From contig CALMZQ010000020.1 of the NCBI GenBank assembly GCA_937870915.1, forward strand, positions 14,843-78,842: DNA of 64,000 nt. Reading direction: 5' to 3'. This document shows positions 1 to 64,000 of this stretch, in pieces (positions within the stretch are counted from its first letter, which is position 1; every line of letters starts with the position of its first letter). Under the pieces are notes generated by a model, which made no database searches, was not told the origin of the DNA, and saw only the letters and a program-made list of their open reading frames with translations. A program made the position numbers and the translations under genes. The stretch comes from an uncultured Ignavibacteria bacterium (GTDB taxonomy: Bacteria > Bacteroidota > Ignavibacteria > Kapaibacteriales > Kapaibacteriaceae).

Positions 1-77
1 ACCCAGTAGATGATGGCGAACAAGCTGTCGAGTTCCGCGCCGAACGTTGAGATGTTCTCCGGGAACCACGCAAGCAT
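1..77 (-). CDS. cytochrome c oxidase subunit II, N-terminal 25 codons only (gene continues beyond window start)
   Basis: Minus-strand ATG at 77-75 reads MLAWFPENISTFGAELDSLFAIIYW, which resembles the N-terminus of CoxII/CtaC-type subunits. It lies 66 nt downstream of a c-type cytochrome gene on the same strand. The fragment is too short for a firm call. Confidence 0.35.
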   Translation of the reverse strand, partial: MLAWFPENISTFGAELDSLFAIIYW

Positions 78-143
78 GTCTAAGACGTGAAGGATATCGC
101 CCATTGGATAAAGACTCCGAAGAGGAAAATTTTCGAAAGGAGA

Positions 144-677
144 TTACGGCAGCTCGGCTTCGGTGAAGGGCTGCGTGCGAGTGGCCGTTGCTTCGCGGAC
201 CGTCTTGACTTCATCTGCAGTCACAGCTGCGCCGGCATTGCCAAACGCGCTACGTACATACGTCAGCACATCGGCAATCTCTTGATCACTGAGTTGATCT
301 TTCCAGGCGGCCATTTGACCATTGATCTGGACCCCGTTCCGTTCGATGGGGCCACGGAAGCCGTGCAGCACGATCCCGATCGGCTTGCCGGCATCACCCG
401 TTGCCAGTGCAGAACCGGCAAGAGCGGGGATATTATTACCCGGGACACCTTTACCGCTGCCCAAGTGGCATGCGGCACAGATCCGACCGTAGACAGCCTT
501 GCCCGGCCCGCCTGCATCGGCAGTGCCTGCTGCGGCAGCAGCCGCGGCATTCGGATCAACCCATACGGGGTCGTCCTGGAGTTTGGTGAAGAACCCTTCC
601 ACATTACACGCTGTGAGAGCCACAGAGGCAACGATTGACAATCCAACTAAGACAACGCGGGATCCAAACTTCTGCAT
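144..677 (-). CDS. membrane-anchored mono-heme c-type cytochrome (class I)
   Basis: ORF 144..713 has a single CxxCH heme motif (RICAACHLGSG). The signal peptide is lipoprotein-like: MQKFGSRVVLVGLSIVASVALTAC. Start is set at ATG 677; the ORF track begins at TTG 713, and ATG 692 is also possible. Confidence 0.8.
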   Translation of the reverse strand: MQKFGSRVVLVGLSIVASVALTACNVEGFFTKLQDDPVWVDPNAAAAAAAGTADAGGPGKAVYGRICAACHLGSGKGVPGNNIPALAGSALATGDAGKPIGIVLHGFRGPIERNGVQINGQMAAWKDQLSDQEIADVLTYVRSAFGNAGAAVTADEVKTVREATATRTQPFTEAELP

Positions 678-802
678 GTTCACCAACCTCATCGTGAAGA
701 TGTACCAGCCCAATCCCCAAAGTTAACAGGAGACGGCGACGTGAAAAAACTGTAAGGTCGATGTGCAGATGTTTCTTGGAACCAAATTTCTACGCGAAAG
801 GT

Positions 803-1720
803 TCATTTGCGCTGGCGAAACCATTCTGCAGTAGCGCGAATCCCCTCTTCCAACGGAGTGCTTGGACGCCATCCGGTGAGCGCAGAAAATGCCGCATGGG
901 AACCGCGGGTTTTGGCGGGATCGCCTGCTTTTGCCGGACCGTGAACGACCTCTGCGTCAGTACCAAGAGCTGAACGGAGCATCGATACCACATCATTTAC
1001 ACTTGCGGCACTGTCGCTGCAGACATGATAGATCCCCTGAGCACGGGTAATGAGTGCTGCCCTGTTTGCGCACGCTACATCATGCACATGGAGATAGTCT
1101 CTCTCCTGTGATCCGTCACCGTGGATGGTAGGGACAGCCCCCTTCAAGAATTTTTCGAGGAAGATGGCTATCACGCCTGATTCCCCATTGGGGTTCTGTC
1201 GTGGACCATAGACGTTGGTATACCTGAGGACAGAAATACTCATTCCATGGACGATGCGTTCGTAATCGGCATAGAGTTCCATTGCCCGCTTCGATACTCC
1301 ATAGGGGGCTATTGGTCTCACAGGATGAGATTCCGTAGCAGGCAACTCGGTGAATTCGCCGAGAACAGCTGCTGTTGAGGCAAGGATCACGTGTTGGACG
1401 TCAGACTTACGGGCAGCCTCAAGAAGTCTGAGCGACCCAAGGATATTGATCGTTGCATCATGAACCGGTTTATCAACACTCACGCGCAATTCCATGTGCG
1501 CTGCATGGTGGTTGATGGCGTCGAATCGTTCATCCATCACAAACCGTGAGAATGAATCGGTGGTGATATCGAGCTCTACAAATCGTGCGCCGGCTGGGAC
1601 GTTGTCTTTCGATCCCATGGAGAGGTCATCAACGATCGTTACTTCGTGGCCATCCTCGAGATACGTTTCTGCGATATGTGAACCGATAAATCCGGCACCA
1701 CCGGTAACGAGGATCTTCAT
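803..1720 (-). CDS. NAD-dependent epimerase/dehydratase (extended SDR, UDP-glucose 4-epimerase-like)
   Basis: N-terminal Rossmann motif MKILVTGGAGFIGSH and catalytic YxxxK (YGVSK). Its start overlaps the purD stop by 4 nt (1717-1720). Confidence 0.8.
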   Translation of the reverse strand: MKILVTGGAGFIGSHIAETYLEDGHEVTIVDDLSMGSKDNVPAGARFVELDITTDSFSRFVMDERFDAINHHAAHMELRVSVDKPVHDATINILGSLRLLEAARKSDVQHVILASTAAVLGEFTELPATESHPVRPIAPYGVSKRAMELYADYERIVHGMSISVLRYTNVYGPRQNPNGESGVIAIFLEKFLKGAVPTIHGDGSQERDYLHVHDVACANRAALITRAQGIYHVCSDSAASVNDVVSMLRSALGTDAEVVHGPAKAGDPAKTRGSHAAFSALTGWRPSTPLEEGIRATAEWFRQRK

Positions 1721-2985
1721 ACTGCTTTTGCTGCGATATCTGAGCGATGCGTTTTTCCCGCGAAGGAGATCTTTGCGCAGGCTTCATACGAACGACGAAC
1801 AGCATTGGCAAGTGTATCGGCAGTTGCCGTTACGCCCAACACCCTTCCCCCATTTGTCACCAACACATTGTCTTTCATCGAAGTCCCTGCATGAAAGACC
1901 GTTACGTGCGGATCAGCCTCTGCTTCGTCGATTCCGGAGATGGGGAGCCCCTTTGCATACTCATCCGGATATCCACCTGATGCTAGGACCACATTACACG
2001 CGTACCCCATGGCCACGGTTGTAATTGTTGATGCATCGATACTGCCACGAGCAGCTGATGCGAATAGAGCGGCAACATCAGCATTGAGTACGCTCATCAC
2101 AACTTGTGTTTCCGGGTCGCCGAAACGTGCATTGAATTCCACAACATTCACATCATCACCATCGATCATCAGTCCAACGAACAGGCATCCGATAAAGGGG
2201 CTTCCCCCTTCCCGCATACCATCAAGGACGGGTTTCACTATCCGTGTACGTACAGTAGCAAGGATTTCCGGGGTTACGATCGGAGCCGGAGCATAGGCAC
2301 CCATTCCGCCTGTGTTCTTGCCGGTATCGCCATCACCAATGCGCTTATGGTCTTGTGCAGGGGCAAGGAGGACAAAGTCTCGTCCGTCACACACAGCAAA
2401 CACACTTGCTTCTTCGCCGATGAGAAAGCCTTCAATCACAACACCATCAGATCCGAATGCACCATCGAACATATCATTCACGGCAATGAGTGCTTCATCG
2501 CGGGTGGAGGCAACAACAACACCCTTACCAGCTGCGAGTCCGTCGTACTTGATAACTACGGGCAACGTATGGATGCGCACGTGGTCCAAGGCTGCTGCAC
2601 GTTCCGTTGGTGTGAACCTACGGTAAGGGGCTGTTGGAATGTGATGTTTGAGCATGAAGTCCTTGGAGAATCCCTTGGACCATTCGAGTTGGGCAGCAGA
2701 TTTTGAGGGGCCGAACACATCAATGTTCTCTTCGCGCAGGAAGTCGGCCAAACCTTCTGACAGTGGCTGTTCGGGACCGATCACCACCAGCGATACATCG
2801 TTTTTCAGACAGAACTTCGCAACCGCTCCGTGGTCTGCAACATTCAGCTGCACACATTCCGCTTCCCGTTCGATACCCGGATTCCCCGGTGCTGCCCAGA
2901 GTTTATCACATGACGTAGATGCGACGAGTGCCTTTGCTAGGGCATGTTCCCGTCCACCCGAACCGATAAGTAAGATGCGTTCCAT
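1717..2985 (-). CDS. purD: phosphoribosylamine--glycine ligase
   Basis: ILLIGSGGREHALAKAL N-terminus and an ATP-grasp body typical of PurD. Start moved from ATG 3012 to ATG 2985 (MERILLIGSGG...) because an exact TACCTTTG box lies 5 nt upstream. Confidence 0.9.
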   Translation of the reverse strand: MERILLIGSGGREHALAKALVASTSCDKLWAAPGNPGIEREAECVQLNVADHGAVAKFCLKNDVSLVVIGPEQPLSEGLADFLREENIDVFGPSKSAAQLEWSKGFSKDFMLKHHIPTAPYRRFTPTERAAALDHVRIHTLPVVIKYDGLAAGKGVVVASTRDEALIAVNDMFDGAFGSDGVVIEGFLIGEEASVFAVCDGRDFVLLAPAQDHKRIGDGDTGKNTGGMGAYAPAPIVTPEILATVRTRIVKPVLDGMREGGSPFIGCLFVGLMIDGDDVNVVEFNARFGDPETQVVMSVLNADVAALFASAARGSIDASTITTVAMGYACNVVLASGGYPDEYAKGLPISGIDEAEADPHVTVFHAGTSMKDNVLVTNGGRVLGVTATADTLANAVRRSYEACAKISFAGKTHRSDIAAKAV

Positions 2986-2990
2986 GAGTG

Positions 2991-2998
2991 CAAAGGTA
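2991..2998 (-). promoter_or_regulatory. Bacteroidetes-type -7 promoter box (TACCTTTG) 5 nt upstream of purD ATG
   Basis: Plus strand reads caaaggta, the reverse complement of TACCTTTG. It is one of six TAnnTTTG-N4-6-ATG cases in the window. Confidence 0.5.
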
Positions 2999-3010
2999 CG
3001 GAGGAATAAC

Positions 3011-3240
3011 ATCGGGCTTTAGCCCGATGACGGAATGACGGAATGACGGAATGACGGTATGACGGAATGACGGTATGACGTCGGGCTTTAGCCCGATGTG
3101 ACCTCACTCGCTTCGCTCGTAGTGACGAAATGACCTCACTCGCTTTGCTCGTAATGACGAAATGACGTAATGACGTAATGACGATATGACTAATCGTCAC
3201 TTTGTCATTGCGTCATTCCGTCATTTCGTCATTGCGTCAT
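3011..3240. repeat. composite intergenic repeat block: two TCGGGCTTTAGCCCGA palindromes, ATGACGGW octamer array, two 32-nt units, then inverted CGTCAT octamers
   Basis: Palindromes sit at 3011-3028 and 3081-3096 and bracket 6.75 copies of ATGACGG(A/T) (3027-3080). Tandem 32-nt units lie at 3100-3131 and 3132-3163. NATGACGN octamers run to 3192, then six NNCGTCAT octamers in opposite polarity occupy 3193-3240. Confidence 0.9.
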
Positions 3241-3273
3241 TGGCTTCATTGGCTTCATCAGCTCATCCCCCGT

Positions 3274-3304
3274 CCCCTTCTCTCACGCTTCGCTAGAGAA
3301 GGGG
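3274..3304. other. 10-bp perfect-stem hairpin (CCCCTTCTCT / AGAGAAGGGG) with 11-nt loop CACGCTTCGCT
   Basis: Direct base pairing 3274-3283 with 3295-3304. The loop shares CGCTTCGCT with the adjacent 32-nt repeat units. No T-tract follows, so it is not a classic terminator. Confidence 0.6.
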
Positions 3305-3475
3305 TGCCGGTTCGTGTGTGCGAGTGATGGGTCAAAACGTCCTCTTGTCATACTCGTCGTAGCGTGGTGGTGTCATCACCCTTCAAGAACATGGGGGTTA
3401 ACACTATTTTCACCCTGCATAGTATGCGATTAATGGCGATACTGTATGGTTCGCCCGTGCAATCATTTATACTAC

Positions 3476-5947
3476 ATGAGAACCCTAAGCCTACTGTCCT
3501 CGTCTGCTGTTCTCAGCGTTGTTGCTTTTCTTGTTCTTACGTCGTGTGAACGAGATAGAAGTTCTTTGCCGTACAGGTCATCTGGTTTCGTCGCAGATAG
3601 AGCAGATTCGATTCGCTTGTGGGATACAGACCGGCGTGGTTTGCCGGAACAGGTGCTTTCGTTGACGGATTCTCTCCTTGCTGGCCTCGACTCCATTCCT
3701 GCCGGCGAGCAGTACACGTATGCACTCTACATCCGCGGTAAGAGCTTATTCAAACTAGGAGCGTACGAAGAGTCAATCCAGACAATGGGTCGTGTTGTAC
3801 AAAGGGGCTCTCCAAACACTGAGATGATTCGCAATGCACGGCTGTTTGCTGCGCACGGCCTTCGTGCATGTAATGACACCCTTGGTGCATTGGCACTCTA
3901 TCGAGCATGTCTTCGATACTCATCGGTGATCGAAGCCTCACGCAATGCAGATGCGCTTGCCAACATCGCTATGATCGAGCGTTGGCTCGGAAGGAAGGAC
4001 TCGGCGGTCATACATGCACAAATAGCTAGATCGAGTTTTGAGAGTGTTGGAGACACCAGTGGCGTTGAGTGGACCGAACGTATCATACGTGGCGTGGCCC
4101 ACAACACTCTTCCTCATCCTCGTCAGCCTGTAACCATCCGACGTCTCCCTGCCATTCGCTCGGAGTCTATCTACCCTCATCCCGATCTGGTAATGGACAT
4201 CGTTGTTGATGGCAATGGCATGAAGTGGATGGCAACACTCTTGGGTCTGGTTCGAGACCTAGGGTTTGGCGTTGAGTGGCCACAGGCAGAAGGCGTTGAG
4301 GTTACACAGGCTTTCACCGATCTCATTCGAGAGACCGACTCCACGATACTGGCTAAGGCCATCGGTGGGGGTTGGATCCGGGTCCATGTTGAACAAATGG
4401 GGGTCTCAGAATGCCCGCCTCCACGCAAACCCTCGACACGAATCAACGCGGATGTCCCTTCTTCTCTCGTCAATGACCTTGGTGGAACTGTGCGAACCAA
4501 GACCGATCTTCCTCCTACAATCGATGCCAACCTCGTGACGAGAGTCCTGATGCAGGATGACAGCACATCCGTTATTTGCCTGAGAGACCGCGGTGCACTT
4601 CTTTGGGAACACCACACGAACAAGATCGATCGGATCTTCTCCTATGGAGAGGCTTGGACTGCTGGAATTCTCGACGTGCGGGATGTCTTTCGAGGTCAAG
4701 ACAGATGGGGAGCATTGTCGGTACGCGGAATAGCATGGGAACGTCTCACGCGGAAGAATAACCGCACCACGCTTTCCAACACCTACCGAGATGGAAGTGC
4801 GATACATGCCTACCGATTTCATCGTATAGGTGCTTCACTTACGATCATCGAATGTGATGACCACAAGTCCTTGCTCATCGATTCGACCGTGATTCGTATT
4901 CCGGCCAAGGGGATCGACACATCGATGCGATGGCCGGATCGCTCTTGGATGATCTCCGGTATACGGAAGAATGATTCTGTGCTCTCTGTATCAATCGGTC
5001 TAGATGGTGGATCACTGCCTGAGTTCACTGCAGAAGCGCTCAGGTTCAGCCCCTTGACAGCCAACGACGTTGCATGGCATCCAATACAATACGCGATCGA
5101 TGATCAACAGTGGAGACCGCTGGAAGCCAACGGATGGGTGAACTTACGGGACCTCGATTTTGGAACACACATCGTCGGTATTCAGTGGGCAGACGGTTCC
5201 GCCACAACCTTCATCCCTGTGTTCTCCTCCACTCGTTGGTGGGCAACATGGTGGGGGCGCATTTCGCTGACCATTGCATTTGCGCTGTTCGTTACCGTGC
5301 TCGTGTGGTTCGTTATGAGACGCAGAATGAACCTCCGACTTGAACAACAGCAACGGATACACGATGAGCGAGACCGAATATCACGCGACCTTCATGATCA
5401 CGTAGGTAGTCAGCTTGCGAGAATGTCCACGATCGCCTCTCGGATAGAAAAGAGCTCTGATCCGATCGATCGCGATGTTCTACTGAAGAGGTTGCAACAG
5501 TCATCCCGTGAGGCAACGCGGAGTTTACGTGACGTCCTGACGATCTCTCAGGGAGGGACATCAACCTTACAGGACGTTATCGCTGTACTGCGAGAACGCT
5601 TACGTGAGCTTGCTGGAGATGTCCAGGTTTCGTTTTTGTTCGATATTGACAACCAGATCCACAAACAGCTATCGGGCGAACAACGGCACCACCTTGTGAT
5701 GTTCGTAATGGAGGCTGTGACCAATGCTGTCCGTCATGGCGAGTCCGCAGCGATCTCCATGATCCTGCAACAGCAGAACAACCGAACAGAGCTCCTGTTG
5801 GTTGATGACGGCAGCGGGCGAACCGCTCAGGATCGGATCGGTCTAGGTACCGCTACCATGGAGCATCGTGCCGCAATTCTCGGTGCTACGGTCACGTGGG
5901 AGCCAGGTACCCAGGGCGGCACGGTGGTACGATTGGTGTGGCGATGA
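3476..5947 (+). CDS. sensor histidine kinase (TPR-like and beta-rich/Y_Y_Y-like extracytoplasmic region, HisKA_3 + HATPase_c)
   Basis: Signal/lipobox-like N-terminus MRTLSLLSSSAVLSVVAFLVLTSC and a TM helix WWGRISLTIAFALFVTVLVWFVM. H-box RISRDLHDHVGSQL (HisKA_3), N-box EAVTNAVRHG, and DDGSG. Start chosen at ATG 3476 rather than 3446. Confidence 0.85.
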   Translation: MRTLSLLSSSAVLSVVAFLVLTSCERDRSSLPYRSSGFVADRADSIRLWDTDRRGLPEQVLSLTDSLLAGLDSIPAGEQYTYALYIRGKSLFKLGAYEESIQTMGRVVQRGSPNTEMIRNARLFAAHGLRACNDTLGALALYRACLRYSSVIEASRNADALANIAMIERWLGRKDSAVIHAQIARSSFESVGDTSGVEWTERIIRGVAHNTLPHPRQPVTIRRLPAIRSESIYPHPDLVMDIVVDGNGMKWMATLLGLVRDLGFGVEWPQAEGVEVTQAFTDLIRETDSTILAKAIGGGWIRVHVEQMGVSECPPPRKPSTRINADVPSSLVNDLGGTVRTKTDLPPTIDANLVTRVLMQDDSTSVICLRDRGALLWEHHTNKIDRIFSYGEAWTAGILDVRDVFRGQDRWGALSVRGIAWERLTRKNNRTTLSNTYRDGSAIHAYRFHRIGASLTIIECDDHKSLLIDSTVIRIPAKGIDTSMRWPDRSWMISGIRKNDSVLSVSIGLDGGSLPEFTAEALRFSPLTANDVAWHPIQYAIDDQQWRPLEANGWVNLRDLDFGTHIVGIQWADGSATTFIPVFSSTRWWATWWGRISLTIAFALFVTVLVWFVMRRRMNLRLEQQQRIHDERDRISRDLHDHVGSQLARMSTIASRIEKSSDPIDRDVLLKRLQQSSREATRSLRDVLTISQGGTSTLQDVIAVLRERLRELAGDVQVSFLFDIDNQIHKQLSGEQRHHLVMFVMEAVTNAVRHGESAAISMILQQQNNRTELLLVDDGSGRTAQDRIGLGTATMEHRAAILGATVTWEPGTQGGTVVRLVWR

Positions 5948-5969
5948 CACCTGCCCCGTATCTTATGCC

Positions 5970-6599
5970 GTGACAGAACCAATCTCCGTTGGGATCCTTG
6001 AGGACGATAGTGAGTTTCGTGATTTCATTGCGACACTCATAGCAGCAGATGGTCGTACCTCTCTCTTGTGGACGGCATCTACGAGTGCCAAGGCAATGGC
6101 GCGCGCGCTTGACCAACCTCCGCGAGTGATCCTCGTTGATCTCGGTTTGCCGGACCTTACAGGAGATCGGTTCATTCTCACGATCAAGGAACGCCTTCCC
6201 AACACAGACTATCTCGTCATCAGCGTGTTTGAAGACTATGATCGGATCTACCGCGCACTGTGCGCCGGAGCATCGGGCTACCTTGCGAAGTCGCACTTAG
6301 ATGATCAGCTCGTTGATCAGATCATTGATCTGAGCAACGGAGGCAGCCCAATGAGCAGCCCCATCGCACGCAAGGTGGTCAACACCTTCACTACTCGTGC
6401 CACTGAACCAAACGGCCTAGACGGTCTAACGCGACGAGAACAGGACATTGTCCACCAGCTCGCCCTTGGCAGATCATACCAAGAGATCGCAGACAATGTC
6501 CTTCTCAGCGTCGAAACCGTTCGAAGTCACATCCGCAACATCTACCGCAAACTAGAGGTCCACTCACGGGCAGAGATCATGAAGTTGATGAAGAAATGA
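5970..6599 (+). CDS. two-component response regulator, NarL/LuxR family
   Basis: Receiver domain (ISVGILEDD..., VDLGLPD) plus a C-terminal GerE/LuxR HTH (LTRREQDIVHQLALGRSYQEIADNVLLSVETVRSHIRNIYRKLEV). ATG 5868 would overlap the kinase gene by 80 nt. In-frame GTG 5970 lies 22 nt after the kinase stop and is preferred. Confidence 0.8.
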   Translation: MTEPISVGILEDDSEFRDFIATLIAADGRTSLLWTASTSAKAMARALDQPPRVILVDLGLPDLTGDRFILTIKERLPNTDYLVISVFEDYDRIYRALCAGASGYLAKSHLDDQLVDQIIDLSNGGSPMSSPIARKVVNTFTTRATEPNGLDGLTRREQDIVHQLALGRSYQEIADNVLLSVETVRSHIRNIYRKLEVHSRAEIMKLMKK

Positions 6600-6620
6600 A
6601 CGAAGAAATGACCAAGTGAC

Positions 6621-6920
6621 CTAGGGACGCAATGACATCTTTCTGCTCCTGAAGTAATCCGTCAGAAGGCATGCTAGTCCCGTTGGTACAACGACTAATA
6701 CTGTTGGATTTGCATTGCAAGCCCCCGCGAAATCCAGCTCTAGAACTCGCACAAGTGCCGTTGTGAGACCACAGCCCGGACACTCCCAACCAAACACTGC
6801 CTTCCAAAGACAAGGAATACATACATCAACGTCTAGCAAGCGTTTGATGATCACCGACAACACAATGTATCCGCCAACGAAACTCGCAAGGCGCATGGAT
6901 CGAAGGCAGTATCGGATCAT
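6621..6920 (-). CDS. DUF2752-like small membrane protein
   Basis: CIPCLWKAVFGWECPGCGLTTA motif typical of DUF2752, plus hydrophobic helices. ATG 6920 or GTG 6929 could be the start. Confidence 0.6.
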   Translation of the reverse strand: MIRYCLRSMRLASFVGGYIVLSVIIKRLLDVDVCIPCLWKAVFGWECPGCGLTTALVRVLELDFAGACNANPTVLVVVPTGLACLLTDYFRSRKMSLRP

Positions 6921-6928
6921 GATAAGCA

Positions 6929-7333
6929 CTAGCGAACCTGCATGATCAATCTCTGAAGTATCTCAACGTTAGCCTCCTCAGCTCGCTTCTTGGCCTTTGT
7001 CATCTCTATGATCCACCATACCCAACATCCACCACCCGTAACCAGCATCAGGATGCCAAGACCAGCCTTGCCTACGTAGAAGAGTGAGAATCCAAATATT
7101 GCCAAGATCAAAGCAGTTTGTTCACTCTTCTTTTCTGATTGCCACATGCTATACACCTGTTGCTGCTTTTCCTCGGGAAGACCATCAAAGGCGGCTTTCA
7201 CTGCGAAGGGAATGTCGATGTAGCTCACGGTCTTTCCTTTATAGTAGTTGATTGTTTCAATAAATCGCGGGTCATTCTTTCGAACAACGGATCGATGCTC
7301 CACTAGCTGAGAGTGTAACATATCTCCCATCAC
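6929..7333 (-). CDS. TM2-domain-like membrane protein
   Basis: C-terminal half ALILAIFGFSLFYVGKAGLGILMLVTGGGCWVWWIIE resembles the TM2 two-helix motif. The start is uncertain because it overlaps the upstream gene by 50-60 nt. Confidence 0.5.
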   Translation of the reverse strand: MMGDMLHSQLVEHRSVVRKNDPRFIETINYYKGKTVSYIDIPFAVKAAFDGLPEEKQQQVYSMWQSEKKSEQTALILAIFGFSLFYVGKAGLGILMLVTGGGCWVWWIIEMTKAKKRAEEANVEILQRLIMQVR

Positions 7334-7676
7334 AGTCGCCGATCTTCATACCAGATACATCTATGAGATCTTCACCAGCAATGGTACCAGACAATGACTC
7401 CTTGACCTCATCCCAGTCGTCAAGCCCCTCGCAAGTCCATCGATTTCCTCTTATCCGGACGACATACTTATACAACCCACTTCCAACGTATTTGCCATCA
7501 AGGACCTTCTTTTCTTCTTGGACTACGGCTTTGGGGGTGTCTGTTGAATCAGCATTAGCCCCTGCTTTGGACTTATCACAGCCGACACTCGAGAAAAAGA
7601 ACAAGAAGCTCAAAGAACTGATTCCAATCCATTTTCCAAGGATTGGATAAAGGCTTGGATAGTCAACACTCTTCAT
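7272..7676 (-). CDS. hypothetical lipoprotein
   Basis: From ATG 7676: MKSVDYPSLYPILGKWIGISSLSFLFFFSSVGC, with a lipobox (SVGC). No recognisable family. Confidence 0.5.
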   Translation of the reverse strand: MKSVDYPSLYPILGKWIGISSLSFLFFFSSVGCDKSKAGANADSTDTPKAVVQEEKKVLDGKYVGSGLYKYVVRIRGNRWTCEGLDDWDEVKESLSGTIAGEDLIDVSGMKIGDCDGRYVTLSASGASIRCSKE

Positions 7677-7829
7677 TTCTGTCTCCAAATGGTTGTTGTT
7701 GCTCAACATGATATCGGCATGGCCCTCGATCAATCGAGTTCCTTCATGATCTGAACGCAGTTGGGCTGCATCCTTCTTGATATACCTCCACACAATGCTT
7801 GTCTTTGTATTGATTTGGCATCAACCAGA

Positions 7830-8276
7830 TCACTTGGGTTCCCATTTGTATATGGCTCCCGTTGCCAACTCGATTGCAATCACTTCACCATCACGATGCT
7901 TGATCAGTCCGTCTCCTTTAGGATGTACAGCTTCATCCCAATCAGAGAAGATGATTCGCCCACGCTCTGCATCCACCCTATACTTTCCAGTCGACGCAAA
8001 TTTCATCGTTCCGGCTTGGCTAACCCAGATAACCGAACCATCCTTCTTGAACTTGAACATTGCTGCTACACCATCCTTTTCATAGTAGTACATCCCACCA
8101 TCAGTACCCTCCGCATGAATATCGAGGGTCGGTTTTGATGCAGATGTTGCGGATGCGTCAGGTGACGCTCCAGATCTCTTAGATAGTCCACCTATTACAC
8201 TCATAGCCACAACAATGATCACAGCAATTCCCCACCACTTCTTATACCAGGCCTTCTGCTTGGCTACCTCTTCCAT
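7830..8276 (-). CDS. hypothetical membrane-anchored protein
   Basis: N-terminal TM anchor (WWGIAVIIVVAMSVIGGL) and a small beta-rich C-terminal domain. An AAGGAGG Shine-Dalgarno-like sequence lies 5 nt upstream of the ATG. Confidence 0.55.
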   Translation of the reverse strand: MEEVAKQKAWYKKWWGIAVIIVVAMSVIGGLSKRSGASPDASATSASKPTLDIHAEGTDGGMYYYEKDGVAAMFKFKKDGSVIWVSQAGTMKFASTGKYRVDAERGRIIFSDWDEAVHPKGDGLIKHRDGEVIAIELATGAIYKWEPK

Positions 8277-8388
8277 AACGTCCTCCTTGTTTCCCGTTTG
8301 CGAAATCAGTACGATGTAAACATGCGGTATCTAGATCCCCTGTGAAATGTGAATAAAGTGGGTGACCATCAGCACGAGGTTGCTTTGC

Positions 8389-8396
8389 TACATTTG
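8389..8396 (+). promoter_or_regulatory. -7 promoter box TACATTTG, 4 nt upstream of ATG 8401
   Basis: Exact TAnnTTTG at fixed short spacing from the start codon. Confidence 0.5.
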
Positions 8397-8400
8397 TCTC

Positions 8401-9858
8401 ATGAACCTCAGTCGCACCCGCCTCTGCATTTGCTCTTGCTTCGCGCTTGTAATGTGTGTTCCTGGCCTGCCCCTTATCGCTACCACATTGAACGTTGGTG
8501 CAGGCAAGACCTATCCAACGATCCAGTCGGCCATCATCCAGGCACAGCCGGGCGATACGGTGCTGATCCATCCCGGGACGTACACCACGTCGACGTATAT
8601 CGTTGAGAAGAACGGCACGTTTGGTGTCGATATCGTGATCAGGGGTGTATCCCAAACATCCGTGATCATCGAAGGTCCTTCATCCTCAATGCAGTTCGTT
8701 GATTGTTCTCACATTACCGTTGAGAACCTCACGATGCGGGGACAGAAAGGCAATGCCTTGTTCTTTGATGATGGGGGCACCATCGAAACTCCTTCGCGAT
8801 ACATCACTGTCCGCAACATTGTGTTTGAGGATATGGAGGGGGCGAGCAATGTGAACACGAACTTCCTGAAGATGGCAGGTGTAGACAACTTCTTTATCAG
8901 TAGGTGTACATTCAGTAGAGGCCCCGTGAATAGTCTAGGGATCGATCTTGTAGGATGTCATGACGGTTACATCTATGGGTGCGATTTGCAAGGGACAATT
9001 TCTGGAGGTATACAGGCAAAGGGTGGATCACAATTCATCGATATCTATAACAACACCTTTGTTGATTGTGGGGACCGCGCTATCAACATTGGCGGCAATA
9101 CCGGACTCCCCTTCTTCCGTCCAGCAGATGCAACGTTTGAGGCATCAAATATCAACGTCTACACAAACACCTTTGTGGGTTGTCGTGCGGCCATCGCCTT
9201 TGCCGGTGCCGTGAATTCTGAGGTAATAAACAACACCATCGTCGACCCATCAGCTTGGCCCTTTCGTATTCTTCAAGAGAGCGTAGATGCCTCGCGATTT
9301 GAGCCGTGCGGCAACAACATCATTCAGAACAACATCATCGTCTTTCGAAACACATTGAATGCACACTTCAATGTTGGACCCAACACCGCGCCCGAGACCT
9401 TCACTGTTTCGCACAACCTCTGGTACAACTCCGATGTGCCGTCGCGTTCCAACGAAAACATCGCCCCTGTGAACGAGACAATGTCTTTATACGGAGAAGA
9501 CCCACTGTTCACTGCCTCACCAACCGACCTAACGATCAGCTCCATAAGTCCAGCGGTTGGTAAGGGGCTCAGCACCACTCTACCATCGCGCGACAAACGC
9601 AACAAACGTTATGCATCGCCCCCTAGCATCGGAGCATATGAGGGGGCAACCACAACAAGCGTGTTTGAGAACGGCACGACCGAACATCGATCCATCACAC
9701 GCACCACCACCGGCTTCATCGTCCGACTCCCGAACGATGGTCAACGAAGATCATGCGCGCTCTACGACCTACGCGGCCGACTACTCCGTCGATTCGAGCT
9801 TGATGGCGGTGAACATCACGTGCCGGCAGGTTTGCAGGAGTTCTTGGTGGTGGAGTAA
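8401..9858 (+). CDS. secreted right-handed parallel beta-helix (pectin-lyase-fold) protein with T9SS C-terminal sorting domain
   Basis: Signal peptide MNLSRTRLCICSCFALVMCVPG and an N-terminus GAGKTYPTIQSAIIQAQPGDTVLIHPGTY. Repeated NxxF/I beta-helix turns. C-terminal about 70 aa (..RSCALYDLRGRLLRRFELDGGEHHVPAGLQEFLVVE) look like a T9SS CTD. Confidence 0.7.
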   Translation: MNLSRTRLCICSCFALVMCVPGLPLIATTLNVGAGKTYPTIQSAIIQAQPGDTVLIHPGTYTTSTYIVEKNGTFGVDIVIRGVSQTSVIIEGPSSSMQFVDCSHITVENLTMRGQKGNALFFDDGGTIETPSRYITVRNIVFEDMEGASNVNTNFLKMAGVDNFFISRCTFSRGPVNSLGIDLVGCHDGYIYGCDLQGTISGGIQAKGGSQFIDIYNNTFVDCGDRAINIGGNTGLPFFRPADATFEASNINVYTNTFVGCRAAIAFAGAVNSEVINNTIVDPSAWPFRILQESVDASRFEPCGNNIIQNNIIVFRNTLNAHFNVGPNTAPETFTVSHNLWYNSDVPSRSNENIAPVNETMSLYGEDPLFTASPTDLTISSISPAVGKGLSTTLPSRDKRNKRYASPPSIGAYEGATTTSVFENGTTEHRSITRTTTGFIVRLPNDGQRRSCALYDLRGRLLRRFELDGGEHHVPAGLQEFLVVE

Positions 9859-9874
9859 CTCGTATCTTTTCTAC

Positions 9875-9985
9875 ATGCAAAAACACCACACGTTGGTCTT
9901 CGTGGCCGTGATCTGTGTACTTCTCGGGTGTGAACCCGATATCATGATGTATCAGAATCTACGAACGTTGCAGACGCGGATATGA
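9875..9985 (+). CDS. candidate 36-aa mini-lipoprotein (MQKHHTLVFVAVICVLLGCEPDIMMYQNLRTLQTRI)
   Basis: ATG 9875 lies within ORF 9557..9985. Textbook lipobox (VLLGC). A one-mismatch -7 box, TATCTTTT, sits 4 nt upstream. The ORF is very short and has no homology support. Confidence 0.3.
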   Translation: MQKHHTLVFVAVICVLLGCEPDIMMYQNLRTLQTRI

Positions 9986-10013
9986 TCGACAAGGGTCTGT
10001 TCTCTATTCTCTG

Positions 10014-10075
10014 TTCGCTATTCGCTATTCGCTATTCGCTATTCGCTATTCGCTATTCGCTATTCGCTATTCGCC
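10014..10075. repeat. perfect heptamer microsatellite (TTCGCTA) x8 plus a partial unit
   Basis: Counted directly: units start at 10014, 10021, ... 10063, followed by TTCGCC. The array supplies the stop codon and last codons of the minus-strand gene ending at 10053. Confidence 0.95.
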
Positions 10076-10883
10076 CCCTCCAATACACCTTCCTTCCTTC
10101 CTCCAGGATCCACGCTACTTCACCTTCTCCTGGCACGAGCATGCCGTTCATTCGGATGTAGTTCTTCCATCTTCCTTCCCATGGTGTGGGGACAACGGTG
10201 CCGTTGACTTCCCGGCCGCGGTCTTCTGCTCTGATGCTGCTCATGAGTCCGTCTGGGCCGAACGTTGAGGTGAGAGTTGCAGTGAGCTCCCCTGTTGTGA
10301 AGGTCACACGGGCGGAGGTGTCGGTAAGGGGCTGCCATAACGCCCCCTGACTCGGCAACATGGCGGTGGGATACCACGCGGTCTCGGCACACCACCGTAG
10401 ATACTCTCCGTAGTCGAAGGCACTGCCCGATTGTTCCATCATGGTGATGAGTCCGATCACTGAGGCGTGAAGGAGCCCCCTACCGTCAACAAATGCATCA
10501 TGGACGTGTGCCTTGATGCCGGGGAACATGGCGATCCGCGCGTCCCAGAGAAAACCGGGCTCGCGTGTGGAGATGTATTGCTTTGAGGTGAATGGTACCC
10601 ACTTGTCTTGCGACATGTCCATCTCTCCTTCATGCTCGAGGTAGACCTCGCGAATGATCGGCTGTCCAGGCACGAGAACCAATCGCAGATATCGTTGCAC
10701 ACACGACGGAAGACCATCAAGCTCGTGCGGATCATACGTAGCGGGAATGGGGCTCTGCATTGCACCATAGAGCTGCGATCGCAACGATTCTGTACGCGTT
10801 GCCCATCGCCAGTATCCACATATGTAGACGATGCCGATGATGAGAGCAGCAACACAAACGATGATGAGTATGATCCTAAGCAT
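10053..10883 (-). CDS. hypothetical membrane-anchored protein
   Basis: From ATG 10883: MLRIILIIVCVAALIIGIVYICGYW (TM anchor), then a globular domain of about 250 aa. No family named with confidence. The ORF track starts at TTG 10916. Confidence 0.55.
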   Translation of the reverse strand: MLRIILIIVCVAALIIGIVYICGYWRWATRTESLRSQLYGAMQSPIPATYDPHELDGLPSCVQRYLRLVLVPGQPIIREVYLEHEGEMDMSQDKWVPFTSKQYISTREPGFLWDARIAMFPGIKAHVHDAFVDGRGLLHASVIGLITMMEQSGSAFDYGEYLRWCAETAWYPTAMLPSQGALWQPLTDTSARVTFTTGELTATLTSTFGPDGLMSSIRAEDRGREVNGTVVPTPWEGRWKNYIRMNGMLVPGEGEVAWILEEGRKVYWRGRIANSE

Positions 10884-10979
10884 AAGGTCTCTCAATGGCT
10901 GGTCACTATTGCGCAACGTAGTAGCACGAATCTATCTCTCCCCCTGAAGAATGTCTATGACGTTTGTCACGTTGCCTCA

Positions 10980-11064
10980 TCCCTCGACTCCGCTCGGGAT
11001 GACGCTGTGCCTCTTCGCCCTTTCGCCTCTTCGCCTAGTCCCTCGACTCCGCTCGGGATGACGC
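10980..11064. repeat. two identical 26-nt direct repeats (TCCCTCGACTCCGCTCGGGATGACGC) separated by a CTCTTCGCC-type mini-array
   Basis: Copies at 10980-11005 and 11039-11064. The spacer contains cctcttcgcc / ctttcgcc / tcttcgcc. Confidence 0.85.
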
Positions 11065-11268
11065 CACTAAGTCATTTCTTCTATTCTTCGTTTCGACGAA
11101 AGAGTAAAATTCAACAATCTCACAAGCATCGCAGCTACCAGCGGCACCTATAGATCAGACAAGTTTACTCCACTGACGTATGAAGTTTGCGAACTCAGGC
11201 TCGCTCTTGTCAACCTCTTCATGGGTGCTCGAAGGTTCTTAGATATTGGTCTACTTCATTGGGTTGGG

Positions 11269-11673
11269 TCATGGTTCAGTCCCTAGCGGACAATACACGT
11301 CGATCCTCACACCAAAGGGATCGTCAACACAAGAAAAACGCATGCGATCATACATCGTTGTGTCACGCGGAGTCATTCCCGCGGTTGCTCCTGCAGCTAT
11401 GAGGGCATCATACAAGGCATCTACTTCTGAAGGAACAGAGACCTCAATGGCAAACTCGGTATTACAAGGATTTCGATCTGTCGCTGTTCCGGCACTGCTC
11501 GGGAACATGGTTAGCCATGTTGAGCCCATCTTCCAGCCATAGAGAACCTCGTTCTCTTCCGTGTATTGGTGCGGACCAAACACTGTGGTATAGAATGCTA
11601 CGGCTGCTTCGATGTCCCGCATATAGAGCGAAACAAAACTCAGACCTTTGATCGTAAATGGTATTGGTGACAT
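11269..11673 (-). CDS. VOC family protein (glyoxalase/bleomycin-resistance fold)
   Basis: FVSLYMRDIEAAVAFYTTVFGP N-terminal motif, and about 130 aa in size, typical of VOC proteins. Confidence 0.7.
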   Translation of the reverse strand: MSPIPFTIKGLSFVSLYMRDIEAAVAFYTTVFGPHQYTEENEVLYGWKMGSTWLTMFPSSAGTATDRNPCNTEFAIEVSVPSEVDALYDALIAAGATAGMTPRDTTMYDRMRFSCVDDPFGVRIDVYCPLGTEP

Positions 11674-11948
11674 ACAGGGGTGTTTTCAGTATGGAATAAC
11701 TTTTTTAAGAGGAAGAGAGGTACAGACCCTCTCGAGGATACGCCGAGAAGGTTGAACTAGCTTCCGATCTAAACCTCGGCAGACAACATACGATCTGCTC
11801 ACCGGTTTCGCTCACATCGATGGTCTCCAACTAACCGACGTTTGCGAAAAGGCCTGATGACCACCATCTGCGCACTTTCGCACCATGTCTATAATGCTCC
11901 AACGAATCAACGAGGCTAGTCTTGGTATCCGCAAGACTTTGCTGACTT

Positions 11949-12008
11949 GGCGTTGACGCCAGGGAACATGTATATCCGTGCGTCAAAGATGAAGCTTCGG
12001 ACTTGACC
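11949..12008 (-). pseudogene. decayed fragment paralogous to the 10053..10883 gene
   Basis: The minus-strand reading RSFIFDARIYMFPGVNA aligns with PGFLWDARIAMFPGIKA of the 10053..10883 protein. About 16/18 nt are identical over ttgaYgccRgggaacatg. The reading frame breaks immediately on both sides. Confidence 0.4.
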
Positions 12009-12011
12009 GCG

Positions 12012-12407
12012 TCATGCCGTCACAAGTGCGACAACAAGAGTACACGCTAACATCACGAGCAGCACCGGAACCCACAATCGTCTCTCGGGTTTGCTCTTGG
12101 AGATGGAGTTTAAACCAAGTCCAAGGGCCATGTAGGTAACGGGCAGCCAGATGGCGATACGAGACGGTTCAAGGAGGTCCGGCCGCATGAAGCCGGCACG
12201 GGTGAGGACGATCGCAGCAAAGAGTGCAAGGATCACCGTTGAGAGTACAGGGATCAATCGTGCCTTTACCGGGAGAACATCTGGGTACTTGCCACCTAAG
12301 GTGAATTTGCCCCACGGGGCTCCTAGGCCAAGTGCGATCTGAAAGCCGATGGTGAAGGCGGAGAGAACTACAAAGGTGATGGCAGATAGTGATACAATGT
12401 CAGACAT
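12012..12407 (-). CDS. hypothetical four-helix membrane protein
   Basis: 131 aa, almost entirely hydrophobic helices. Confidence 0.55.
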   Translation of the reverse strand: MSDIVSLSAITFVVLSAFTIGFQIALGLGAPWGKFTLGGKYPDVLPVKARLIPVLSTVILALFAAIVLTRAGFMRPDLLEPSRIAIWLPVTYMALGLGLNSISKSKPERRLWVPVLLVMLACTLVVALVTA

Positions 12408-12443
12408 ATATGCTCCGGTGACAAATAATGGTTGTAATCGTAT

Positions 12444-13412
12444 TCAACGTGGTGCTTCTCGGTCATACTGTAATCCGTGACCGCCGTGCTCGCCCCCTAC
12501 ACCTATGATATCTGCACAGGACAACCAGATCGTATTGTCATTTACGAATTCGACATGAAGGCTGTTTGGCGACTCACCGTAGTGGCATTGGAATATGAGT
12601 GTGTTGGCCGAACTGTGCTCTAGAGTATACACCGCCGGTAGATCATGGTTCCATCCGCGACGTTGCAACGTGAGTGTCCACACCGATCCCAACTTCTCGA
12701 TAATGAGTGAGTTGTTCACATAGGACTTGAGGTCTCCTGCGGGAATCGTCAGCGACCCTTCAAACCGGTTCTTGTGCTTCTTTACAAGGCGCAAGTGCAA
12801 CTCCGTAGTATCAAACTTCCACCTCCCAAGTAAACGCTCTATTGGTGGACGCGGATCAGTAGGAGCTGGCAGTTCCGTAGCGAAATGCCCCTTCTCGTCG
12901 TTCTTCACATTGGTATAGGCGTAGGCATGTAACGGTATCCGCCGGTACTTCACACTAAATGTGCGTTCCTTCCCCGACACCGTTACGACTATTGAGTCGG
13001 GTGTAATGAACACATATTCGATCTTCTGCGGGAATTCATGTGCAGCATTCTCAAAACACATAGCTCGCTGTGTTGCCATGGTGCAGGTAAAGGCTATTGG
13101 CCGACCATTATTTTGACGCAACACTGCTGCCGAATACGTCAACTGCCCGTCTCTATATGAGATTGTAAGATCTTCATCCTTTCGAATACCAATACCTACG
13201 GCAGTACCGCTCCACCCCAACATAGATCCGTCCGGCATTGTTCGCCATGCCTCGATCTGTGTCGTGAGTATCGATGGTCTTCTTCCGGCAACGTCTGTTC
13301 GCCATCGCCCTTCCAATCGATGGATGAGGGACAACGTAGCAGTACTATCTTGAGCGCGTACGTCCGAACTCAGGAGTAATATGAGCACGATGAACATCGA
13401 ACTCATAGACAT
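12444..13412 (-). CDS. secreted protein with two lipocalin-like (DUF6265-like) halves
   Basis: Signal peptide MSMSSMFIVLILLLSSDVRAQ. Two halves each open with L(E/L)GRW(R/K). The first contains FENAAHEFPQKIEYVF, which I recall from DUF6265, so the family name is tentative. Confidence 0.5.
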   Translation of the reverse strand: MSMSSMFIVLILLLSSDVRAQDSTATLSLIHRLEGRWRTDVAGRRPSILTTQIEAWRTMPDGSMLGWSGTAVGIGIRKDEDLTISYRDGQLTYSAAVLRQNNGRPIAFTCTMATQRAMCFENAAHEFPQKIEYVFITPDSIVVTVSGKERTFSVKYRRIPLHAYAYTNVKNDEKGHFATELPAPTDPRPPIERLLGRWKFDTTELHLRLVKKHKNRFEGSLTIPAGDLKSYVNNSLIIEKLGSVWTLTLQRRGWNHDLPAVYTLEHSSANTLIFQCHYGESPNSLHVEFVNDNTIWLSCADIIGVGGEHGGHGLQYDREAPR

Positions 13413-13416
13413 GATT

Positions 13417-13770
13417 CTACTTCGTTTGACGCTCAACACAATACTTCACGATGTTCTTCACCAAGGACTTTGGCAAGGGGCTTTCCACTGCAAATCGAAT
13501 GGTTCCCTTACTTGTTGAATATGCTTCAAGTTCCGAAGCAAATGCCTCTACCGGTCCTGCCCCGGGAAAAAGCGAACAATGGTTCTTTGCTGCAGCGAAA
13601 TGTATGAGGTTCTTCCCGTTCAGTTTAAAGGTCGGCACGCCATAGTTGATACACTCAACGGCATTCGGCACAAGAGAACGTATGGTTGCACGCAGGTCTT
13701 CTAGAACCGCGCGTTTGTCCGGGTCGACGCTTGCCAGGTATTGGTCGATGGTGGTAGCTTTGGTTTCCAT
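13417..13770 (-). CDS. DUF1801 (YdhG-like) domain protein
   Basis: IDQYLASVDPDKRAVLEDLRATIRSLVPNAVECINYGVPTFKLNGKNLIHFAA matches the DUF1801 pattern. Confidence 0.7.
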   Translation of the reverse strand: METKATTIDQYLASVDPDKRAVLEDLRATIRSLVPNAVECINYGVPTFKLNGKNLIHFAAAKNHCSLFPGAGPVEAFASELEAYSTSKGTIRFAVESPLPKSLVKNIVKYCVERQTK

Positions 13771-13790
13771 TCCACGATAATAACAACCCC

Positions 13791-14252
13791 ATGATCACCA
13801 ATCCAGAGATCGTCGATATGGAAGAACAGGTGACGGCTTCCGTCCATCTTATTGTACCCATGCGCGAGATGTCGGAGCATATGGATCCCGCTATCGAAGA
13901 GCTCTATGGGATGCTTGCAACTCAGGGAGTAGAGCCTACCGGACCGCTCTTCTCGTATCATCATCGTATACCAACGGATACCTTCGACTTCGAGATCGGC
14001 GTACCAGTTTCCGGTGCGTTTCAGGAAACCGGACGCGTCAAGGTAAGTCTCCTGCCAGCCTGTAGCGTCGTGCGCTCAGTTTATCAAGGACCCTACGAAA
14101 GCCTAGGCCAGGGATGGAGAGAATTCAAGACGGCCGTTGATGAAGGGGGCTTCCCTGTCAGCTCAACGTTCTGGGAACGATATGTGGTTGGTCCGGCCGA
14201 CACGCAAGACCCGGCACAATACCAAACCGAACTCAATTGTGTTCTACGCTGA
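13791..14252 (+). CDS. GyrI-like small-molecule-binding domain protein
   Basis: 153 aa. The pattern (VHLIVPMREMSEHM..., GPLFSYHH..., FEIGVPVSG, ..ERYVVGP) is typical of AraC-effector/GyrI-like domains. Confidence 0.6.
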   Translation: MITNPEIVDMEEQVTASVHLIVPMREMSEHMDPAIEELYGMLATQGVEPTGPLFSYHHRIPTDTFDFEIGVPVSGAFQETGRVKVSLLPACSVVRSVYQGPYESLGQGWREFKTAVDEGGFPVSSTFWERYVVGPADTQDPAQYQTELNCVLR

Positions 14253-14263
14253 TCGATCAAATG

Positions 14264-14542
14264 TTATCGGTCTTCCCTGCCATACCATACTCGAAGTATG
14301 TTAATGGTTTGATCGAGTATGAGATATCGAACAACGTATGAGCCAATGACGATCTCTCGTAACTCTAACGCTATAGGTGATGACACAAGTCGGGACCCTA
14401 GTCGTGGAAATTCCTCGAGATTCGCAACACGCTCGATCAATTCTTCGATGATACTGCTGTAACTCTCGGAATAGTGCTCAATGAGAAAAATCCGGATACG
14501 CTCTAAATCAACGACTGCCTCGTGGGTGTAGACGCATTTCAC
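14264..14542 (-). CDS. type II toxin, ParE/RelE family
   Basis: 92 aa, ending ..YVVRYLILDQTINILRVWYGREDR. It overlaps the upstream RHH gene by 4 nt (14539-14542). Confidence 0.75.
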   Translation of the reverse strand: MKCVYTHEAVVDLERIRIFLIEHYSESYSSIIEELIERVANLEEFPRLGSRLVSSPIALELREIVIGSYVVRYLILDQTINILRVWYGREDR

Positions 14543-14811
14543 CTGGAATCTCTAGGCAAGAGCGTCCCTGAATCACTAGCGCCACTTCTAAGCCATGCAT
14601 GTACATCTTCAGCAGGCACCACTCGACCATTAGAAACGGATTCCAATGCTTCGCGCGTTTGCTCCCATCGATGCCTTTCGGTCGCAGCATGGCCCAGAAA
14701 CTCGCGAAGTGCTTGAATAATGATCCAGCTCTTGCTTCGATCCAACTCGCTCGCAAGAAGAGCCAATTTTGCATCAAGATCAGAATCAAGACGAACACTT
14801 GTAGTAGGCAT
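14539..14811 (-). CDS. ribbon-helix-helix (CopG/ParD-like) antitoxin
   Basis: N-terminal RHH: MPTTSVRLDSDLDAKLALLASELDRSKSWIIIQALREFL. It lies upstream of, and is translationally coupled to, the ParE-like gene. Confidence 0.75.
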   Translation of the reverse strand: MPTTSVRLDSDLDAKLALLASELDRSKSWIIIQALREFLGHAATERHRWEQTREALESVSNGRVVPAEDVHAWLRSGASDSGTLLPRDSR

Positions 14812-14843
14812 GAAGATTCCTTGGAAAAACGACTACAACTGAA

Positions 14844-14862
14844 TACAATGTAATACAATGTA
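14844..14862. promoter_or_regulatory. candidate antitoxin operator: two tandem TACAaTGTA palindromes spaced 10 bp apart
   Basis: aTACAATGTAaTACAATGTAg at 14844-14852 and 14854-14862, 33-51 nt upstream of the antitoxin ATG (14811). Confidence 0.5.
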
Positions 14863-14928
14863 GTCAAATGTGTTCCACTGAGAAATGACCGCGCCGCTCC
14901 GTATCTCTGTACTGACCCACATACCAAC

Positions 14929-15049
14929 GCGCTTAGAAAGGCGCTTGTAGAAAGCGCTTACAAAGCCGCTTACAAAGCCCCTTGAAAAAGGCGCTTGCAG
15001 AAGGCGCTTGAAAAGCCGCTTGCAGAAGGCGCTTAAAAAGCCTTAAAAC
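14929..15049. repeat. about 10 degenerate 11-14-nt tandem units (GCGCTTRNAGAAR) rich in AAGCGCTT-type mini-palindromes
   Basis: gcgcttagaaag gcgcttgtagaaa gcgcttacaaa gccgcttacaaa ... gcgcttaaaaa. The array overlaps the stop codon of the DUF3127 gene (15043-15045). Confidence 0.8.
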
Positions 15050-15420
15050 GGCACATCATCAAAATCATCCTTCGCGCCTGCGCTTGCCGGAGTGATCTGA
15101 CTGTAATCTGCACCTGTAGGTGTGGCTGTACCAGTTGCCGGCTCAATGCGCCATGCTTCGAGGTTTGTGAAGTAGACGGTTTGGCCTTCACGGTTTTGGA
15201 AGGGGCGACCCCGCAAGTTGAAGAGAACCTTCACCTGCTGACCAACCTTGAAGTTGTCGAGCAAGGCACAACGGTCCTGCGTCACCTGAAACTTGATATG
15301 CTGCGGATAGTTGCCATCCTGCATCTCGATTACAAATTCACGCTTCTTGAAGGTGTCTTTCACCTGCTGCGTGTCCATCACGACGTGCATCGTGCCAACG
15401 GCTTCGAATGAGTTTGCCAT
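15043..15420 (-). CDS. DUF3127 domain protein
   Basis: FKKREFVIEMQDGNYPQHIKFQVTQDRCALLDNFKVGQQVKVLFNLRGRPFQNREGQTVYFTNLEAWRIE matches my recollection of DUF3127 (OB-like), a family common in Bacteroidota. Confidence 0.65.
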   Translation of the reverse strand: MANSFEAVGTMHVVMDTQQVKDTFKKREFVIEMQDGNYPQHIKFQVTQDRCALLDNFKVGQQVKVLFNLRGRPFQNREGQTVYFTNLEAWRIEPATGTATPTGADYSQITPASAGAKDDFDDVPF

Positions 15421-15458
15421 ATTCGTTCTTTCGTTCCTTAGTTACAGAGATACAGAGT

Positions 15459-15561
15459 TACGGAGTTACGTACATCGGGCTTCAGCCCTGTGTTACGGAG
15501 TTACGGAATTACTAGCGTCGGGCTCTAGCCCGATGTTACTAGCGTCGGGCTAAAGCCCGAC
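15459..15561. repeat. GTTACGGA octamers interleaved with three REP-like palindromes TCGGGCTnnAGCCCGA
   Basis: Palindromes at 15475-15488 (degenerate), 15508-15523 and 15545-15560. GTTACGGA-type units lie at 15459-15470 and 15492-15507. The last palindrome encodes the final alaS codons and its stop. Confidence 0.85.
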
Positions 15562-18069
15562 GTGAGAAGGGAAACTTGCGAGGACTTCGTCGAGTTTGGC
15601 GATGTCCCTGCCCCCTGCCGTTGCCATGTGGGGTTTGCCGCCACCACCACCACCGAGTTCTTTGGCAACGATGCCAACGAGCTTGCCGGCGCTGTGGGTT
15701 TTGGTGAGGTCATCGGTCACAACACAGACGAGCTGAACCTTGTCATCGAGCACACAGCCGAGGAGGCCGATGCCACTCTTGAGCGATGAACGAAGTTCAT
15801 CTCCGAGGTCCTTGAGTTGTTCGGTGTCGGAGACGGTTACTCGTGCAGATGCAACGCGAATGTCACCAACGACAACAGCGGAAGCAACGATCGATGGGAT
15901 GAGGGTCTTGAGTTCGTCGGTCTTGAGGGATGCGAGTTCTTTTTCGAGCTGTTTGATACGTTCTGTTTGACGCGCCATGTCATCGGACATGATGTCACGC
16001 TTGGCATCGAGCTCCTTGAGCCACGTTGGAATGCTGCGTCCGGCAATCGCTTCAAGACGACGTACGCCGCTGGCCACACTGCTCTCTCCAAGGATCTTGA
16101 AGAGTCCGATCTCGCTCGTGTTCTGCACGTGTGTACCACCGCAGAACTCCACAGAAAACTTCTCGTCGATGAAGACTACGCGGACGTTGTCGCCATACTT
16201 ATCACCAAAGAACATCTTCACGCCTGGAACGGTGCGTGCCTTTTCAATAGGCATATCCTCTGTGTGAACGGCTATAGACTCAAAGATCTTTTCGTTGACC
16301 ATGTCTTCCACGGCTTGGATCTCATCTGGGCGCATACGCTCAAAGTGAGCGAAGTCGAACCGAAGGTGTTCGGGTGCAACCAACGACCCGGCCTGTTGAA
16401 CATGAGATCCGAGAACCCTGCGTAATGCCTCGTGGAGTAGGTGCGTTACGGAATGTTCTCTTTCGATGTCTTTGCGACGCGGTGCGTCCACTTGTGCCAG
16501 TGCAACATCACCGATTGCCGCATCAACATCCGTCTCACAGATATGCACTATGGCATCGCCATGTTTCCGTACGTCTTCAACTCTGAACGGGATGCCCCCT
16601 ACTATGAGCTGTCCGGTATCTGCTACCTGACCGCCCATTTCTACATAGAATGGAGTTTCTGCAAGCACAATGAGATTTCCTTCTGCGTGAACAACAGGCG
16701 ATGTAGTCTCAGTGCTGTTATACCCCACAAAACGTGACATCGCATCGATAGAAAGTTTTGACGCTTCTTGTGAATGGCTCTTACGCGCAGCACGAGAACG
16801 AGCGCGCTGGGCATCGAGATGTATTTGATACCCGGCTTCATCAACAGTAAGTCCACGCTCACGAGCAATGAGCTGCGTAAGGTCCAACGGGAAACCAAAA
16901 GTATCGTAGAGTTCAAATGCATCAGCACCTCCAACAACTCCGGAGGAAGCATCAACAGCATCGAAACGCAGGAGCCCCCTATCGAGAGTTGCAAGGAAGG
17001 ATTCTTCTTCGGCCTTGATGATTCGTTCGATAACGCTGCGGCGTGCGATGAGTTCCGGGAACTTGTCACCCATTGTTTCGCAGAGGATGGCTACGTGTTT
17101 CCAGAGCACGGGTTCGGTAAGGCCAAGGTTGCGGGCGTAGCGGGCTGCTCTGCGAAGGATGCGACGCAACACATAGCCCCTTCCCTCATTACCGGGATGA
17201 GCACCGTCTGCAATGGCAAATGACAGAGTGCGGATGTGATCGGCGATCACACGCATTGCAACGCCGTCGGGATTGTCAAGCTCTGTACGGTATGTACGCC
17301 CGCAGAGGTCCTCGGTGAAGGCTATGATCGGTTGGAAGACATCCGTATCGTAGTTGGAGTCCTTTTTCTGCATCACGGCGCAGAGACGTTCAAAACCCAT
17401 ACCTGTATCTACGTGACGTGACGGCAGGTCTTCTAACGTCCCGTCGTTTGTGCGGTTGTATTGGATGAAGACGTTGTTCCATATCTCGATCACTTCCGGC
17501 ACACCGGCGTTCACGAGAGGTCCACCACTCAGGTCAGGCGTGCGATCGAAATGGATCTCCGTACACGGACCACACGGCCCCGTATCACCCATTTCCCAAA
17601 AGTTGTCCTTTTCATCGAAGCGATGAATGTGCGATTCAGGCAGATACTTCTTCCAGATCTCGTAGGACTCATCGTCCGTGCGATAGACCGTGGCGTGGAG
17701 TCGGTCCTTGGGCAATTTCAGTTCACTCGTCAGAAACTCCCACGACCAGCCAATAGCTTCTTCTTTGAAATAATCTCCGAAGCTCCAGTTACCGAGCATC
17801 TCAAAAAACGTGTGGTGATACGTATCGTATCCCACTTCTTCGAGGTCATTGTGTTTGCCCGAAACACGGATACACTTCTGCGTATCAACGGCTCGTGTGT
17901 ATTCTCGCTTGCCCGTTCCAAGGAACACATCCTTGAACTGATTCATCCCGGCGTTTGTAAAGAGCAGCGTAGGATCGCCATGTGGAACCACCGGTGCCGA
18001 TGGAACGATGCGATGTCCACGTGCCGCAAAGAAGTCGAGGTACGCCTGTCTGATCTGTCGTGATGTCAT
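15550..18069 (-). CDS. alaS: alanine--tRNA ligase
   Basis: MTSRQIRQAYLDFFAARGHRIVPSAPVVPHGDPTLLFTNAGMNQFKDVFLG, an editing-domain HxxxH region (HSVTHLLH) and a C-terminal DHHA1-like GGGGGKPHMA. Confidence 0.95.
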   Translation of the reverse strand: MTSRQIRQAYLDFFAARGHRIVPSAPVVPHGDPTLLFTNAGMNQFKDVFLGTGKREYTRAVDTQKCIRVSGKHNDLEEVGYDTYHHTFFEMLGNWSFGDYFKEEAIGWSWEFLTSELKLPKDRLHATVYRTDDESYEIWKKYLPESHIHRFDEKDNFWEMGDTGPCGPCTEIHFDRTPDLSGGPLVNAGVPEVIEIWNNVFIQYNRTNDGTLEDLPSRHVDTGMGFERLCAVMQKKDSNYDTDVFQPIIAFTEDLCGRTYRTELDNPDGVAMRVIADHIRTLSFAIADGAHPGNEGRGYVLRRILRRAARYARNLGLTEPVLWKHVAILCETMGDKFPELIARRSVIERIIKAEEESFLATLDRGLLRFDAVDASSGVVGGADAFELYDTFGFPLDLTQLIARERGLTVDEAGYQIHLDAQRARSRAARKSHSQEASKLSIDAMSRFVGYNSTETTSPVVHAEGNLIVLAETPFYVEMGGQVADTGQLIVGGIPFRVEDVRKHGDAIVHICETDVDAAIGDVALAQVDAPRRKDIEREHSVTHLLHEALRRVLGSHVQQAGSLVAPEHLRFDFAHFERMRPDEIQAVEDMVNEKIFESIAVHTEDMPIEKARTVPGVKMFFGDKYGDNVRVVFIDEKFSVEFCGGTHVQNTSEIGLFKILGESSVASGVRRLEAIAGRSIPTWLKELDAKRDIMSDDMARQTERIKQLEKELASLKTDELKTLIPSIVASAVVVGDIRVASARVTVSDTEQLKDLGDELRSSLKSGIGLLGCVLDDKVQLVCVVTDDLTKTHSAGKLVGIVAKELGGGGGGKPHMATAGGRDIAKLDEVLASFPSHVGL

Positions 18070-18100
18070 GATGCCGGTGTGATACGGAGAAACGAAACCA

Positions 18101-18108
18101 CAAAAGTA
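18101..18108 (-). promoter_or_regulatory. possible -7 box TACTTTTG, 31 nt upstream of alaS ATG
   Basis: Exact TAnnTTTG on the minus strand. At this distance a chance match cannot be excluded. Confidence 0.3.
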
Positions 18109-18196
18109 CGGCAGAGAAAGGTCTTTGTAGGGGGCAGGTTATCAACTGCTTTCCAGCCCCCCTCTCGATTACCTAAGCTCACCCCCCCAACCTTGA

Positions 18197-18315
18197 ATGT
18201 AATGACGTAGTGACCTAGTGACGAAATGACGATCTGTCGTTTCGTCATACCGTCATTACGAGCGTAGCCAGTAAGGTCATTTCGTCATTACGAGCGTAGC
18301 GAGTAAAGTCATTTC
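18197..18315. repeat. ATGAC/GTCAT octamer block with polarity switch, followed by two tandem 32-nt units
   Basis: The 32-nt units at 18252-18283 and 18284-18315 differ from each other at 2 positions. After rotation they are 28/32 identical to the reverse complement of the 3132-3163 unit. Confidence 0.9.
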
Positions 18316-18321
18316 ATGGGG

Positions 18322-18329
18322 TACTTTTG
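18322..18329 (+). promoter_or_regulatory. -7 promoter box TACTTTTG, 4 nt upstream of ATG 18334
   Basis: Exact TAnnTTTG at fixed short spacing. It lies downstream of the first ATG (18316), arguing for the 18334 start. Confidence 0.5.
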
Positions 18330-18333
18330 TCCC

Positions 18334-19509
18334 ATGATCTCTCCCTTCCTCTCCTCTGCTTCGGCCTTTGTGGCCACGTTCTCCAAGCCCCCTAAGGGAT
18401 CTGATGTCCAGAAGGTAGTGGTCTCGGGCGTCAATTCGGCAGAGGGATGGAGTATCCGGACCGAGCGGTTCACGGAGAAACAGGCCTTCACAGATCCAAC
18501 GGTAAAGATTGTGGGCGACCCATCACCGGCGCTCACGCCTTGGCTGGAGAGAACATTTCGTCAAGTCCTCGTGCAAACCCCGGAGGCTGATCTTCAGATC
18601 CTCAGGACGTTTAAAGGGGGCGAAGTGAGAACCTCAACAAAACGTCTGCCGCCTTCGCGCACTCGCTGGGATGGAGTTGCTGCCGACAGAACAAAGCAGA
18701 GAAGTCTTACTCCAGAGAATGACGCAGCCTTTCTTATAGCGCTCGACATTGCAACAGCGGATGGGAAGATCAAGGCCTCTATGGCCGATAAATTTCGTCA
18801 GGTGAATCACCTTCTTGCAGGGGCTCGTTTGGCCTCGACCAATAATGGACCGTATCGTATCGTTGATGCAGGCTGCGGTAAAGCCTACCTCTCTCTCTCA
18901 CTCATGTATGTACTGCAGCGTGAGGGTGTTGATGCTCATCTCCATGGGATAGATGCCAATCAACATGTGGTCGATCATTGTACCTCGGTGGCACAAAGGC
19001 TTGCACTCACAAATGCCACGTTTACATGTGAACGCATTGGTGACGTAGTACCAACACAAGAATGTGATCTGCTCATTGCACTTCATGCATGTGATACAGC
19101 AACAGATGAAGCATTAGCTCTCGGTCTTGAGATGAAGGCGAAGAAGATGCTTGTTGCTCCGTGCTGTCACCACGAAGTGCAGAAACAATTACGTAAGGAA
19201 TCGGTTCCTGATTATGCCCGCCCCCTCCTCGATGATGGAATTACGAGGGAACGATTAGGCGACCTCCTCACAGATTCCATGAGACGAGACATTCTTCGGT
19301 CACTAGGCTATGAAGCCCACCTCGAGGAATTCATATCGCTGGAACACACACAGAAGAACATTCTCCTACGTGCAGAGTTCACCGATACGAACGAACGCGA
19401 CCGACTCCAATGGGCCGATCGCGTTCGTGCGATGATCACAGCATGGGGCGCATCACCACGGTTGATGTCCATGGTTGAGCTGCCGTCCAACAAGCCCCCT
19501 ATCGCATAA
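18334..19509 (+). CDS. class I SAM-dependent methyltransferase (Methyltransf_32-like)
   Basis: SAM motif I, RIVDAGCGKAYLSLSL, then LHACDTATDEAL and VAPCCHHEV. Confidence 0.7.
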   Translation: MISPFLSSASAFVATFSKPPKGSDVQKVVVSGVNSAEGWSIRTERFTEKQAFTDPTVKIVGDPSPALTPWLERTFRQVLVQTPEADLQILRTFKGGEVRTSTKRLPPSRTRWDGVAADRTKQRSLTPENDAAFLIALDIATADGKIKASMADKFRQVNHLLAGARLASTNNGPYRIVDAGCGKAYLSLSLMYVLQREGVDAHLHGIDANQHVVDHCTSVAQRLALTNATFTCERIGDVVPTQECDLLIALHACDTATDEALALGLEMKAKKMLVAPCCHHEVQKQLRKESVPDYARPLLDDGITRERLGDLLTDSMRRDILRSLGYEAHLEEFISLEHTQKNILLRAEFTDTNERDRLQWADRVRAMITAWGASPRLMSMVELPSNKPPIA

Positions 19510-19954
19510 TGAGCAAGGGGCTTCTCTTTTCAACGAAGCCATCAATGAAGGCCACAACATACATTCCTGTTGTAAGGTGTTGCACATTCAACGTACTCAT
19601 TATTTGTCCTTGCGTCATGGCCTGCTCGGCAACCGTGCGCCCGGCAACATCTGTGACGATGAGTCGAGAATTGATACCGCTGACGACGTTGCCGAGCTGA
19701 ACCATAACCGTTGATGTTGTAGGATTGGGTGCAAGCGTGAACGCCGATGAAACATCATTGCCCCCGTTTACACTGTTCACCGTAGCCGTAGTGCGCTTTG
19801 TGATGTTGCCTCTACCGTCATAGGTATAGGTTGTTTGTTTTCCGCCGGCATATCGTACCGTGGCAATGCGACCAACTGCATCGTATGTGTAGGTCTGTGA
19901 CCATGCACATGTGGATGCGACGATTGCTGCGATGAGAATGATGATGGTTTTCAT
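19499..19954 (-). CDS. mini YD-repeat protein with signal peptide and T9SS type-A C-terminal sorting domain
   Basis: MKTIIILIAAIVASTCAWSQ signal peptide and two YD repeats (YTYDAVGRIATVRYAGGKQTTYTYDGRGNITKR). About 85-aa CTD (FTLAPNPTTSTVMVQL...LIVTDVAGRTV...LTTGMYVVAFIDG...). Starts 10 nt downstream of the Rhs gene stop. Confidence 0.75.
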   Translation of the reverse strand: MKTIIILIAAIVASTCAWSQTYTYDAVGRIATVRYAGGKQTTYTYDGRGNITKRTTATVNSVNGGNDVSSAFTLAPNPTTSTVMVQLGNVVSGINSRLIVTDVAGRTVAEQAMTQGQIMSTLNVQHLTTGMYVVAFIDGFVEKRSPLLIMR

Positions 19955-19963
19955 TGTTGACCC

Positions 19964-22900
19964 TTAAAAGACGATGAAATATTCAAGGATGTCTCGCGCC
20001 CAATCCGGCAGATAACTACCACGACCTGAGCCTCCGGCCGGTGCCCGTTTTCCGCCCGGGACTGGGGCTGGCGTAGGCGCTGGTGGCGGCGTTGGCACAG
20101 GTGCCGGTGCTGGTGGTGGGTTGTTCGTACCAGTCGGCCTAGGTTTTGGTGTTGGGCGTGGACGTGGCTGCGACCGCACTTCGCGTGCTCGGCGCTCGGC
20201 TTGGCGATCTAACTCGCGCTGCTGCGCCTCAGCAAGAATGATGTCATTGATCGCTGCTGCTTTCGCCAATGCACGATCACTGTTCCGGCGTGAGTCTTCG
20301 AGCCAATCGGTTGTTGGGACATTGGGTTCTGGTGTTGCCCCGGAAGCATCATGGGAATTGATTGGATCGCCCCATGCAAAGGCATACGCATTGAAGGCAC
20401 GAGGGTCCAACAGTTCCACGGGATCTTCGGATGTGAATCGTCCGGTGGTTGCATCGTAGATGCGCGAGCCCATCACGAATTGTGAAGAACCGGGCGTCCA
20501 TGTACCTCTCTGACCACCATATTGGAACGGCACCATGGTCTCTCCATCTGATGCAAGGGGCTCTCCATATGCCCCATAGGCAAACCGTGCTACCACCGTC
20601 CCATTGTCATCGCTTACCATCACAACGTTTCCGCTGGCATCATAGTGGAAGAAACGATGTTCTCCGTTGACCGAATTCACCATGCCGAAAACGCCATCTT
20701 CAACTGTAGCAAGAACGACCCACGTTTGACCATTCACCGTAACCAATTGCGGAAGACCACCGAGAACATCATTGAGGACAACAACAACGGAGTCGGCTCC
20801 ATTGCGGATTCCAACAACTCTATCGAAACCATCGAATATGAACTCACCAATTGCCGGATGTACCGGCGTCGTGAGCTCGTTCGCTGTGGTATACGTCATG
20901 GATTTGTCTTCATCAACGGGTGTTGCAACGAGATGTCCCTGCGATTGAATAGATGTGATCTTACCATCTGCTGCTCGTGTGACCATCATAGAGATTGATG
21001 GACCCTCTTCGATAGCCGTTACCGCGCCCGTACCATCACGACTATATCGTGTGGTCAAGGCTGCTGACCGCTGCGTTTCGATGATCGAACCATTGGCATC
21101 ACGCACGAGTGTAATTGTTGCTCCGGTCCAATCCGATAGCGTCTTCACACGGCGCATTGCATCGTAGGTATAGGTAATGTTCCTACCGGGTTCAACGGTT
21201 ACGCTCGCAACGGTTCCATCTGCGTTCGAAGAGATCTCTGAGCCATTGCTCTCTGATATTGCTCCGGAGGCATCATAGGTACGATGTACACGTGTCGAAG
21301 AAGTGAGCCGTCCGCCAGTATCATACGTATACATATGGCGTGGGGAATTGGATTTGCGTTGTTCAACGATGTCTCCCCTCCTGTTGCGTCGAAGCTCTGT
21401 TACCACACCACTTGCATCTGTGATCGAGCGCACACGCCCCCTAACATCATAATCGTAGGACGTTGTTTTTCCCGTTGGATCAGTCCGAAGAGTGAGGAGA
21501 TCTAGGGCGTTATAGGCATAGGTCCATACCCCACCATCACCATCACGAACAACAGTGATCCTTCCAAGAGTGTCGTAGGACATCACTGTGCCTACCGTTC
21601 CATGTTGCCACCGCGTGATCTGTCCTGGTCTTCCGTATGTATGAGTAGTCGATCGCTGAACGGCATCTCGGTATTCAATGAGGTCACCCGATGCGTCATT
21701 GGTAAACCTTTCTGCACCACCTATCGGAGATGTTACATCACTGATCAATCCCCGCCCATCATACTGGAACTCTGTTGCTCCTCCGGCACGAGCTTCATGT
21801 CTCGTCATATATCCATCGGCATTGTTGGTAAAGAGTTCTTTTCTACTCTCTGCATTAGCAATGGCAGACAACCACCCGGCGCTGTCATACTCTCGCGAGG
21901 TATAGATGTTAGTACCTACATGTGTTGTGGTGAGACGCCCGGCATCGTCATAGTCCAGAGTAACGGCATCTCGCCCTGGTCTACTCATGCTCGTCATTCT
22001 TCCGGTGCGATCAACTCCATACGTTGTGACTATTCCGCTAGGAGTTGTTGCACTTGCTACATTGCCCCACCGGTCATAGGTCCAGCTAGTAGAGGCTCCC
22101 ATTTCGTCCGTATAGGTGACAACCCTACCCTGAGCATCGTAATCAAATGAAACACGTGATGTGTCGGGGTACACGATCGTCGCGATGTCGCCACGTCCGT
22201 TTGTTGTGTACATGGTAACGGCACCAAGCGCATCACGCATCGATGTGATGTGACCACGTGCATCGTACGTATATGACGTTGTGGCAGACATTGACTGCGC
22301 AACCGTGACCAATCCGGTCTTCGTATTGCGTGTATAGGTAAAGGGGCGTGTGGATCCTTCAACGCGTGTTAGCCAACCTTGGCCGTCACGTTCATATGTT
22401 ATCCGCCGGCCCATTTCATCCACATGAGAAGTGCAATCCCATACCGTTGCTCCATTCCAGTTCCGCGAGCGATACTCCCACTGTTCAGTGCCACCGTTGC
22501 CATGCCTGATACTTGCAATCCGTCCACTACTATGCCATGTGAAACGTACAGTATCGCCCCCTGCAGAAACAATGGTTGATGGTCTGTTTAATGCGTCGTA
22601 GGCAAAGCGCATTTGTGTTGAACCAGCACCGATTGAGACCACCTGACCTTGCGGATTCCATGTGTGTTCTTCTGCAACACCTTCTCCATCAACAAAGCGT
22701 GATAGGTTTCCGGTGTAGGTGTATGTCGAAGCACGACCTTCTGCATCGGTTTGTGAGGTGATTCGTCCGTTTGCATCATACACATTGATGACCTCAACAA
22801 TCCCGACGCCACGATCCACCGACGTGATCTGTCCAGCTTGTGAACCATACGAATACGATGTTGCATTTCCACCGGTGCGAGTGGCAGATGTGAGTTCATT

Positions 22901-24205
22901 GGCAGCCGAATACGTGTACGTGCACGTTACCGATCCATCGGTTGCAGTGATGATACGTCCCTGATCGTCCGTTGTAAAGGTAATGGAGTGGCCCAGTGAA
23001 TCCGTCACACTCGCAATGAACGTTCCATTCCATCGCACATGCATTGGGATGGTCCCATCATCGATCTTGGTGAGAGCACCTTGGGCATTGAATGTATACT
23101 GAATGCTACGAGTTACATCTGTAACCAGCCAACCACCAGACGCCTCCTGCACCGAGTAGACATTGGTACTTATGGACCGCTGAGTATAGGTGCTGCCCGA
23201 GCGCATAAAGCTCACGCGATCAAAGCCGGGAAGCTGAACGAACAGCTCGTTGGGCGAAACGTGGAGAGATGCATCAAACGTGTGAGACCAATTCCATCCC
23301 ATGTTGGAGATGAAGCCTGCTGATATACCTGATCCGTCATACATTCGGTGAAAACGAATAGGACCCACCGACATGTGGAGATCAGGCTCCTCTCGCAGGA
23401 TAAACGTACCTGTTCGGGGCGATACAGGATCTCCAAATGTTGACGTCCAGATGTGAGGGCCATCTGTTCCCGCAACTGTATCTCCGTTGGAAGGGGGCGT
23501 GCGTGGGGAAACAACGATGTAGTCGTGACCCTTTGGAGATCCCGTCTCACACTCCCGCCATGCAAATCCCACGGCCGTGGCCATCACATCTGCGCCCTTT
23601 GCCGTCATGGTAAACGTTACAGACTGTCCATCGGCAATTGTCTGCTCTGTGTCGGGCGTCATATCCCAGAACGTCTCCGAATTCATAAAGGGCAGGATCG
23701 TATAGCAGCAACCAGGTGGAGCCGTATAGGTAATGCCGCCACTGGTGCTTGTGACCAACAATGTGCCCGGTGTGAGAATGGGGCGAGTAGAACACTCAGC
23801 CGCGGCAAGAACAGTCTCGTTCACAACTAGTGTCTGTGGTCCGGTGATATTCGCATCACTATTGGCCTCAATCGTGATTGTGTGAGCCCCTTCCATTGTT
23901 GGCGTCCATGCTTGCTCAGGGATAGCCTCAACACTCTGGCCTGCTCCAACAAACGTTGACCCTGCCATTTGGAACATGATGGCTTGCGTGAGCAGATATC
24001 GCACCGTAATGGTCCATTGCACTGGACCTAATGCATAGACCGAGTTTCTATTTGTAAGCAGAAATCTCAAGATGATCTGTTGCGAGACAAGTGCTTGCGT
24101 TGACCATCGCTTCTGCGGTTGTGCCAGTTCGCCAGCCTGTGTGGTACTGCCTAAGGCTGATACAGCTAGTAGTACCACAAGAATAATCCTACCAAGTACA
24201 TTCAT
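19964..24205 (-). CDS. Rhs/YD-repeat family protein (1413 aa) with Sec signal peptide and atypical proline-rich C-terminal tip
   Basis: Signal peptide MNVLGRIILVVLLAVSALGSTTQAGE and many YD repeats (e.g. YTYDANGRITSQTDAEGRASTYTY, FDYDAQGRVVTYTDEMGASTSWTYDRWGNV). Rhs core end: FFHYDASGNVV...AYGAYGEPL...RIYDATTGRFTSEDPV...NAYAFAWGDPINSHDASGA. Confidence 0.9.
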   Translation of the reverse strand: MNVLGRIILVVLLAVSALGSTTQAGELAQPQKRWSTQALVSQQIILRFLLTNRNSVYALGPVQWTITVRYLLTQAIMFQMAGSTFVGAGQSVEAIPEQAWTPTMEGAHTITIEANSDANITGPQTLVVNETVLAAAECSTRPILTPGTLLVTSTSGGITYTAPPGCCYTILPFMNSETFWDMTPDTEQTIADGQSVTFTMTAKGADVMATAVGFAWRECETGSPKGHDYIVVSPRTPPSNGDTVAGTDGPHIWTSTFGDPVSPRTGTFILREEPDLHMSVGPIRFHRMYDGSGISAGFISNMGWNWSHTFDASLHVSPNELFVQLPGFDRVSFMRSGSTYTQRSISTNVYSVQEASGGWLVTDVTRSIQYTFNAQGALTKIDDGTIPMHVRWNGTFIASVTDSLGHSITFTTDDQGRIITATDGSVTCTYTYSAANELTSATRTGGNATSYSYGSQAGQITSVDRGVGIVEVINVYDANGRITSQTDAEGRASTYTYTGNLSRFVDGEGVAEEHTWNPQGQVVSIGAGSTQMRFAYDALNRPSTIVSAGGDTVRFTWHSSGRIASIRHGNGGTEQWEYRSRNWNGATVWDCTSHVDEMGRRITYERDGQGWLTRVEGSTRPFTYTRNTKTGLVTVAQSMSATTSYTYDARGHITSMRDALGAVTMYTTNGRGDIATIVYPDTSRVSFDYDAQGRVVTYTDEMGASTSWTYDRWGNVASATTPSGIVTTYGVDRTGRMTSMSRPGRDAVTLDYDDAGRLTTTHVGTNIYTSREYDSAGWLSAIANAESRKELFTNNADGYMTRHEARAGGATEFQYDGRGLISDVTSPIGGAERFTNDASGDLIEYRDAVQRSTTHTYGRPGQITRWQHGTVGTVMSYDTLGRITVVRDGDGGVWTYAYNALDLLTLRTDPTGKTTSYDYDVRGRVRSITDASGVVTELRRNRRGDIVEQRKSNSPRHMYTYDTGGRLTSSTRVHRTYDASGAISESNGSEISSNADGTVASVTVEPGRNITYTYDAMRRVKTLSDWTGATITLVRDANGSIIETQRSAALTTRYSRDGTGAVTAIEEGPSISMMVTRAADGKITSIQSQGHLVATPVDEDKSMTYTTANELTTPVHPAIGEFIFDGFDRVVGIRNGADSVVVVLNDVLGGLPQLVTVNGQTWVVLATVEDGVFGMVNSVNGEHRFFHYDASGNVVMVSDDNGTVVARFAYGAYGEPLASDGETMVPFQYGGQRGTWTPGSSQFVMGSRIYDATTGRFTSEDPVELLDPRAFNAYAFAWGDPINSHDASGATPEPNVPTTDWLEDSRRNSDRALAKAAAINDIILAEAQQRELDRQAERRAREVRSQPRPRPTPKPRPTGTNNPPPAPAPVPTPPPAPTPAPVPGGKRAPAGGSGRGSYLPDWARDILEYFIVF

Positions 24206-24290
24206 CGTCCCCTCCGAGTGATTGTGATTTCGAAGGCGAACTTCACACTTCCCGTAACGCCGCGCACCCGGACAAAAGCCGGACAGGGGA

Positions 24291-24386
24291 AATGACGGAA
24301 TGACGGGATGACGGAATGCCGAAATGACGGAATGACGGGATGACAGAGTGACGGAGTGACGGAATGACGGAATGACGGAATGACGG
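24291..24386. repeat. 12 tandem octamers (R)ATGACGG between the TPR-LuxR stop and the Rhs start
   Basis: Counted units: aatgacgg x2, gatgacgg, aatgccga, aatgacgg x2, gatgacag, agtgacgg x2, aatgacgg x3. Confidence 0.95.
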
Positions 24387-24400
24387 AAGAATATGCAGGG

Positions 24401-25981
24401 TTACAATGAGGAGATAAATGTCGAAAGTGAGTCGGATGCTGAAAGTCCGAGCTTCTTGCGGATACGTTGTCGATACTTCTCAATTGATCGAGGCTCAGTA
24501 TTAAGCAGACGGGCTATCTCCTTTGAGGAAAGGTCGATGCGAATCAGGGCGCATACCTTTCGTTCTGTTGGAGTGAGGGATGGGAAATGTTTTGATAGGT
24601 ACTGAAGTGACTCGCCGTGGAGGTTGGACAGCTGTTCCTCTATGCCATTCCAAAAGATGTCCGTACCAAGGGACGCGTCGATTTCCTTGATGATCATCGA
24701 GAAAACCTCCTTGTCATCGGCGTCGGCATCGCGTGCGAGTGAGCGCAACCGGCCCGACAAATCTCTCAGTCGAGCATTCGTTTCACCAATGGCTAAGGTC
24801 AGTTTCGAGAGTTCGGCCGTTCGCCTACGCGCTTCAGCTTCGAGCTCATGCGTGCGATCTCGTTCTCTCCGTAGCTCCTCAAGAGACCGTTCATGTGTAT
24901 GGCGCGCTTCAATCGCCCTCAGTTTTGAGGCAGAATCTAGGTCTATCACCGCGCGCTCAGAAGTAGTATATCGCTTATAGGCTTCGAGGGCCTGAGCAGG
25001 ATCTCCGAGCATCTCATACGCACGAGCAAGCTCGCGATTGATCTGGTAATTCAGCGTATGAATCGATCTGGATTCAATGATCTTCCTTGCCTCCTCAAAA
25101 CACTGAATGGCACTGCTGAGGTTATATCCTGTGTACCCAGATTCGGCATAGACCTGACCTAGGTTTCGTAAGGCAACGGCACGCGAGACATCTAATCCAC
25201 GTTGTTCAGACAAGGTTAGACACAACGTAAACGCCTCAACGGCAGCATCGTAGTGTTTAGATGCATTGCTAACGTCAGCCAGATTGAGATGATCAACACC
25301 AATGGATTCCTGAATCTGAATTTCAATTCGAGCATCAATTGGCACATCATCGCTCTTCTTGAGTTCGTTTAGTGCAGCACGATAGGCACTCAAAGCTTTG
25401 GTGTAGTTGTTCTTCTTGCTGTGCGTCATTCCTATACTTCGAAGCGCCAGAGCAGTCCTTGCTCGATCACCACGCATTCGCATGAGCTCTGCAGTACGCG
25501 TAAACCAGGAAAGTGCATCATCAAATTCACGATGGTTGAAGAACACCATACCAATGTTCCCCGAAGCAGCTGATGCTACTGCAACATCACCGAGTTTTTC
25601 GGCATCGCGCAACGCCTGCTGCAGCAAATCCATGGCTGCATCGAGATCACCTTGGATCATGAGATACCGACCAAGCTCTTGCCGTGTTCGCATCACAAGA
25701 ACAGCGTCTTCACATCGGTCCAATTCGTTGAGCAGAGGCCTAAGGATCTCCAGCGCCTCTACGGCTGACTCTCCACGTTCTAGGGTGGCTGCAAGTTGGA
25801 GGGCAGAACGTATCCAATGTGTACGCCATGTTGATCGATCTCGCTGAGCCCCCTTCATCCTGTCACGGGCCAGACGCACAGCAGCTGTTAGATTCTGGAC
25901 GGCCGTGTCTTCATTGCTCTCTGCAAGGGATAGGAGTTCGGCAAACCGCTCTGTATCGGTGGTTCGGGAGGCCATGACCAC
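24401..25981 (-). CDS. TPR-repeat transcriptional regulator with C-terminal LuxR/GerE HTH
   Basis: Multiple TPR-like helical repeats, a coiled-coil segment (ELRRERDRTHELEAEARRRTAEL) and a C-terminal LTPTERKVCALIRIDLSSKEIARLLNTEPRSIEKYRQRIRKKLGL. Confidence 0.8.
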   Translation of the reverse strand: MVMASRTTDTERFAELLSLAESNEDTAVQNLTAAVRLARDRMKGAQRDRSTWRTHWIRSALQLAATLERGESAVEALEILRPLLNELDRCEDAVLVMRTRQELGRYLMIQGDLDAAMDLLQQALRDAEKLGDVAVASAASGNIGMVFFNHREFDDALSWFTRTAELMRMRGDRARTALALRSIGMTHSKKNNYTKALSAYRAALNELKKSDDVPIDARIEIQIQESIGVDHLNLADVSNASKHYDAAVEAFTLCLTLSEQRGLDVSRAVALRNLGQVYAESGYTGYNLSSAIQCFEEARKIIESRSIHTLNYQINRELARAYEMLGDPAQALEAYKRYTTSERAVIDLDSASKLRAIEARHTHERSLEELRRERDRTHELEAEARRRTAELSKLTLAIGETNARLRDLSGRLRSLARDADADDKEVFSMIIKEIDASLGTDIFWNGIEEQLSNLHGESLQYLSKHFPSLTPTERKVCALIRIDLSSKEIARLLNTEPRSIEKYRQRIRKKLGLSASDSLSTFISSL

Positions 25982-26064
25982 AAACTACATCGGTTGGATT
26001 TCAATTGTACACCCAAACGCAACTTCTTGAAGGCTGGAACGCATAGGTTCTCCGCCTTTGTCCA

Positions 26065-26072
26065 TAGTTTTG
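26065..26072 (+). promoter_or_regulatory. -7 promoter box TAGTTTTG, 6 nt upstream of ATG 26079
   Basis: Exact TAnnTTTG. It favours the MRTLLLALVLIAGITAQAQE signal-peptide start. Confidence 0.5.
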
Positions 26073-26078
26073 TTGCTT

Positions 26079-27905
26079 ATGCGTACCCTCCTCCTTGCCC
26101 TCGTCCTGATCGCCGGAATCACCGCGCAGGCTCAAGAACCTCGTTATCGCGTTGACGTAGACCTCGCGAACGTCTTTGATGATCGCATCCGCATCTCCAT
26201 GTGGCCGCCACGAGTAGATGCCGATACTGCGCTTGTGATCTTCCCGGTTACTGTGCCTGGTACGTATGAAGAGCACAAGTGGTGGAAACTGGTGCGCAAC
26301 TTCCGCGCATTAGATTCATCACTCAAGGATCTCACTGTTCGCCGATCTGTTGACTCGCAGTTTGTTGTGGAGAATGCCAGGAACTTGCGCTTTATCTCAT
26401 ATGAACTTGAAGATTCATTCGATGATACTACCAGTGGCGTAGATGTGTTTGCACCGGCCGGGACAGACTTCGAAGCTGATAGCATCTTTGTTCTCAATCA
26501 CGGTGGCATCGTGTGTTTTGTTGATGGCAAACAACATGTGCCATTCCAAGTGAACATCAAACATCCGAAACATCTTTTTGGCGGATCAGCAATCAACATT
26601 GCACGAATCTCCGATACACTAGACACCTATCTCGCCGATACCTACGATCAACTTGTAGATAGTCCTGTGATGTATTCGCTTCCGGACACGGCAACATTCA
26701 TGGTTGAAGGCGTTCGAGTTCTTGTTCATTGCGCTCATGCCGGACGTGATACAGTAGCCCCTGCCTATGCCAAAGAACTTGCCCGACTCACCAAGACCAT
26801 CGGCAAGTTCCTTCCCTCAATGCCGGTAAATCATTATGCCTTCTTGCTCTATCTCTGGAAAGGCGATCGAACAAAGGTTGCCAACCCGGGCGGCATGGGT
26901 GCGCTAGAACACGGATACAGTTCGTTCTATTTTCTTGGTTTTCAGAAGCGTCCAATTGGACTGGGCGAGGTAGCCGTCCACGAATTCCTCCACATCTTGG
27001 TGCCCCTTAACCTTCATAGCGAAGAAATCGACTACTTTGATTTCCGCGCCCCGAAGATGTCGCAACATCTCTGGCTCTATGAAGGCACAACAGAGTACTT
27101 CTCTACACTTGCCCCCTTGCATGACTCCACAATCAAGGAGAATGCATTCCGCAAGGATATAGAGGGTAAGCTCAAGGACATGGATCGACTCGGAAAAGAC
27201 TTCTCCTTCACAGAGTTCTCGCGCGACGTACTCTCAAAGAAGGGGCAGCAACTCTACCCTATCGTCTACACTTACGGCGCAGTAAATGCCTTCCTGCTCG
27301 ATATCGTTATCAGAGAATCGTCAGGGGGCTCCATGGGTCTATTGGACGTAATCTATCGGCTCATGCAGGACTATGGTTCGTCTCGCCCCTTCCAAGACGA
27401 CTCGCTCTTCACCCTCATCGAACGCGTTACGAATGCCAAGGTCAGAGAGTATTGTGACAAGTACATCAAGGGCACAGACCGTCCACCCATCAAGGACATC
27501 CTTGCTCTCATTGGCTGGGACTATACTGCGGAGAAGGTCTCTAAGGCTCCTGGTTTTGGATTCAAGGGCGACTTCAGAATGGTTGATGGAAAGCCAGGAC
27601 TCTTCCTCACTGTGTCTGATCCTGCAAATCCAATGAAGATCGTAGATGGTGATCGTATCGTACGAATCGAAGGAATGACTCTACAAGAAGCCTTCCAATC
27701 TGAGGCTGGGCGTGCTGCACTTGAGAAGTTTCGTGTCTCTAAACTTGGCGACACACTTTCCATGGTAGTTCTTCGGGATGACAAAGAGGTGGAACTCAAG
27801 GGTACAGCTGAAATGGTCAACAAGGTGGAGCGGCATTTCATTGAGATCACCCCAACACCAACACCTGCTCAAACAGCTCTCAAGCGTGCAGTGTACTACG
27901 AATAG
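26079..27905 (+). CDS. M61 family (glycyl aminopeptidase-like) metallopeptidase with C-terminal PDZ domain
   Basis: Signal peptide, HEFLHIL zinc motif with downstream EGTTEYF, and a C-terminal PDZ-like segment (GDRIVRIEGMTLQE...). Confidence 0.75.
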   Translation: MRTLLLALVLIAGITAQAQEPRYRVDVDLANVFDDRIRISMWPPRVDADTALVIFPVTVPGTYEEHKWWKLVRNFRALDSSLKDLTVRRSVDSQFVVENARNLRFISYELEDSFDDTTSGVDVFAPAGTDFEADSIFVLNHGGIVCFVDGKQHVPFQVNIKHPKHLFGGSAINIARISDTLDTYLADTYDQLVDSPVMYSLPDTATFMVEGVRVLVHCAHAGRDTVAPAYAKELARLTKTIGKFLPSMPVNHYAFLLYLWKGDRTKVANPGGMGALEHGYSSFYFLGFQKRPIGLGEVAVHEFLHILVPLNLHSEEIDYFDFRAPKMSQHLWLYEGTTEYFSTLAPLHDSTIKENAFRKDIEGKLKDMDRLGKDFSFTEFSRDVLSKKGQQLYPIVYTYGAVNAFLLDIVIRESSGGSMGLLDVIYRLMQDYGSSRPFQDDSLFTLIERVTNAKVREYCDKYIKGTDRPPIKDILALIGWDYTAEKVSKAPGFGFKGDFRMVDGKPGLFLTVSDPANPMKIVDGDRIVRIEGMTLQEAFQSEAGRAALEKFRVSKLGDTLSMVVLRDDKEVELKGTAEMVNKVERHFIEITPTPTPAQTALKRAVYYE

Positions 27906-27923
27906 CCACGGCTCACTTCGGAG

Positions 27924-28523
27924 CTACTTACTCGACCATTCGGTGATCATTGCCTCTAGTTCTAATGGGGCTATCTGGGGCGTGTCATACATTCCGGCAG
28001 CCATACGCTGTCTCATTGCCTCGTAAAGCGAAACTGCGCAAGCAACGGAGATATTGAGCGACTGCACCATGCCCATCTGCGGGACAAGAAAATTTCCGTC
28101 AGCAGCTGTACGAGCTTCTTCGGTAACACCATCATGTTCATTGCCAAAAACGAGGGCAATGGGCTGGGTTAGATCGATGTCATGGAGCGAAATCGAGTCG
28201 GCCCCAAGATGCGTGGTATAGATCCGAAACCCTTTTGACCGGATTGCTGCATAACACTCTTGTACCGTCTCAAAGAGATGAATTGGTATCCACTTGAACG
28301 CCCCACCGGATGACTTCTGGCCAAGTCCAGGAAAGACTTGTCCGCCATTATAAATCGCAAACGCTTCTAACACTCCCACCGCATCACATGATCGAAGCAC
28401 TGCGCTTACGTTATGAAGATCGTGCACATTCTCAAACACCACGGTCAACGTCGGCTGCCGCCTCCGCAAAACGTGCTCAATGCGCGCCTTGCGCTCTGGT
28501 GTGATGATGGAGGGATTGGGCAA
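27924..28523 (-). CDS. trmH: tRNA (guanosine(18)-2'-O)-methyltransferase, SpoU/TrmH family
   Basis: RKARIEHVLRRRQPTLTVVFENVHDLHNVSAVLRSCDAVGV parallels the E. coli TrmH N-terminus. C-terminal SPOUT knot motif MVQSLNISVACAV. TTG start. Confidence 0.8.
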   Translation of the reverse strand: MPNPSIITPERKARIEHVLRRRQPTLTVVFENVHDLHNVSAVLRSCDAVGVLEAFAIYNGGQVFPGLGQKSSGGAFKWIPIHLFETVQECYAAIRSKGFRIYTTHLGADSISLHDIDLTQPIALVFGNEHDGVTEEARTAADGNFLVPQMGMVQSLNISVACAVSLYEAMRQRMAAGMYDTPQIAPLELEAMITEWSSK

Positions 28524-28527
28524 CCGT

Positions 28528-28599
28528 TAGTGTGCTAGTGTGCTAGTGTGCTAGAGTGTTAGACTGCTAGAGTGTTAGAATGCTAGAGTGTTAGAATGC
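28528..28599. repeat. nine tandem octamers TAGNRTGY (tagtgtgc x3, tagagtgt, tagactgc, tagagtgt, tagaatgc, tagagtgt, tagaatgc)
   Basis: Counted directly. The array fills most of the gap between the nuoD stop and the trmH start. Confidence 0.95.
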
Positions 28600-28610
28600 G
28601 AACTTTGGAA

Positions 28611-28634
28611 TTCGCTATTCGCTATTTGCTATTC
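28611..28634. repeat. second locus of the TTCGCTA heptamer family (3.4 units)
   Basis: ttcgcta ttcgcta tttgcta ttc, 5 nt beyond the nuoD stop. Same orientation relative to the upstream gene as at 10014-10075. Confidence 0.85.
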
Positions 28635-28639
28635 TGAGC

Positions 28640-29932
28640 TCACTTGTCTGCTTCGCCCATCACCGGATCGATACTTCCGATGATCGCCACCACGTCGGAG
28701 ACCATAGCGCCTTCGGCCATGAACTTCAGAGCTTGGAGGTTTGAGGATGACGGGGAGCGGATCTTGAGTTTCCATGGGTGGCCGGTGCCATCACTTACGA
28801 TGAAGAAGCCGAGTTCGCCCTTGGGAGATTCGATGGCCGTATATGTTTCACCAACCGGTGGCATGGTGCCAAAGTTGATGATCATGAAATCATTGATGAG
28901 CTCTTCCATCTTGGTGTAGATGTTGGCCTTGCGAGAAAGCACGGTTTGTGGCTGATCGTCGGCCAGCACGGGAGTGCGTGGCATAGACTCGAGCTTGTCG
29001 ATACATTGGTGACAGATCTTCATCGATTCCCAAATCTCAAGATCGCGCACCATGTAGCGGGAGTAGCAATCGCCATCGTTACGTGTGATAACGTCAAAGT
29101 CCACTTGATCGTAGAACATATACGGCTCGTCGCGGCGTAGGTCTCGGTTTACACCGGAACCACGAAGCGTAGCGCCGGAAAGACCGAGTTCAATGGCCTT
29201 CTCGGCCGAGATGTAGCCAGTTCCCGCCATACGGTCAACAAAGATGCGATTGCGGTTTACCAGGCGCTCAACCTCTGACATACGTTCAGGTAGCTGATTG
29301 AGCCAGGCGCGCGTATCACGAAGAACATCGTCGGAAAAGTCGTTGGCAACTCCGCCGATACGTGCAAAGCTTGTTGTAAACCGTGCACCGCACATGCGTT
29401 CGAAGAGATCGTATTGCTTTTCGCGCTCTGTGAATGTCCACAAGAAGACCGTCATTGCACCAACGTCCATGGACGTAGCACCCATTGCCAGCAGGTGGGA
29501 TGAGATACGGGCTAGTTCACTCACCAGCATGCGGATCCAAACGGCACGATCAGGAACGTGGATACCGGCGGCCTTTTCGATGGCCATGCAGATCGCAACG
29601 TTATTCGACATCGGAGAGATATAATCCAGCCGGTCCGTGTGTGGGATGAACTCGTGGTACGTGCAGTTCTCAGCGATCTTTTCAAAACCACGGTGCAGGT
29701 AACCCAGCTCTGGCACACATTTCACCACCGTCTCGCCATCCAGACGCAAGAGCACACGCAACACACCGTGCGTTGCCGGATGTTGAGGCCCCATGTTGAG
29801 AATCATATCGTTCTCAAGCGGGTCCTCGAACATCGCAACGGTGTCCTTATCCTGCACCTCGCGGAGGATCTTGCTCTGGCGAAGCTTCTCTACACGTTCG
29901 ATTGTGGCGGAATTCGAGACGGGAAGGCTCAT
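28640..29932 (-). CDS. nuoD: NADH-quinone oxidoreductase subunit D
   Basis: NMGPQHPATHGVLRVLLRLDGE near the N-terminus and IDPVMGEADK at the C-terminus. 430 aa. No other nuo genes lie adjacent. Confidence 0.9.
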   Translation of the reverse strand: MSLPVSNSATIERVEKLRQSKILREVQDKDTVAMFEDPLENDMILNMGPQHPATHGVLRVLLRLDGETVVKCVPELGYLHRGFEKIAENCTYHEFIPHTDRLDYISPMSNNVAICMAIEKAAGIHVPDRAVWIRMLVSELARISSHLLAMGATSMDVGAMTVFLWTFTEREKQYDLFERMCGARFTTSFARIGGVANDFSDDVLRDTRAWLNQLPERMSEVERLVNRNRIFVDRMAGTGYISAEKAIELGLSGATLRGSGVNRDLRRDEPYMFYDQVDFDVITRNDGDCYSRYMVRDLEIWESMKICHQCIDKLESMPRTPVLADDQPQTVLSRKANIYTKMEELINDFMIINFGTMPPVGETYTAIESPKGELGFFIVSDGTGHPWKLKIRSPSSSNLQALKFMAEGAMVSDVVAIIGSIDPVMGEADK

Positions 29933-29934
29933 GT

Positions 29935-29958
29935 TAGAATGCTAGAGTGGTAGAATAC
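29935..29958. repeat. three TAGNRTGY octamers immediately upstream of the nuoD ATG
   Basis: tagaatgc tagagtgg tagaatac. The 18-nt string tgttagaatgctagagtg (29932-29949) is identical to 28573-28590 on the other side of nuoD. Confidence 0.9.
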
Positions 29959-29976
29959 GGTTGTTCCAGACAGGCT

Positions 29977-29984
29977 CAAATTTA
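29977..29984 (-). promoter_or_regulatory. possible -7 box TAAATTTG, 44 nt upstream of nuoD ATG
   Basis: Exact TAnnTTTG on the minus strand. If real, the octamer repeats lie in the nuoD 5' UTR. A chance match is possible. Confidence 0.3.
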
Positions 29985-30003
29985 CGAAACATGGGGAAGG
30001 AGG

Positions 30004-30969
30004 CTACTTTCTACGGGAAAGAAGCCACTGGCGGATGCGTTCTGTGGCTACCGGCGATGGCCAATGCCCCCCATCGAATGGGACAAACAATGGCTGCATG
30101 CCGGCAGCTTCAAGAGCGTTCTTGATGCTCTCGCCCGTTTGGAACGGCACCACCGTGTCTTGTCGACCATGAGCAACCATGATGCCGAGATCAAATGACC
30201 GAAGTCCAGCATATCGCTCAAAGACCTTACCCTCAGGATACATGCTTGCACAAATGGAGACAACGGAGGAGAAGGCATCGGGGTGACGGGTCATAACAAC
30301 GTGACTATAAAATCCACCTTGTGAGAAACCTATCAGCGATGGCTTCTGCAAGGTATCTACTGGCAAGGTTCGCTGAGCATCCCGGATCACATCGTAATAC
30401 CAGTCGGCAGATAGAGTCACGGCCTCAGGTGAAACGGAATCACCGATTCCCATGGCATCAGCCATGGCGGTGTATCGAGGTGCTCCGGATGACATCGTCT
30501 CTGAAAGCTTTACGTACGGGGCTTCTGGGCAAATGAACATCGTACTGTCGAGTCTGAGTTCACGAGCCCAATTGAGCATCACTGAGGGTGAATTCCCGTT
30601 GCCATGAAAGAGAATCACGAGCGGATATCGGCGACCTCGCTGCATGCCTTCTGGGAGCATTACTCGGTACCTTCCAATCCGTCTCTGTGCGACAAATCTC
30701 CATTGCTCGCGATAGGTGTCTTGCGAATCCGACGGTAGTTGAACAGGCTGTATCGACACGGAAACTGGCGCTGTCGATGCAGAACGTGAAGGAGACTTCT
30801 GTACCTGACTCGGTTGTGGCTCTTGTATCACCAACTCCGCGGGGGGCTCTGGTACATTGAGAGTTGCCTTGGTAGCCGGCTTCTTGATCTTGCGCGGTGT
30901 TCCGTCCGCCGTTGCATGGAGACCTGCGCCGAGGAAAACGGCGAGAAAAAGTACATGGATGATTCTCAA
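30004..30969 (-). CDS. secreted alpha/beta hydrolase (phospholipase/carboxylesterase-like)
   Basis: LVILFHGNGNS, nucleophile elbow GFSQGG, and C-terminal ..HGRQDTVVP...GGH. ATG 31095 would overlap PPK2 by 130 nt. TTG 30969 (TTGA overlap with the PPK2 stop) gives a clean signal peptide, (M)RIIHVLFLAVFLGAGLHA. Confidence 0.7.
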   Translation of the reverse strand: MRIIHVLFLAVFLGAGLHATADGTPRKIKKPATKATLNVPEPPAELVIQEPQPSQVQKSPSRSASTAPVSVSIQPVQLPSDSQDTYREQWRFVAQRRIGRYRVMLPEGMQRGRRYPLVILFHGNGNSPSVMLNWARELRLDSTMFICPEAPYVKLSETMSSGAPRYTAMADAMGIGDSVSPEAVTLSADWYYDVIRDAQRTLPVDTLQKPSLIGFSQGGFYSHVVMTRHPDAFSSVVSICASMYPEGKVFERYAGLRSFDLGIMVAHGRQDTVVPFQTGESIKNALEAAGMQPLFVPFDGGHWPSPVATERIRQWLLSRRK

Positions 30970-31898
30970 CGGAGGAGCTCCTTTCGCGCCTTTCTCAGCG
31001 CGCTTGTTTGTTGTGGTGAGAGTGTTGGGTATGACAAGTTCAACGAGTCCATATGCGAATGAATGATCGTTGCCATGGCAACACGAGCATACCACTTGTC
31101 GTCAGCGGGAATAACGTACCACGGGCTATCAGCTGTAGAGGTTGCCGAAATTGCTTCCTCGTATGCGTCAAGATAGTCATCCCAATATGCACGCTCTTGA
31201 ACATCTCCAACAGAGAATTTCCAGTTCTTGCTTGGATCATCAATCCGATCTAGCAATCGCTTGCACTGTTCTTCCTTGGAAACGTGCAGAAAGAACTTTA
31301 CGACGAGGGTTCCACTTCCAACCACGATGTTTTCAAACTGGCGTATCATGTGGAGTCGTTCAGCCCAGAACTCCTTTGTGACGTCCGCGATCGAGTTGAT
31401 GCTCGGAAGATTTTCACGAAGCACGATCTCTGGATGAACACGGGATATCAGAACGTTTTCATAGTGCGAGCGATTAAAGATCCCGATCTCTCCCCTTGCA
31501 GGTAGCGCTCGGTAATGCCTCCACAGAAAGTCGTGATCGAGTTCCTCACTCGACGGTTGCTTGAACGACGTAACACGGACACCCTGCGGATTGAGTCCAG
31601 AAAGGATGTGTTTGACAGCCCCATCTTTTCCGGCAGCGTCCATCGCCTGAAGACAGATGAGCATGCCGTACTGATTGTGAGCGTATAGTTTGTCTTGTAA
31701 TACTGAAAGTCGCTCAACACTGAGGTCGAGTAGCCCCTTTGCCGTGTCCTTGGTAAAGAGCTTGCCACGATATGCGGTAGCTCGCTTTCGCAGATTTGCG
31801 GCCTTGCCATCTGCTACCTTGAGCTTATGCAGCTCACGTTCAAATGACCCCGCAATAGTGGCAATGTGAGCTTCAGCTGAAGTAGGTTCTTTTTGCAC
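30966..31898 (-). CDS. polyphosphate kinase 2 family protein
   Basis: LICLQAMDAAGKDGAVKHILSGLNPQGVRVTSFKQPSSEELDHDFLWRHYRALPARGEIGIFNRSHYE is the PPK2 Walker-A/lid signature. GTG start. Confidence 0.85.
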   Translation of the reverse strand: MQKEPTSAEAHIATIAGSFERELHKLKVADGKAANLRKRATAYRGKLFTKDTAKGLLDLSVERLSVLQDKLYAHNQYGMLICLQAMDAAGKDGAVKHILSGLNPQGVRVTSFKQPSSEELDHDFLWRHYRALPARGEIGIFNRSHYENVLISRVHPEIVLRENLPSINSIADVTKEFWAERLHMIRQFENIVVGSGTLVVKFFLHVSKEEQCKRLLDRIDDPSKNWKFSVGDVQERAYWDDYLDAYEEAISATSTADSPWYVIPADDKWYARVAMATIIHSHMDSLNLSYPTLSPQQTSALRKARKELLR

Positions 31899-31943
31899 AC
31901 TGCTGGGATTAGTTACAACTATCGATCCCTCTCTCTGTACCTC

Positions 31944-31987
31944 GTAACCAGTAACTAGTAACTAGTAACTAGTAACCAGTAACTAGT
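31944..31987. repeat. 6.3 tandem heptamers GTAACYA
   Basis: gtaacca gtaacta x3 gtaacca gtaacta gt, between the PPK2 start and the 3' end of tRNA-Leu. Confidence 0.95.
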
Positions 31988-31998
31988 CCTTCATCTTG

Positions 31999-32082
31999 TG
32001 GGCGAGGTGGGACTTGAACCCACACGTCCTTGCGAACACGGGCTTCTGAGACCCGCCTGTCTGCCAATTTCAGCACTCGCCC
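31999..32082 (-). tRNA. tRNA-Leu (anticodon CAG)
   Basis: The minus strand reads GGGCGAG...CTCGCCCA with a 7-bp acceptor stem. Anticodon arm CGGGT-CTCAGAA-GCCCG, long variable arm, T-loop GGGTTCAAGTCCC. Confidence 0.85.
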
Positions 32083-32091
32083 GAACCGCAG

Positions 32092-32178
32092 AGGAGAGGG
32101 AGGGATTCGAACCCTCGAAGGCATTGCTGCCTTAGCGGTTTTCGAGACCGCCCGATTCAACCACTCTCGCACCTCTCC
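32092..32178 (-). tRNA. tRNA-Ser (anticodon CGA)
   Basis: The minus strand reads GGAGAGG...CCTCTCC as acceptor stem. Anticodon arm GCGGT-CTCGAAA-ACCGC, long variable arm, T-arm GAGGGTTCGAATCCCTC. The 3' boundary is accurate to about 1 nt. Confidence 0.85.
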
Positions 32179-32203
32179 ATGGTATCACGTTTTGTGGGGG
32201 TCG

Positions 32204-32211
32204 CAAAGATA
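32204..32211 (-). promoter_or_regulatory. possible -7 box TATCTTTG, 25 nt upstream of tRNA-Ser
   Basis: Exact TAnnTTTG on the minus strand, upstream of the tRNA-Ser/tRNA-Leu pair. Confidence 0.35.
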
Positions 32212-32224
32212 GGAAGAAGGTTGT

Positions 32225-33352
32225 TTACAACGTTTCTTTCAGATTCAAATACGAAACGTATCGCTCTTCATCAATCTCGCCGGCCTCAACAGCTGCTTTT
32301 ACGGCACAGTGTGGCTCGTGTGTGTGTGAGCATGGAGCAAATTTGCAATTCGCTGCGTAGCTCGTGAATTCTTCAAAGTAAAACGGAAGTTCGCCTGCTT
32401 CGAGTTCGAAGATCCCAAACTCTCGAATGCCGGGTGAGTCCACAACGATACCTCCGCTCGGGAGCGGAATAACAAGGGATGCCGTGGTTGTGTGGCGCCC
32501 CTTCTCATATTTTTCGGAGATCGCTCCTACACGTTGACGAGCATCGGTAAAGCGGTTGATCATCGACGACTTTCCAACACCTGAAGGACCTGTAAGCAGT
32601 GTTGAACGTCCGGCAAGGATGTCCTGGAGTTCTTGCATACCCATGCCCGATTTCGCACTCAGGAAGATCACCGGTAACGCCAACTGTTCGATATAAACGT
32701 AGAGGTCGGCTTCAAAATCCGCGTAATACTGCGGGTCGATCAAGTCCATCTTATTGATCACTATGAATGGGGCTAGATCACCTTTGTCTGCCGCTATCAG
32801 ATAACGATCGATGAGACGCTTGTTGTAATCCGGGAGCGTGGCCGACATAACAATACCCAGCTGCTCAACATTGGCAACCAAGACCTGCTCCTTCTGCGTT
32901 TTACCAGCTGCCTTCCTCGATAACACAGTTGTACGGGGCTCTACCTTTACAATGTTGGCCGAAAGATCCCCTAACTCGGTTCGATGTGCGTCCGGCTCGA
33001 TCCACACAACATCGCCTACAACGATCATCGTGGAACTGTGCGACACATCAACAACACCGGAAACGCCACAGATCCAGAACTCTTGTTCAACGGCAACAAT
33101 CCAGTTTGGACCGATCGGCGTTGCTACGATCCCCCGTAAGCCCTTATGATCTATGACCTTCCCTTGCTTGATGCGCGTTTTTGTACGCTCAGCACGTTTT
33201 ACCCGCTCTCGTGTGCGTCCCTGATAGCTTATACCATCATCGTCAACAGGCGTGGGTTGTGAAGGTTTTCGTTGGGTCACTGGTTCGTTTGGTGTGAATG
33301 AAAGTTGACAGTAGGGGGCTTGCAGTTGTATCTTTAAGCTGATTGAATTCAA
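32225..33352 (-). CDS. rsgA: ribosome small-subunit-dependent GTPase A
   Basis: Circularly permuted GTPase motifs: NKMDL, LTGPSGVGKSSMINRF, GRHTTT, DSPGIREF. C-terminal zinc cluster CKFAPCSHTHEPHCAV. The basic N-terminal extension of about 70 aa depends on a TTG start and is uncertain. Confidence 0.85.
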   Translation of the reverse strand: MNSISLKIQLQAPYCQLSFTPNEPVTQRKPSQPTPVDDDGISYQGRTRERVKRAERTKTRIKQGKVIDHKGLRGIVATPIGPNWIVAVEQEFWICGVSGVVDVSHSSTMIVVGDVVWIEPDAHRTELGDLSANIVKVEPRTTVLSRKAAGKTQKEQVLVANVEQLGIVMSATLPDYNKRLIDRYLIAADKGDLAPFIVINKMDLIDPQYYADFEADLYVYIEQLALPVIFLSAKSGMGMQELQDILAGRSTLLTGPSGVGKSSMINRFTDARQRVGAISEKYEKGRHTTTASLVIPLPSGGIVVDSPGIREFGIFELEAGELPFYFEEFTSYAANCKFAPCSHTHEPHCAVKAAVEAGEIDEERYVSYLNLKETL

Positions 33353-33367
33353 ATTAACAGGATCAAG

Positions 33368-35065
33368 TTGAACTATCGGTGGATCAACCGGGAATGTAAA
33401 GATGAAGATGCCGTCAAACAGATAATTTCAGAGTTGAATGTCCCCTCTCCAATTGCCAGAGTGCTTGTTGGAAGAGGGATTGATACGATCGACGCAGTCC
33501 AACGGTTTTTTGAACCAACGTTGGATAAACTTCATTCTCCATGGCTTATGGATGGTATGGAGTTGGCTGTTGACCGTATCGACAAGGCGATAGAAGCACA
33601 TGAAATGATCTGGATCCACGGTGATTATGACGTGGACGGCACAGCAAGCGCGGCAATGGTCCTGCACTTCCTTCGGAAGATCGGGGCAAATGCCAATTAT
33701 CACATTCCCAGTCGCCTAGAAGAAGGATTCGGCTTTACGCCGTTATCCGTGGAACGAGCACGAGAAGCCGGTGCCACAGTAGTGGTCACGGTTGACGTGG
33801 GCGTTACGGCGTCGCGCGCGGTGGACCGTGCCAACGAGCTTGGAATCGACGTGATCATCTGCGATCACCACCAAGCAGCAGAAGAAATCCCTAATGCGCT
33901 AACTATTCTCGACCCGATCAAACCGGGTTGTGATTACCCTTTCAAGGGTTTGGCCGCATGCGGCGTTGCCTTCAAACTCCTGCAAGCCCTCTCGGAACGT
34001 CACGGACACCCCGAACTTGCCTATGAATACCTCGATTTTGTTGCGATCGCCTCTGCAGCAGATATCGCCCCTTTGATCGAAGAAAACAGAATTCTGAGTC
34101 ACTTCGGCCTAGAACTCATCAATTCGTATCCACGCCCAGGCTTCAAAGGTCTTGTGGACTGTGCAGGTCTACATCTAGGTCAATTGACAAATGCTAGCGT
34201 GATCTTTGGGCTGGCTCCACGGATCAATGCTGCAGGTCGCCTCGGTGACCCACGCCGTGCGGTTGAAATGATGATCCAGCCGGATGAACTTAAGGCGTTC
34301 CGGATTGCACAGGAACTTGAACACGATAACCGCCAACGAAGGACGATCGACGAACATACGTTCGAAGAAGCCTCCCGTCAGGCTGAAGCTCAGTTGATCT
34401 CGGGTAGCGGACGCGCCCTGGTCCTCCATTCTAATGACTGGCACGCTGGCGTCATCGGAATCGTTGCCTCACGTCTCGTAGAAAAGTACCACGTGCCATC
34501 TGTGATGCTTACCACGATCGACGGAATGGCCAAGGGCTCGGCCCGGTCTGTGAAGGACTTTGACATCCATGGCGCACTCAAACAGTGCGAAGATCTCCTG
34601 ATCGAATTCGGTGGACATAAACATGCGGCCGGTCTTTCTCTGAATGTTGACCGAATCCCTGAACTCCGAGAACGGTTCGATAAGATTGCCGCAGATGCTC
34701 TTACAGCTGATATGTTGAAGCCGGAGATCGTGATCGATGCTGACTTGCAGCTCAACGAACTAACACCAAGTTTTTTCAAGTTCTTAGCGCAATTCGCCCC
34801 CTACGGATACAAGAATCATCGTCCGGTCTTCCACACAGAGCACGTTGTATCTGCTAATGGCGTTAAGATTGTTGGTAACAACCACTTAAAGCTACGAGCA
34901 TTACAGAAGAATTTTGCAATTGACGCCATTGGCTTTAATCTTGGTCATAAGATTAACGACTGCAGCCATGGAAGACCATTCTCAGTTGTCTACACGCTTG
35001 AAGAGAACCTCTTCAACGGCTCTACAACACCCCAACTTCGTATTAAAGACCTCCGTCCGGAGTAG
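33368..35065 (+). CDS. recJ: single-stranded-DNA-specific exonuclease RecJ
   Basis: DHH motifs (IWIHGDYDVDGTASAAM, VTVDVGV, IICDHH) and DHHA1 (GGHKHAAG). TTG start as given in the ORF track. Confidence 0.9.
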   Translation: MNYRWINRECKDEDAVKQIISELNVPSPIARVLVGRGIDTIDAVQRFFEPTLDKLHSPWLMDGMELAVDRIDKAIEAHEMIWIHGDYDVDGTASAAMVLHFLRKIGANANYHIPSRLEEGFGFTPLSVERAREAGATVVVTVDVGVTASRAVDRANELGIDVIICDHHQAAEEIPNALTILDPIKPGCDYPFKGLAACGVAFKLLQALSERHGHPELAYEYLDFVAIASAADIAPLIEENRILSHFGLELINSYPRPGFKGLVDCAGLHLGQLTNASVIFGLAPRINAAGRLGDPRRAVEMMIQPDELKAFRIAQELEHDNRQRRTIDEHTFEEASRQAEAQLISGSGRALVLHSNDWHAGVIGIVASRLVEKYHVPSVMLTTIDGMAKGSARSVKDFDIHGALKQCEDLLIEFGGHKHAAGLSLNVDRIPELRERFDKIAADALTADMLKPEIVIDADLQLNELTPSFFKFLAQFAPYGYKNHRPVFHTEHVVSANGVKIVGNNHLKLRALQKNFAIDAIGFNLGHKINDCSHGRPFSVVYTLEENLFNGSTTPQLRIKDLRPE

Positions 35066-37863
35066 TGAATACGATCGACTTTCCACAGGTGTTTTCCTCC
35101 GTACGTGGACGGATTGCGGACGTACGAGAATCTGAGCAACTCATTACAATTGAAGATAGTTCTGGAGTTGTCCACACGGTCCGACTCCCGAATCCCACGC
35201 ATGGTCTGTCCACATGGTTATCAACACGTGAGTATTTGATTGGTCGAGAGGTCGGCATTGTAGTGCGTTCCGGCGGGAGTTCCCCGCCATGGGTAATCCT
35301 TGACCCAGATGTTGTTGTAGATATCACTGAAGCAGCCCAACTCGTATCGGCCTTCGGTGTGGCCGAAGACCAGGTACTTGTGAAGCGCATGAAACGTCCG
35401 GGTGCCATGAGTTTGGCTCTTACAGGAACGTTGGTCAACACTGCTTTTGACATTCTGGCACGTCAGCCAGACCTAGATGACACAGTCATCATGGCTCAAG
35501 CTGAGCGTACCAAGCCACTTGCCATGGCCGCTGCTGCTCGTGAACGATCATTGGATCGGGTACAAGATGTTCTACGGGGCGCTATGAAGCCTCTGCGAGA
35601 CCACTATCAAGAGTTTTCTCGCGGCTCGATCGCCCTAGAGCCCCATTACATCTCCCCCACATTCGGGTTGCAAGGTCGGGCAGATATCTGCCTACGCACT
35701 GGTAAAACGACCCGCGTAGTGGAAATGAAGGCAGGGACCGCAGCGTCGGGATCCTCGATCCGACCAGATCATGCGGCACAAGTGGCCGGATATGCTGCAC
35801 TTTTAGGGGCCACGGAGCCCGACAGAGTGATCACTGCCGAGGTCTGGTATGTGCAGGCAAAGAACCTTCCGATCCGGCCTGTGCATGATATCGATGTTTG
35901 GCTTACCCTCTTGTTGGCCGCGCGAAATGTGATCATTGCCAATGATCTGGCCCTCATCAAACGACAGGTTAGCCCCTTGCGACGGATAATGGAAATGGGT
36001 CATCATCGTGGAGGTTCATCGTATGATGAGCACGCTAAGGCTGATCTATCTGCATCACTAGCGCATTTGGATAGCACAGAGGTGTTGGTGGTTCGTGCCT
36101 GGTTGGGCTTTACTACCGCAGATCATGAGATGGTTCGAATTGGAGTGGGCTCATCACGGTCAACAGCCGACCTCTGGCGTCAAGACCTTGACGAAAAACG
36201 ACGCGTGTCAACTGTCATCACCGATCTCGAGCTGGATGAGGATAGGTCTGATATGGATCGCATGCATGTGGTCCTTACTCGAGCAGAAGCCATCACAGAT
36301 AGTGCACTTCGGATCGGCGATCCCGTGATCCTCCACCCCGAGCGTTCCGGCGAGGCAAGACCGTGTGATGGTCCGCTTTTTAAGGCTGTATTGAGGTCTA
36401 TCGGTCAAAACGAGGTGGAAGTATCGTTACGAAACAAACATGCAGACGTAGAGGATCTTCTTGGCAAACGCTGGATAGTGGAGCAAGATGTATTGGATAC
36501 CTCCGTCCGGGCGTTCTACACCGCTATCAGGTCATTTGTTGATACACCCGCAGATCGCCGGAGTGTCCTCCTTGGTAGGCGCTCACCACGCCATTTTGCG
36601 GTTAAGGAGATCAAAGGCAAGGGTCTAACACCAGAACAAAAGTTGATTGTTGAGCGCGCTCTCGCAGCTAACGAACTCTTTCTCATACAAGGACCGCCGG
36701 GCACCGGCAAGACTTCTGCTGTCCTGCGGTCTATCGTAGCCGAACTCATTCATCGGCCACATGAGCGCATTTTGGCCGTTGCCTATACCAACCGCGCCAC
36801 CAACGAGATTTCTGCCGTTCTTACCCACCATGGAATACCACATCTCCGCCATGGAAGTAGTGAGGGGGCTTTGGGTGAACGATCGATTCCGGTGCTTGGA
36901 CAGCATTTTACTCCAACTGAACTTTCCGATGCCATCACCGAAGCTCGATGTATCGTGTCCACCGTTCAGTCTCTGTACTCGAGCCCCGAGATCTGGGAGT
37001 TTGGAGCGTTCACCACGGCGGTGATTGACGAGGCGTCCCAGGTGCTGGAACCCCCAATGATCGGTATCACAAGCCGAGTTGGCAGGGCGATCCTCATAGG
37101 AGACCAGTGTCAGTTGCCGGCCGTTGTCACACAACGTCCCGATGCACTTCTCGTGCGAAGTCCGGCACTTGAGGCTATCTCGCTCACTACTCTTGGCATG
37201 TCCGCTTTTGAACGCCTTATACGGTGTGCAGCAGCTCGGCGTGATGCAGAATCAGTGGCTATGCTTACGCTGCAAGGACGGATGCACCACGATGTAATGG
37301 ACTTTGTATCCCGAACATTCTACCAAGGCAAGCTCTCAACTCTCGCAGATTGGCAGCGATCCACAGAGCCCCTTCCTTGGTCTGGGATGTTACCCTTCCG
37401 CACCGGATGTATAGCCATTGAGTCTACTGAAGATCAGGCCAAGGCCGAAGCAACTGCCCTAGTACAGCTTGCCACTTCTATCCACAAGAGCGCTCTTGCA
37501 TCCGGCTGGCCGGCATCTATCGGGATTATCACGCCATTCAGGGTGCAGAACAATGCCATTCTGGCAATGTTGCCAGATGAACTGCGGGGATCTGTATCAG
37601 TTGACACAGTTGAGCGTTTTCAGGGAAGTGAGCGGGATGTGATCCTTTATGGCACATGTGTTGGGAGTCCGATGGAGCTGGACAGTATTGTATCCGAGAC
37701 TGAAGTAGATGGTGTAGTTATCGATAGGAAACTCAATGTAGCTATGACGCGAGCACGGCATCAATTTGTGCTCATTGGAGCCCCTTCTGTGCTCAAATAT
37801 TCAACAGCCTATGCTTTGGCCGTCCAACAGCTTCCGTCGATGTACCTACCTCTTTATACGTAG
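35065..37863 (+). CDS. fused PD-(D/E)XK (RecB-family) nuclease + SF1B Upf1/Dna2-like helicase (932 aa)
   Basis: Nuclease motifs GRADICLR..., VVEMKAG and QVAGYAALL (D...ExK...QxxxY). Helicase Walker A LIQGPPGTGKTSAV, Walker B VIDEASQV, and VERFQGSERDVILYG..LNVAMTRAR. The GTG start shares one base with the recJ TAG stop (taGtg). Confidence 0.8.
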   Translation: MNTIDFPQVFSSVRGRIADVRESEQLITIEDSSGVVHTVRLPNPTHGLSTWLSTREYLIGREVGIVVRSGGSSPPWVILDPDVVVDITEAAQLVSAFGVAEDQVLVKRMKRPGAMSLALTGTLVNTAFDILARQPDLDDTVIMAQAERTKPLAMAAAARERSLDRVQDVLRGAMKPLRDHYQEFSRGSIALEPHYISPTFGLQGRADICLRTGKTTRVVEMKAGTAASGSSIRPDHAAQVAGYAALLGATEPDRVITAEVWYVQAKNLPIRPVHDIDVWLTLLLAARNVIIANDLALIKRQVSPLRRIMEMGHHRGGSSYDEHAKADLSASLAHLDSTEVLVVRAWLGFTTADHEMVRIGVGSSRSTADLWRQDLDEKRRVSTVITDLELDEDRSDMDRMHVVLTRAEAITDSALRIGDPVILHPERSGEARPCDGPLFKAVLRSIGQNEVEVSLRNKHADVEDLLGKRWIVEQDVLDTSVRAFYTAIRSFVDTPADRRSVLLGRRSPRHFAVKEIKGKGLTPEQKLIVERALAANELFLIQGPPGTGKTSAVLRSIVAELIHRPHERILAVAYTNRATNEISAVLTHHGIPHLRHGSSEGALGERSIPVLGQHFTPTELSDAITEARCIVSTVQSLYSSPEIWEFGAFTTAVIDEASQVLEPPMIGITSRVGRAILIGDQCQLPAVVTQRPDALLVRSPALEAISLTTLGMSAFERLIRCAAARRDAESVAMLTLQGRMHHDVMDFVSRTFYQGKLSTLADWQRSTEPLPWSGMLPFRTGCIAIESTEDQAKAEATALVQLATSIHKSALASGWPASIGIITPFRVQNNAILAMLPDELRGSVSVDTVERFQGSERDVILYGTCVGSPMELDSIVSETEVDGVVIDRKLNVAMTRARHQFVLIGAPSVLKYSTAYALAVQQLPSMYLPLYT

Positions 37864-37931
37864 TTGTACTGACAGGCTATTGTTCGTATTTTCGGCGTCA
37901 TGCATTCGTCCACCCCTGAACGGGAGTGACC

Positions 37932-39389
37932 ATGGTTCGCGCCATACTCTGTGTTGTTATCGCGGTCGGATTTTCAATCTCGGCATTTGCCCAGCGGTCG
38001 ATTACGTTGTCCAAGGGCACCGTGGTTACATTCCGCACGGTAGCTGAAGATATTGGCTATCCTGCCAGCCTCACGCAAGAGCCCAATGGAATGTTATGGC
38101 TCACTGACCGTGCAACGGGAAGAGTACTTCGTGTAGATCCCGGCACAGGAGCCGCTACAACGGTACTTGAGGTAAAACTCACATCAGACCCAAATGACCC
38201 AACTATACGTGGTGGCGTTTATGGACTGGCACTTCATCCTGCCTTTGCCAATGGAATGCCTTACGTTTTTGTATCCACCACTACTGCAGATGACAGGCTC
38301 ATCATTGAGAAGTATCGGTTCAGTGGTGATCGGCTTGTGAATCCAGTTGTGATCTATGTGACCAACGGCGTTCCGCATTCCCTTGGTCTAACAATGGAGG
38401 CATTGGCTGACAACACGCTGCTGGTAAGTGTTGCCTCATTTGATACACAGGATCCCATCCGCCTCGACAATGTAAATGGGAAGATCATTCGCATGACGTT
38501 CGAAGGTGAGGCTGTTACCTCAAATCCCATGTTCGATGCGAATAATCCGCATTCAGCCAGATCCTACATCTATTCAACCGGACACCGCAACCCACTTGGG
38601 CTTGTGCAGCTCCCCGTTACACATGCTACCATACCTGGCGCAGTGTTCTCAAGCGAATGTGGTCCGCGTTCGTTTGACGAGATCAATCGAATCGAACCCG
38701 GCAGAAACTATGGCTGGCTCAATGTTGCAGGCTATTGCACAACTGCAACGCAAGGTCTCGCTTGCCCTCTCGCTACCATGAATCAAGCGCCAAGCGGAAT
38801 GGCCTACTATCCTTCATCGGCAATTCCTGAGTGGACCAACTCCCTTCTGTTAGGAACTCTGCGCGGTGAAGGCATGGTCGTAGCAGAACTCAATCCGGCC
38901 GGTACGATCTCAAACATCAACACTGAAAATCCTGTTGATGATGTGATGGAGCTTAGCTCCGATCAGCTCGTTGACCTATCACTTCAAGGTGAGTTGGAAA
39001 AGGTCATCGACGTAACAGTTGCATCCGACGGCCGCATCTACGTTGCACTGTTTGAAAGCAGTGATGCAAAGCGGGGTAGAATTATTGCGCTAGAGAATCT
39101 CGCTGTGCATGGCCCCCTCTCCGTTGACGGCGAGGAGCTTGCTACATCGAACGGTTTCCATTTTGGACCAAATCCTGTAAACGATGTGTTGAACGTGTCA
39201 CTTGACCGTCCGTTCGCTACATCATGGTCGGCTACCATCGTCGATCTCAACGGTGCAACGGTTTCTTCAGCACAGTTCACATCAGCATCAACACAGATCT
39301 CATTACTCACGGCTGACCTTGCTCCAGGCGCCTATATGCTGGTTGTGAAGGATGCATCGCAGATAATGACCACAACGTTCATTCGCTGA
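37932..39389 (+). CDS. PQQ-dependent sugar (glucose/sorbosone) dehydrogenase-like beta-propeller with T9SS C-terminal sorting domain
   Basis: Signal peptide MVRAILCVVIAVGFSISAFAQ and the GHRNPLGL motif. C-terminal CTD: FHFGPNPVNDVLNVSL...IVDLNGATV...LAPGAYMLVVKDAS. Confidence 0.75.
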   Translation: MVRAILCVVIAVGFSISAFAQRSITLSKGTVVTFRTVAEDIGYPASLTQEPNGMLWLTDRATGRVLRVDPGTGAATTVLEVKLTSDPNDPTIRGGVYGLALHPAFANGMPYVFVSTTTADDRLIIEKYRFSGDRLVNPVVIYVTNGVPHSLGLTMEALADNTLLVSVASFDTQDPIRLDNVNGKIIRMTFEGEAVTSNPMFDANNPHSARSYIYSTGHRNPLGLVQLPVTHATIPGAVFSSECGPRSFDEINRIEPGRNYGWLNVAGYCTTATQGLACPLATMNQAPSGMAYYPSSAIPEWTNSLLLGTLRGEGMVVAELNPAGTISNINTENPVDDVMELSSDQLVDLSLQGELEKVIDVTVASDGRIYVALFESSDAKRGRIIALENLAVHGPLSVDGEELATSNGFHFGPNPVNDVLNVSLDRPFATSWSATIVDLNGATVSSAQFTSASTQISLLTADLAPGAYMLVVKDASQIMTTTFIR

Positions 39390-39423
39390 TCCAAGAATCA
39401 CAAGTCCCTTCCTCCTGCTATCG

Positions 39424-39431
39424 TAGATTTG
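39424..39431 (+). promoter_or_regulatory. -7 promoter box TAGATTTG, 4 nt upstream of ATG 39436
   Basis: Exact TAnnTTTG at fixed short spacing. Confidence 0.5.
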
Positions 39432-39435
39432 CGGT

Positions 39436-40167
39436 ATGGCAGGACACAGCAAATGGGCAAACATCAAGCGGCGTAAAGCCGTTGTAGATGCTAAACGAGG
39501 AAAACTCTTTACGAGGTCTTCAAAGGAGATCATCGTTGCCGCACGTATTGGAGGGGGCGACCCAGACGGTAATTCTCGACTCCGGATGGCGATCGAAAAC
39601 GCTAAGGCGATATCGATGCCGGCCGATAACATTCGGCGAGCCATCCTGCGTGGTACTGGTGAACTAGAAGGCCTCACATACGAAGACGCAACCTACGAAG
39701 GGTATGGTCCGGGAGGTGTAGCGGTCATCGTAGACTGCACCACTGACCACCGCAATAGAACAACGCAGCAGCTGCGTGCCTGTTTTGCCAAATACGGCGG
39801 AGTGTTGGGCGAAACAAATTCTGTCAACTGGAACTTCACCCGCAAGGGTGAGATCCGCATCGAAACAGTGTGTACAGAAGAAGCATTGCTCGAGACAGCG
39901 CTAGAGGTTGGGGCAGATGATGTATTTATGATAGACGATGGCGCTGTGATTACATGCAGTGTTGACATGCTTGGTACATGTGCCAATGGTTTGGTAGCTG
40001 CAGGCCTTATCGTACGAGAGCAGCATATCGTCTTTGAACCGAACACCACAATCGAGATTGATGATGCCGCGGTAGAGGTTAAGTTCTTGAAGATGCTCGA
40101 TGCGCTCGATGAGAATGACGACGTACAGGATGTGTTTCACAACGCCGAATTACGAGACAACGAATAA
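39436..40167 (+). CDS. YebC/PmpR family DNA-binding transcriptional regulator
   Basis: MAGHSKWANIKRRKAVVDAKRGKLFTR is the hallmark YebC N-terminus. Confidence 0.9.
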   Translation: MAGHSKWANIKRRKAVVDAKRGKLFTRSSKEIIVAARIGGGDPDGNSRLRMAIENAKAISMPADNIRRAILRGTGELEGLTYEDATYEGYGPGGVAVIVDCTTDHRNRTTQQLRACFAKYGGVLGETNSVNWNFTRKGEIRIETVCTEEALLETALEVGADDVFMIDDGAVITCSVDMLGTCANGLVAAGLIVREQHIVFEPNTTIEIDDAAVEVKFLKMLDALDENDDVQDVFHNAELRDNE

Positions 40168-40733
40168 TGCGCATCCTTGGCATCGATCCAGGTTCCGTGG
40201 TCTGTGGGTATGGCGTGATTGACGTTGAAGGGTCGAACATGGTCCTCGTGGAGTACGGAGTTGTTGCCGTCAAACGGAGAACTTCCTCGTTTCCCGCTCG
40301 CTTGCGTGAGATCCATGACCGGCTAACCGCTGTTATCGAACGTACTTCGCCTGATGTTTGCTCCATGGAAAAGGTCTTCTATGCCAAAAATGTCCTTTCT
40401 ATCGTCCAACTAGCCCATGCCCGCGGCGTGGCAATGTTAGCCTGCGCACAAGCCGGACATGACCCGATCGAATACACACCTATGCAGGTCAAACGCAGCG
40501 TTACCGGGCGTGGAGCTGCGCCAAAAGACCAAGTTCAGCACATGGTAAAGGCCATTCTTTCTATAGAAGAAACGCATGAGTTTTTTGATGCCACGGATGC
40601 CCTTGCTGTAGCCATTTGTCACGCTGTGAATGGTGGACCGCCCCCTGCCCTCAAACGTGGAGGAGCTACCTCCAAACGTCAGGCGTGGAAGGATTTCGTA
40701 GAGAAGAACCCCTCAAAGGTGAAGAAGGCATAA
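40167..40733 (+). CDS. ruvC: crossover junction endodeoxyribonuclease RuvC
   Basis: MRILGIDPGSVVCGYGVI..., and the conserved yebC-ruvC gene order. The start shares 1 nt with the yebC stop (TAATG). Confidence 0.9.
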   Translation: MRILGIDPGSVVCGYGVIDVEGSNMVLVEYGVVAVKRRTSSFPARLREIHDRLTAVIERTSPDVCSMEKVFYAKNVLSIVQLAHARGVAMLACAQAGHDPIEYTPMQVKRSVTGRGAAPKDQVQHMVKAILSIEETHEFFDATDALAVAICHAVNGGPPPALKRGGATSKRQAWKDFVEKNPSKVKKA

Positions 40734-40800
40734 GGCATCACAGCCGTTCGGTACATTCATGGTATTTTTGCGCCCACGATACCTTCTCACACTCCTTTGA

Positions 40801-43001
<2,201 letters not shown>

Positions 43002-43004
43002 CAC

Positions 43005-43934
43005 ATGTCACCAAACCTTGGTCAGGGTAGCGGATATTCCGTTTTCCCGCCGTTCATCAAGTTCCTCCTCGCTGCCAACGTAGCGATCTATATCGTGCAG
43101 TCCTTCTTCATAGCTGGACTCACCTACTCTGGACGTCCGGTTGATGAAACCGTGATGACGTTGTTCGCACTTTGGCCAATAGAAACAGGCTTCATGCCGT
43201 GGCAATTGCTCACATATCAGTTCATGCATGGTTCGTTGGGACATCTGTTCTTCAACATGCTTGCCCTGTGGATGTTCGGCATGGAACTCGAGAATCTCTG
43301 GGGAACAAAGAAGTTCGCCACCTATTACCTCCTCTCCGGTATTGCTGCGGGCGCGGTGCATATCGCCATCAGCCCCCTACTCAAGGAAACGCTTGGTCCA
43401 ACGGTTGGTGCATCGGGCTCGATCATGGGTGTGTTGTTGGCTTTTGGCCTAACGTTCCCAACACGTCCGGTAATGATGTTCCCGATCTTCTTCCCTATAC
43501 CTGCTCGCATCTTTGTGATGATCTACGCAGGCATCGACCTGCTATCTGGACTGATGAATACGAGTGATGGAGTTGCACATTTCGCACACCTTGGTGGCGC
43601 TCTTGGTGGTTTTCTCTTGCTGAAATTCGGAGAGCCTCTGTTCCGTTTCATTGATCGGAAGAGTGGGCCAAGACCAACCCGGCTTCGCGATGAGGACAAT
43701 ATCATCGAGGCCGAATTCCGAGATCTCCCATCGCGTTATGAACGCAGGGAGGTAGTAACATCAACTGCTCCTCCCCCGCCAAAAACCACTACTCCTACAC
43801 GATTTGTTGTAGATGGGGCTCCTATCACGCAAGAAATGATTGATGAGATCCTAGACAAGATCTCGCAGGCCGGATATCATAGCTTGACGGAGAAGGAGAA
43901 ACGTGTTCTCTTTGAAGTAAGCAGACAGCTCTAA
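43005..43934 (+). CDS. rhomboid family intramembrane serine protease with C-terminal cytoplasmic extension
   Basis: [11 protein letters not shown], catalytic [10 protein letters not shown] and HLGGALGG. Confidence 0.85.
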
Positions 43935-43936
43935 CC

Positions 43937-44839
43937 ATGCAGTCATCCGATGTTGCTCTCCCGTCATACTGCGATTCGCTCACTACGTACCAACGCCGTC
44001 AGACGATAGACTTGACTGTTGGAGACGTCGGTATCGGCTCGTCCTTCCCTATCCGTGTGCAGTCTATGACTACCACGAATACGATGGATACCGATGCCAC
44101 CATTGCACAGTCAATTCGCATGATCGATGCAGGCTGTGAGCTTGTTCGCATCACAGCACCAAGTATGCGTGAAGCCAAAAATCTCGAAGAGATTCGTAAG
44201 GGGCTCCGAGCTCGCGGATACACAACACCACTCGTTGCCGATATTCATTACACGCCAAATGCAGCAGAGATCGCTGCTCGTGTGGTAGAAAAAGTGCGTA
44301 TCAATCCGGGTAACTACGTTGACAAAAAGCAGTTCAACGTGATCGAATACACCGATGAACAATACGCGTCAGAAATTGACCGTATTCGCGATCGGTTTAT
44401 GCCCCTTATCCGAATCTGCAAGGAATATGGAACGGCTATGCGCATCGGGACAAATCACGGTTCGCTTTCAGATAGGATCATGAGCAGATACGGTGACAAC
44501 CCTCATGGAATGGTTGAATCTGCCTTAGAATTTTTGCGTGTGGCTGACGACGAAGGGTACGATAACATCGTGCTGTCGATGAAGTCGAGCAATGCCCTCG
44601 TAATGGTCCAAGCGTATAGACTTCTGGTGGCACGCTTAAAGCATGAAGGTCTTAAGCCGTATCCGCTGCACCTAGGCGTAACTGAAGCCGGGGATGGTGA
44701 GGATGGCAGAGTAAAGAGCGCACTCGGAATTGGCACGCTACTCGAAGACGGTCTAGGTGATACTATCCGTGTCTCCCTTACGGAAGAACCTGAGGCAGAG
44801 ATTCCAGTTGCCCTCGCGCTCGCGCGGAGGTACGCATGA
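43937..44839 (+). CDS. ispG: IspG (HMBPP synthase), N-terminal TIM-barrel (A) domain as a separate ORF
   Basis: [20 protein letters not shown]..., [55 protein letters not shown], and [10 protein letters not shown]. It ends at a TGA embedded in ATGA with the next ORF. Confidence 0.85.
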
Positions 44840-45852
44840 GGGATCCCTACGCCTACCATCGGCGGAAGACGCATGCTGTGGCCAGTATAGGTGCAGACAA
44901 CGTACCACGAGTGGTTGCGCGTCTCAACAATACGTCCGTTCTCCGTATGGAAGACCTTGCAGCTGTTGGTCATATCTACGATCCGGCATCGGACAAGTGG
45001 ATGATGCGCGATCAAGCAGCAGAGTTCCTCTATATGGGCGAACGTCCACTATCGTTTATGGCACCGGCTGGCACTCGCCAGATTCTCGACTATGATACGT
45101 GGCTAAGGCATGAAGACCGGTTCTATTGCGTGCCACTCATTGAAGTCTCAGGGTATTTGCAAAGCAGCCCTGAGTGCCATTCCGTGATGAACGTGATTCG
45201 ATGTGAGATCCGAGATATAACGCCCGACCTCATTGATAAACTGCGTGCCGACATCACGGCTGTTTTGCTGTTGCGCAGTGACTCACATTCGTATTACACA
45301 AGTATGCGAATGGCGTGTGACACACTCCTTCTCAGTGGAATAGCAACACCGGTAATTCTCGAGCACGAACTATCTGCCCCCTCAGTTGATGAACTCGTGT
45401 TACGAGCGGCTACGGATCTCGGTGGATTGCTCGTGGATGGTTTTGGTGACGGAACGATGCTCAGCGTTGGCAATGGTGATGAAGTTGACGAGGCGTTATC
45501 CCTACGACTCGCTTACAACGTCTTACAGGCAGCCCGAACTCGTATGACCAAGACGGAATATATCAGTTGCCCTTCCTGTGGAAGAACATTGTTCGACCTG
45601 CAGGAAACCACCTCTCTCATACGGTCACATACAGATCATCTTAAGGGTGTAAAGATTGGTATCATGGGCTGCATTGTGAATGGTCCGGGAGAGATGGCCG
45701 ATGCAGATTACGGCTACGTGGGATCAGGACCAGAACGTATCACGCTCTATCGGGGTCAGGACATCGTGCAACGCAATATCCCTGCGGCAGGTGCAGTTGA
45801 GGCATTAATGGACATCATCAAGACCGATGGTCGCTGGGTTGAGCGTACCTAG
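44836..45852 (+). CDS. ispG: IspG insert (A*) plus C-terminal 4Fe-4S (B) domain as a separate ORF
   Basis: C-terminal [17 protein letters not shown]...[26 protein letters not shown] carries the IspG cluster-binding cysteines. It is in a different frame from 43937..44839. Confidence 0.85.
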
Positions 45853-45866
45853 TACAAATAGAGGGG

Positions 45867-46499
45867 TCAGCCCGCTTTTGTAATCAGATCAAAGTTGATC
45901 CGTATCGCATTCCGAACCTTGATCAGGCCGAGTAGGGCCGTTGGTGGTTCAACGCCGAAGTCTGTCATGAGCAGTTCCTTTGTGCTGATGAATCGGAATC
46001 TGCCGTGACTTAGCTTCCTGCCCTTCACAATTAGCGTTACCTTCCGTGCGATGTTCGTGATGGTAATGGATGCATTGCACGAAATTTTTGCCCCGTTGGG
46101 GTCATCGAATGAGCCTTCTGTGACAACTGCATCGTGCAGATCAATTCGGATATATGGATAGTCATCAGACTTGAGTGCTTCGCAGAGATCTCGATTCATC
46201 TTGCTGTTATCACAGTCTAGCAATGTTGTCTTCAGTCGCAAAGTAGTGCCAGTGAATGTCACGGCCCTATCGTCATCACTCAGGGTGATCTTTGCGGTCA
46301 GAGGATCGAACTCGTCCGTACACATACACTCAAAGGAATTGACGTTGCTCGTACCCTCGATGTAAAGCTTACTCCCCTTCTCTATCACAAAGGGATAGTC
46401 GTGGGGAACTCCGAGTGAAACGGCAAGCAGACCGATGACAGCTATGATTGTGGAAGAGATCATGGTGAAAGCTACGAATGAAACATGATAACAAAACAA
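45867..46499 (-). CDS. hypothetical secreted protein, distantly YceI-like
   Basis: N-terminal hydrophobic signal. YIEGTSNVNSFECM resembles the GTSTLHDW segment of the YceI-like protein at 48001..48615. Similar size and the same strand. A weak call. Confidence 0.4.
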   Translation of the reverse strand: MFCYHVSFVAFTMISSTIIAVIGLLAVSLGVPHDYPFVIEKGSKLYIEGTSNVNSFECMCTDEFDPLTAKITLSDDDRAVTFTGTTLRLKTTLLDCDNSKMNRDLCEALKSDDYPYIRIDLHDAVVTEGSFDDPNGAKISCNASITITNIARKVTLIVKGRKLSHGRFRFISTKELLMTDFGVEPPTALLGLIKVRNAIRINFDLITKAG

Positions 46500-46566
46500 T
46501 GCCGGACCTGTGATCGTGATTGATCGCAGGTCCGGACATTATGTTCACAGCCATTGGGGCCGATTA

Positions 46567-47958
46567 TTAGAAGCCAACAACCGCTTGAATGGTCAGACCG
46601 CTGATCTTACCACCGTTGCGGAAGTCCGTTACAGCATAGTCCTTGTAGTCTTGCATCATGTACTCTGCCTTGAGGAAGAGTTGATCAAGGATATACCAGC
46701 CAGCAGCAAAGCTGATGCGGCTAACGTTTGTCTTGAGGTAATCGCTCTTGTCTGCGTTCAGCGCGCCTTCTTCAAGAGTCACACCATTATAGCGTGCACC
46801 GAGATAGAAGTTGCGACTGTCACCGAAGCGATAAAGGAGGTCAGCAGCGATCTGCGACATGCTACGATCACCCAATGTTGAATTGTGCTCCGTTGGATTG
46901 TTGGCACCTGTTGCCATGTCATACGTGGCAAAGAGTTCAAGTCCGCCGAATTGGAGGAAGCCGTTGAATTCGAACGCTGTGACATTGTTGCCAAAGTTCG
47001 GGTTGATACGGCCGGACCATGCTTGTGAAGTTGTTGAAGACTGAACAGTGTTGTAGGTGGAGTATTGCTTTTCCATCACCATGTAATAATTCGATCCTGT
47101 ACGGTCTCCCCAGAACAGCGTATTGCGCGGCGACTGAGATTGTGTGTACATGGAACCAGTGATGCGGTAATGGAAGTCTTCGTTCACCTTACCATCATAC
47201 CCAAGCTTAGCATAGATGGCTGGTGATTTGTCTAGTGTGTCCGCTAGAGGAACGATGTTACCCTTAATCTCACCATTCGTTAAACCAACAACAGCAAGGA
47301 AGCCACTATGTTGGAAGGTAAGGTCGGCGCCGATCTCGGTGGTAAACGGATCGATAAGGTAATTCTCGATGAAAGGATTGTAGATCGTTGACCCACCGTC
47401 AGAGCGACGGAAGTGGGCGTCACCAAAGTTGACTTCCATGTGACCGACTTTGATCGTGAGATACTGCATCACGTCATTGAGGAAGCCACTATTCAGGAAT
47501 GCAAGATCATCGATCTGAATGTATCCACCCTTAACCCATGTTTCTTGGTGGCGACGGGAGGAGAGATAGAGCACCAAGTTCATACGTACGCCGCGTGCCA
47601 GTTGAGCGTCGATATTCAAGTTTGCTGATGCGTTGTTGAAGCCGGCACCGATCTTATAGAGCGCGTTTGCTGAGTCTGAGCGCAACCAACCACTTGAAGG
47701 GGCTGCATTGAGCTTGCCATCAGATCCCGTTACATAGTTCTCGTGGCTAAGCATTTGATAGCCTTGTGTAAAGCCACCACCAATGCGAACACCAATTCCT
47801 GTAAAGGCCGCACCAGAATCTTTTGATGTTTCAAAAACGCCCAAGCCGGTCTTGTCATATGGACGCCAATATTGGATGGGCGCCATCCATTGTGCTGTTG
47901 CCATCGATATAGATGACAGCAGCACGAGCGAGATTGCGAGTAGTCGCGTCGTTTTCAT
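46567..47958 (-). CDS. outer-membrane beta-barrel porin
   Basis: Signal peptide MKTTRLLAISLVLLSSISMATAQ, alternating amphipathic beta-strand pattern throughout, and a C-terminal ..LTIQAVVGF with terminal Phe. Confidence 0.65.
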   Translation of the reverse strand: MKTTRLLAISLVLLSSISMATAQWMAPIQYWRPYDKTGLGVFETSKDSGAAFTGIGVRIGGGFTQGYQMLSHENYVTGSDGKLNAAPSSGWLRSDSANALYKIGAGFNNASANLNIDAQLARGVRMNLVLYLSSRRHQETWVKGGYIQIDDLAFLNSGFLNDVMQYLTIKVGHMEVNFGDAHFRRSDGGSTIYNPFIENYLIDPFTTEIGADLTFQHSGFLAVVGLTNGEIKGNIVPLADTLDKSPAIYAKLGYDGKVNEDFHYRITGSMYTQSQSPRNTLFWGDRTGSNYYMVMEKQYSTYNTVQSSTTSQAWSGRINPNFGNNVTAFEFNGFLQFGGLELFATYDMATGANNPTEHNSTLGDRSMSQIAADLLYRFGDSRNFYLGARYNGVTLEEGALNADKSDYLKTNVSRISFAAGWYILDQLFLKAEYMMQDYKDYAVTDFRNGGKISGLTIQAVVGF

Positions 47959-48000
47959 TTCCGTCCCCAGTGATGTGAATGTTTGTTGGGTTGATTACGT

Positions 48001-48615
48001 TTATGACTTCTTCATCGTCAGCGTGAAGGACACCGTGATGGCATCTCCACATTTGATCATTCCAAGCATGGCCGTTGGACGATCCATACCGTAATGGGTC
48101 ATCATCATCTTTACAGAACCCGTAAAGACAACATCACCATTAGGTTGAACCGTACCCTTTACGGTCATATCAATCTTCTTTGTTGCACCAGCGATTGTCA
48201 TATCGCCGACCGTTTCAACAACGTATTCTGCGCCTACCTTCTTGATGGACTTCATAGACGTCATGTTGAACGTGATCTTCGGGTGTTCCTCAGATTTGAG
48301 GGCTTCGTAGATCTTCTCGTCCATGTCCTCGCCTTTTTCAGACTTGATGGACAGAACGTCTGCCTGGACCCACATTGCATTAACGGACTGAAGTTCGCCG
48401 TTTGCAAGGGTGAGATCGCCGTTGGCCTTTACTTTTCCAACAGGTGTTGTCCAGTCGTGTAAAGTTGATGTCCCGTCGATTTTCATCGAGACTGTTTTAT
48501 CGCCGTATTTGTCAGCCTTTGCTTCTGCAAAGACCCCTATTGCAAGGAATAAGGATACAACCATTGCTACCGTTTTCATTGTTCGCCTCCCAGCGTGTTT
48601 GAACTGTGATTTCAT
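48001..48615 (-). CDS. YceI family (polyisoprenoid-binding-like) periplasmic protein
   Basis: Signal peptide. VSMKIDGTSTLHDWTTPVGKVKANGDLTL and ..MLGMIKCGDAITVSFTLTMKK are typical of YceI-like domains. Confidence 0.7.
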   Translation of the reverse strand: MKSQFKHAGRRTMKTVAMVVSLFLAIGVFAEAKADKYGDKTVSMKIDGTSTLHDWTTPVGKVKANGDLTLANGELQSVNAMWVQADVLSIKSEKGEDMDEKIYEALKSEEHPKITFNMTSMKSIKKVGAEYVVETVGDMTIAGATKKIDMTVKGTVQPNGDVVFTGSVKMMMTHYGMDRPTAMLGMIKCGDAITVSFTLTMKKS

Positions 48616-48718
48616 ACTCTTGTATACGAATCTCGGGGAGTTTCAACTCTACAACTATGACTTTTGTCAGGGTACGTAATAAATCATCGTTGCGTAATCC
48701 ACACCGACCTCTGAAACG

Positions 48719-48748
48719 AAAAAAGGCCTCCCGAACGGGAGGCCTTTT
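48719..48748 (-). terminator. rho-independent terminator downstream of rplY (bidirectional geometry)
   Basis: GGCCTCCC-GAAC-GGGAGGCC stem-loop (48725-48744), flanked by A6 on the plus strand (U6 on the minus strand) and T4. Confidence 0.8.
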
Positions 48749-48776
48749 GAAGTCTCTAGATTTGCGTAAACGAGCT

Positions 48777-49361
48777 TTAGGCCTTCTTAGCAGCTTCAGC
48801 TGTCTCTTCTGCTGTGGCTACCTTAGGGGCATGGCAGGCAACGATCACAGCATCTTGGCGGTCTGTGAATTCCACACCCGGGATGTTCAGGTCGCTGATG
48901 TGGATTGCTGCACCCTTTACCAGATTCGACACATCGATGTCGATGTGTTCTGGCATGATGGTTGGATCCACGCGAACGTGGGCCTTATGCATCACGTGCT
49001 CCAAGCTACCACCATCGCGAACGCCGATCGATAGACCAACAATGTGAAGAGGAATCTCCACAGCGATCTTCTCACCAGCTGCAACTCCGAGGAGGTCTAC
49101 GTGAAGGATCTTATCCGTCACTGGGTCGAACATCACATCCTTGAGGACGCAAAGGAGCCCCTTACCATTCACTTCGAGGCGGACGGTCTTGGCTTCAGCC
49201 GTATAGACCACCGGACGAAGGGCAAGCTTCTGAACGGAGAAGTGCACAGGATCTTGACCCTTTGCATAATACACGCCTGGAACGCGGTCATTACGACGAA
49301 GCTGCTTGGCTCCGGTCTGGCCCGGCTCACGTGGCTCGGCTTGAAGGACGATCTGGCTCAT
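48777..49361 (-). CDS. rplY: 50S ribosomal protein L25 / general stress protein Ctc
   Basis: From ATG 49361: MSQIVLQAEPREPGQTGAKQLRRNDRVPGVYYAKG.... The longer ORF to 49511 would overlap prs. Confidence 0.9.
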   Translation of the reverse strand: MSQIVLQAEPREPGQTGAKQLRRNDRVPGVYYAKGQDPVHFSVQKLALRPVVYTAEAKTVRLEVNGKGLLCVLKDVMFDPVTDKILHVDLLGVAAGEKIAVEIPLHIVGLSIGVRDGGSLEHVMHKAHVRVDPTIMPEHIDIDVSNLVKGAAIHISDLNIPGVEFTDRQDAVIVACHAPKVATAEETAEAAKKA

Positions 49362-49395
49362 GGTTCTACCTGTCGATGAATGTTGTCGAGGTGGA

Positions 49396-50343
49396 TCAGC
49401 TCTCTGCCTTGTCAAACAAGGAACTGATGGATTGATTCTCGTGCGTACGGATGATCGCCTCGGCGAACAATCCAGCCACACTGATGACTTCGATCTTAGG
49501 ATTCTCCACACGAAGCGGGATGGTATCGGTTACGTAAAGGCGTGTGAGCGCCTCACTTTTTGCGATCCGTTCCACTGCTTCTCCAGAGAATACCGGATGG
49601 GTGCAGACCCCGATGATGGTCTCTGCTCCACCTTTTTTCAATGCTTCTGCACATTGGACGAACGTGCTGCCGGTGTCGATAAGATCATCTATGATGATGA
49701 CATTCTTCCCTTGCACTTCGCCGATGATGTTCATCACTTCAGCAACGTTGTGCTTGGGCCTGCGCTTGTCAACAACCACCAGATCGGCATCGCCCAACAT
49801 TTTCGCATATGCCCGTGCTGTTTTCACACCACCAACATCAGGCGCAGCGACGGCCAGATTCTGAAGACCTAAGGACTTCAGCATCCGCACGGTAACCGTA
49901 GATGCATAAAGGTGATCGAGTGGTATATCGAAAAACCCCTGCAGCTGCGGCGTGTGTAGGTCCATCGTCACAACACGATTGGCACCTGCCTCCACAAGGA
50001 GGTTGGCAACCAGTTTTGCCGTGATCGCAACCCGAGGTTGATCCTTTCGATCCTGACGCGCATATCCAAAGTACGGGATCACTGCCGTGATACGCCGAGC
50101 TGATGCTCTCTTGGCTGCATCGATCAACATCAAAAGCTCCAACAGGTTCTCTGCCGGAGCAAAAGTCGACTGAACGATGTAGAGATCAACACCGCGTACG
50201 TTCTCTTCGTACTTGACCCAGATCTCACCATCACTGAAATTGCGGATCGTAACTTCTGACAGCTCGCGATGAGTCGCCCGTGCGATCTTCTGCGCGATGT
50301 CAAAGTTAGACCTGCCGGCGACGATGGTTATCTCTGAGTCCAC
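49396..50343 (-). CDS. prs: ribose-phosphate diphosphokinase
   Basis: FSDGEIWVKYEENVRG, YFGYARQDRK, and IIDDLIDTGST. GTG start. Confidence 0.95.
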   Translation of the reverse strand: MDSEITIVAGRSNFDIAQKIARATHRELSEVTIRNFSDGEIWVKYEENVRGVDLYIVQSTFAPAENLLELLMLIDAAKRASARRITAVIPYFGYARQDRKDQPRVAITAKLVANLLVEAGANRVVTMDLHTPQLQGFFDIPLDHLYASTVTVRMLKSLGLQNLAVAAPDVGGVKTARAYAKMLGDADLVVVDKRRPKHNVAEVMNIIGEVQGKNVIIIDDLIDTGSTFVQCAEALKKGGAETIIGVCTHPVFSGEAVERIAKSEALTRLYVTDTIPLRVENPKIEVISVAGLFAEAIIRTHENQSISSLFDKAES

Positions 50344-50370
50344 TGTATTTCCGGCTTGTGATCTTTCTTG

Positions 50371-50442
<72 letters not shown>

Positions 50443-50455
50443 ATAGGGAGAGCCA

Positions 50456-50463
50456 CAAATATA
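50456..50463 (-). promoter_or_regulatory. possible -7 box TATATTTG, 13 nt upstream of tRNA-Gln
   Basis: Exact TAnnTTTG on the minus strand, upstream of the tRNA-Gln-prs-rplY unit. Confidence 0.4.
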
Positions 50464-50531
50464 GCGCGTTCCTAAATAATGACAAAAGGTAGGGGGCGAG
50501 AAATTGCCCACATATCGAAGTAAATTGGGAT

Positions 50532-51623
50532 ATGATATCCTATTCCCGATGGACCGAGACGTCTTCAACTGCCGAACAGGAGTTGGAGCGAATGCTCAAC
50601 ATCTTTTCCTACGTGTTGCTCCATGTGAGTGGAGACGCCCAACAGGCTATAGATATTCTCAAGGGGTTGGACGAGAAGTACGATCTGTTGCAGTCGATGT
50701 CCATGGACGACTTTGTGCAACTACTTCAGAGACAAGGATTTCTGGATACAGACGAAAATGGGAATCTGCGACCCACGCCAAAAGCTGACCGGAAAATGCG
50801 TACCGATGCGCTCAATGAGATCTTCAGCTCTCTCAAAAAGGCGGACCTTGGGAACCACGACGCCCCTTTCTCGGGATCTGGAATCGAGCGTACTCCGGAT
50901 ACTCGCAGCTTTACGTTCGGAGATCAAGCGGCCAACATGGATGTGACGGAAACGATGTCCAACCTGTTCAAACGAACGGGTGACATCGACGGAATTGACC
51001 TGCGCGAAGAAGACATCCGGGTCTATGAAACGGAACTCCAAACGCGATGTGCTACGGTTGTGATGATCGACATCTCTCATTCGATGATCCTCTATGGGGA
51101 AGATCGCATCACACCGGCGAAACAGGTGGCGATCGCACTCTCTGAATTGATCCAAACGAAGTTTCCAAAGGACTCCCTAGAGGTTGTGGTGTTCGGAGAT
51201 GAGGCACGTAGGATATCCGTACGAGACCTTCCGTATCTGACTGTTGGCCCCTTTCATACCAATACCAGAGATGGTCTTCGACTCGCTCGGCAGTTACTCA
51301 GACGGTCGCGCTCGGTGAACAAGCAGATTTTTATGATCACTGATGGGAAGCCATCGGCGCTGACGTTGGACAATGGCACGATCTACAAGAACTCGTGGGG
51401 GCTCGACCCTATGATCGTAAATAAGACTCTCGACGAAGCCGTGGCATGCCGACGAGATGGGATCACTATTGCGACCTTTATGATTGCCCAGGACCCATAC
51501 CTGGTACAGTTCGTAGAGGATCTTACGAAAGCAAATCGAGGCCGAGCTTTCTATACCGCGCTCGATGGGCTTGGCAAGGACATGTTCGTGGACTATGTAC
51601 GCAACAGAAGACGCTCCTCCTGA
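50532..51623 (+). CDS. von Willebrand factor type A (VWA) domain protein
   Basis: MIDAS DISHSM (VVMIDISHSMILYG), a helical N-terminal region, and ITDGKPSA. Confidence 0.7.
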   Translation: MISYSRWTETSSTAEQELERMLNIFSYVLLHVSGDAQQAIDILKGLDEKYDLLQSMSMDDFVQLLQRQGFLDTDENGNLRPTPKADRKMRTDALNEIFSSLKKADLGNHDAPFSGSGIERTPDTRSFTFGDQAANMDVTETMSNLFKRTGDIDGIDLREEDIRVYETELQTRCATVVMIDISHSMILYGEDRITPAKQVAIALSELIQTKFPKDSLEVVVFGDEARRISVRDLPYLTVGPFHTNTRDGLRLARQLLRRSRSVNKQIFMITDGKPSALTLDNGTIYKNSWGLDPMIVNKTLDEAVACRRDGITIATFMIAQDPYLVQFVEDLTKANRGRAFYTALDGLGKDMFVDYVRNRRRSS

Positions 51624-51712
51624 TCTAAGCTATCTATGTTCGTACAAGCCGGGTCAACGGTAGACGGTTCATAGAAGACAGCGATATTGATGAACTCACT
51701 TGGAGCTCGTAC

Positions 51713-52807
51713 ATGTTGCAACAGTATCGTTGGTCGTTCATCCTCCTGGGATGGTTCTTTATCATCTTTCCGGCCTTGGCCCTGGGTCTTACGCTGATGC
51801 CTATCATTCCTGCAATGCAGGAGTGGGACACCATCACCTTTTCCTACGTAGTGTATAAGGTACAGTACCTATCAATTGGCATTGGTATTGGACTGATGTT
51901 GATCGGAATCATCAATGCGTGGCCAACATTACGGTGGTGGTGGAGAACGCTTATCGTACTGCTCATCATCATTGCCGGTGGGATGCATTACCTCTCGCGC
52001 ACCGAAGCTTCTGCTGAAGTGATGTTCAATGAGCCGGAATCTGTACGCAGAGTCCAGTTAGACCCTTCGTCTGCAATGTCTGACACCACGGTCTATCTTT
52101 GGGTGTATCTCAACGGTCAAGCAGCAGGGTACCCACTCGATCTCGTTGCCCATCATCACAAGATCCACGATACTGTAGGGGGCGTTCCTGTGCTTGTTAC
52201 GTACTGCACAATGTGTCACACCGGACGTGTTTACTCGCCATTGATCGATGGAAAACGTGAGACATTCCGCCTTGTTGGAGCCAATCATTTCAATGCAATC
52301 TTTGAGGATGTATCCACGGGAAGCTGGTGGTATCAGGCAACTGGTGAATGTGTAGTTGGACCACTTTCCGGGAAGGTCTTTTCCGATATTCCGTTCATAC
52401 AGGGTACTGTCTCTGAGATGCAGGCCATCACTCGTGCAAGGTCTGTTTCTGCCTTTGTTCCTGATGCTTCAACTGCTGATAAATATGATTGGTCAAGGGG
52501 CTTTGCACAACGTGTTGGCGACACTACGCAAACGCTCGGAAAACGATCGTTGGTCATCGGCATCGATATCAACGGCGATTCGCGCGCCTACCCCTTACAC
52601 TACCTCGTAACGCGATCAACGGATTCTTTGATCACGGATACGATTAACGCCACTACCATCGTGTTTCAACGCCCAACGTCATTCACATCTCCAGTCACGG
52701 TTTTTCGTGATTCACTCTCGTCAGGAGTTGTTATCCAATCGTATCGGGAGTATTGGCATTCATGGAAACATTTTCATCCTACCACAACAACCTTCAAGAG
52801 CCCATAA
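51713..52807 (+). CDS. DUF3179 domain membrane protein
   Basis: N-terminal TM helices, then VLVTYCTMCHTGRVY and ..FNAIFEDVSTGSWW, typical of DUF3179. Confidence 0.65.
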   Translation: MLQQYRWSFILLGWFFIIFPALALGLTLMPIIPAMQEWDTITFSYVVYKVQYLSIGIGIGLMLIGIINAWPTLRWWWRTLIVLLIIIAGGMHYLSRTEASAEVMFNEPESVRRVQLDPSSAMSDTTVYLWVYLNGQAAGYPLDLVAHHHKIHDTVGGVPVLVTYCTMCHTGRVYSPLIDGKRETFRLVGANHFNAIFEDVSTGSWWYQATGECVVGPLSGKVFSDIPFIQGTVSEMQAITRARSVSAFVPDASTADKYDWSRGFAQRVGDTTQTLGKRSLVIGIDINGDSRAYPLHYLVTRSTDSLITDTINATTIVFQRPTSFTSPVTVFRDSLSSGVVIQSYREYWHSWKHFHPTTTTFKSP

Positions 52808-53808
52808 AAGCCCCCTCGGATGCTGTACCGGCGTTCGCTTGGACCGAGTGGTATGAAGGTGTAGGTGGACGGTCGATTGTTATCTCTGAGGTGCAAGACT
52901 ACCTGCATCTCATTCACGACGAACAAGCACCACGATTCTCCGGCCCTGTTGCAGGATCCATGCAGCCTTTTGCAACAGCTAGTGAAGCATCAGAATGGGT
53001 AAAATCCACGGCGCGTTCACTCGGTGCAGACATCGTAGGAGTGTGCGAGATCGAACCAACGGACATTTACCGTGGACGTGAGGTGCATGAGCGCTTTGCT
53101 ATCGCTGTTGGTAAACGTATGCGTTATGCTGAGTTTCAAAACGTACCCGACCAACGTAGCGCGATAGAATGTATGCGCATCTATCATGACCTGGGCGAGG
53201 TAGTGATCGGTTTGGCAGAGGCCTTACGAGCACGGGGCTACGCATGCCGTGTAGAACATCCACTTGGTGATAGCAATGTGCTCCACATCCCTATCGGACT
53301 GAAGGCTGGATTTGGCGAGCTTGGTCGACATGGGAGCATCATCAATCCGGAGCTTGGACCTCTGTTTCGAATGGGTAGTGTTCTTACATCAATTCCATTG
53401 TTGTGCGACGCACCAATAGATGCCGGAATTGCGGCATTCTGTGATACGTGTAAGGCATGTCGGATCTACTGTCCGGCAGATGCTATCCCGGACGAACGAA
53501 GCCCCGAAGCAGGCAAGGACCATCTTGGAAACAACCGCTACAAGGTAGATACCGGGAAATGCTTCCCCTACTTTGCTAAACACAACTACTGCTCTGCTTG
53601 CCTGCCAGTTTGCGTTTACAATCACAAGGAATGGGCAAAAGATTTTGATGGTGAACCAACGAAGATCTTCCCAACTGTTGTGATGCACGATCCTCCCGAT
53701 GTATGCGATTCCGTTGAACCACACCATCGACATGAGTACCCACTCGTCCATCGTGATCGCACTAGAGGACCTGTCCCCCGCCATGCAGTGGATGCGGATA
53801 AGCTATAA
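52753..53808 (+). CDS. 4Fe-4S cluster protein of the QueG / reductive-dehalogenase-like type
   Basis: GSIINPELGPLFRMGSVLTSIPLL, then CDTCKACRIYCPADAIP and CSACLPVCVYN. The ATG at 52753 overlaps the upstream gene by 55 nt, so the true start may be later. Confidence 0.55.
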   Translation: MAFMETFSSYHNNLQEPIKAPSDAVPAFAWTEWYEGVGGRSIVISEVQDYLHLIHDEQAPRFSGPVAGSMQPFATASEASEWVKSTARSLGADIVGVCEIEPTDIYRGREVHERFAIAVGKRMRYAEFQNVPDQRSAIECMRIYHDLGEVVIGLAEALRARGYACRVEHPLGDSNVLHIPIGLKAGFGELGRHGSIINPELGPLFRMGSVLTSIPLLCDAPIDAGIAAFCDTCKACRIYCPADAIPDERSPEAGKDHLGNNRYKVDTGKCFPYFAKHNYCSACLPVCVYNHKEWAKDFDGEPTKIFPTVVMHDPPDVCDSVEPHHRHEYPLVHRDRTRGPVPRHAVDADKL

Positions 53809-53810
53809 CG

Positions 53811-53840
53811 AAAAAAGCCTCGCTATGCGAGGCTTTTTTG
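53811..53840. terminator. bidirectional rho-independent terminator between convergent genes
   Basis: A6-GCCTCGC-TAT-GCGAGGC-T6 (stem 53817-53823 / 53827-53833). Confidence 0.85.
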
Positions 53841-53856
53841 AGTTTCGGAATCATCG

Positions 53857-53904
53857 TTCGTCATAACGTCATATTGTCATAACGTCATTTCGTCACTACG
53901 TCAT
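53857..53904. repeat. six tandem octamers NNCGTCAT (reverse orientation of the ATGACG family)
   Basis: ttcgtcat aacgtcat attgtcat aacgtcat ttcgtcac tacgtcat, ending 5 nt before the rpsR stop. Confidence 0.9.
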
Positions 53905-53908
53905 TCTC

Positions 53909-54184
53909 TTAACGAGTGTCTTGCGCAACAAACGGAAGCAGAGCCAGGTGGCGTGCATACTTGATCGCACTGCAGAGGCGACGTTGTTGGAGAGCTGTAA
54001 CGCCTGTGATACGACGGGGCAGGATCTTGCCTTGGTCGTTTGTAAAGCGGCCCAAGAACTTCGGATCGAGATAATCGATCAGACGCGATTTCTTTAGCGG
54101 GTTTGTACGCTTCTTTGGCTGATTCCGCTTTTGGCGGAACGGCGAATTGATCGTATTCGGGTTTGGTGAGGTTGGCATTGCCAC
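53909..54184 (-). CDS. rpsR: 30S ribosomal protein S18
   Basis: [50 protein letters not shown]. Confidence 0.95.
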
Positions 54185-54199
54185 GTGATTGTCTCCTGT

Positions 54200-54439
54200 T
54201 TACTTTCCTTGTCCCTTAGCATCGCGTACAGCTTGGGTCTTTTCGAGGCGCTTCTTGAAGCGATCCACACGTCCGGCCGTATCAACGAGCATTTGTTTGC
54301 CCGTATAAAACGGATGTGACTTCGAATCGATTTCAAGCACCATACGATCGCCCTTGTAGCACGAACGGGTCTTGTAGGTTGAACCATCGGTCATTACGAT
54401 GTCGATGGTCTTGTATGCGGGGTGAATGCCCTTCTTCAT
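54200..54439 (-). CDS. rpmE: 50S ribosomal protein L31 (type B, no CxxC)
   Basis: MKKGIHPAYKTIDIVMTDGSTYKTRS...HPFYTGKQMLVDTAGRVDRFKKR. Confidence 0.9.
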   Translation of the reverse strand: MKKGIHPAYKTIDIVMTDGSTYKTRSCYKGDRMVLEIDSKSHPFYTGKQMLVDTAGRVDRFKKRLEKTQAVRDAKGQGK

Positions 54440-54444
54440 CGAAA

Positions 54445-54618
54445 TTACCTCGTGAATTCCATCTTGTCGATTTGCCCAACGTCGTCGACCTTAACGAAGC
54501 GCTCCATATACTTGATGGTGCCCTTCTCGGAGCGGAAGGCCTTGATGACCTTGACGCTGATCTTCGAATCGCCGGCTTTTTTCTTGGTCTTGTCGCCGAA
54601 TGTTTGCTGCTTAGCCAT
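54445..54618 (-). CDS. DUF4295 family small protein
   Basis: From ATG 54618: MAKQQTFGDKTKKKAGDSKISVKVIKAFRSEKGTIKYMERFVKVDDV.... The size, basic composition and ribosomal-protein neighbourhood fit DUF4295 of Bacteroidota. Confidence 0.65.
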   Translation of the reverse strand: MAKQQTFGDKTKKKAGDSKISVKVIKAFRSEKGTIKYMERFVKVDDVGQIDKMEFTR

Positions 54619-54666
54619 GTCGTCCTCAATAGCCTGAGGTTGAGTAGTTCGTTTCCGTGGGAACGA

Positions 54667-54674
54667 CAAACATA
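54667..54674 (-). promoter_or_regulatory. possible -7 box TATGTTTG, 48 nt upstream of the DUF4295-rpmE-rpsR operon
   Basis: Exact TAnnTTTG on the minus strand. A chance match is possible. Confidence 0.3.
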
Positions 54675-54727
54675 CGGCAGACCACAATTCTATGCAAGTA
54701 CTTGCTGAATGGTCACTTGGCGAGTGC

Positions 54728-54735
54728 TAGATTTG
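54728..54735 (+). promoter_or_regulatory. -7 promoter box TAGATTTG, 4 nt upstream of ATG 54740
   Basis: Exact TAnnTTTG at fixed short spacing. Confidence 0.5.
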
Positions 54736-54739
54736 CCGC

Positions 54740-55894
54740 ATGATCGTGATGAAATTTGGCGGAGCTGTGCTCCGAGAGCCGGACGGGTTTCGGCGAATGG
54801 TGCGGATCGTCCAGGCACAGCCTGGGCGGGGTACGCTCATTGTTGTTTCGGCCTTTGCTACCGCCACGCGTGATCTCGAGTTCGCCTCTCGCCTCGCCCA
54901 GAAGGGTCTAGGGGCCGAGGCTCGGGAGCGTCTGGATCAGGTCGTAGCCGACCATCAGACGCTTGTACGCGCACTTCTACCCTCGGCATCTGCGCGCGAG
55001 GGCATGGAGGCACTACTAGCAGTGGCACGAGATGAGCTTCACGCAGTCTTGGACGGAGTGTCCACTACCAGACAGCTGACCCCCAAAACTCTGGACCGGA
55101 TCTTGGCCTACGGCGAGTTTTTTGCACTCCACATTGCTCGGCACGTCCTCCAAGAGGCTGGTTTGGATGTGGTTGGCGTTGATGCCCAATCTGTGATCGT
55201 CACAACATCAGACCACGGTATGGCTAGCCCCCTACCGGAAAAGACACTGATACGTGTGCAGCACGAGCTACTCCCTGCCCTATCGAAGCATCAGGCGGTA
55301 TTGGTCCAAGGTTTTGTTGGGCGTTCTGAAGAGGGCGCTACTACAACCATGGGTAAGGAGTCATCCAACCTTACAGCAACACTTCTCGGTTCCCTACTCA
55401 ATGCCCACGAGGTTGTGATATTCACGGATGTTGAGGGTGTACGAAGTGCAGACCCACATTTGACCGAAAACACGTTGTTGCGACCTCACCTCACGTATGA
55501 ACAGGCGCGTGTAGCGGCTCATCATGGTTTGAAACTGCTGTATCCTACGATGATCGACCCTGCGGCAAATGCCGGCCTCCGCATTCGTATTGCAAGTGCC
55601 GAAAACCCAACTGGCGGAACAACAGTCATCGACGGTGCTGACGGTGCATGTATGCCGATAGTGATCATCAATCACGATGATGCCGATGCTGAGATCACAA
55701 CGGTCTTCATTGCGTGCTCAGATTGGTTACCGGCCGTGTCCGCTGTGGTGCAAAGCCTGCATAGGAACACGCCATGTGATATTCATACGTCTCATGCGGA
55801 TCAGACAGCCGTACTCCGTGTACCGGCACACGTTGCCTCGGAAGTTGCTCGCGTACTGCACCAAGAACTCTCACTTCGAAATCCAACCCTATGA
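54740..55894 (+). CDS. aspartate kinase-like protein (amino acid kinase family, short form with one ACT-like C-terminal domain)
   Basis: MIVMKFGGAVL... and VVSAFATATRDL, the counterpart of the SAMxxxTD motif. 384 aa, shorter than typical two-ACT aspartokinases. Confidence 0.65.
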   Translation: MIVMKFGGAVLREPDGFRRMVRIVQAQPGRGTLIVVSAFATATRDLEFASRLAQKGLGAEARERLDQVVADHQTLVRALLPSASAREGMEALLAVARDELHAVLDGVSTTRQLTPKTLDRILAYGEFFALHIARHVLQEAGLDVVGVDAQSVIVTTSDHGMASPLPEKTLIRVQHELLPALSKHQAVLVQGFVGRSEEGATTTMGKESSNLTATLLGSLLNAHEVVIFTDVEGVRSADPHLTENTLLRPHLTYEQARVAAHHGLKLLYPTMIDPAANAGLRIRIASAENPTGGTTVIDGADGACMPIVIINHDDADAEITTVFIACSDWLPAVSAVVQSLHRNTPCDIHTSHADQTAVLRVPAHVASEVARVLHQELSLRNPTL

Positions 55895-56121
55895 AACCCA
55901 TACATGACAAGGTTGCCAAGGAAGAATTCGTGATAGGCAACACCTACAATGTGTCACTACGCGGCAAGCCGCTCTACTCTGCAGAAGTCGTGAAATTCCA
56001 CGGCGGTTGCTGGGCTACTGTAAGGGTTACCAAACCCCTCAGTGACGAAGTTGCCCAGATGTATACTCCTGGAACGGAGTTTGATATCAAGGTTGCGGAG
56101 TATGAGTTACTCAGTTACTAG
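55891..56121 (+). CDS. hypothetical 76-aa protein, ATGA-coupled to the upstream kinase gene
   Basis: The ATG at 55891 overlaps the TGA at 55892-55894. The last five codons and the stop come from the GTTAC repeat array. Confidence 0.45.
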   Translation: MKPIHDKVAKEEFVIGNTYNVSLRGKPLYSAEVVKFHGGCWATVRVTKPLSDEVAQMYTPGTEFDIKVAEYELLSY

Positions 56122-56201
56122 TTACTCAGTTACGAGTTACTCAGTTACTAGATACGAGTAACTGGGTAACTCGTAACTAGTAACTCGTAACTGATTAACT
56201 A
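56106..56201. repeat. inverted arrays of GTTAC-type 7/8-mers (three 15-mers, then the reverse orientation) filling a convergent intergenic gap
   Basis: Left arm: gttactcagttacta / gttactcagttacga / gttactcagttacta (56106-56150). Right arm: gtaactgg gtaactc gtaacta gtaactc gtaactg... (56157-56201). The inner 18 nt of the two arms are 16/18 complementary. Confidence 0.9.
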
Positions 56202-56729
56202 CTCTGCTGCTTTCTGCAACTCTTCATTCGTGTACGCAATGATGGTGGCCATCATTTTGCGTTCAAGGTCGCCGTTGGAGACCCAGAAGTGGTTTGCGGC
56301 GGTGATGAATTCTTCAAAGCCCGACATTTCTGCACGAAGAATGATCTTGGTTTGGCCGCCTTCTTCTTCCTTGACGTTGATCTTGTACTGCACTCGGCAT
56401 GTGACCCAAATGCCGCCCCGGATGCGTGGGGCAACAGAGTACTTTTCTATGACGTCCTTTGTGCTGTCTTCGCCTTCTGCCAGGAGACAATAGTCGGAAA
56501 TGTATTGCCCCTTATACAGTCCACCCTCTTCTGCCGGTTCAATGATCTTTTCGGTTTGTGGCTTTGGGCAGCCGGATTGCTCCATGGCCCGTTTCACTGA
56601 GCGCCACACCTTACCGAACGACCCCTTAATGGACTCAGTCAGTACAACTTGTTGAGCTTCGTCTTGTGCAAACGCTGCAGGTGAAGCAGTTACAACAGCA
56701 AGAGCGATTGCAGATAGGAGGATCTTCAT
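56199..56729 (-). CDS. hypothetical secreted protein
   Basis: Signal peptide MKILLSAIALAVVTASPAAFAQ. No recognisable family. Lies 30 nt downstream of smc. Confidence 0.55.
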   Translation of the reverse strand: MKILLSAIALAVVTASPAAFAQDEAQQVVLTESIKGSFGKVWRSVKRAMEQSGCPKPQTEKIIEPAEEGGLYKGQYISDYCLLAEGEDSTKDVIEKYSVAPRIRGGIWVTCRVQYKINVKEEEGGQTKIILRAEMSGFEEFITAANHFWVSNGDLERKMMATIIAYTNEELQKAAE

Positions 56730-56759
56730 GATCTTGAGGGTCGAAAGTGAAAAACGTGA

Positions 56760-59700
56760 TCAGGCAGCAGACTTACCGGCAAGATGAACAGAGACAACCT
56801 TTGACACTGCCGGCTCTTCCATGGTAACGCCGTATAGTGTATCAGCCGCTTCCATCGTCTTCTTATTGTGCGTAATCATCAAAAATTGCGTGTTCTCAGC
56901 AAATTTCCGAATGATCTTCAGATATCGGTCGATATTGGCATCATCAAGTGGTGCATCCACTTCATCGAGAATACAGAAGGGGCTTGGCTTGACCAAGTAG
57001 ATCGCAAACAGCAGGGCAATGGCCGTGAGGGTCTTTTCGCCACCTGACAACATTTCAATGCTGTGTGGTCGCTTTCCGCGAGGTTTAGCGGTAATCTCAA
57101 TGGTGCATTCGAGAGGATCGTTATCGGCCGACTCGATCATTTGAAGATCGGCCTCATCATCTTCGCTGAAGAGCATTTTGAAGAGGGTTGAGAAGTTCTC
57201 GCGGATTCGCACAAATGTTGATGTGAACTTCTCGCGGGCCGTGAGATTGATCTCGGCTATGGTCTCATTCAGAGCGCGTTCACTCTCAGTGAGATCCGAG
57301 AGCTGCTGCGTGAGGAAGAGGAATCGCTCATTCTCACGCTCGTGCTCTTCAAGGGCAAGAAAGTTCACATTCCCCATGGACGTGAGCTTACGGCGCAACT
57401 CTTGCACTTGCGTGCGGACCTCTTCGGGCTCAGCGTCCGTCTCAGGCATTGCGGGTTGTTCAGGAACTTCTAAGTCTAGTTCTTCACTTGCCCGGCGAGC
57501 CAAGGACTCCATGCGAAGGCGCACTTCGTTATGCTTGAGGTCAGCTTCGTGTTGTTCGTTAACGATTGCATCAAGCTCCTTCCGTTTACGTCGCACATCC
57601 TCCCCAGCTTGGTGGAATGCGGCCGAGTGTTCTCGTACGGAAAGCTCAAGTCCTTCTCTTTTGGACTTTGCTTCTGCTAAACGTGCAACGATTGTGGAGG
57701 CGCTGGTATCAGACTCCGTGCGCTCCGACTCGTAGGTTGCGATCTGCTTTTGGAGGTCATTGCGCTCTGTCTCGCGTTGTTCGCGACGTTGGTCGATGGT
57801 CAGACTTTGATTCGTGAGCCGACCTTCATTGCTAACCAACGTCTGCAATTCACCACTAAGACGAACTACTCTGATCTCAACACCTCGCATCTCGCCGATC
57901 CGTTGATTCACGAGTTGTTCTACATTTTGCAACGCCTCCGTTGCGGATGCCAATTCGGCCTCGAGTTTGGCAACACCTTCGCTTGTTTCTGTGATCGCAT
58001 GTTCTGCCGCAGCAGCATCACCACGGAGAGATTCGAGCTCCCCGGCAATGCGTTGTGCTTCCTCACGTAGGAGCTGCTGTTGAGCCTGTACGTCGTCTAT
58101 CCTACCGCGCAACGAATCCAATCGTTGCTGTCGATCATTGCGAATGAGGGCTACCTTTCGCACCTCATCTCCAAGCCGTCGCAGATCGATGGTTCCAAGT
58201 TCTTGTTTCACAGCGCGAAGTCTACCATCTACGTCTGCTATGCGCTGCTCCAGGGTATCGATCTCGCCTCTCAGCTGATCGATACGCTCACGACGTCCAA
58301 CGCGCACCCCTTCTGTCTTCGATGTTGAGCCTCCTCGAACCGCTCCCGCACGATGGACGATCTCGCCCGCGAGCGTCACGGCTGAAGTTGCAGGTGTTTC
58401 GTTGATTGCCTTCCATGCATCATCCATCGACCGCACGATCACCGTGTGTCCAAGGATGCCACGTACGGCCCCGCGCAGCTGATCATCCGCCTGCACAAGT
58501 TCAGATGCCCATCCGATCACTCCTTCGATCGAACCAAGTGAAGGGGGCTGATCAATCGCCGGTATTGCGTCTCGACACAAGAATGTAGCCTTGCCAACAC
58601 TATTTTTTGACAATGCACTGATGGCCTGTTGGGCCTCTGTACGGTGTGCCACCACAAAATACCGAGCTGCATCACCGAGCGCAGCTTCAATGGCAACACG
58701 AAACTCTTCACCAGTGTTGATCACCTCGGCAAGCGTGAGCTTTTCTCCGGATGGAGTCCACTCCGGAGTATTGAGAAGAAACTTGCTACTCTCGGTTGTG
58801 TCAACAAGTCCCACCAAGAACTCGAGGGAAGCGGTACTATGCCCAAGCTTTGACCGCAGATCTTCGGAGTCTTTCTGCAATCCCTCTTGCTCTGCTTGGA
58901 GGTCTCGCTGCCGTGTTTCAGCAGCATGAAGACGTTGTTCTGATTCTGCCAACTGGTGGTCGAGTGCCGGTAGGTCCGCGCTCTCCCGCGTAATCTGATC
59001 TTCTACCTGTGCCAGGCGTTCAGCTGCCTGACGGTGTTGTGCTTCATTCTCTGCGAGACGTCGCTGTTGCCCTTCTCCCTGTATGCGAAATCTGTCTGCC
59101 TGGTTCCGCTGTTCGTTCAGGATCTGTCGCGCAGCTGTAAGGCCTTCTCGTTGACCATGGAGGTCCTGACGCATCTGAACCAGCGTAGCTTGTGCTTCTT
59201 CTACAAGCGAACGTTGCGCTTCAAGTTCCCTTACTGCCTCTTCGTGTTCTACCTTCCCGGTCACCATGCGCTCGCGTACCTGTTGCAGTTCCTGCGAGGT
59301 TGAAGACTGCTGAGTCTGGGATTCATTCTGTTCTCGATCGAGCCGCTCAAGCGCACGCTGCGCAGAAGCCTTCCGCTCATCAACAAGGGATATGCGCTGC
59401 TGTACTTCACTCAAGGCCGTGCGCACGTCATTCTCAAACGTGATGGCCGTGCGAAGCTCTTGCTCCATCTGTTCATGCGTCTTCTCTGCTGCAACAACGT
59501 GTTGCTCGGCTGCTGCAAGTGCAGACTCCTCTGCCTCGCGCCGCTGACGGATGCCGGTGATGCGTTCGAGCAGTTGTGTGAGAGCGATGAACTCCTCGGC
59601 ATATTCAAACGCAAACAACGTTCGGTCTAGGTCGCGCAGTCTCGTGGACAAATCCTGATGCTGCCGCGCCTTCTCGGCCTGCCGTGCAAGTGAATTGACA

Positions 59701-60302
59701 GTCTTTTGGACTTCACGAACGATATCCTGCACACGTGCGATGTCCCGCTGTGCAGCATCCAGCTTACGCTGCGCTTCTTTTCTCCGAGCCTTGTATTTCG
59801 TAACGCCGGCAGCCTCTTCAAACAAATGCCTGCGTTCATCAGCTTTATCGCTAAGGATCGTTTCGATCATCTTGAGCTCGATCACGGAATAGGCATCAGA
59901 GCCCATACCGGTATCCATGAAGAGATCAACGATATCCCGTAGGCGGCACTGCGTTTTGTTGAGAAGGTATTGACTCTCTCCGTTGCGAAAGAGCCTACGG
60001 GTGATCACTACCTGTGAATATTCCGTTGGCAGGATCTGCTTGTTGTTCTCGATGGTCAACGATACTTCTGCCATGCCAAGGGGCTTCCTGGCTCGTGATC
60101 CATTAAAGATCACCTGGTCCATGGAGTCGGCACGCAACATCGACGTCTTTTGCTCGCCAAGCACCCAACGTATAGCGTCCACAACGTTTGTCTTGCCACA
60201 ACCATTTGGGCCTACGATCGCTGTTACGCCATCAGTGAACTCGAGGTCGGTCTTTAGACCAAAACTCTTAAAGCCCACCATCTCGAGTTTCGACAGATAC
60301 AT
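56760..60302 (-). CDS. smc: chromosome segregation protein SMC
   Basis: Walker A GPNGCGKTN, long coiled coils with a central hinge, signature LSGGEKTLTAIALLFA, and Walker B ILDEVDAPLD. Confidence 0.95.
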   Translation of the reverse strand: MYLSKLEMVGFKSFGLKTDLEFTDGVTAIVGPNGCGKTNVVDAIRWVLGEQKTSMLRADSMDQVIFNGSRARKPLGMAEVSLTIENNKQILPTEYSQVVITRRLFRNGESQYLLNKTQCRLRDIVDLFMDTGMGSDAYSVIELKMIETILSDKADERRHLFEEAAGVTKYKARRKEAQRKLDAAQRDIARVQDIVREVQKTVNSLARQAEKARQHQDLSTRLRDLDRTLFAFEYAEEFIALTQLLERITGIRQRREAEESALAAAEQHVVAAEKTHEQMEQELRTAITFENDVRTALSEVQQRISLVDERKASAQRALERLDREQNESQTQQSSTSQELQQVRERMVTGKVEHEEAVRELEAQRSLVEEAQATLVQMRQDLHGQREGLTAARQILNEQRNQADRFRIQGEGQQRRLAENEAQHRQAAERLAQVEDQITRESADLPALDHQLAESEQRLHAAETRQRDLQAEQEGLQKDSEDLRSKLGHSTASLEFLVGLVDTTESSKFLLNTPEWTPSGEKLTLAEVINTGEEFRVAIEAALGDAARYFVVAHRTEAQQAISALSKNSVGKATFLCRDAIPAIDQPPSLGSIEGVIGWASELVQADDQLRGAVRGILGHTVIVRSMDDAWKAINETPATSAVTLAGEIVHRAGAVRGGSTSKTEGVRVGRRERIDQLRGEIDTLEQRIADVDGRLRAVKQELGTIDLRRLGDEVRKVALIRNDRQQRLDSLRGRIDDVQAQQQLLREEAQRIAGELESLRGDAAAAEHAITETSEGVAKLEAELASATEALQNVEQLVNQRIGEMRGVEIRVVRLSGELQTLVSNEGRLTNQSLTIDQRREQRETERNDLQKQIATYESERTESDTSASTIVARLAEAKSKREGLELSVREHSAAFHQAGEDVRRKRKELDAIVNEQHEADLKHNEVRLRMESLARRASEELDLEVPEQPAMPETDAEPEEVRTQVQELRRKLTSMGNVNFLALEEHERENERFLFLTQQLSDLTESERALNETIAEINLTAREKFTSTFVRIRENFSTLFKMLFSEDDEADLQMIESADNDPLECTIEITAKPRGKRPHSIEMLSGGEKTLTAIALLFAIYLVKPSPFCILDEVDAPLDDANIDRYLKIIRKFAENTQFLMITHNKKTMEAADTLYGVTMEEPAVSKVVSVHLAGKSAA

Positions 60303-60410
60303 TTCGTTGAATTCCGGTAATGAGTCGTTCTATAACCGCCCAAATTGCGACAGCTGGGCGTGAGGCCAACTGTTGGAGTTATCCACAGTATTCACATCGA
60401 CTTCCAGGGT

Positions 60411-60944
60411 CTACTGATCCTTACGTCGATTGACATAGAGCATGGGAAACACGGCAGCCACTGTGGTGTAAAGGGTTGTCGCAACACCATACTTAAGGAA
60501 AAACATCCCAAAAGAGATCTGCATGGGGCGGACGTAGAAGAAGTAATACAGAAGGTTATGCACACCCCCTGCAAGGGCAACAACGAGCAAGAATCGGTAA
60601 CTGCCGATTGTTTGCATAGCGTAACCTTCTCTCCAAAAGTACCCTGCTACGAATCCGGCAGCCGTCTTTGCCAAAGCATTCGATCCTAGTACATCGGCGG
60701 AGACCACGTCAAACAGCAGCCCAGCCAAGAACCCGGCTATCATGCCGGTGAACTGTCCTTCCACAATCGCTATCCAGACCGTAAGGATCAAAAGGAGATC
60801 TGGCGTTACCGAGCTAACAGCAACAAATCGCAAGAACACCACGTGCACCACGTTTAGCAACAGTGCCACAACGGCGTATACAACAAATCGTAATGCCGGA
60901 TTGGTCACGAATTGTGAGCGATGCAGATCGAAGTTCAGTGCCAT
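60411..60944 (-). CDS. mreD: rod shape-determining protein MreD
   Basis: 177-aa polytopic membrane protein directly downstream of mreC. Confidence 0.7.
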   Translation of the reverse strand: MALNFDLHRSQFVTNPALRFVVYAVVALLLNVVHVVFLRFVAVSSVTPDLLLILTVWIAIVEGQFTGMIAGFLAGLLFDVVSADVLGSNALAKTAAGFVAGYFWREGYAMQTIGSYRFLLVVALAGGVHNLLYYFFYVRPMQISFGMFFLKYGVATTLYTTVAAVFPMLYVNRRKDQ

Positions 60945-60950
60945 GCTGAG

Positions 60951-61802
60951 TTACGGCGTTGATCGTTGCGGAAGTCGTTCATCTGTGCGCCTTTCAAGCG
61001 CTACACGTTCGCTATTGGGTCGGGTATCAACTACAAACAGCTGTTCAAGAGTTGCAAAGTTCACAGCGGGTTCAACAACCACACGCCGGAAGAGCGAGTT
61101 CGCCTCTTCTGACACCTGGGTTGCTCTGCCGATAACGATATTCGCCGGATACTTCTGGCTGTATGATGATGTTAAGACCACATCTCCGGCCTGTACATCC
61201 AATGAACGAGGCACGTTCTTCAACACCAAAAAGGTTTCACCCTCCCACTGAATGATTCCGTCAACACGCGTGCGCTGAACCTTAGCACTCACACGCGTAT
61301 CCCGATTCAACAAGAGCTGTAGCACGGCAAAGTGGGGCGATGTACCAATAACGATTCCAACGAGACCGGCATCAGTTATACAGCACATGCCTTCTTGCAC
61401 GCCATCCTCAATTCCCTTGTTGATCGTTGCATAATTCCGAGACTGTGTGGTTGTCTTCCCGATGACGTCTGCTGCAATCAGATGATAATCCGTGTATGCA
61501 GGTAGCTCCAGCATCTTGCGTAACGTAGCATTCTCTACCATCGACTGCCGAGACCGAGCAGACTCAACCGCGAGCTGAAGATTCAATTCGCGCAAGGCAA
61601 GATTCTCACTCTTAAGAGCAACGGGATTCGGGATCCATGCGAATAGCGACTGCATCCACCCTATTGAACCAACAATCACGGCACGGAATCCGCCCAACTG
61701 TGAGAGGCTCCCAACACTCATGAATGCGAATGACATCACCACAAGTGTCCCAAGGGTGATGTAGTTCTTGAATCGAACAACAAAGTCGATAAATCGACGC
61801 AT
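60951..61802 (-). CDS. mreC: rod shape-determining protein MreC
   Basis: N-terminal TM, coiled coil (LALRELNLQLAVESARSRQSMVENATLRKM) and a beta-rich periplasmic domain. Positioned between mreB and mreD. Confidence 0.8.
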   Translation of the reverse strand: MRRFIDFVVRFKNYITLGTLVVMSFAFMSVGSLSQLGGFRAVIVGSIGWMQSLFAWIPNPVALKSENLALRELNLQLAVESARSRQSMVENATLRKMLELPAYTDYHLIAADVIGKTTTQSRNYATINKGIEDGVQEGMCCITDAGLVGIVIGTSPHFAVLQLLLNRDTRVSAKVQRTRVDGIIQWEGETFLVLKNVPRSLDVQAGDVVLTSSYSQKYPANIVIGRATQVSEEANSLFRRVVVEPAVNFATLEQLFVVDTRPNSERVALERRTDERLPQRSTP

Positions 61803-62827
61803 TAGTATCGCTTCGACTTGATCAAGACGGATGAATACGCGTCCAGGTCTTCTAGGACCTTCCCTGTGCCACGTACAACGGCGGTGAGTGGGTCATCAGC
61901 TACGTGCACCGGCAACGATGTCTCACGTCGGAGGCGTTCATCAAGCCCCTTTAACAATGCACCACCACCGGAGAGGATAATACCACGATCGAAAATATCC
62001 GCCGACAATTCGGGCGGGGTCTTTTCGAGTAACGTAAGCACTGCTTCGATGATCGTAGAGATATTCTCGTTAAGTGCTTCTCTGATCTCTTCACTGGAGA
62101 CAATGATGCTCTTGGGTGTACCGGCTACCATGTCCCTACCCTTTACTTCTATCTCAAGTTCTTCGGGAAGGGGCCAAGCAGAACCAACATTCACCTTGAT
62201 GATCTCAGCTGTACGATCACCGATGAGAATGTTGTGTTGCCTCTTGAACCAATTCACGATTGAACTTGTGAGTTCGTCACCGGCTATGCGAATGGATTCA
62301 TCAACAACAATTCCGGAGAGTGCAATAACAGCGATCTCCGTTGTACCACCACCGATATCAACTACCATGTTGCCCATCGGTTCATGCACGTCAAGACCAA
62401 CACCAATTGCAGCAGCCATTGGTTCTGCAATAAGGTGCACTTGTTTTGCTCCTGCATGTTCAGCGGAATCACGAACGGCACGTTTCTCAACTTCAGTGAT
62501 GCCGGACGGAACACAGATCACCATACGCTTTGCATGTGCGATCGATGTACTCGTCTTTTGAATGAATGCTCGAAGCATTCCTTCTGCGATCTCAAAATCT
62601 GCGATCACTCCATCCTTTAACGGACGAATGGTCTTGATATCGCGGTGTGTTTTCCCCACCATCTTTTCGGCTTCATGGCCGATGGCGATGATATTTTTGG
62701 AAGTGCGATCGAACGCAACGATCGATGGCTCGTTGAGCACGATCCCTTTTCCTTTTTGCCAGATGAGGGTGTTCGCGGTACCAAGATCGATACCGACGTC
62801 GTTGGAGAAGATCCGAAAACGGGCCAT
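61802..62827 (-). CDS. mreB: rod shape-determining protein MreB
   Basis: From ATG 62827: MARFRIFSNDVGIDLGTANTLIW..., and VVDIGGGTTEIAVI. The 46-codon N-terminal extension in the ORF track is unlikely to be translated. Confidence 0.95.
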   Translation of the reverse strand: MARFRIFSNDVGIDLGTANTLIWQKGKGIVLNEPSIVAFDRTSKNIIAIGHEAEKMVGKTHRDIKTIRPLKDGVIADFEIAEGMLRAFIQKTSTSIAHAKRMVICVPSGITEVEKRAVRDSAEHAGAKQVHLIAEPMAAAIGVGLDVHEPMGNMVVDIGGGTTEIAVIALSGIVVDESIRIAGDELTSSIVNWFKRQHNILIGDRTAEIIKVNVGSAWPLPEELEIEVKGRDMVAGTPKSIIVSSEEIREALNENISTIIEAVLTLLEKTPPELSADIFDRGIILSGGGALLKGLDERLRRETSLPVHVADDPLTAVVRGTGKVLEDLDAYSSVLIKSKRY

Positions 62828-63143
62828 GGGGTGGAATTGCGTAAGGAAATGCGAATCGGACGAAGTTACGAAGGCTACATCTGCTTTTTTTGTATCAAGT
62901 TTCCACCATGTCACGATCTCGTGAAATTCAAGGGGCGCTCGGCCTTGCAATACCCTTTGCTGCATCCCTTGCTATCGGCTTGTAGACCCTAACAGTACAC
63001 TGCATAATAGGTCCATTTTCGCTGACCGATTCTGTCGATTTTGTTTGGATTTGCCTTTTTGGGGCGATTAAACAGTCCCCGGAGGCACAACGGGGTGTCG
63101 CCGGTTGTCAGCAAACAACTTCATTCGATTTCAGATACAAACG

Positions 63144-63173
63144 AAAAAGGGGCTGGCGTAAGCCAGCCCCTTT
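63144..63173 (-). terminator. rho-independent terminator downstream of the T9SS surface-protein gene
   Basis: GGGGCTGGC-GTAA-GCCAGCCCC (63149-63170). On the minus strand it is followed by TTTTTCGTTTG. Confidence 0.8.
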
Positions 63174-63199
63174 GGGAAATCGAGAGGACGTTGGATCGC

Positions 63200-64000
63200 T
63201 TAGCGAACGATCGAGAGTGTGCGTGTACGCTGACCGTTTTCGTCAGAATACGTGATCACAACTACGCCGTTGTTCCACGATGATGTGTTTACGCGGAACG
63301 AACCGGCATCCGACACCATTGAAGAAGCAAGCACGCGTCCGTTGATGTCGTGAACCAAGACCGGTGTGTTTACACGAACCGTTGTGAAGACGATCTGCTC
63401 GTTAGCAACATCGAACCACACGCGAGCTGTCTTGCCCATTTCATCTTCAACGCTAGTTGTTGTCTCACCTCTAAGCGTGACCTTGTTACCAGCAGCATCT
63501 GTTGCATCTGAAGTAATGGTCAGCTCACCGTTGTTAACGCCTACAACACCTGCACTGTAGCAGATCGATTCGATCTGAACAGAAGCACCAGCAGCTACCG
63601 TGATAGGCAATGCTGGGATGGTTGGATTTGACACAGTGAATTCAGGTGAGTTGCTTGTAATAGCAGTGATTACCATGTCAACATTACCAGTATTGTTGAC
63701 CGTCAACTTGCCTTCATTTGCTTCGCAATCAGTAGCTGAAGGTGTTTCGATGAGATACGAGAGAAGTGGTGTGGCAGTAATCCGGGAAACACCACCAGTG
63801 CCCGAAAGAGCGCACGTTACGTTACCGCACGCCGTTTCAACTGTGAGAACATCTGCATCGCCGGCTTCTGAGCCGATAGCAGGTGTATAGCTGAAGACGA
63901 TGTTGTGTGTAGCACCAACAAGGAGCTGAATTGGAGTTCCACCGCCCGCTGTGATAGCGAAGCGTGTACCAGTTGCAAGTGTGATGGCTGTAAGAGTCAT
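63200..64000 (-). CDS. cell-surface Ig-like/choice-of-anchor-D-like repeat protein with T9SS C-terminal sorting domain (C-terminal part; N-terminus beyond window)
   Basis: Repeated beta-sandwich-like segments (..GKLTVNNTGNVDMVITAITSNSPEFTV..). C-terminal CTD: VWFDVANEQIVFTT...VLVHDINGRVLASSM...NNGVVVITYSDENG. Confidence 0.7.
   Translation of the reverse strand: MTLTAITLATGTRFAITAGGGTPIQLLVGATHNIVFSYTPAIGSEAGDADVLTVETACGNVTCALSGTGGVSRITATPLLSYLIETPSATDCEANEGKLTVNNTGNVDMVITAITSNSPEFTVSNPTIPALPITVAAGASVQIESICYSAGVVGVNNGELTITSDATDAAGNKVTLRGETTTSVEDEMGKTARVWFDVANEQIVFTTVRVNTPVLVHDINGRVLASSMVSDAGSFRVNTSSWNNGVVVITYSDENGQRTRTLSIVR

Follow-up and report, generated by a model that had tools for sequence, protein, structure and literature searches.

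The spacer between purD and a sensor kinase gene (locus A, positions 3010-3317 of the window, the whole 64,000-nt stretch analysed) is one mosaic instance of repeats that recur genome-wide: short palindromes of the REP type, a hairpin repeat, and tandem arrays whose units are 7 or 8 nt long. These arrays are born by clean insertion into spacers that were once tiny, change length by whole units, and, when single, point away from the nearest ORF.

Repeat mosaics in the window

Pfam matches agree with the flanking genes named in a preliminary description of this DNA: GARS (purD) and a HisKA_3 kinase at locus A, and alaS and a Methyltransf_32 protein at a second spacer, locus B. The repeats of these spacers and of other array sites in the window are listed below.

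3010-3029, no strand: REP-like palindrome 1, CATCGGGCTTTAGCCCGATG (sequence CATCGGGC-TTTA-GCCCGATG)
3027-3082, + strand: seven forward ATGACGGN octamers (family F3), flanked by palindromes 1 and 2
3079-3098, no strand: REP-like palindrome 2 (CGTCGGGC-TTTA-GCCCGATG), one mismatch relative to palindrome 1
3099-3166, + strand: 32-nt higher-order unit, 2.1 copies
3153-3194, + strand: ATGACGNN octamers, forward arm of a long hairpin
3195-3258, - strand: NNCGTCAT octamers (3195-3242), the reverse arm, then three GGCTTCATT 9-mers to 3258
3259-3317, + strand: interspersed hairpin element; stem 3274-3283 with 3295-3304, loop CACGCTTCGCT
10000-10074, - strand: TTCGCTA heptamer array (F1 reverse), overlapping the stop codon of the right-hand gene
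15440-15560, + strand: AGTTACNG octamers broken by three REP-like palindromes
18178-18188, + strand: left-flank remnant of the hairpin element (CTCACCCCCCC)
18197-18259, no strand: short opposed F3 arms (forward 18197-18232, loop 18233-18235, reverse 18236-18259)
18244-18315, - strand: 32-nt unit, 2.2 copies, GTCATTACGAGC reading
24291-24388, + strand: F3 octamer array (AATGACGG, 12 copies)
28526-28634, no strand: heterologous head-to-head pair, TAGAGTGC-type octamers forward and TTCGCTA heptamers reverse
31937-31987, - strand: GTAACTA heptamer array, 10 nt from the 3' end of a tRNA-Leu
53857-53905, - strand: F3 octamer array (NNCGTCAT, 6 copies) in a convergent spacer
56105-56192, no strand: head-to-head AGTTACTN / GTAACTN arms in a convergent spacer

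All of the building blocks previously reported for the two loci were recovered in place, and the unit at 18284-18315 does match the reverse complement of 3132-3163 at 28 of 32 positions after rotation. The octamer family recurs, as had been noted, at 24291-24388 and 53857-53905, and a degenerate F3 remnant lies at ~6597-6640. At locus A, polarity switches from ATGACGNN, which runs until ~3194, to NNCGTCAT from 3195; the GGCTTCATT 9-mers represent the decayed end of the reverse arm and adjoin the hairpin element. The suggestion that such opposed runs could form long hairpins is borne out by predicted folds, with a stem of ~40 bp at locus A (-62.1 kcal/mol, z -11.3, and none of 200 shuffles as good) and a hairpin with z -5.0 at locus B. 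The genes on either side of the predicted hairpin at 3150-3237 are divergent, and GGCTTCATTGGC follows it in place of a T-run; it does not qualify as an intrinsic terminator (a GC-rich hairpin and T-run after a gene). An Rfam search of 2900-3500 returned sub-threshold miRNA-precursor matches only, which are caused by the long hairpin, and we rejected this identity as spurious.

The 32-nt unit is a hybrid, in which two F3 octamers are joined to 16 nt that resemble the hairpin element's loop and left arm. The hairpin element itself is present 20-30 times in the genome, and changes in its stem are compensatory. The 32-nt unit was located at ~12 loci. Both are interspersed repeats, and their order recurs at other loci; the 32-nt copies in the window are 85% identical to each other and 85-88% identical to copies on other contigs. 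That the composite is shared by two divergent promoter regions, the central claim of the preliminary description, is therefore incidental, the more so as arrays are depleted in divergent spacers.

We identified 27 strict copies of the REP-like palindromes (32 with looser matching), of which 25 are intergenic, with compensatory stem variants. On either side of a Y1 transposase gene (G000:C16:8568-8981; Pfam Y1_Tnp 5.8e-28), at 8515-8535 and 8990-9010, lie palindromes that have the same core, GGGCTTTAGCCC / GGGCT(A/T)(A/T)AGCCC. Their outer stem is CCCAGGGC, versus CGTCGGGC or CATCGGGC in the dispersed copies. The dispersed palindromes are probably mobilised by this RAYT-type enzyme. Y1 genes are no correlate of arrays, as 28 of the 29 genus genomes have one, array-bearing or not. 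Nor do the palindromes appear to nucleate arrays: 5 of the 27 lie at most 20 nt from one, versus 10% of random intergenic sites, a weak enrichment.

Array placement and polarity across the genome

The 3.3-Mb draft genome encodes 153 period-7 and 183 period-8 arrays of at least 4 copies, compared with none in a first-order Markov-simulated genome, and chance origin is excluded. Periods 4-6 and 10-11 yielded almost no arrays. Units of 7, 8, or 32 nt adjoin directly, without spacers between them, and copy numbers are spread over 3-23. Four related unit families were recognised, all of the form A-R-T-N-N-N-N(-N): ATGACGNN, AGTTACN(N), GAATAGC, and TAGAGTGC.

Although the genome is ~92% coding, 350 of 398 arrays (~88%) are intergenic. 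The earlier estimate that about half of the spacers longer than 60 nt in the window carry an array is confirmed (12 of 26). Genome-wide, arrays occur in 45% of such spacers between convergent genes, 21% between tandem genes, and 13% between divergent genes, so a promoter reading does not generalise. Arrays lie a median of 5.5 nt from the stop codon, and ~95% of array regions lack a long hairpin. Their practical effects are broken assemblies, displaced predictions of start and stop codons, and an operon junction that is split.

The orientation of the arrays follows a very clean rule, which holds in all four unit families. Adjacent pairs are head-to-head in 51 cases, tail-to-tail in none, and same-direction in 6; pairs in relatives are likewise head-to-head (8, versus 0 tail-to-tail). 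Single arrays near a left flank are forward 49:15 and those near a right flank are reverse 58:13 (Fisher p = 6e-12). The bias is seen beside 3' ends among arrays that do not touch the stop (54:19), as well as beside 5' starts (46:10). Genes were called with a crude home-made ORF caller that gives unreliable start codons and misses tRNA genes; one apparent exception arose because a tRNA gene had been missed. The GTCATTACGAGC reading of the 32-nt unit had been said to point toward a gene start. It does so at both loci, but as a special case of a rule that refers to the nearest ORF, be it the start or the 3' end.

The arms of 33 of the 51 pairs are homologous, whereas those of the other 18 come from different families and are non-complementary. 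In 15 of the 51 pairs, heterologous arms abut with 0-7 nt between them. Most head-to-head loops are unique, and some are common to several pairs.

Neither the avoidance of stop or start codons nor the direction of transcription or replication explains the rule. The idea that the stop-bearing strand faces the upstream gene was rejected, as arrays clear of the stop are unbiased (27:21 and 23:22); the 52:8 bias in stop-overlapping arrays is circular because those arrays overlap the stop codon. Start-codon avoidance also fails, since neither strand of the AGTTAC family contains ATG or GTG, yet this family shows the strongest bias beside gene starts (20:2). We found no tail-to-head gradient of unit decay, a pattern considered as a sign of polar growth: both array edges are equally sharp, and edge phase was uninformative. 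Because the polarity is so strict, even for arms from different families, it constrains any mechanism and implies something polar at one array end, such as growth or the erosion of adjacent DNA.

Turnover in relatives and candidate explanations

Orthologous sites in a sister species (G008) differ by whole-unit indels of 8, 7, 14, and 32 nt. At locus A, G008 has a single copy of the 32-nt unit and lacks both the F3 array at 3027-3082 and palindrome 2; palindrome 1 occupies the same position there and in a further species, G024. At locus B, the hairpin element is intact in both species at the site of the remnant at 18178-18188, the 32-nt unit has 3 copies in G008 and 1 in G024, and the forward arm at 18197-18232 is specific to the source genome. 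More broadly, G024 retains array sites and orientations with changed unit variants and copy numbers, as at 24291-24388, where the variants differ. The G024 site corresponding to 15440-15560 is a continuous octamer array without REPs. At 53857-53905, G008 differs by one unit, and G024 has an extra AGTTACNN forward arm as well as a canonical hairpin-plus-T-run terminator ahead of the arrays. The comparison with G024 further indicates that arms are gained and lost independently on either side. Retention of array sites across ~20% nucleotide divergence could reflect selection for the arrays.

The birth of an array is recorded at 28524-28639, where a 116-nt array-filled spacer corresponds to only 1-31 nt in five relatives. 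The block is a clean insertion with no loss of flanking sequence, and no target-site duplication was found at this site, the sole empty site examined. None of the 8 window array sites alignable in G008 (91-98% identical overall) is polymorphic for presence or absence. Array density is lineage-specific and units are species-specific; samples of 18-60 kb from six genus members contained no arrays. A variable island between purD and a beta-helix gene ranges from 60 nt to 11 kb across G007, G008, and G024. Synteny with these three genomes is otherwise collinear, and the 15-kb segment 3259-18315 was rejected as a mobile or inverted block.

Since the same sites occur in sister species with whole-unit indels, the arrays behave as slippage products (VNTRs) and not as assembly artefacts. 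The arrays do disturb assembly, as they are enriched 2.6-fold near contig ends (38 of 466 ends, versus 3.1% of random 300-nt windows), which is the one observation in favour of an assembly or binning artefact of this metagenome-assembled genome. That reading is effectively refuted by independently assembled relatives, including a 5-contig genome, that have the same arrays and sites within conserved flanks, and its probability is negligible. Overall, the interpretation in the preliminary description is partly supported: a genome-wide scan and the relatives place arrays throughout the genome and in independent assemblies, with position bias, orientation bias, and copy-number change, and none of the outcomes that the description named as refuting it was observed.

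We think it somewhat likely that the arrays persist as tolerated repeats in mosaic spacers, in which slippage arrays, REPs, and the hairpin element accumulate, with some polar step at one array end. Replication slippage or unequal exchange would add and remove units and also keep each array homogeneous. On this view the 20-nt REP-like palindromes insert into arrays and next to them, and the 32-nt unit is an amplified fusion of two octamers with a fragment of the 55-60-nt hairpin element. Our default view is that the arrays are selfish or neutral by-products with no dedicated regulatory role, which may survive only at sites and in orientations that cause little harm: after genes, in convergent spacers, and pointing outward. 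Arrays whose active end faces a gene would be eliminated. Long hairpins would result where arms of the same family meet, and these may incidentally end transcription. We rejected the loss of MutL or ExoVII as a cause: every array-rich genome has both, MutL_C was detected in 27 of the 29 genus genomes (the two without a match are incomplete assemblies), and ExoVII in all 29.

Alternatively, the arrays could be functional polar elements under selection, either insulators or terminators around genes or iterated sites for nucleoid- or RNA-binding proteins. In the insulator version, an outward transcript would read the forward and then the reverse arm and form a hairpin, and C-rich untranslated reverse RNA could load Rho. 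Strict polarity, conservation of sites and orientation across three species, arrays that abut stop codons and fill convergent spacers, and very stable predicted hairpins are all consistent with function, and most Xanthomonas repeats are transcribed (PMC4692102). We nevertheless consider this unlikely, given that most congeners sampled have no arrays, unit sequences vary between species, copy number drifts freely, and the great majority of array regions have no long hairpin. Moreover, arms are non-complementary in over a third of pairs, the locus A hairpin has no T-run, and at the 53857 site G024 already has its own terminator. Less probable is that head-to-head pairs are foldback-type miniature mobile elements with arms of sub-repeats, and that single arrays are half-decayed copies. 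Eukaryotic foldback transposons have inverted arms built of tandem sub-repeats. An element with defined ends would be expected to have a fixed arm order, and the clean insertion at 28524-28639 fits. Further, 3-4 GAATAGC hairpins on different contigs share a near-identical loop, GAATCA(A/T)GAAATGTAGATTC, once inverted, and a short reverse-complement remnant lies on the head side of 24 single arrays versus the tail side of 5. We give this reading little chance in view of the arms of different families, the mostly unique loops, the separate gain and loss of arms, the absence of a linked transposase, the lack of a target-site duplication at the one empty site, and the lack of presence/absence polymorphism in G008.

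It is also rather improbable that the polarity records an undescribed polar process at DNA ends, in which units would be added, or neighbouring DNA eroded, solely at the 3' end of one strand. This possibility is raised because pairs are exclusively head-to-head both here and in relatives, and because the same rule applies in Xanthomonas and Nostoc with unrelated units. For example, both 3' ends of a break in a spacer could be extended by slippage or templated synthesis and then rejoined, leaving scars with telomere-like polarity. Extension of 3' ends from both flanks would suit even abutting heterologous arms, the inserted block with its intact flanks, the arrays at a synteny-variable junction, and the shared polarity in other phyla. 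This specific scenario seems to us very unlikely. To our knowledge, no enzyme extends DNA ends at breaks by such units. Reverse transcriptase (RVT_1) was found in 3 of 29 genus genomes and is missing from array-rich G024, G023, G001, and G007, for which reason we rejected it as the array maker. Units diverge without a head-to-tail gradient, families shared over hundreds of loci would require a common template, and slippage alone explains the copy-number changes observed. If the polar-end reading were true, the arrays would be telomere-like scars instead of ordinary slippage products.

Comparison with known repeat systems

No origin or function is yet accepted for arrays of 7/8-nt units, a kind of repeat known since 1990. 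In heterocystous cyanobacteria, the STRR heptamers, reportedly described by Mazel et al. in 1990, are said to have units such as CCCCAGT, TTGGTCA, and CAACAGT; the arrays here are not STRRs in this strict sense, as the host is Kapaibacterium-like and the units are ATGACGNN, AGTTACN, GAATAGC, and TAGAGTGC. Small dispersed hairpin repeats reportedly occur as insertions inside heptamer arrays of Nostoc and Anabaena (Elhai and colleagues are said to have described them in 2008). The three palindromes that interrupt 15440-15560 and are absent in G024 are similar, although sequences and host are unrelated.

Long simple sequence repeats (LSSRs) have 5-11-nt units (Mrazek, Guo & Shah 2007, as relayed in PMC4679880). 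The arrays described here are tandem repeats of a unit in this range, beyond chance, dispersed, and subject to whole-unit changes. With LSSRs and STRRs they share short periods (heptamers commonest), many intergenic loci, several unit families, sporadic phylogenetic distribution, and whole-unit length variation. They differ in their Kapabacteria/Ignavibacteria-type host, in octamers that are as common as heptamers, in unit sequences, and in being mixed with REP-like palindromes and the hairpin element into mosaics.

The Xanthomonas and Nostoc heptamers GGGAATC / GGGGA(C/T)T are rare between divergent ORFs, and the repeat is nearer the ORF on its 5' side whatever the ORF orientation (Rehm 2015, PMC4692102). 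Our arrays show the same intergenic location, polarity, depletion in divergent spacers, inverted pairs, and constancy of site with variable length between related species. They have no preference for four units and, because their units are not G-tract sequences, a G-quadruplex explanation is inapplicable.

The preliminary description knew of no account of such arrays in the FCB group. One exists: TAACTGA direct repeats are known from Beggiatoaceae, cyanobacteria, and five Bacteroidetes (MacGregor 2015, PMC4679880). They thereby include FCB-group heptamer arrays, often of mixed heptamers, with 7-nt strain indels and contigs ending in repeats, and the AGTTACTC octamer here carries TAACTGA on the other strand. 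The genome contains no exact TAACTGA arrays of at least 3 copies; octamer TAACTGAG has 6 occurrences with at least 2 copies. The BOGUAY (Beggiatoaceae) orientation just before start codons (PMC4679880) is consistent with the polarity here, but our arrays favour gene 3' ends, not the few nucleotides before start codons. A literature search returned no description of such arrays for Kapabacteria or Ignavibacteria.

The preliminary description also likened the arrays to STRRs more than to REP/BIME or CRISPR. The STRR/LSSR likeness stands, as does the distinction from CRISPR (23-50-nt repeats with unique spacers), given the contiguous units. The contrast with REP/BIME does not: the palindromes are REP-like and their core flanks a Y1/RAYT-type gene, so the composite is BIME-like as well as STRR-like. 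As in REP/RAYT systems (REPIN, BIME; e.g., PMC3116915), there are 20-nt intergenic palindromes in ~30 copies with compensatory stem variants, an IS200-like Y1 gene flanked by palindromes of the same core, and a mosaic with other short motifs. Copy number is low, however, the transposase-flanking stem is unlike the dispersed stems, and the mosaic partners are 7/8-nt arrays in place of BIME linker motifs; of the BIME features, mosaic character alone is seen. Overall, the arrays belong to a known, LSSR/STRR-like class that is functionally unexplained, for which the source lineage, Kapabacteria, is a new case. Here, sister species allow each site to be compared, which shows arrays born as pure insertions, the turnover of whole units, and REPs nested within arrays.

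Heptamer and octamer arrays across the genome

The source organism is a Candidatus Kapaibacterium-like MAG, and a TRF scan of its draft genome (G000; 3.32 Mb in 233 contigs, window included) found short-period arrays throughout, not at two loci. Merged repeat regions number 1,172 and make up 1.65% of the genome. Arrays of at least four copies form a sharp double peak at periods 7 (n = 153) and 8 (n = 183), with almost none at 4-6 and 10-11 nt; a first-order Markov simulation of G000 produced none. Four main unit families cover 327 of 377 arrays: F1, GAATAGC/GAACAGC; F2, AGTTACN(N); F3, ATGACGNN; and F4, TAGAGTGC-like. Read directly, the unit sequences suggest that the families are related: AGTTACGG and AATGACGG, for instance, have two mismatches between them.

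With genes called by a crude codon-usage ORF caller made for this analysis, 350 of 398 period-7/8 arrays (at least three copies) are intergenic, in a genome that is ~92% coding. Of the spacers longer than 60 nt, 45% of the convergent ones hold an array, against 21% of the tandem and 13% of the divergent ones. Between tandem genes, the array lies a median of 5.5 nt from the upstream stop and 54 nt from the next start. By both measures, arrays favor gene ends. A 7/8-nt array lies within 300 nt of 38 of 466 contig ends (random windows, 3.1%); the arrays break the assembly, and their counts are therefore lower bounds.

The preliminary description proposed a composite element common to two divergent promoter regions of the window, which we find to be built as follows:

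3010-3029, palindrome CATCGGGCTTTAGCCCGATG, purD/sensor-kinase spacer
between the two palindromes, seven octamers ATGACGGN
3079-3098, palindrome copy with one mismatch to CATCGGGCTTTAGCCCGATG, same spacer
3099-3166, 2.1 copies of a 32-nt unit, same spacer
after the 32-nt units to about 3194, octamers ATGACGNN, same spacer
3195-3242, octamers NNCGTCAT (reverse complement), then degraded to 9-mers until 3258
18197-18315, alaS/methyltransferase spacer: short forward arm and a reverse arm; the 32-nt unit is here repeated 2.2 times and reads opposite to that of the purD spacer

All the features that it listed are present, Pfam confirms the flanking genes (purD, HisKA_3 kinase, alaS and methyltransferase), and the 28/32 identity of the 32-nt units after rotation is exact. 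Arrays were said to occupy about half of the window's spacers longer than 60 nt, and we count 12 of 26. What did not hold is the sharing between two promoters as a distinguishing trait: array-bearing divergent spacers are atypical, and the 32-nt-unit loci of the window are 85% alike, no closer than other pairs (85-88%).

Associated palindromes, 32-nt units and hairpin elements

The palindrome belongs to an interspersed REP-like family with 27-32 copies in G000 (25 of 27 intergenic) and compensatory stem variants (CGTCGGGC/GCCCGACG, CATCGGGC/GCCCGATG, CCTCGGGC/GCCCGAGG). Palindromes with the same core, GGGCT(A/T)(A/T)AGCCC, stand on both sides of a Y1 (IS200-like) transposase gene (137 aa; contig C16:8568-8981), which is the arrangement of classical RAYT/REP systems. 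At this locus (L077, C16:8500-9120) the palindromes read CCCAGGGCT(A/T)(A/T)AGCCCTGGG, and adjoining tandem 12/13-nt units, GTGAAGCCCTGG and GTCAGCGCCCTGG, reiterate one palindrome arm.

The 32-nt unit, found at ~12 loci in G000, joins two F3 octamers to a 16-nt stretch similar to part of a hairpin element, namely its loop and left arm. This 55-60-nt element (window 3259-3317) occurs in 20-30 copies with compensatory stem changes and consists of a left flank (CTCAYCCCCC), a C-rich/G-rich stem, a loop (CACGCTTCGCT) and a tail (TGCCGGTTCGTG); it has no match in Rfam. About ten copies are clustered in 12 kb (C219:60000-72000). At C209:23915-24157 and C164:21100-21290 a hairpin element is again followed by octamers and then by 32-nt units. 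A separate repeat class of period 12/25 nt (GCGCTTNNAAAG-type) lies at window 14929-15042, and is also present in the relatives G008 and G024 in another copy pattern.

Distribution and turnover in relatives

Of the 29 genus genomes, 6 have the ATGACG octamer pattern; all 16 genomes taken from other families in the order lack it. By TRF on sampled pieces, array density per 100 kb was ~10 in G000, G024, G023 and G001, ~6 in G007 and G022, and zero in six other genus members; among three genomes from other families, two had none and the third had one. Unit sequences vary from species to species.

The eight window array sites that could be aligned with the sister species G008 (91-98% identity) all carry arrays there at the identical position, with whole-unit indels of 8, 7, 14, 8 and 32 nt relative to G000. 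At purD, G008 lacks the seven-octamer array and second palindrome (3030-3098) and has one 32-nt unit versus two. G024, a 5-contig genome of roughly 80% identity to G000, keeps array sites and orientations, with changed variants and copy numbers. Three REPs that interrupt the G000 array at 15440-15560 are missing from G024, an intact hairpin element occupies the position of the new forward octamer arm of G000 (18197-18232), and the 53857 site has an additional AGTTACNN arm adjoining a canonical terminator. At purD the G000 palindrome is followed in G024 by a distinct octamer, GCGAAAGG, which may have grown from GGCGAAAGGGGG, present at that position in G007. This site-by-site comparison, with arrays at matching sites in G008 and G024, rules out an assembly artefact and shows slippage-type turnover.

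The 116-nt spacer at 28524-28639 contains only arrays. Because five relatives have 1-31 nt there, with the start codon abutting the neighbor's stop, the arrays interrupt an operon junction as a pure insertion; no target duplication is visible against the relatives. The downstream gene (27924-28523, minus strand) has an apparent TTG start versus ATG in relatives.

The region from purD to a beta-helix gene (8362-9858), window 2986-8361, is a variable island of 60 nt in G007, about 2 kb in G008, 5.3 kb in G000 and about 11 kb in G024. It holds the sensor kinase and neighboring genes in G000 and other DNA in G008; the REP palindrome forms its purD-side border in G000, G008 and G024. The G008 contig (L083, DATGWS010000248.1) bears a verrucomicrobial record title, 'Candidatus Didemnitutus sp.', and encodes a PurD 99% identical to that of G000; the record is probably mislabeled.

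Array polarity, its interpretation and known systems

With ATGAC, AGTTAC, GAATAGC and TAGAGTG defined as forward readings, adjacent arrays at most 60 nt apart in G000 form 51 forward-then-reverse (head-to-head) pairs, 0 reverse-then-forward and 6 co-oriented. Relatives contributed 8 head-to-head and 0 tail-to-tail pairs, some at sites orthologous to window sites. Single arrays are mostly forward near the left flank (49:15) and reverse near the right (58:13; Fisher p = 6e-12). All four families follow the rule, and so do arrays next to 5' starts (46:10) and arrays that adjoin a 3' end without touching the stop codon (54:19); an apparent exception at 31937-31987 was resolved once the neighboring tRNA-Leu gene was counted. 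The 32-nt unit also obeys it, its GTCATTACGAGC reading facing the nearest ORF. The earlier suggestion that this reading points toward a gene start is correct for about six loci, but about seven face a 3' end; it is thus a special case.

The opposed octamer runs in the purD spacer are predicted to form a ~40-bp stem (-62.1 kcal/mol, z = -11.3). Long hairpins occur in only 19 of 355 array regions, and 15 of the 51 head-to-head pairs have 0-7 nt between arms. In about 18 of the 51, the arms come from unlike families, so hairpin formation is not the common denominator. An origin as a foldback mobile element is improbable. The only hint that some pairs were copied from one element is a near-common 20-nt loop, GAATCA(A/T)GAAATGTAGATTC, once inverted, in GAATAGC-armed hairpins on separate contigs (C3:53459-53564, C158:25735-25841, C212:13276-13408 and C209:42296-42498). 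A polar process acting at DNA ends is likewise an improbable source of the orientation; no decay gradient was seen along arrays. That the arrays serve as insulators, terminators or binding sites is unlikely.

Several other causes of polarity were rejected. Arrays clear of the stop show no bias attributable to sense-strand stop codons; F2 lacks ATG and GTG on both strands, yet is oriented 20:2; and the identical rule at 5' and 3' flanks excludes transcription direction. As for gene content, RVT_1 is missing from four array-rich genomes, and Y1_Tnp, MutL_C and Exonuc_VII_L are found throughout the genus.

With some reservation, we favor a mosaic with three components: 7/8-nt arrays driven by slippage, REP palindromes associated with a RAYT, and a hairpin repeat. 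The host would tolerate these without needing them, and selection would filter their position and orientation. The strict polarity is the trait most deserving of experiment.

No published description of 7/8-nt arrays in Kapabacteria was found. The preliminary description was not aware of such arrays in the FCB group, to which they are not new: TAACTGA and other heptamer arrays have been published for Beggiatoaceae, cyanobacteria and five Bacteroidetes, with 7-nt indels among strains and repeats at contig termini (MacGregor 2015, PMC4679880). As cited there, Mrazek et al. 2007 defined the class of long simple sequence repeats, with units of 5-11 nt and most abundantly of 7 nt, and suggested that they arise by slippage of a polymerase with a ~7-nt footprint. 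According to Rehm et al. 2015 (PMC4692102), the GGGAATC/GGGGAYT intergenic repeats of Xanthomonas and Nostoc lie 'almost exclusively' nearer the 5'-side ORF whatever the ORF orientation, and are rare between divergent ORFs, site-conserved, length-variable, mostly transcribed and without known function. Given these parallels, the G000 arrays belong to a known, functionally unexplained class, and share with the Xanthomonas and Nostoc heptamers an identical polarity rule.

Follow-up and report, generated by a model that had tools for sequence, protein, structure and literature searches.

A conserved gene block of Ignavibacteria combining a TPR-LuxR regulator, an Rhs protein and a small YD-repeat protein with a T9SS sorting domain

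Among the described systems closest to the Rhs protein analysed here are the T6SS Rhs effectors (Tse15, RhsA, RhsP) and the TcB-TcC cocoons, with which it shares a DUF6531-type plug, a YD shell and a core with two Asp at canonical spacing. In Tc toxins a single cocoon is formed from two polypeptides, TcB and TcC, a precedent for two-chain YD assembly, and YD hairpins join by beta-sheet extension. The C-terminal domains encapsulated by Rhs shells span a size range that includes 124-238 aa, and in metazoan teneurins the YD shell has been turned to a role in adhesion. The autoprotease motif at the core end has been published as DP(I/L)GxxGGx5Yx8D(P/S)xG(L/W), and the N-terminal cleavage site of T6SS Rhs proteins as x/PVxxxxGE (PMC11461821). 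Bacterial teneurin-like proteins (TLPs) are putative surface-exposed YD shells that are rare and occur mostly in species with social behaviour; their C-terminal domains are diverse toxins with immunity proteins, and one of them, BiTLP, holds a small non-enzymatic membrane-active C-terminal fragment inside its shell (PMC13018210). Among T9SS cargo of Porphyromonas gingivalis, a member of the FCB group, the 'RHS repeat protein' PGN_1767/PG1798 combines a short YD/RHS passenger with a CTD, and PorA (PGN_0123) is a very small non-enzymatic CTD protein; it binds PorV, and its action precedes a regulatory cascade through which it influences transcription (PMC7712824). In hitch-hiker export (Tat, peroxisomal import), a folded protein without a signal crosses the membrane with a signal-bearing partner (PMC9251779).

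In this paper, we describe a locus in a 64,000-nucleotide stretch of DNA from an uncultured Ignavibacteria bacterium (the window) that departs from each of these systems. In contrast to T6SS Rhs and Tc proteins, the window Rhs protein begins with a Sec signal peptide where they have a PAAR, VgrG or TcA link, lacks the nucleophilic Glu at the N-terminal cleavage site, ends its core in DxSG(A/R) where theirs reads D(P/S)xG(L/W), and carries a conserved, low-complexity, non-enzymatic C-terminal region where theirs is a hypervariable toxin; its partner is a 151-aa YD/CTD protein and the locus has no immunity gene. BiTLP (PDB 9pt5/9ifo) gave the best core alignment (27.9 bits, E 1.5e-5), but no NHL or beta-propeller, FN-plug or Tox-GHH parts were detected, nor does the toxin and immunity arrangement of the TLPs recur here. 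PGN_1767/PG1798, likened to the small protein by description, is about 420 aa and thus some three times longer, with no adjacent full Rhs cage reported, whereas PorA has a FimH-like lectin passenger, is confined to Porphyromonas and has neither YD repeats nor an Rhs neighbour. The likeness to hitch-hiker export is one of concept; for the T9SS it is a hypothesis here, and narrow phrase searches of the literature returned no case of a CTD-less protein hitch-hiking through this system.

Organisation and conservation of the gene block

The features of the locus are collected in Table 1. The ORFs and coordinates of the Rhs and small genes agreed with the original prediction, and domain matches corroborated the YD shell and Rhs core of the 1413-aa Rhs protein, as well as the TPR-LuxR regulator placed upstream. 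The small gene follows directly, after 9 nt (TAA GGG TCA ACA ATG) and not 10 as first stated.

Table 1. Coordinates of the features of the regulator-Rhs-small protein block in the window
Feature	Residues	Position	Strand	Basis
TPR + LuxR/GerE-type HTH regulator, first gene of the block		24401-25981	-	Pfam TPR_12 2.2e-22, GerE 1.5e-7
8-nt tandem array, unit CCGTCATT on the gene strand, 12.2 copies		24291-24388		TRF score 147
Conserved 13-nt motif TTTTGTCCGGGTG upstream of the Rhs start		24265-24277	-	Sequence comparison
Rhs gene	1-1413	19964-24205	-	
Rhs signal peptide, MNVLGRIILVVLLAVSALGSTTQA-GELAQP cut	1-24	24134-24205	-	Read from sequence by eye
Lineage-specific all-beta N-terminal region	25-255	23441-24133	-	Alignment, AF2
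DUF6531 plug	258-321	23243-23434	-	Pfam DUF6531 5.5e-8
YD-repeat shell	~322-1209	20579-23242	-	RHS_repeat, TEN_YD-shell, YD_repeat_2x
Rhs-associated core, ends GRFTSEDPVELLDPRAFNAYAFAWGDPINSHDASGA	1210-1290	20336-20578	-	TIGR03696
Tail part 1, PEP hinge + E/R/A-rich helix-forming segment	1291-1346	20168-20335	-	Composition
Tail part 2, Pro/Thr/Ala-rich low-complexity spacer	1347-1393	20027-20167	-	Alignment
Tail part 3, terminal motif GRGSYLPDWARDILEYFIVF	1394-1413	19967-20026	-	Alignment
Small gene	1-151	19499-19954	-	
Small-protein signal peptide, …CAWS-Q cut	1-20	19895-19954	-	Read from sequence by eye
Mini-YD passenger, two YD hairpins QTYTYDAVGRIATVRYAGGKQTTYTYDGRGNITKRTTA	21-58	19781-19894	-	RHS_repeat, YD_repeat_2x
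Disordered linker (59-75) + T9SS type-A CTD (76-151)	59-151	19502-19780	-	Por_Secre_tail

The regulator, Rhs and mini-YD/CTD genes form a collinear block in three lineages with the same housekeeping neighbours; these lineages are all known carriers of the block and all comparisons rest on them. Its carriers include Mb-scale Ignavibacteria MAG contigs, and housekeeping genes surround the locus on contigs of up to 1.3 Mb. A small gene always lies directly 3' of an Rhs gene with the same tail (window, L001-L007, L009-L013, L048-L050), and the conserved gene pair that the original prediction had proposed to look for was present in every relative recovered. L002, L048, L049 and L050 each have an orthologue of the regulator immediately 5' of the Rhs gene. 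The three genes move as a block: an M61 peptidase gene precedes the regulator in the window, L048 and L049, but follows the small gene in L002. Past the small gene comes a convergently oriented housekeeping gene, either a methyltransferase or the M61 peptidase, which therefore offers no immunity candidate.

Within the window clade 8-9 nt separate the Rhs and small genes, whose gap is 19 nt in L002 and widens to 81 nt in L048. The small gene is in frame with the Rhs gene only in the window clade, and the relation is gone in L010-L012 (8-nt gap) and in L002. No promoter-like or terminator-like site was found between the two genes, and we infer that they are co-transcribed. The Rhs and small proteins diverge in parallel (74% and 75% identity, respectively; elsewhere 33-40% and 36-40%), the regulator diverges at the pace of the Rhs protein (77% identity to L049, 33-44% to L002 and L048), and no lineage has a broken ORF. 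Purifying selection acts on each of the three genes, with whole-gene omega values of 0.094 (Rhs), 0.27 (small protein) and 0.062 (regulator). The tail is the most constrained Rhs segment (0.034 vs 0.11 for the shell), and within the small protein conservation is highest in the YD part (0.11); the tail and YD values were obtained at saturated dS.

Ahead of the Rhs start, the 13-nt motif TTTTGTCCGGGTG recurs without change in the window, L002, L048, L049 and L050. It occurs once in the window, where 0.09 matches are expected by chance, and is preceded there by a second TGTCCGG copy; it may serve the Rhs operon as an operator or promoter element. The 12-unit octamer array reported next to the regulator was confirmed as such, but it is not specific to the locus. 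It has about 12 copies in the window, 8 in L049 and 7 in L050, is missing in L002 and L048, and similar GTCAT-containing arrays occur in the window at 3027-3080, 3204-3251, 18244-18315 and 53857-53905. The array is a genome-wide variable-copy intergenic repeat and probably no specific part of the system.

The Rhs protein and its C-terminal tail

The mature N-terminus of the Rhs protein (A-GELA.P) is invariant in the all-lineage alignment. The N-terminal region that follows has 38% identity to L002 and contains invariant blocks, among them YTAPPGCCY and DGQSVTFT. It gave only sub-threshold Ig-type matches in Pfam (PKD, Big_7, He_PIG), an all-beta single-sequence AF2 model (mean pLDDT 48; 60-82 for residues 154-232) and weak MSP/PapD-like Foldseek matches, weak hints that it probably consists of two Ig-like sandwiches. 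The plug carries PVSPRTGT, with PVxxxxG(T/Q/A) in every lineage, in place of the published motif with its Glu. Pfam RHS_repeat matched the protein at 6e-63 over 11 stretches, and the TEN_YD-shell match was below its cutoff (45 vs 50 bits). Sequence matches of the shell in the PDB were to T6SS Rhs cocoons and teneurin shells (1e-24 to 1e-12). The orthologues are collinear and, in line with the original prediction, profile searches found no cryptic T9SS CTD in the large protein of any lineage.

The core matched NCBIfam Rhs_assc_core over residues 1210-1289 (47.8 bits vs a cutoff of 32.5) and aligned gap-free to the teneurin-like protein 9pt5 (…NLYAYVHNNPVTLRDPSGL). Its end, with the cross-lineage consensus DP(V/I)NxxDxSG(A/R), had been called degenerate. 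This holds for two positions, where A or W replaces the P/S and A or R the P1 L/W, the only deviations from the published motif, but the term was overstated: both essential Asp and the Gly are retained, spaced as in the autocleaving bacterial teneurin-like protein. Since both catalytic Asp are kept, the core end is a variant motif and not a ruin, and a loss of cleavage cannot be assumed.

The 123 residues after the core (residues 1291-1413; 19967-20335) read exactly as originally quoted. In every lineage the tail follows one plan: the variant core end leads into an E/R-rich helix, a spacer rich in Pro or in Gly/Ser comes next, and an amphipathic motif closes the chain. The first part is ER/K-like and 97-98 aa long in L002 and L048, with 31 and 25 i/i+4 opposite-charge pairs, respectively, compared to 5 in the window (omega 0.043). 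The second part (omega 0.026 within the clade) is longer elsewhere, being Gly/Ser-rich in L002 and Pro-rich in L048. The terminal motif GRGSYLPDWARDILEYFIVF does not vary within the window clade and can still be recognised in L048 (YLSDDLRDLLEWFTVLRSKR) and L002 (GRGSYNPE…IIDFYFR); it is amphipathic as a helix (alpha hydrophobic moment 1.26; omega 0.026). Profile searches at E<=10 found no toxin family, TM segment or CTD in the tail, in agreement with the view that it is not an enzymatic toxin, and no TM segment was evident from the maximum 19-aa KD hydropathy (0.55 in the window, <0.9 in every lineage). Net charge is +3 to +8. Tail length ranges from about 124 to 238 aa across lineages while plan and ends stay conserved, and this variable spacer within a conserved plan therefore indicates linker-like behaviour. 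Judged by its sequence, the C-terminal extension is built as a spacer and not as an enzyme.

The small YD/CTD protein

Profiles above cutoff supported the two YD repeats and the T9SS type-A CTD predicted for the 151-aa protein. Its signal peptide is kept in all six orthologues and has low pLDDT in the AF2 model. The mini-YD passenger (RHS_repeat 1.3e-11) is modelled as four strands (21-24, 30-34, 39-45 and 51-58), and QTYTYDAVGRIATVRYAGGKQTTYTYDGRGNITKRTTA is followed by an invariant (V/I)NSV. Por_Secre_tail scored 37.9 bits in Pfam (cutoff 27) and 26.6 bits as TIGR04183 (cutoff 23); the modelled CTD is a beta-sandwich at 82-149 that Foldseek weakly matches to the T9SS CTDs 8glk_D, 8glj_D, 8qb1 and 5ag8 (E 4.5e-3 to 5.4e-2). 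Such tags occur elsewhere in the organism, on a GSDH+CTD protein at 37926-39389, and other T9SS CTD proteins include a BNR protein in L049 and an arylsulfotransferase in L001. Profile searches and Foldseek matched no immunity family, and past the signal peptide only the YD hairpins, linker and CTD were recognised; as had been expected, its sequence is not that of an immunity protein. Profile searches showed no homology to PorA. The mini-YD has no consistent likeness to one particular shell repeat across lineages and therefore provides no clue to a docking register. After removal of signal peptide and CTD, the mature protein would be some 40-50 residues, essentially two YD hairpins.

Possible roles of the Rhs protein and its small partner

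Because the block is conserved and toxin family, TM segment, immunity gene and cryptic CTD are all absent, the Rhs and mini-YD/CTD genes read as a dedicated gene pair and not as a toxin-immunity pair. Of the two interpretations originally offered, the two-part system is supported in part, by synteny and by the lack of a toxin, an immunity family and a cryptic CTD. We favour, as a tentative reading that falls short of probable, a three-gene module without polymorphism, passed on vertically among Ignavibacteria/Kapabacteria-type bacteria of the FCB group, in which the mini-YD protein would be the dedicated T9SS-addressed partner of the Rhs protein. The latter would be exported by Sec and has a closed YD shell with DUF6531 plug, Rhs core and stalk-like tail. 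The mini-YD would bind it in the periplasm, making a beta-sheet contact of the YD type or engaging the stalk at its terminal motif, and would supply an outer-membrane address, a surface anchor or both, which would let the cage be exported or keep it at the surface. The mini-YD may thus cap, tether or piggy-back the Rhs protein. A closed cocoon of roughly 150 kDa is a bulky passenger, which counts against T9SS export, and a tail that is cleaved loses its covalent link to the cage and cannot be a simple tether.

It is conceivable, though unlikely, that the Rhs protein is instead a conventional cargo cage whose encapsulated, autocleaved tail serves against non-kin as an effector without enzymatic activity, for instance a cationic and amphipathic peptide active on membranes or matrix, the small protein being accessory or unrelated. 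With eukaryotic grazers or distant bacteria as targets, neither polymorphism nor an immunity gene would be needed. The catalytic Asp and Gly at canonical spacing, the positive charge and amphipathic end of the tail, its length within the range of known encapsulated Rhs domains and the precedent of BiTLP are consistent with such a role. However, unlike the BiTLP fragment the tail has no hydrophobic or TM segment, an ER/K-type helix with a Pro-rich rod is typical of spacers and not of effectors, the spacer varies freely in length between conserved ends, P1 is A or R instead of L/W, and this reading does not account for why the mini-YD gene is so strictly co-inherited.

Next in credibility, and doubtful, is that the two proteins act separately, the Rhs protein in the periplasm, envelope or vesicles, possibly membrane-tethered by its amphipathic motif through a long stalk, and the mini-YD/CTD as a small T9SS cargo of the PorA kind that remains attached to PorV, the translocon or the surface and exerts sensing or regulatory feedback on the TPR-LuxR regulator. 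PorA itself, the dedicated regulator within the block, the conserved upstream motif and the high helical hydrophobic moment of the terminal motif point in this direction. On the other hand, the passenger of PorA is folded and lectin-like while only two YD hairpins are found here, profile searches showed no homology between the two proteins, a homotypic YD motif beside a YD-shell gene points to a direct relationship, and a cytoplasmic regulator has no obvious link to a surface peptide.

We regard as improbable a mini-YD that acts in the periplasm of the producer as a cap, inhibitor or assembly factor on the exposed beta-edge or opening of the cage, keeping it closed or templating shell folding before removal via the T9SS. 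Association of YD hairpins by beta-sheet extension, the joint TcB-TcC cocoon, the tight coupling of the genes and the conservation of the YD part would fit, but the Rhs protein already has both closures (plug and core), the collinear orthologues give no sign that part of the shell is missing, and a CTD would be odd on a periplasmic chaperone. The decaying polymorphic-toxin locus of the original prediction, or a gene-fission remnant with the small ORF left over from an Rhs-CTD fusion and the tail a degraded toxin, is very improbable and was rejected, for in spite of the non-canonical cleavage motif, the lack of a recognisable toxin or immunity gene and the in-frame small ORF of the window clade, the chromosomal, collinear block is kept in three lineages among housekeeping genes with intact ORFs, the in-frame relation is inconstant, a signal peptide of its own is conserved in the small protein, and purifying selection acts on tail (omega 0.03) and YD part even though dS is saturated.

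On the reading favoured here, that of a T9SS-addressed partner for the Rhs protein, the regulator, the cage and the tiny YD protein may constitute a two-part cell-surface device of these bacteria. Its role would be a conserved envelope or surface function, for instance adhesion, or displaying or delivering the tail encased in the cage, rather than toxin warfare against kin.

Gene organisation and host

Both open reading frames, which encode the Rhs protein and the small YD-repeat protein with a T9SS C-terminal sorting domain (mini-YD/CTD), were found exactly at the coordinates and lengths of the original prediction, and the TPR-LuxR regulator that it had described upstream of the Rhs gene was present as a TPR and GerE domain protein. 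The gap between the two genes had been given as 10 nt and was measured as 9 nt (TAA GGG TCA ACA ATG), so the tight spacing was upheld but the figure was not. The 3' end of the small gene overlaps that of a convergent methyltransferase gene (Methyltransf_32) by 11 nt, leaving no room for a terminator between them, and the same overlap is present in two sister-clade contigs (L049 and L050). In the MAGs of these two contigs, a RelB/ParE toxin-antitoxin pair lies just past AlaRS and DUF3127.

Coordinates of the features in the window and, where named, at related loci
Feature	Coordinates	Strand	Remarks
Rhs gene	19964-24205	-	ORF, 1413 aa
Small gene	19499-19954	-	ORF, 151 aa
TPR+GerE regulator	24401-25981	-	Domain matches; upstream of Rhs gene
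8-nt tandem array	24291-24388		12.2 copies; between Rhs gene and regulator
TTTTGTCCGGGTG motif	24265-24277	-	Also in L049 and L050
TTTTGTCCGGGTG motif, L002	about 5153-5166
TTTTGTCCGGGTG motif, L048	about 9896-9908
Mature Rhs N-terminus	24119-24133	-	GELA(Q/K/V)P, residues 25-30
Methyltransf_32	18316-19509	+	Convergent with small gene
Overlap of small gene and Methyltransf_32	19499-19509		11 nt
GSDH	37926-39389	+	Por_Secre_tail
GcpE/IspG, first ORF	43937-44839	+	300 aa
GcpE/IspG, second ORF	44836-45852	+	338 aa
RelB/ParE pair, L049	13110-13672
RelB/ParE pair, L050	13132-13694
Intergenic 7-8-nt arrays	3027-3080, 3204-3251, 10000-10074, 18244-18315, 24291-24388, 28528-28599, 31944-31987, 53857-53905, 56105-56149

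The remainder of the window holds housekeeping genes (AlaRS, NuoD, RsgA, RecJ, SMC, MreB, GAPDH, PGK, IspG, RuvC and PurD). GcpE/IspG appears as two overlapping ORFs, one matching the N-terminal and the other the C-terminal part of its Pfam model; a frameshift or sequencing error may account for this, or the IspG may genuinely be of the split or insert type. The AlaRS and NuoD proteins of the window cluster at 90% identity or higher with those of many MAGs named 'Ignavibacteria bacterium' or 'Candidatus Kapabacteria'. Two related contigs, L013 (DATGWS010000320.1) and L014/L002 (JAGFIZ010000086.1), carry the MAG labels 'Candidatus Didemnitutus sp.' (Verrucomicrobiota) and 'Bradyrhizobiaceae bacterium'. 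These labels were rejected as taxonomy because of the AlaRS and NuoD clustering and are almost certainly binning or labelling errors: the L013 AlaRS falls in the same 90%-identity cluster as the Ignavibacteria/Kapabacteria proteins, and the T9SS-tagged genes and common gene order of L014/L002 point to the same group.

T9SS machinery genes were absent from the 64-kb window. A second T9SS-tagged protein, a glucose/sorbosone dehydrogenase (GSDH) with a Por_Secre_tail domain, gives independent evidence that the organism uses T9SS cargo tags, and further CTD cargo is encoded at related loci. Together with the FCB-group affiliation, these tagged proteins indirectly support a putative T9SS translocon in the host, through which the small protein would be secreted.

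Conservation of the three-gene block

The pairing of the small gene with an Rhs gene, as envisaged in the two-part reading of the original prediction, held on every contig recovered: relatives of the small protein are only a handful, and each has an Rhs gene directly upstream. They form three lineages. Lineage 1 consists of the window, L013 and L009 (97-98% identical) and a sister clade at about 75% (L010-L012, L049, L050), and takes in 0.5- and 1.3-Mb contigs from two Ignavibacteria MAGs (GCA_016706965.1 and GCA_016704805.1); lineage 2 consists of L001-L007 and L014; and lineage 3 is a single 158-kb metagenome contig (L048), found by querying with the Rhs N-terminal domain. The order regulator-Rhs-small gene is the same in all three, with AlaRS, M61 peptidase, SpoU and NuoD as neighbours. 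The M61 peptidase gene flanks the block on the same side in lineages 1 and 3 but on the opposite side in lineage 2, which indicates that the three genes move as a unit.

Full-length small-protein matches came from only two loci among 185,579 species genomes. The family is rare and confined to this lineage. An exhaustive HMMER search with the small-protein profile gave a list dominated by giant multi-repeat YD proteins; among the matches listed, only P0002 and P0004 were full-length at more than 141 bits, and remoter mini-YD/CTD proteins may rank lower. A weak test with a small CTD HMM found no such domain among 148 giant YD proteins.

A 13-nt motif, TTTTGTCCGGGTG, is conserved 65-140 nt before the Rhs start in all three lineages and occurs once in the window. 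In the window clade, a second TGTCCGG lies 5 nt upstream of it (TGTCCGG-N5-TGTCCGGGTG). The motif is a candidate operator or promoter element, plausibly a site for the adjacent TPR-LuxR regulator. The 12-unit octamer array that had been reported upstream is present but is not specific to the system, since it belongs to a genome-wide repeat type, varies in copy number (approximately 12, 8 and 7 in close relatives) and does not occur in either distant lineage. Tandem arrays of 7-8-nt units are unusually common between the genes of this genome, and many other intergenic regions of the window carry them; some units contain GTCAT (ATGACGGA, GTCATTGC, TTCGTCAT), and others are TTCGCTA (x10.7), TAGAGTGC (x9), GTAACTA (x6) and AGTTACTC (x6).

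The two proteins have diverged in parallel, with identities to the sister clade of 74% (Rhs) and 75% (small protein), and of 33-40% and 36-40%, respectively, between lineages. Synonymous sites are heavily diverged from the sister clade in all genes (dS 0.56-2.9). The corresponding omega values were 0.034 for AlaRS, 0.023 for the M61 peptidase, 0.083 for the methyltransferase, 0.062 for the regulator, 0.094 for the whole Rhs protein and 0.27 for the whole small protein (0.11 for its YD part). The constraint on the cassette is weaker than that on the housekeeping genes, and purifying selection is clear. The cassette is 74-77% identical against 94-96% for the flanking proteins; an island of allelic replacement was rejected as the cause because dS in the flanking genes is already 0.67-1.4, and the gap therefore reflects weaker constraint. 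Within the Rhs protein, the most constrained segment is the tail that follows the core, at an omega of 0.034 as compared to 0.11 for the shell and core, the reverse of what would be expected of a decaying gene or of the tip of a polymorphic toxin. The decaying polymorphic-toxin locus of the original prediction is thereby refuted, while its two-part system stands to the extent that the Rhs and mini-YD/CTD genes are a conserved, regulated, chromosomal pair under purifying selection.

Architecture of the two proteins

The domains of the large protein make it a bona fide Rhs/YD-shell protein. RHS_repeat (PF05593) matched at 6e-63 in 11 stretches and TIGR01643 at 2.4e-46, DUF6531 lies at residues 258-321 and the Rhs-associated core TIGR03696 at residues 1210-1289 (47.8 bits, cutoff 32.5); Pfam and NCBIfam gave no other domain, and the shell matched Rhs cocoons in the PDB. 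The teneurin-type shell PF25023 fell short of its cutoff of 50 bits, scoring 45 in a match that spans only 43 residues, and a Pfam search of the whole protein found no other teneurin domains. The protein is not a bacterial teneurin-like protein by domain content, yet a protein of that class is the closest match to its core.

After the signal peptide comes a mature N-terminus, GELA(Q/K/V)P, that is invariant although the orthologues are only 33-40% identical, and that might be a sorting or interaction signal. The N-terminal region of approximately 230 residues is all-beta and contains four conserved Cys and the invariant stretches YTAPPGCCY and DGQSVTFT; Ig-type matches were sub-threshold, and a low-confidence single-sequence model (pLDDT 48) gave only weak Ig-like matches in Foldseek. 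In T6SS-class Rhs proteins, the N-terminal autocleavage site is PVxxxxGE with a nucleophilic Glu (PMC11461821). The plug motif PVxxxxG is followed here by T, Q or A in all lineages, so the nucleophile is missing, as is the PAAR/VgrG link, and the protein differs from the T6SS class in both features.

The core ends in …GRFTSEDPVELLDPRAFNAYAFAWGDPINSHDASGA in the window and aligns gap-free to the autocleaving bacterial teneurin-like protein BiTLP (…NLYAYVHNNPVTLRDPSGL). The published C-terminal aspartyl autoprotease motif is DP(I/L)GxxGGx5Yx8D(P/S)xG(L/W), with two essential Asp (PMC11461821). Both Asp (D1262 in SEDPV and D1287 in HDASGA, window numbering) and the Gly are kept in all lineages at the BiTLP spacing; GxxGG is replaced, P/S is changed to A or W and the P1 residue L/W to A or R, giving the family consensus DP(V/I)NxxDxSG(A/R). 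The motif had been called degenerate, and it does depart from the canonical form, but it is a conserved variant of the autoprotease motif that may or may not still cleave.

Alignment revealed one tail plan in all lineages: a hinge (PEP or PVP), an E/R/K/A-rich helix-forming segment, a low-complexity spacer and a terminal motif. The helix-forming segment measures 57 aa in the window; in L002 and L048 it is 97-98 aa long, holds 25-31 i/i+4 opposite-charge pairs and is ER/K-like. The spacer is Pro-rich or Gly/Ser-rich and of lineage-dependent length, with whole tails of 124-238 aa and only about 20 ordered residues after it. These form the terminal motif (GRGSYLPDWARDILEYFIVF in the window, YLSDDLRDLLEWFTVLRSKR in L048 and GRGSYNPE…IIDFYFR in L002; YLPDWARDILEYFIVF-type), which as a helix is strongly amphipathic in the window clade. 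The tails contain no transmembrane segment and, as had been anticipated, no toxin family even at E<=10. Conserved ends around a length-variable, extended middle are the behaviour of a spacer or stalk and not of an enzyme; the tail is conserved, spacer-like and non-enzymatic. The proposed lack of a T9SS sorting domain in the large protein was likewise borne out, with no Por_Secre_tail or type-B CTD in Pfam or NCBIfam (whole protein, E<=0.01; tails, E<=10) and no CTD among the domain matches of the Rhs orthologues.

The small protein qualifies by sequence as T9SS type-A cargo. It has a signal peptide (read from the sequence), RHS_repeat/YD_repeat_2x at residues 24-61 and a type-A CTD (PF18962, 37.9 bits, cutoff 27; TIGR04183, 26.6 bits, cutoff 23). 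All six orthologues keep the signal peptide, the YD_2x unit (Y.YD..GR…VRY..G..T.Y.YD..GNI), an invariant NSV just past it, a short variable linker and the CTD. An AF2 model from a five-sequence alignment (mean pLDDT 62) placed four strands in residues 21-58, a disordered linker at 59-79 and a beta-sandwich at 82-149 that weakly matches T9SS substrate CTDs (8glk_D, 8glj_D, 8qb1 and 5ag8); processing would leave a passenger of about 40-50 residues. The YD unit lies near the repeat consensus, and its derivation from one particular shell repeat was rejected since the best-matching repeat differs per lineage. Stop-codon read-through to an Rhs-CTD fusion was also rejected, as the two genes are no longer in frame in L010-L012 and L002 and the small protein carries a conserved signal peptide of its own.

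Polymorphic toxin systems are defined by a hypervariable C-terminal toxin and a cognate immunity gene directly downstream. The Rhs protein differs in both respects. Its tail follows one plan under strong constraint, and the downstream gene, as the original prediction had it, is not an immunity gene: the small protein comprises YD hairpins, linker and CTD, with no immunity domain, and the next gene encodes a convergent methyltransferase or the M61 peptidase.

Possible roles of the pair

The tight spacing and the lack of promoter-like or terminator-like sites between them suggest that the Rhs and small genes are co-transcribed, and since both products carry Sec signals they would meet in the periplasm, where the small protein may supply a T9SS address, a surface anchor or both to the cage. 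We tentatively favour this model, in which the small protein is a partner, tether or hitch-hiker of the Rhs protein, while holding it at somewhat less than an even chance.

The retained catalytic Asp and the BiTLP precedent leave room for a conventional cargo-releasing cage, deploying a non-enzymatic effector against non-kin targets, which we nevertheless consider rather unlikely. The two proteins could also have separate roles, with the small CTD protein acting as a PorA-like regulatory protein. PorA of P. gingivalis is an analogue in concept, and the nearest described analogue is PGN_1767, an uncharacterised RHS-repeat CTD protein of the same species (PMC7712824); separate roles seem unlikely to us. 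That the small protein is a cap or assembly factor is very improbable, and decay or gene fission is scarcely credible for a block so conserved.

To return to the partner, tether or hitch-hiker model, we also considered T9SS export or anchoring by proxy, whereby a folded cage of approximately 150 kDa that lacks a CTD would be surfaced or held via a separately encoded adaptor of approximately 5 kDa. The adaptor, two YD hairpins, would bear the T9SS sorting domain and, once processed by the sortase, the surface anchor. The cage would sit on a stalk of ER/K helix and polyproline and form a teneurin-like module of the cell surface that is not a toxin. This proposal is doubtful; narrow phrase searches of the literature found no report of T9SS export by proxy, and if true it would be the first case of such export or anchoring. 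Should the mini-YD/CTD protein truly address or anchor the cage, the T9SS would recognise cargo not only by cis signals but also through trans adaptors, which would change genome-based prediction of T9SS secretomes and make available a portable targeting module of very small size. With the three orthologous sets, the adaptor question is directly testable.

In nearly all cases, a bacterial Rhs cage is taken to be a device that delivers a polymorphic toxin and has an immunity partner. In this family, the Rhs cage has a spacer-like, non-enzymatic tail and is maintained as a chromosomal function that is conserved, regulated and single-copy. The family is therefore a bacterial case of a YD shell put to use outside toxin warfare, the transition that produced the animal teneurins.
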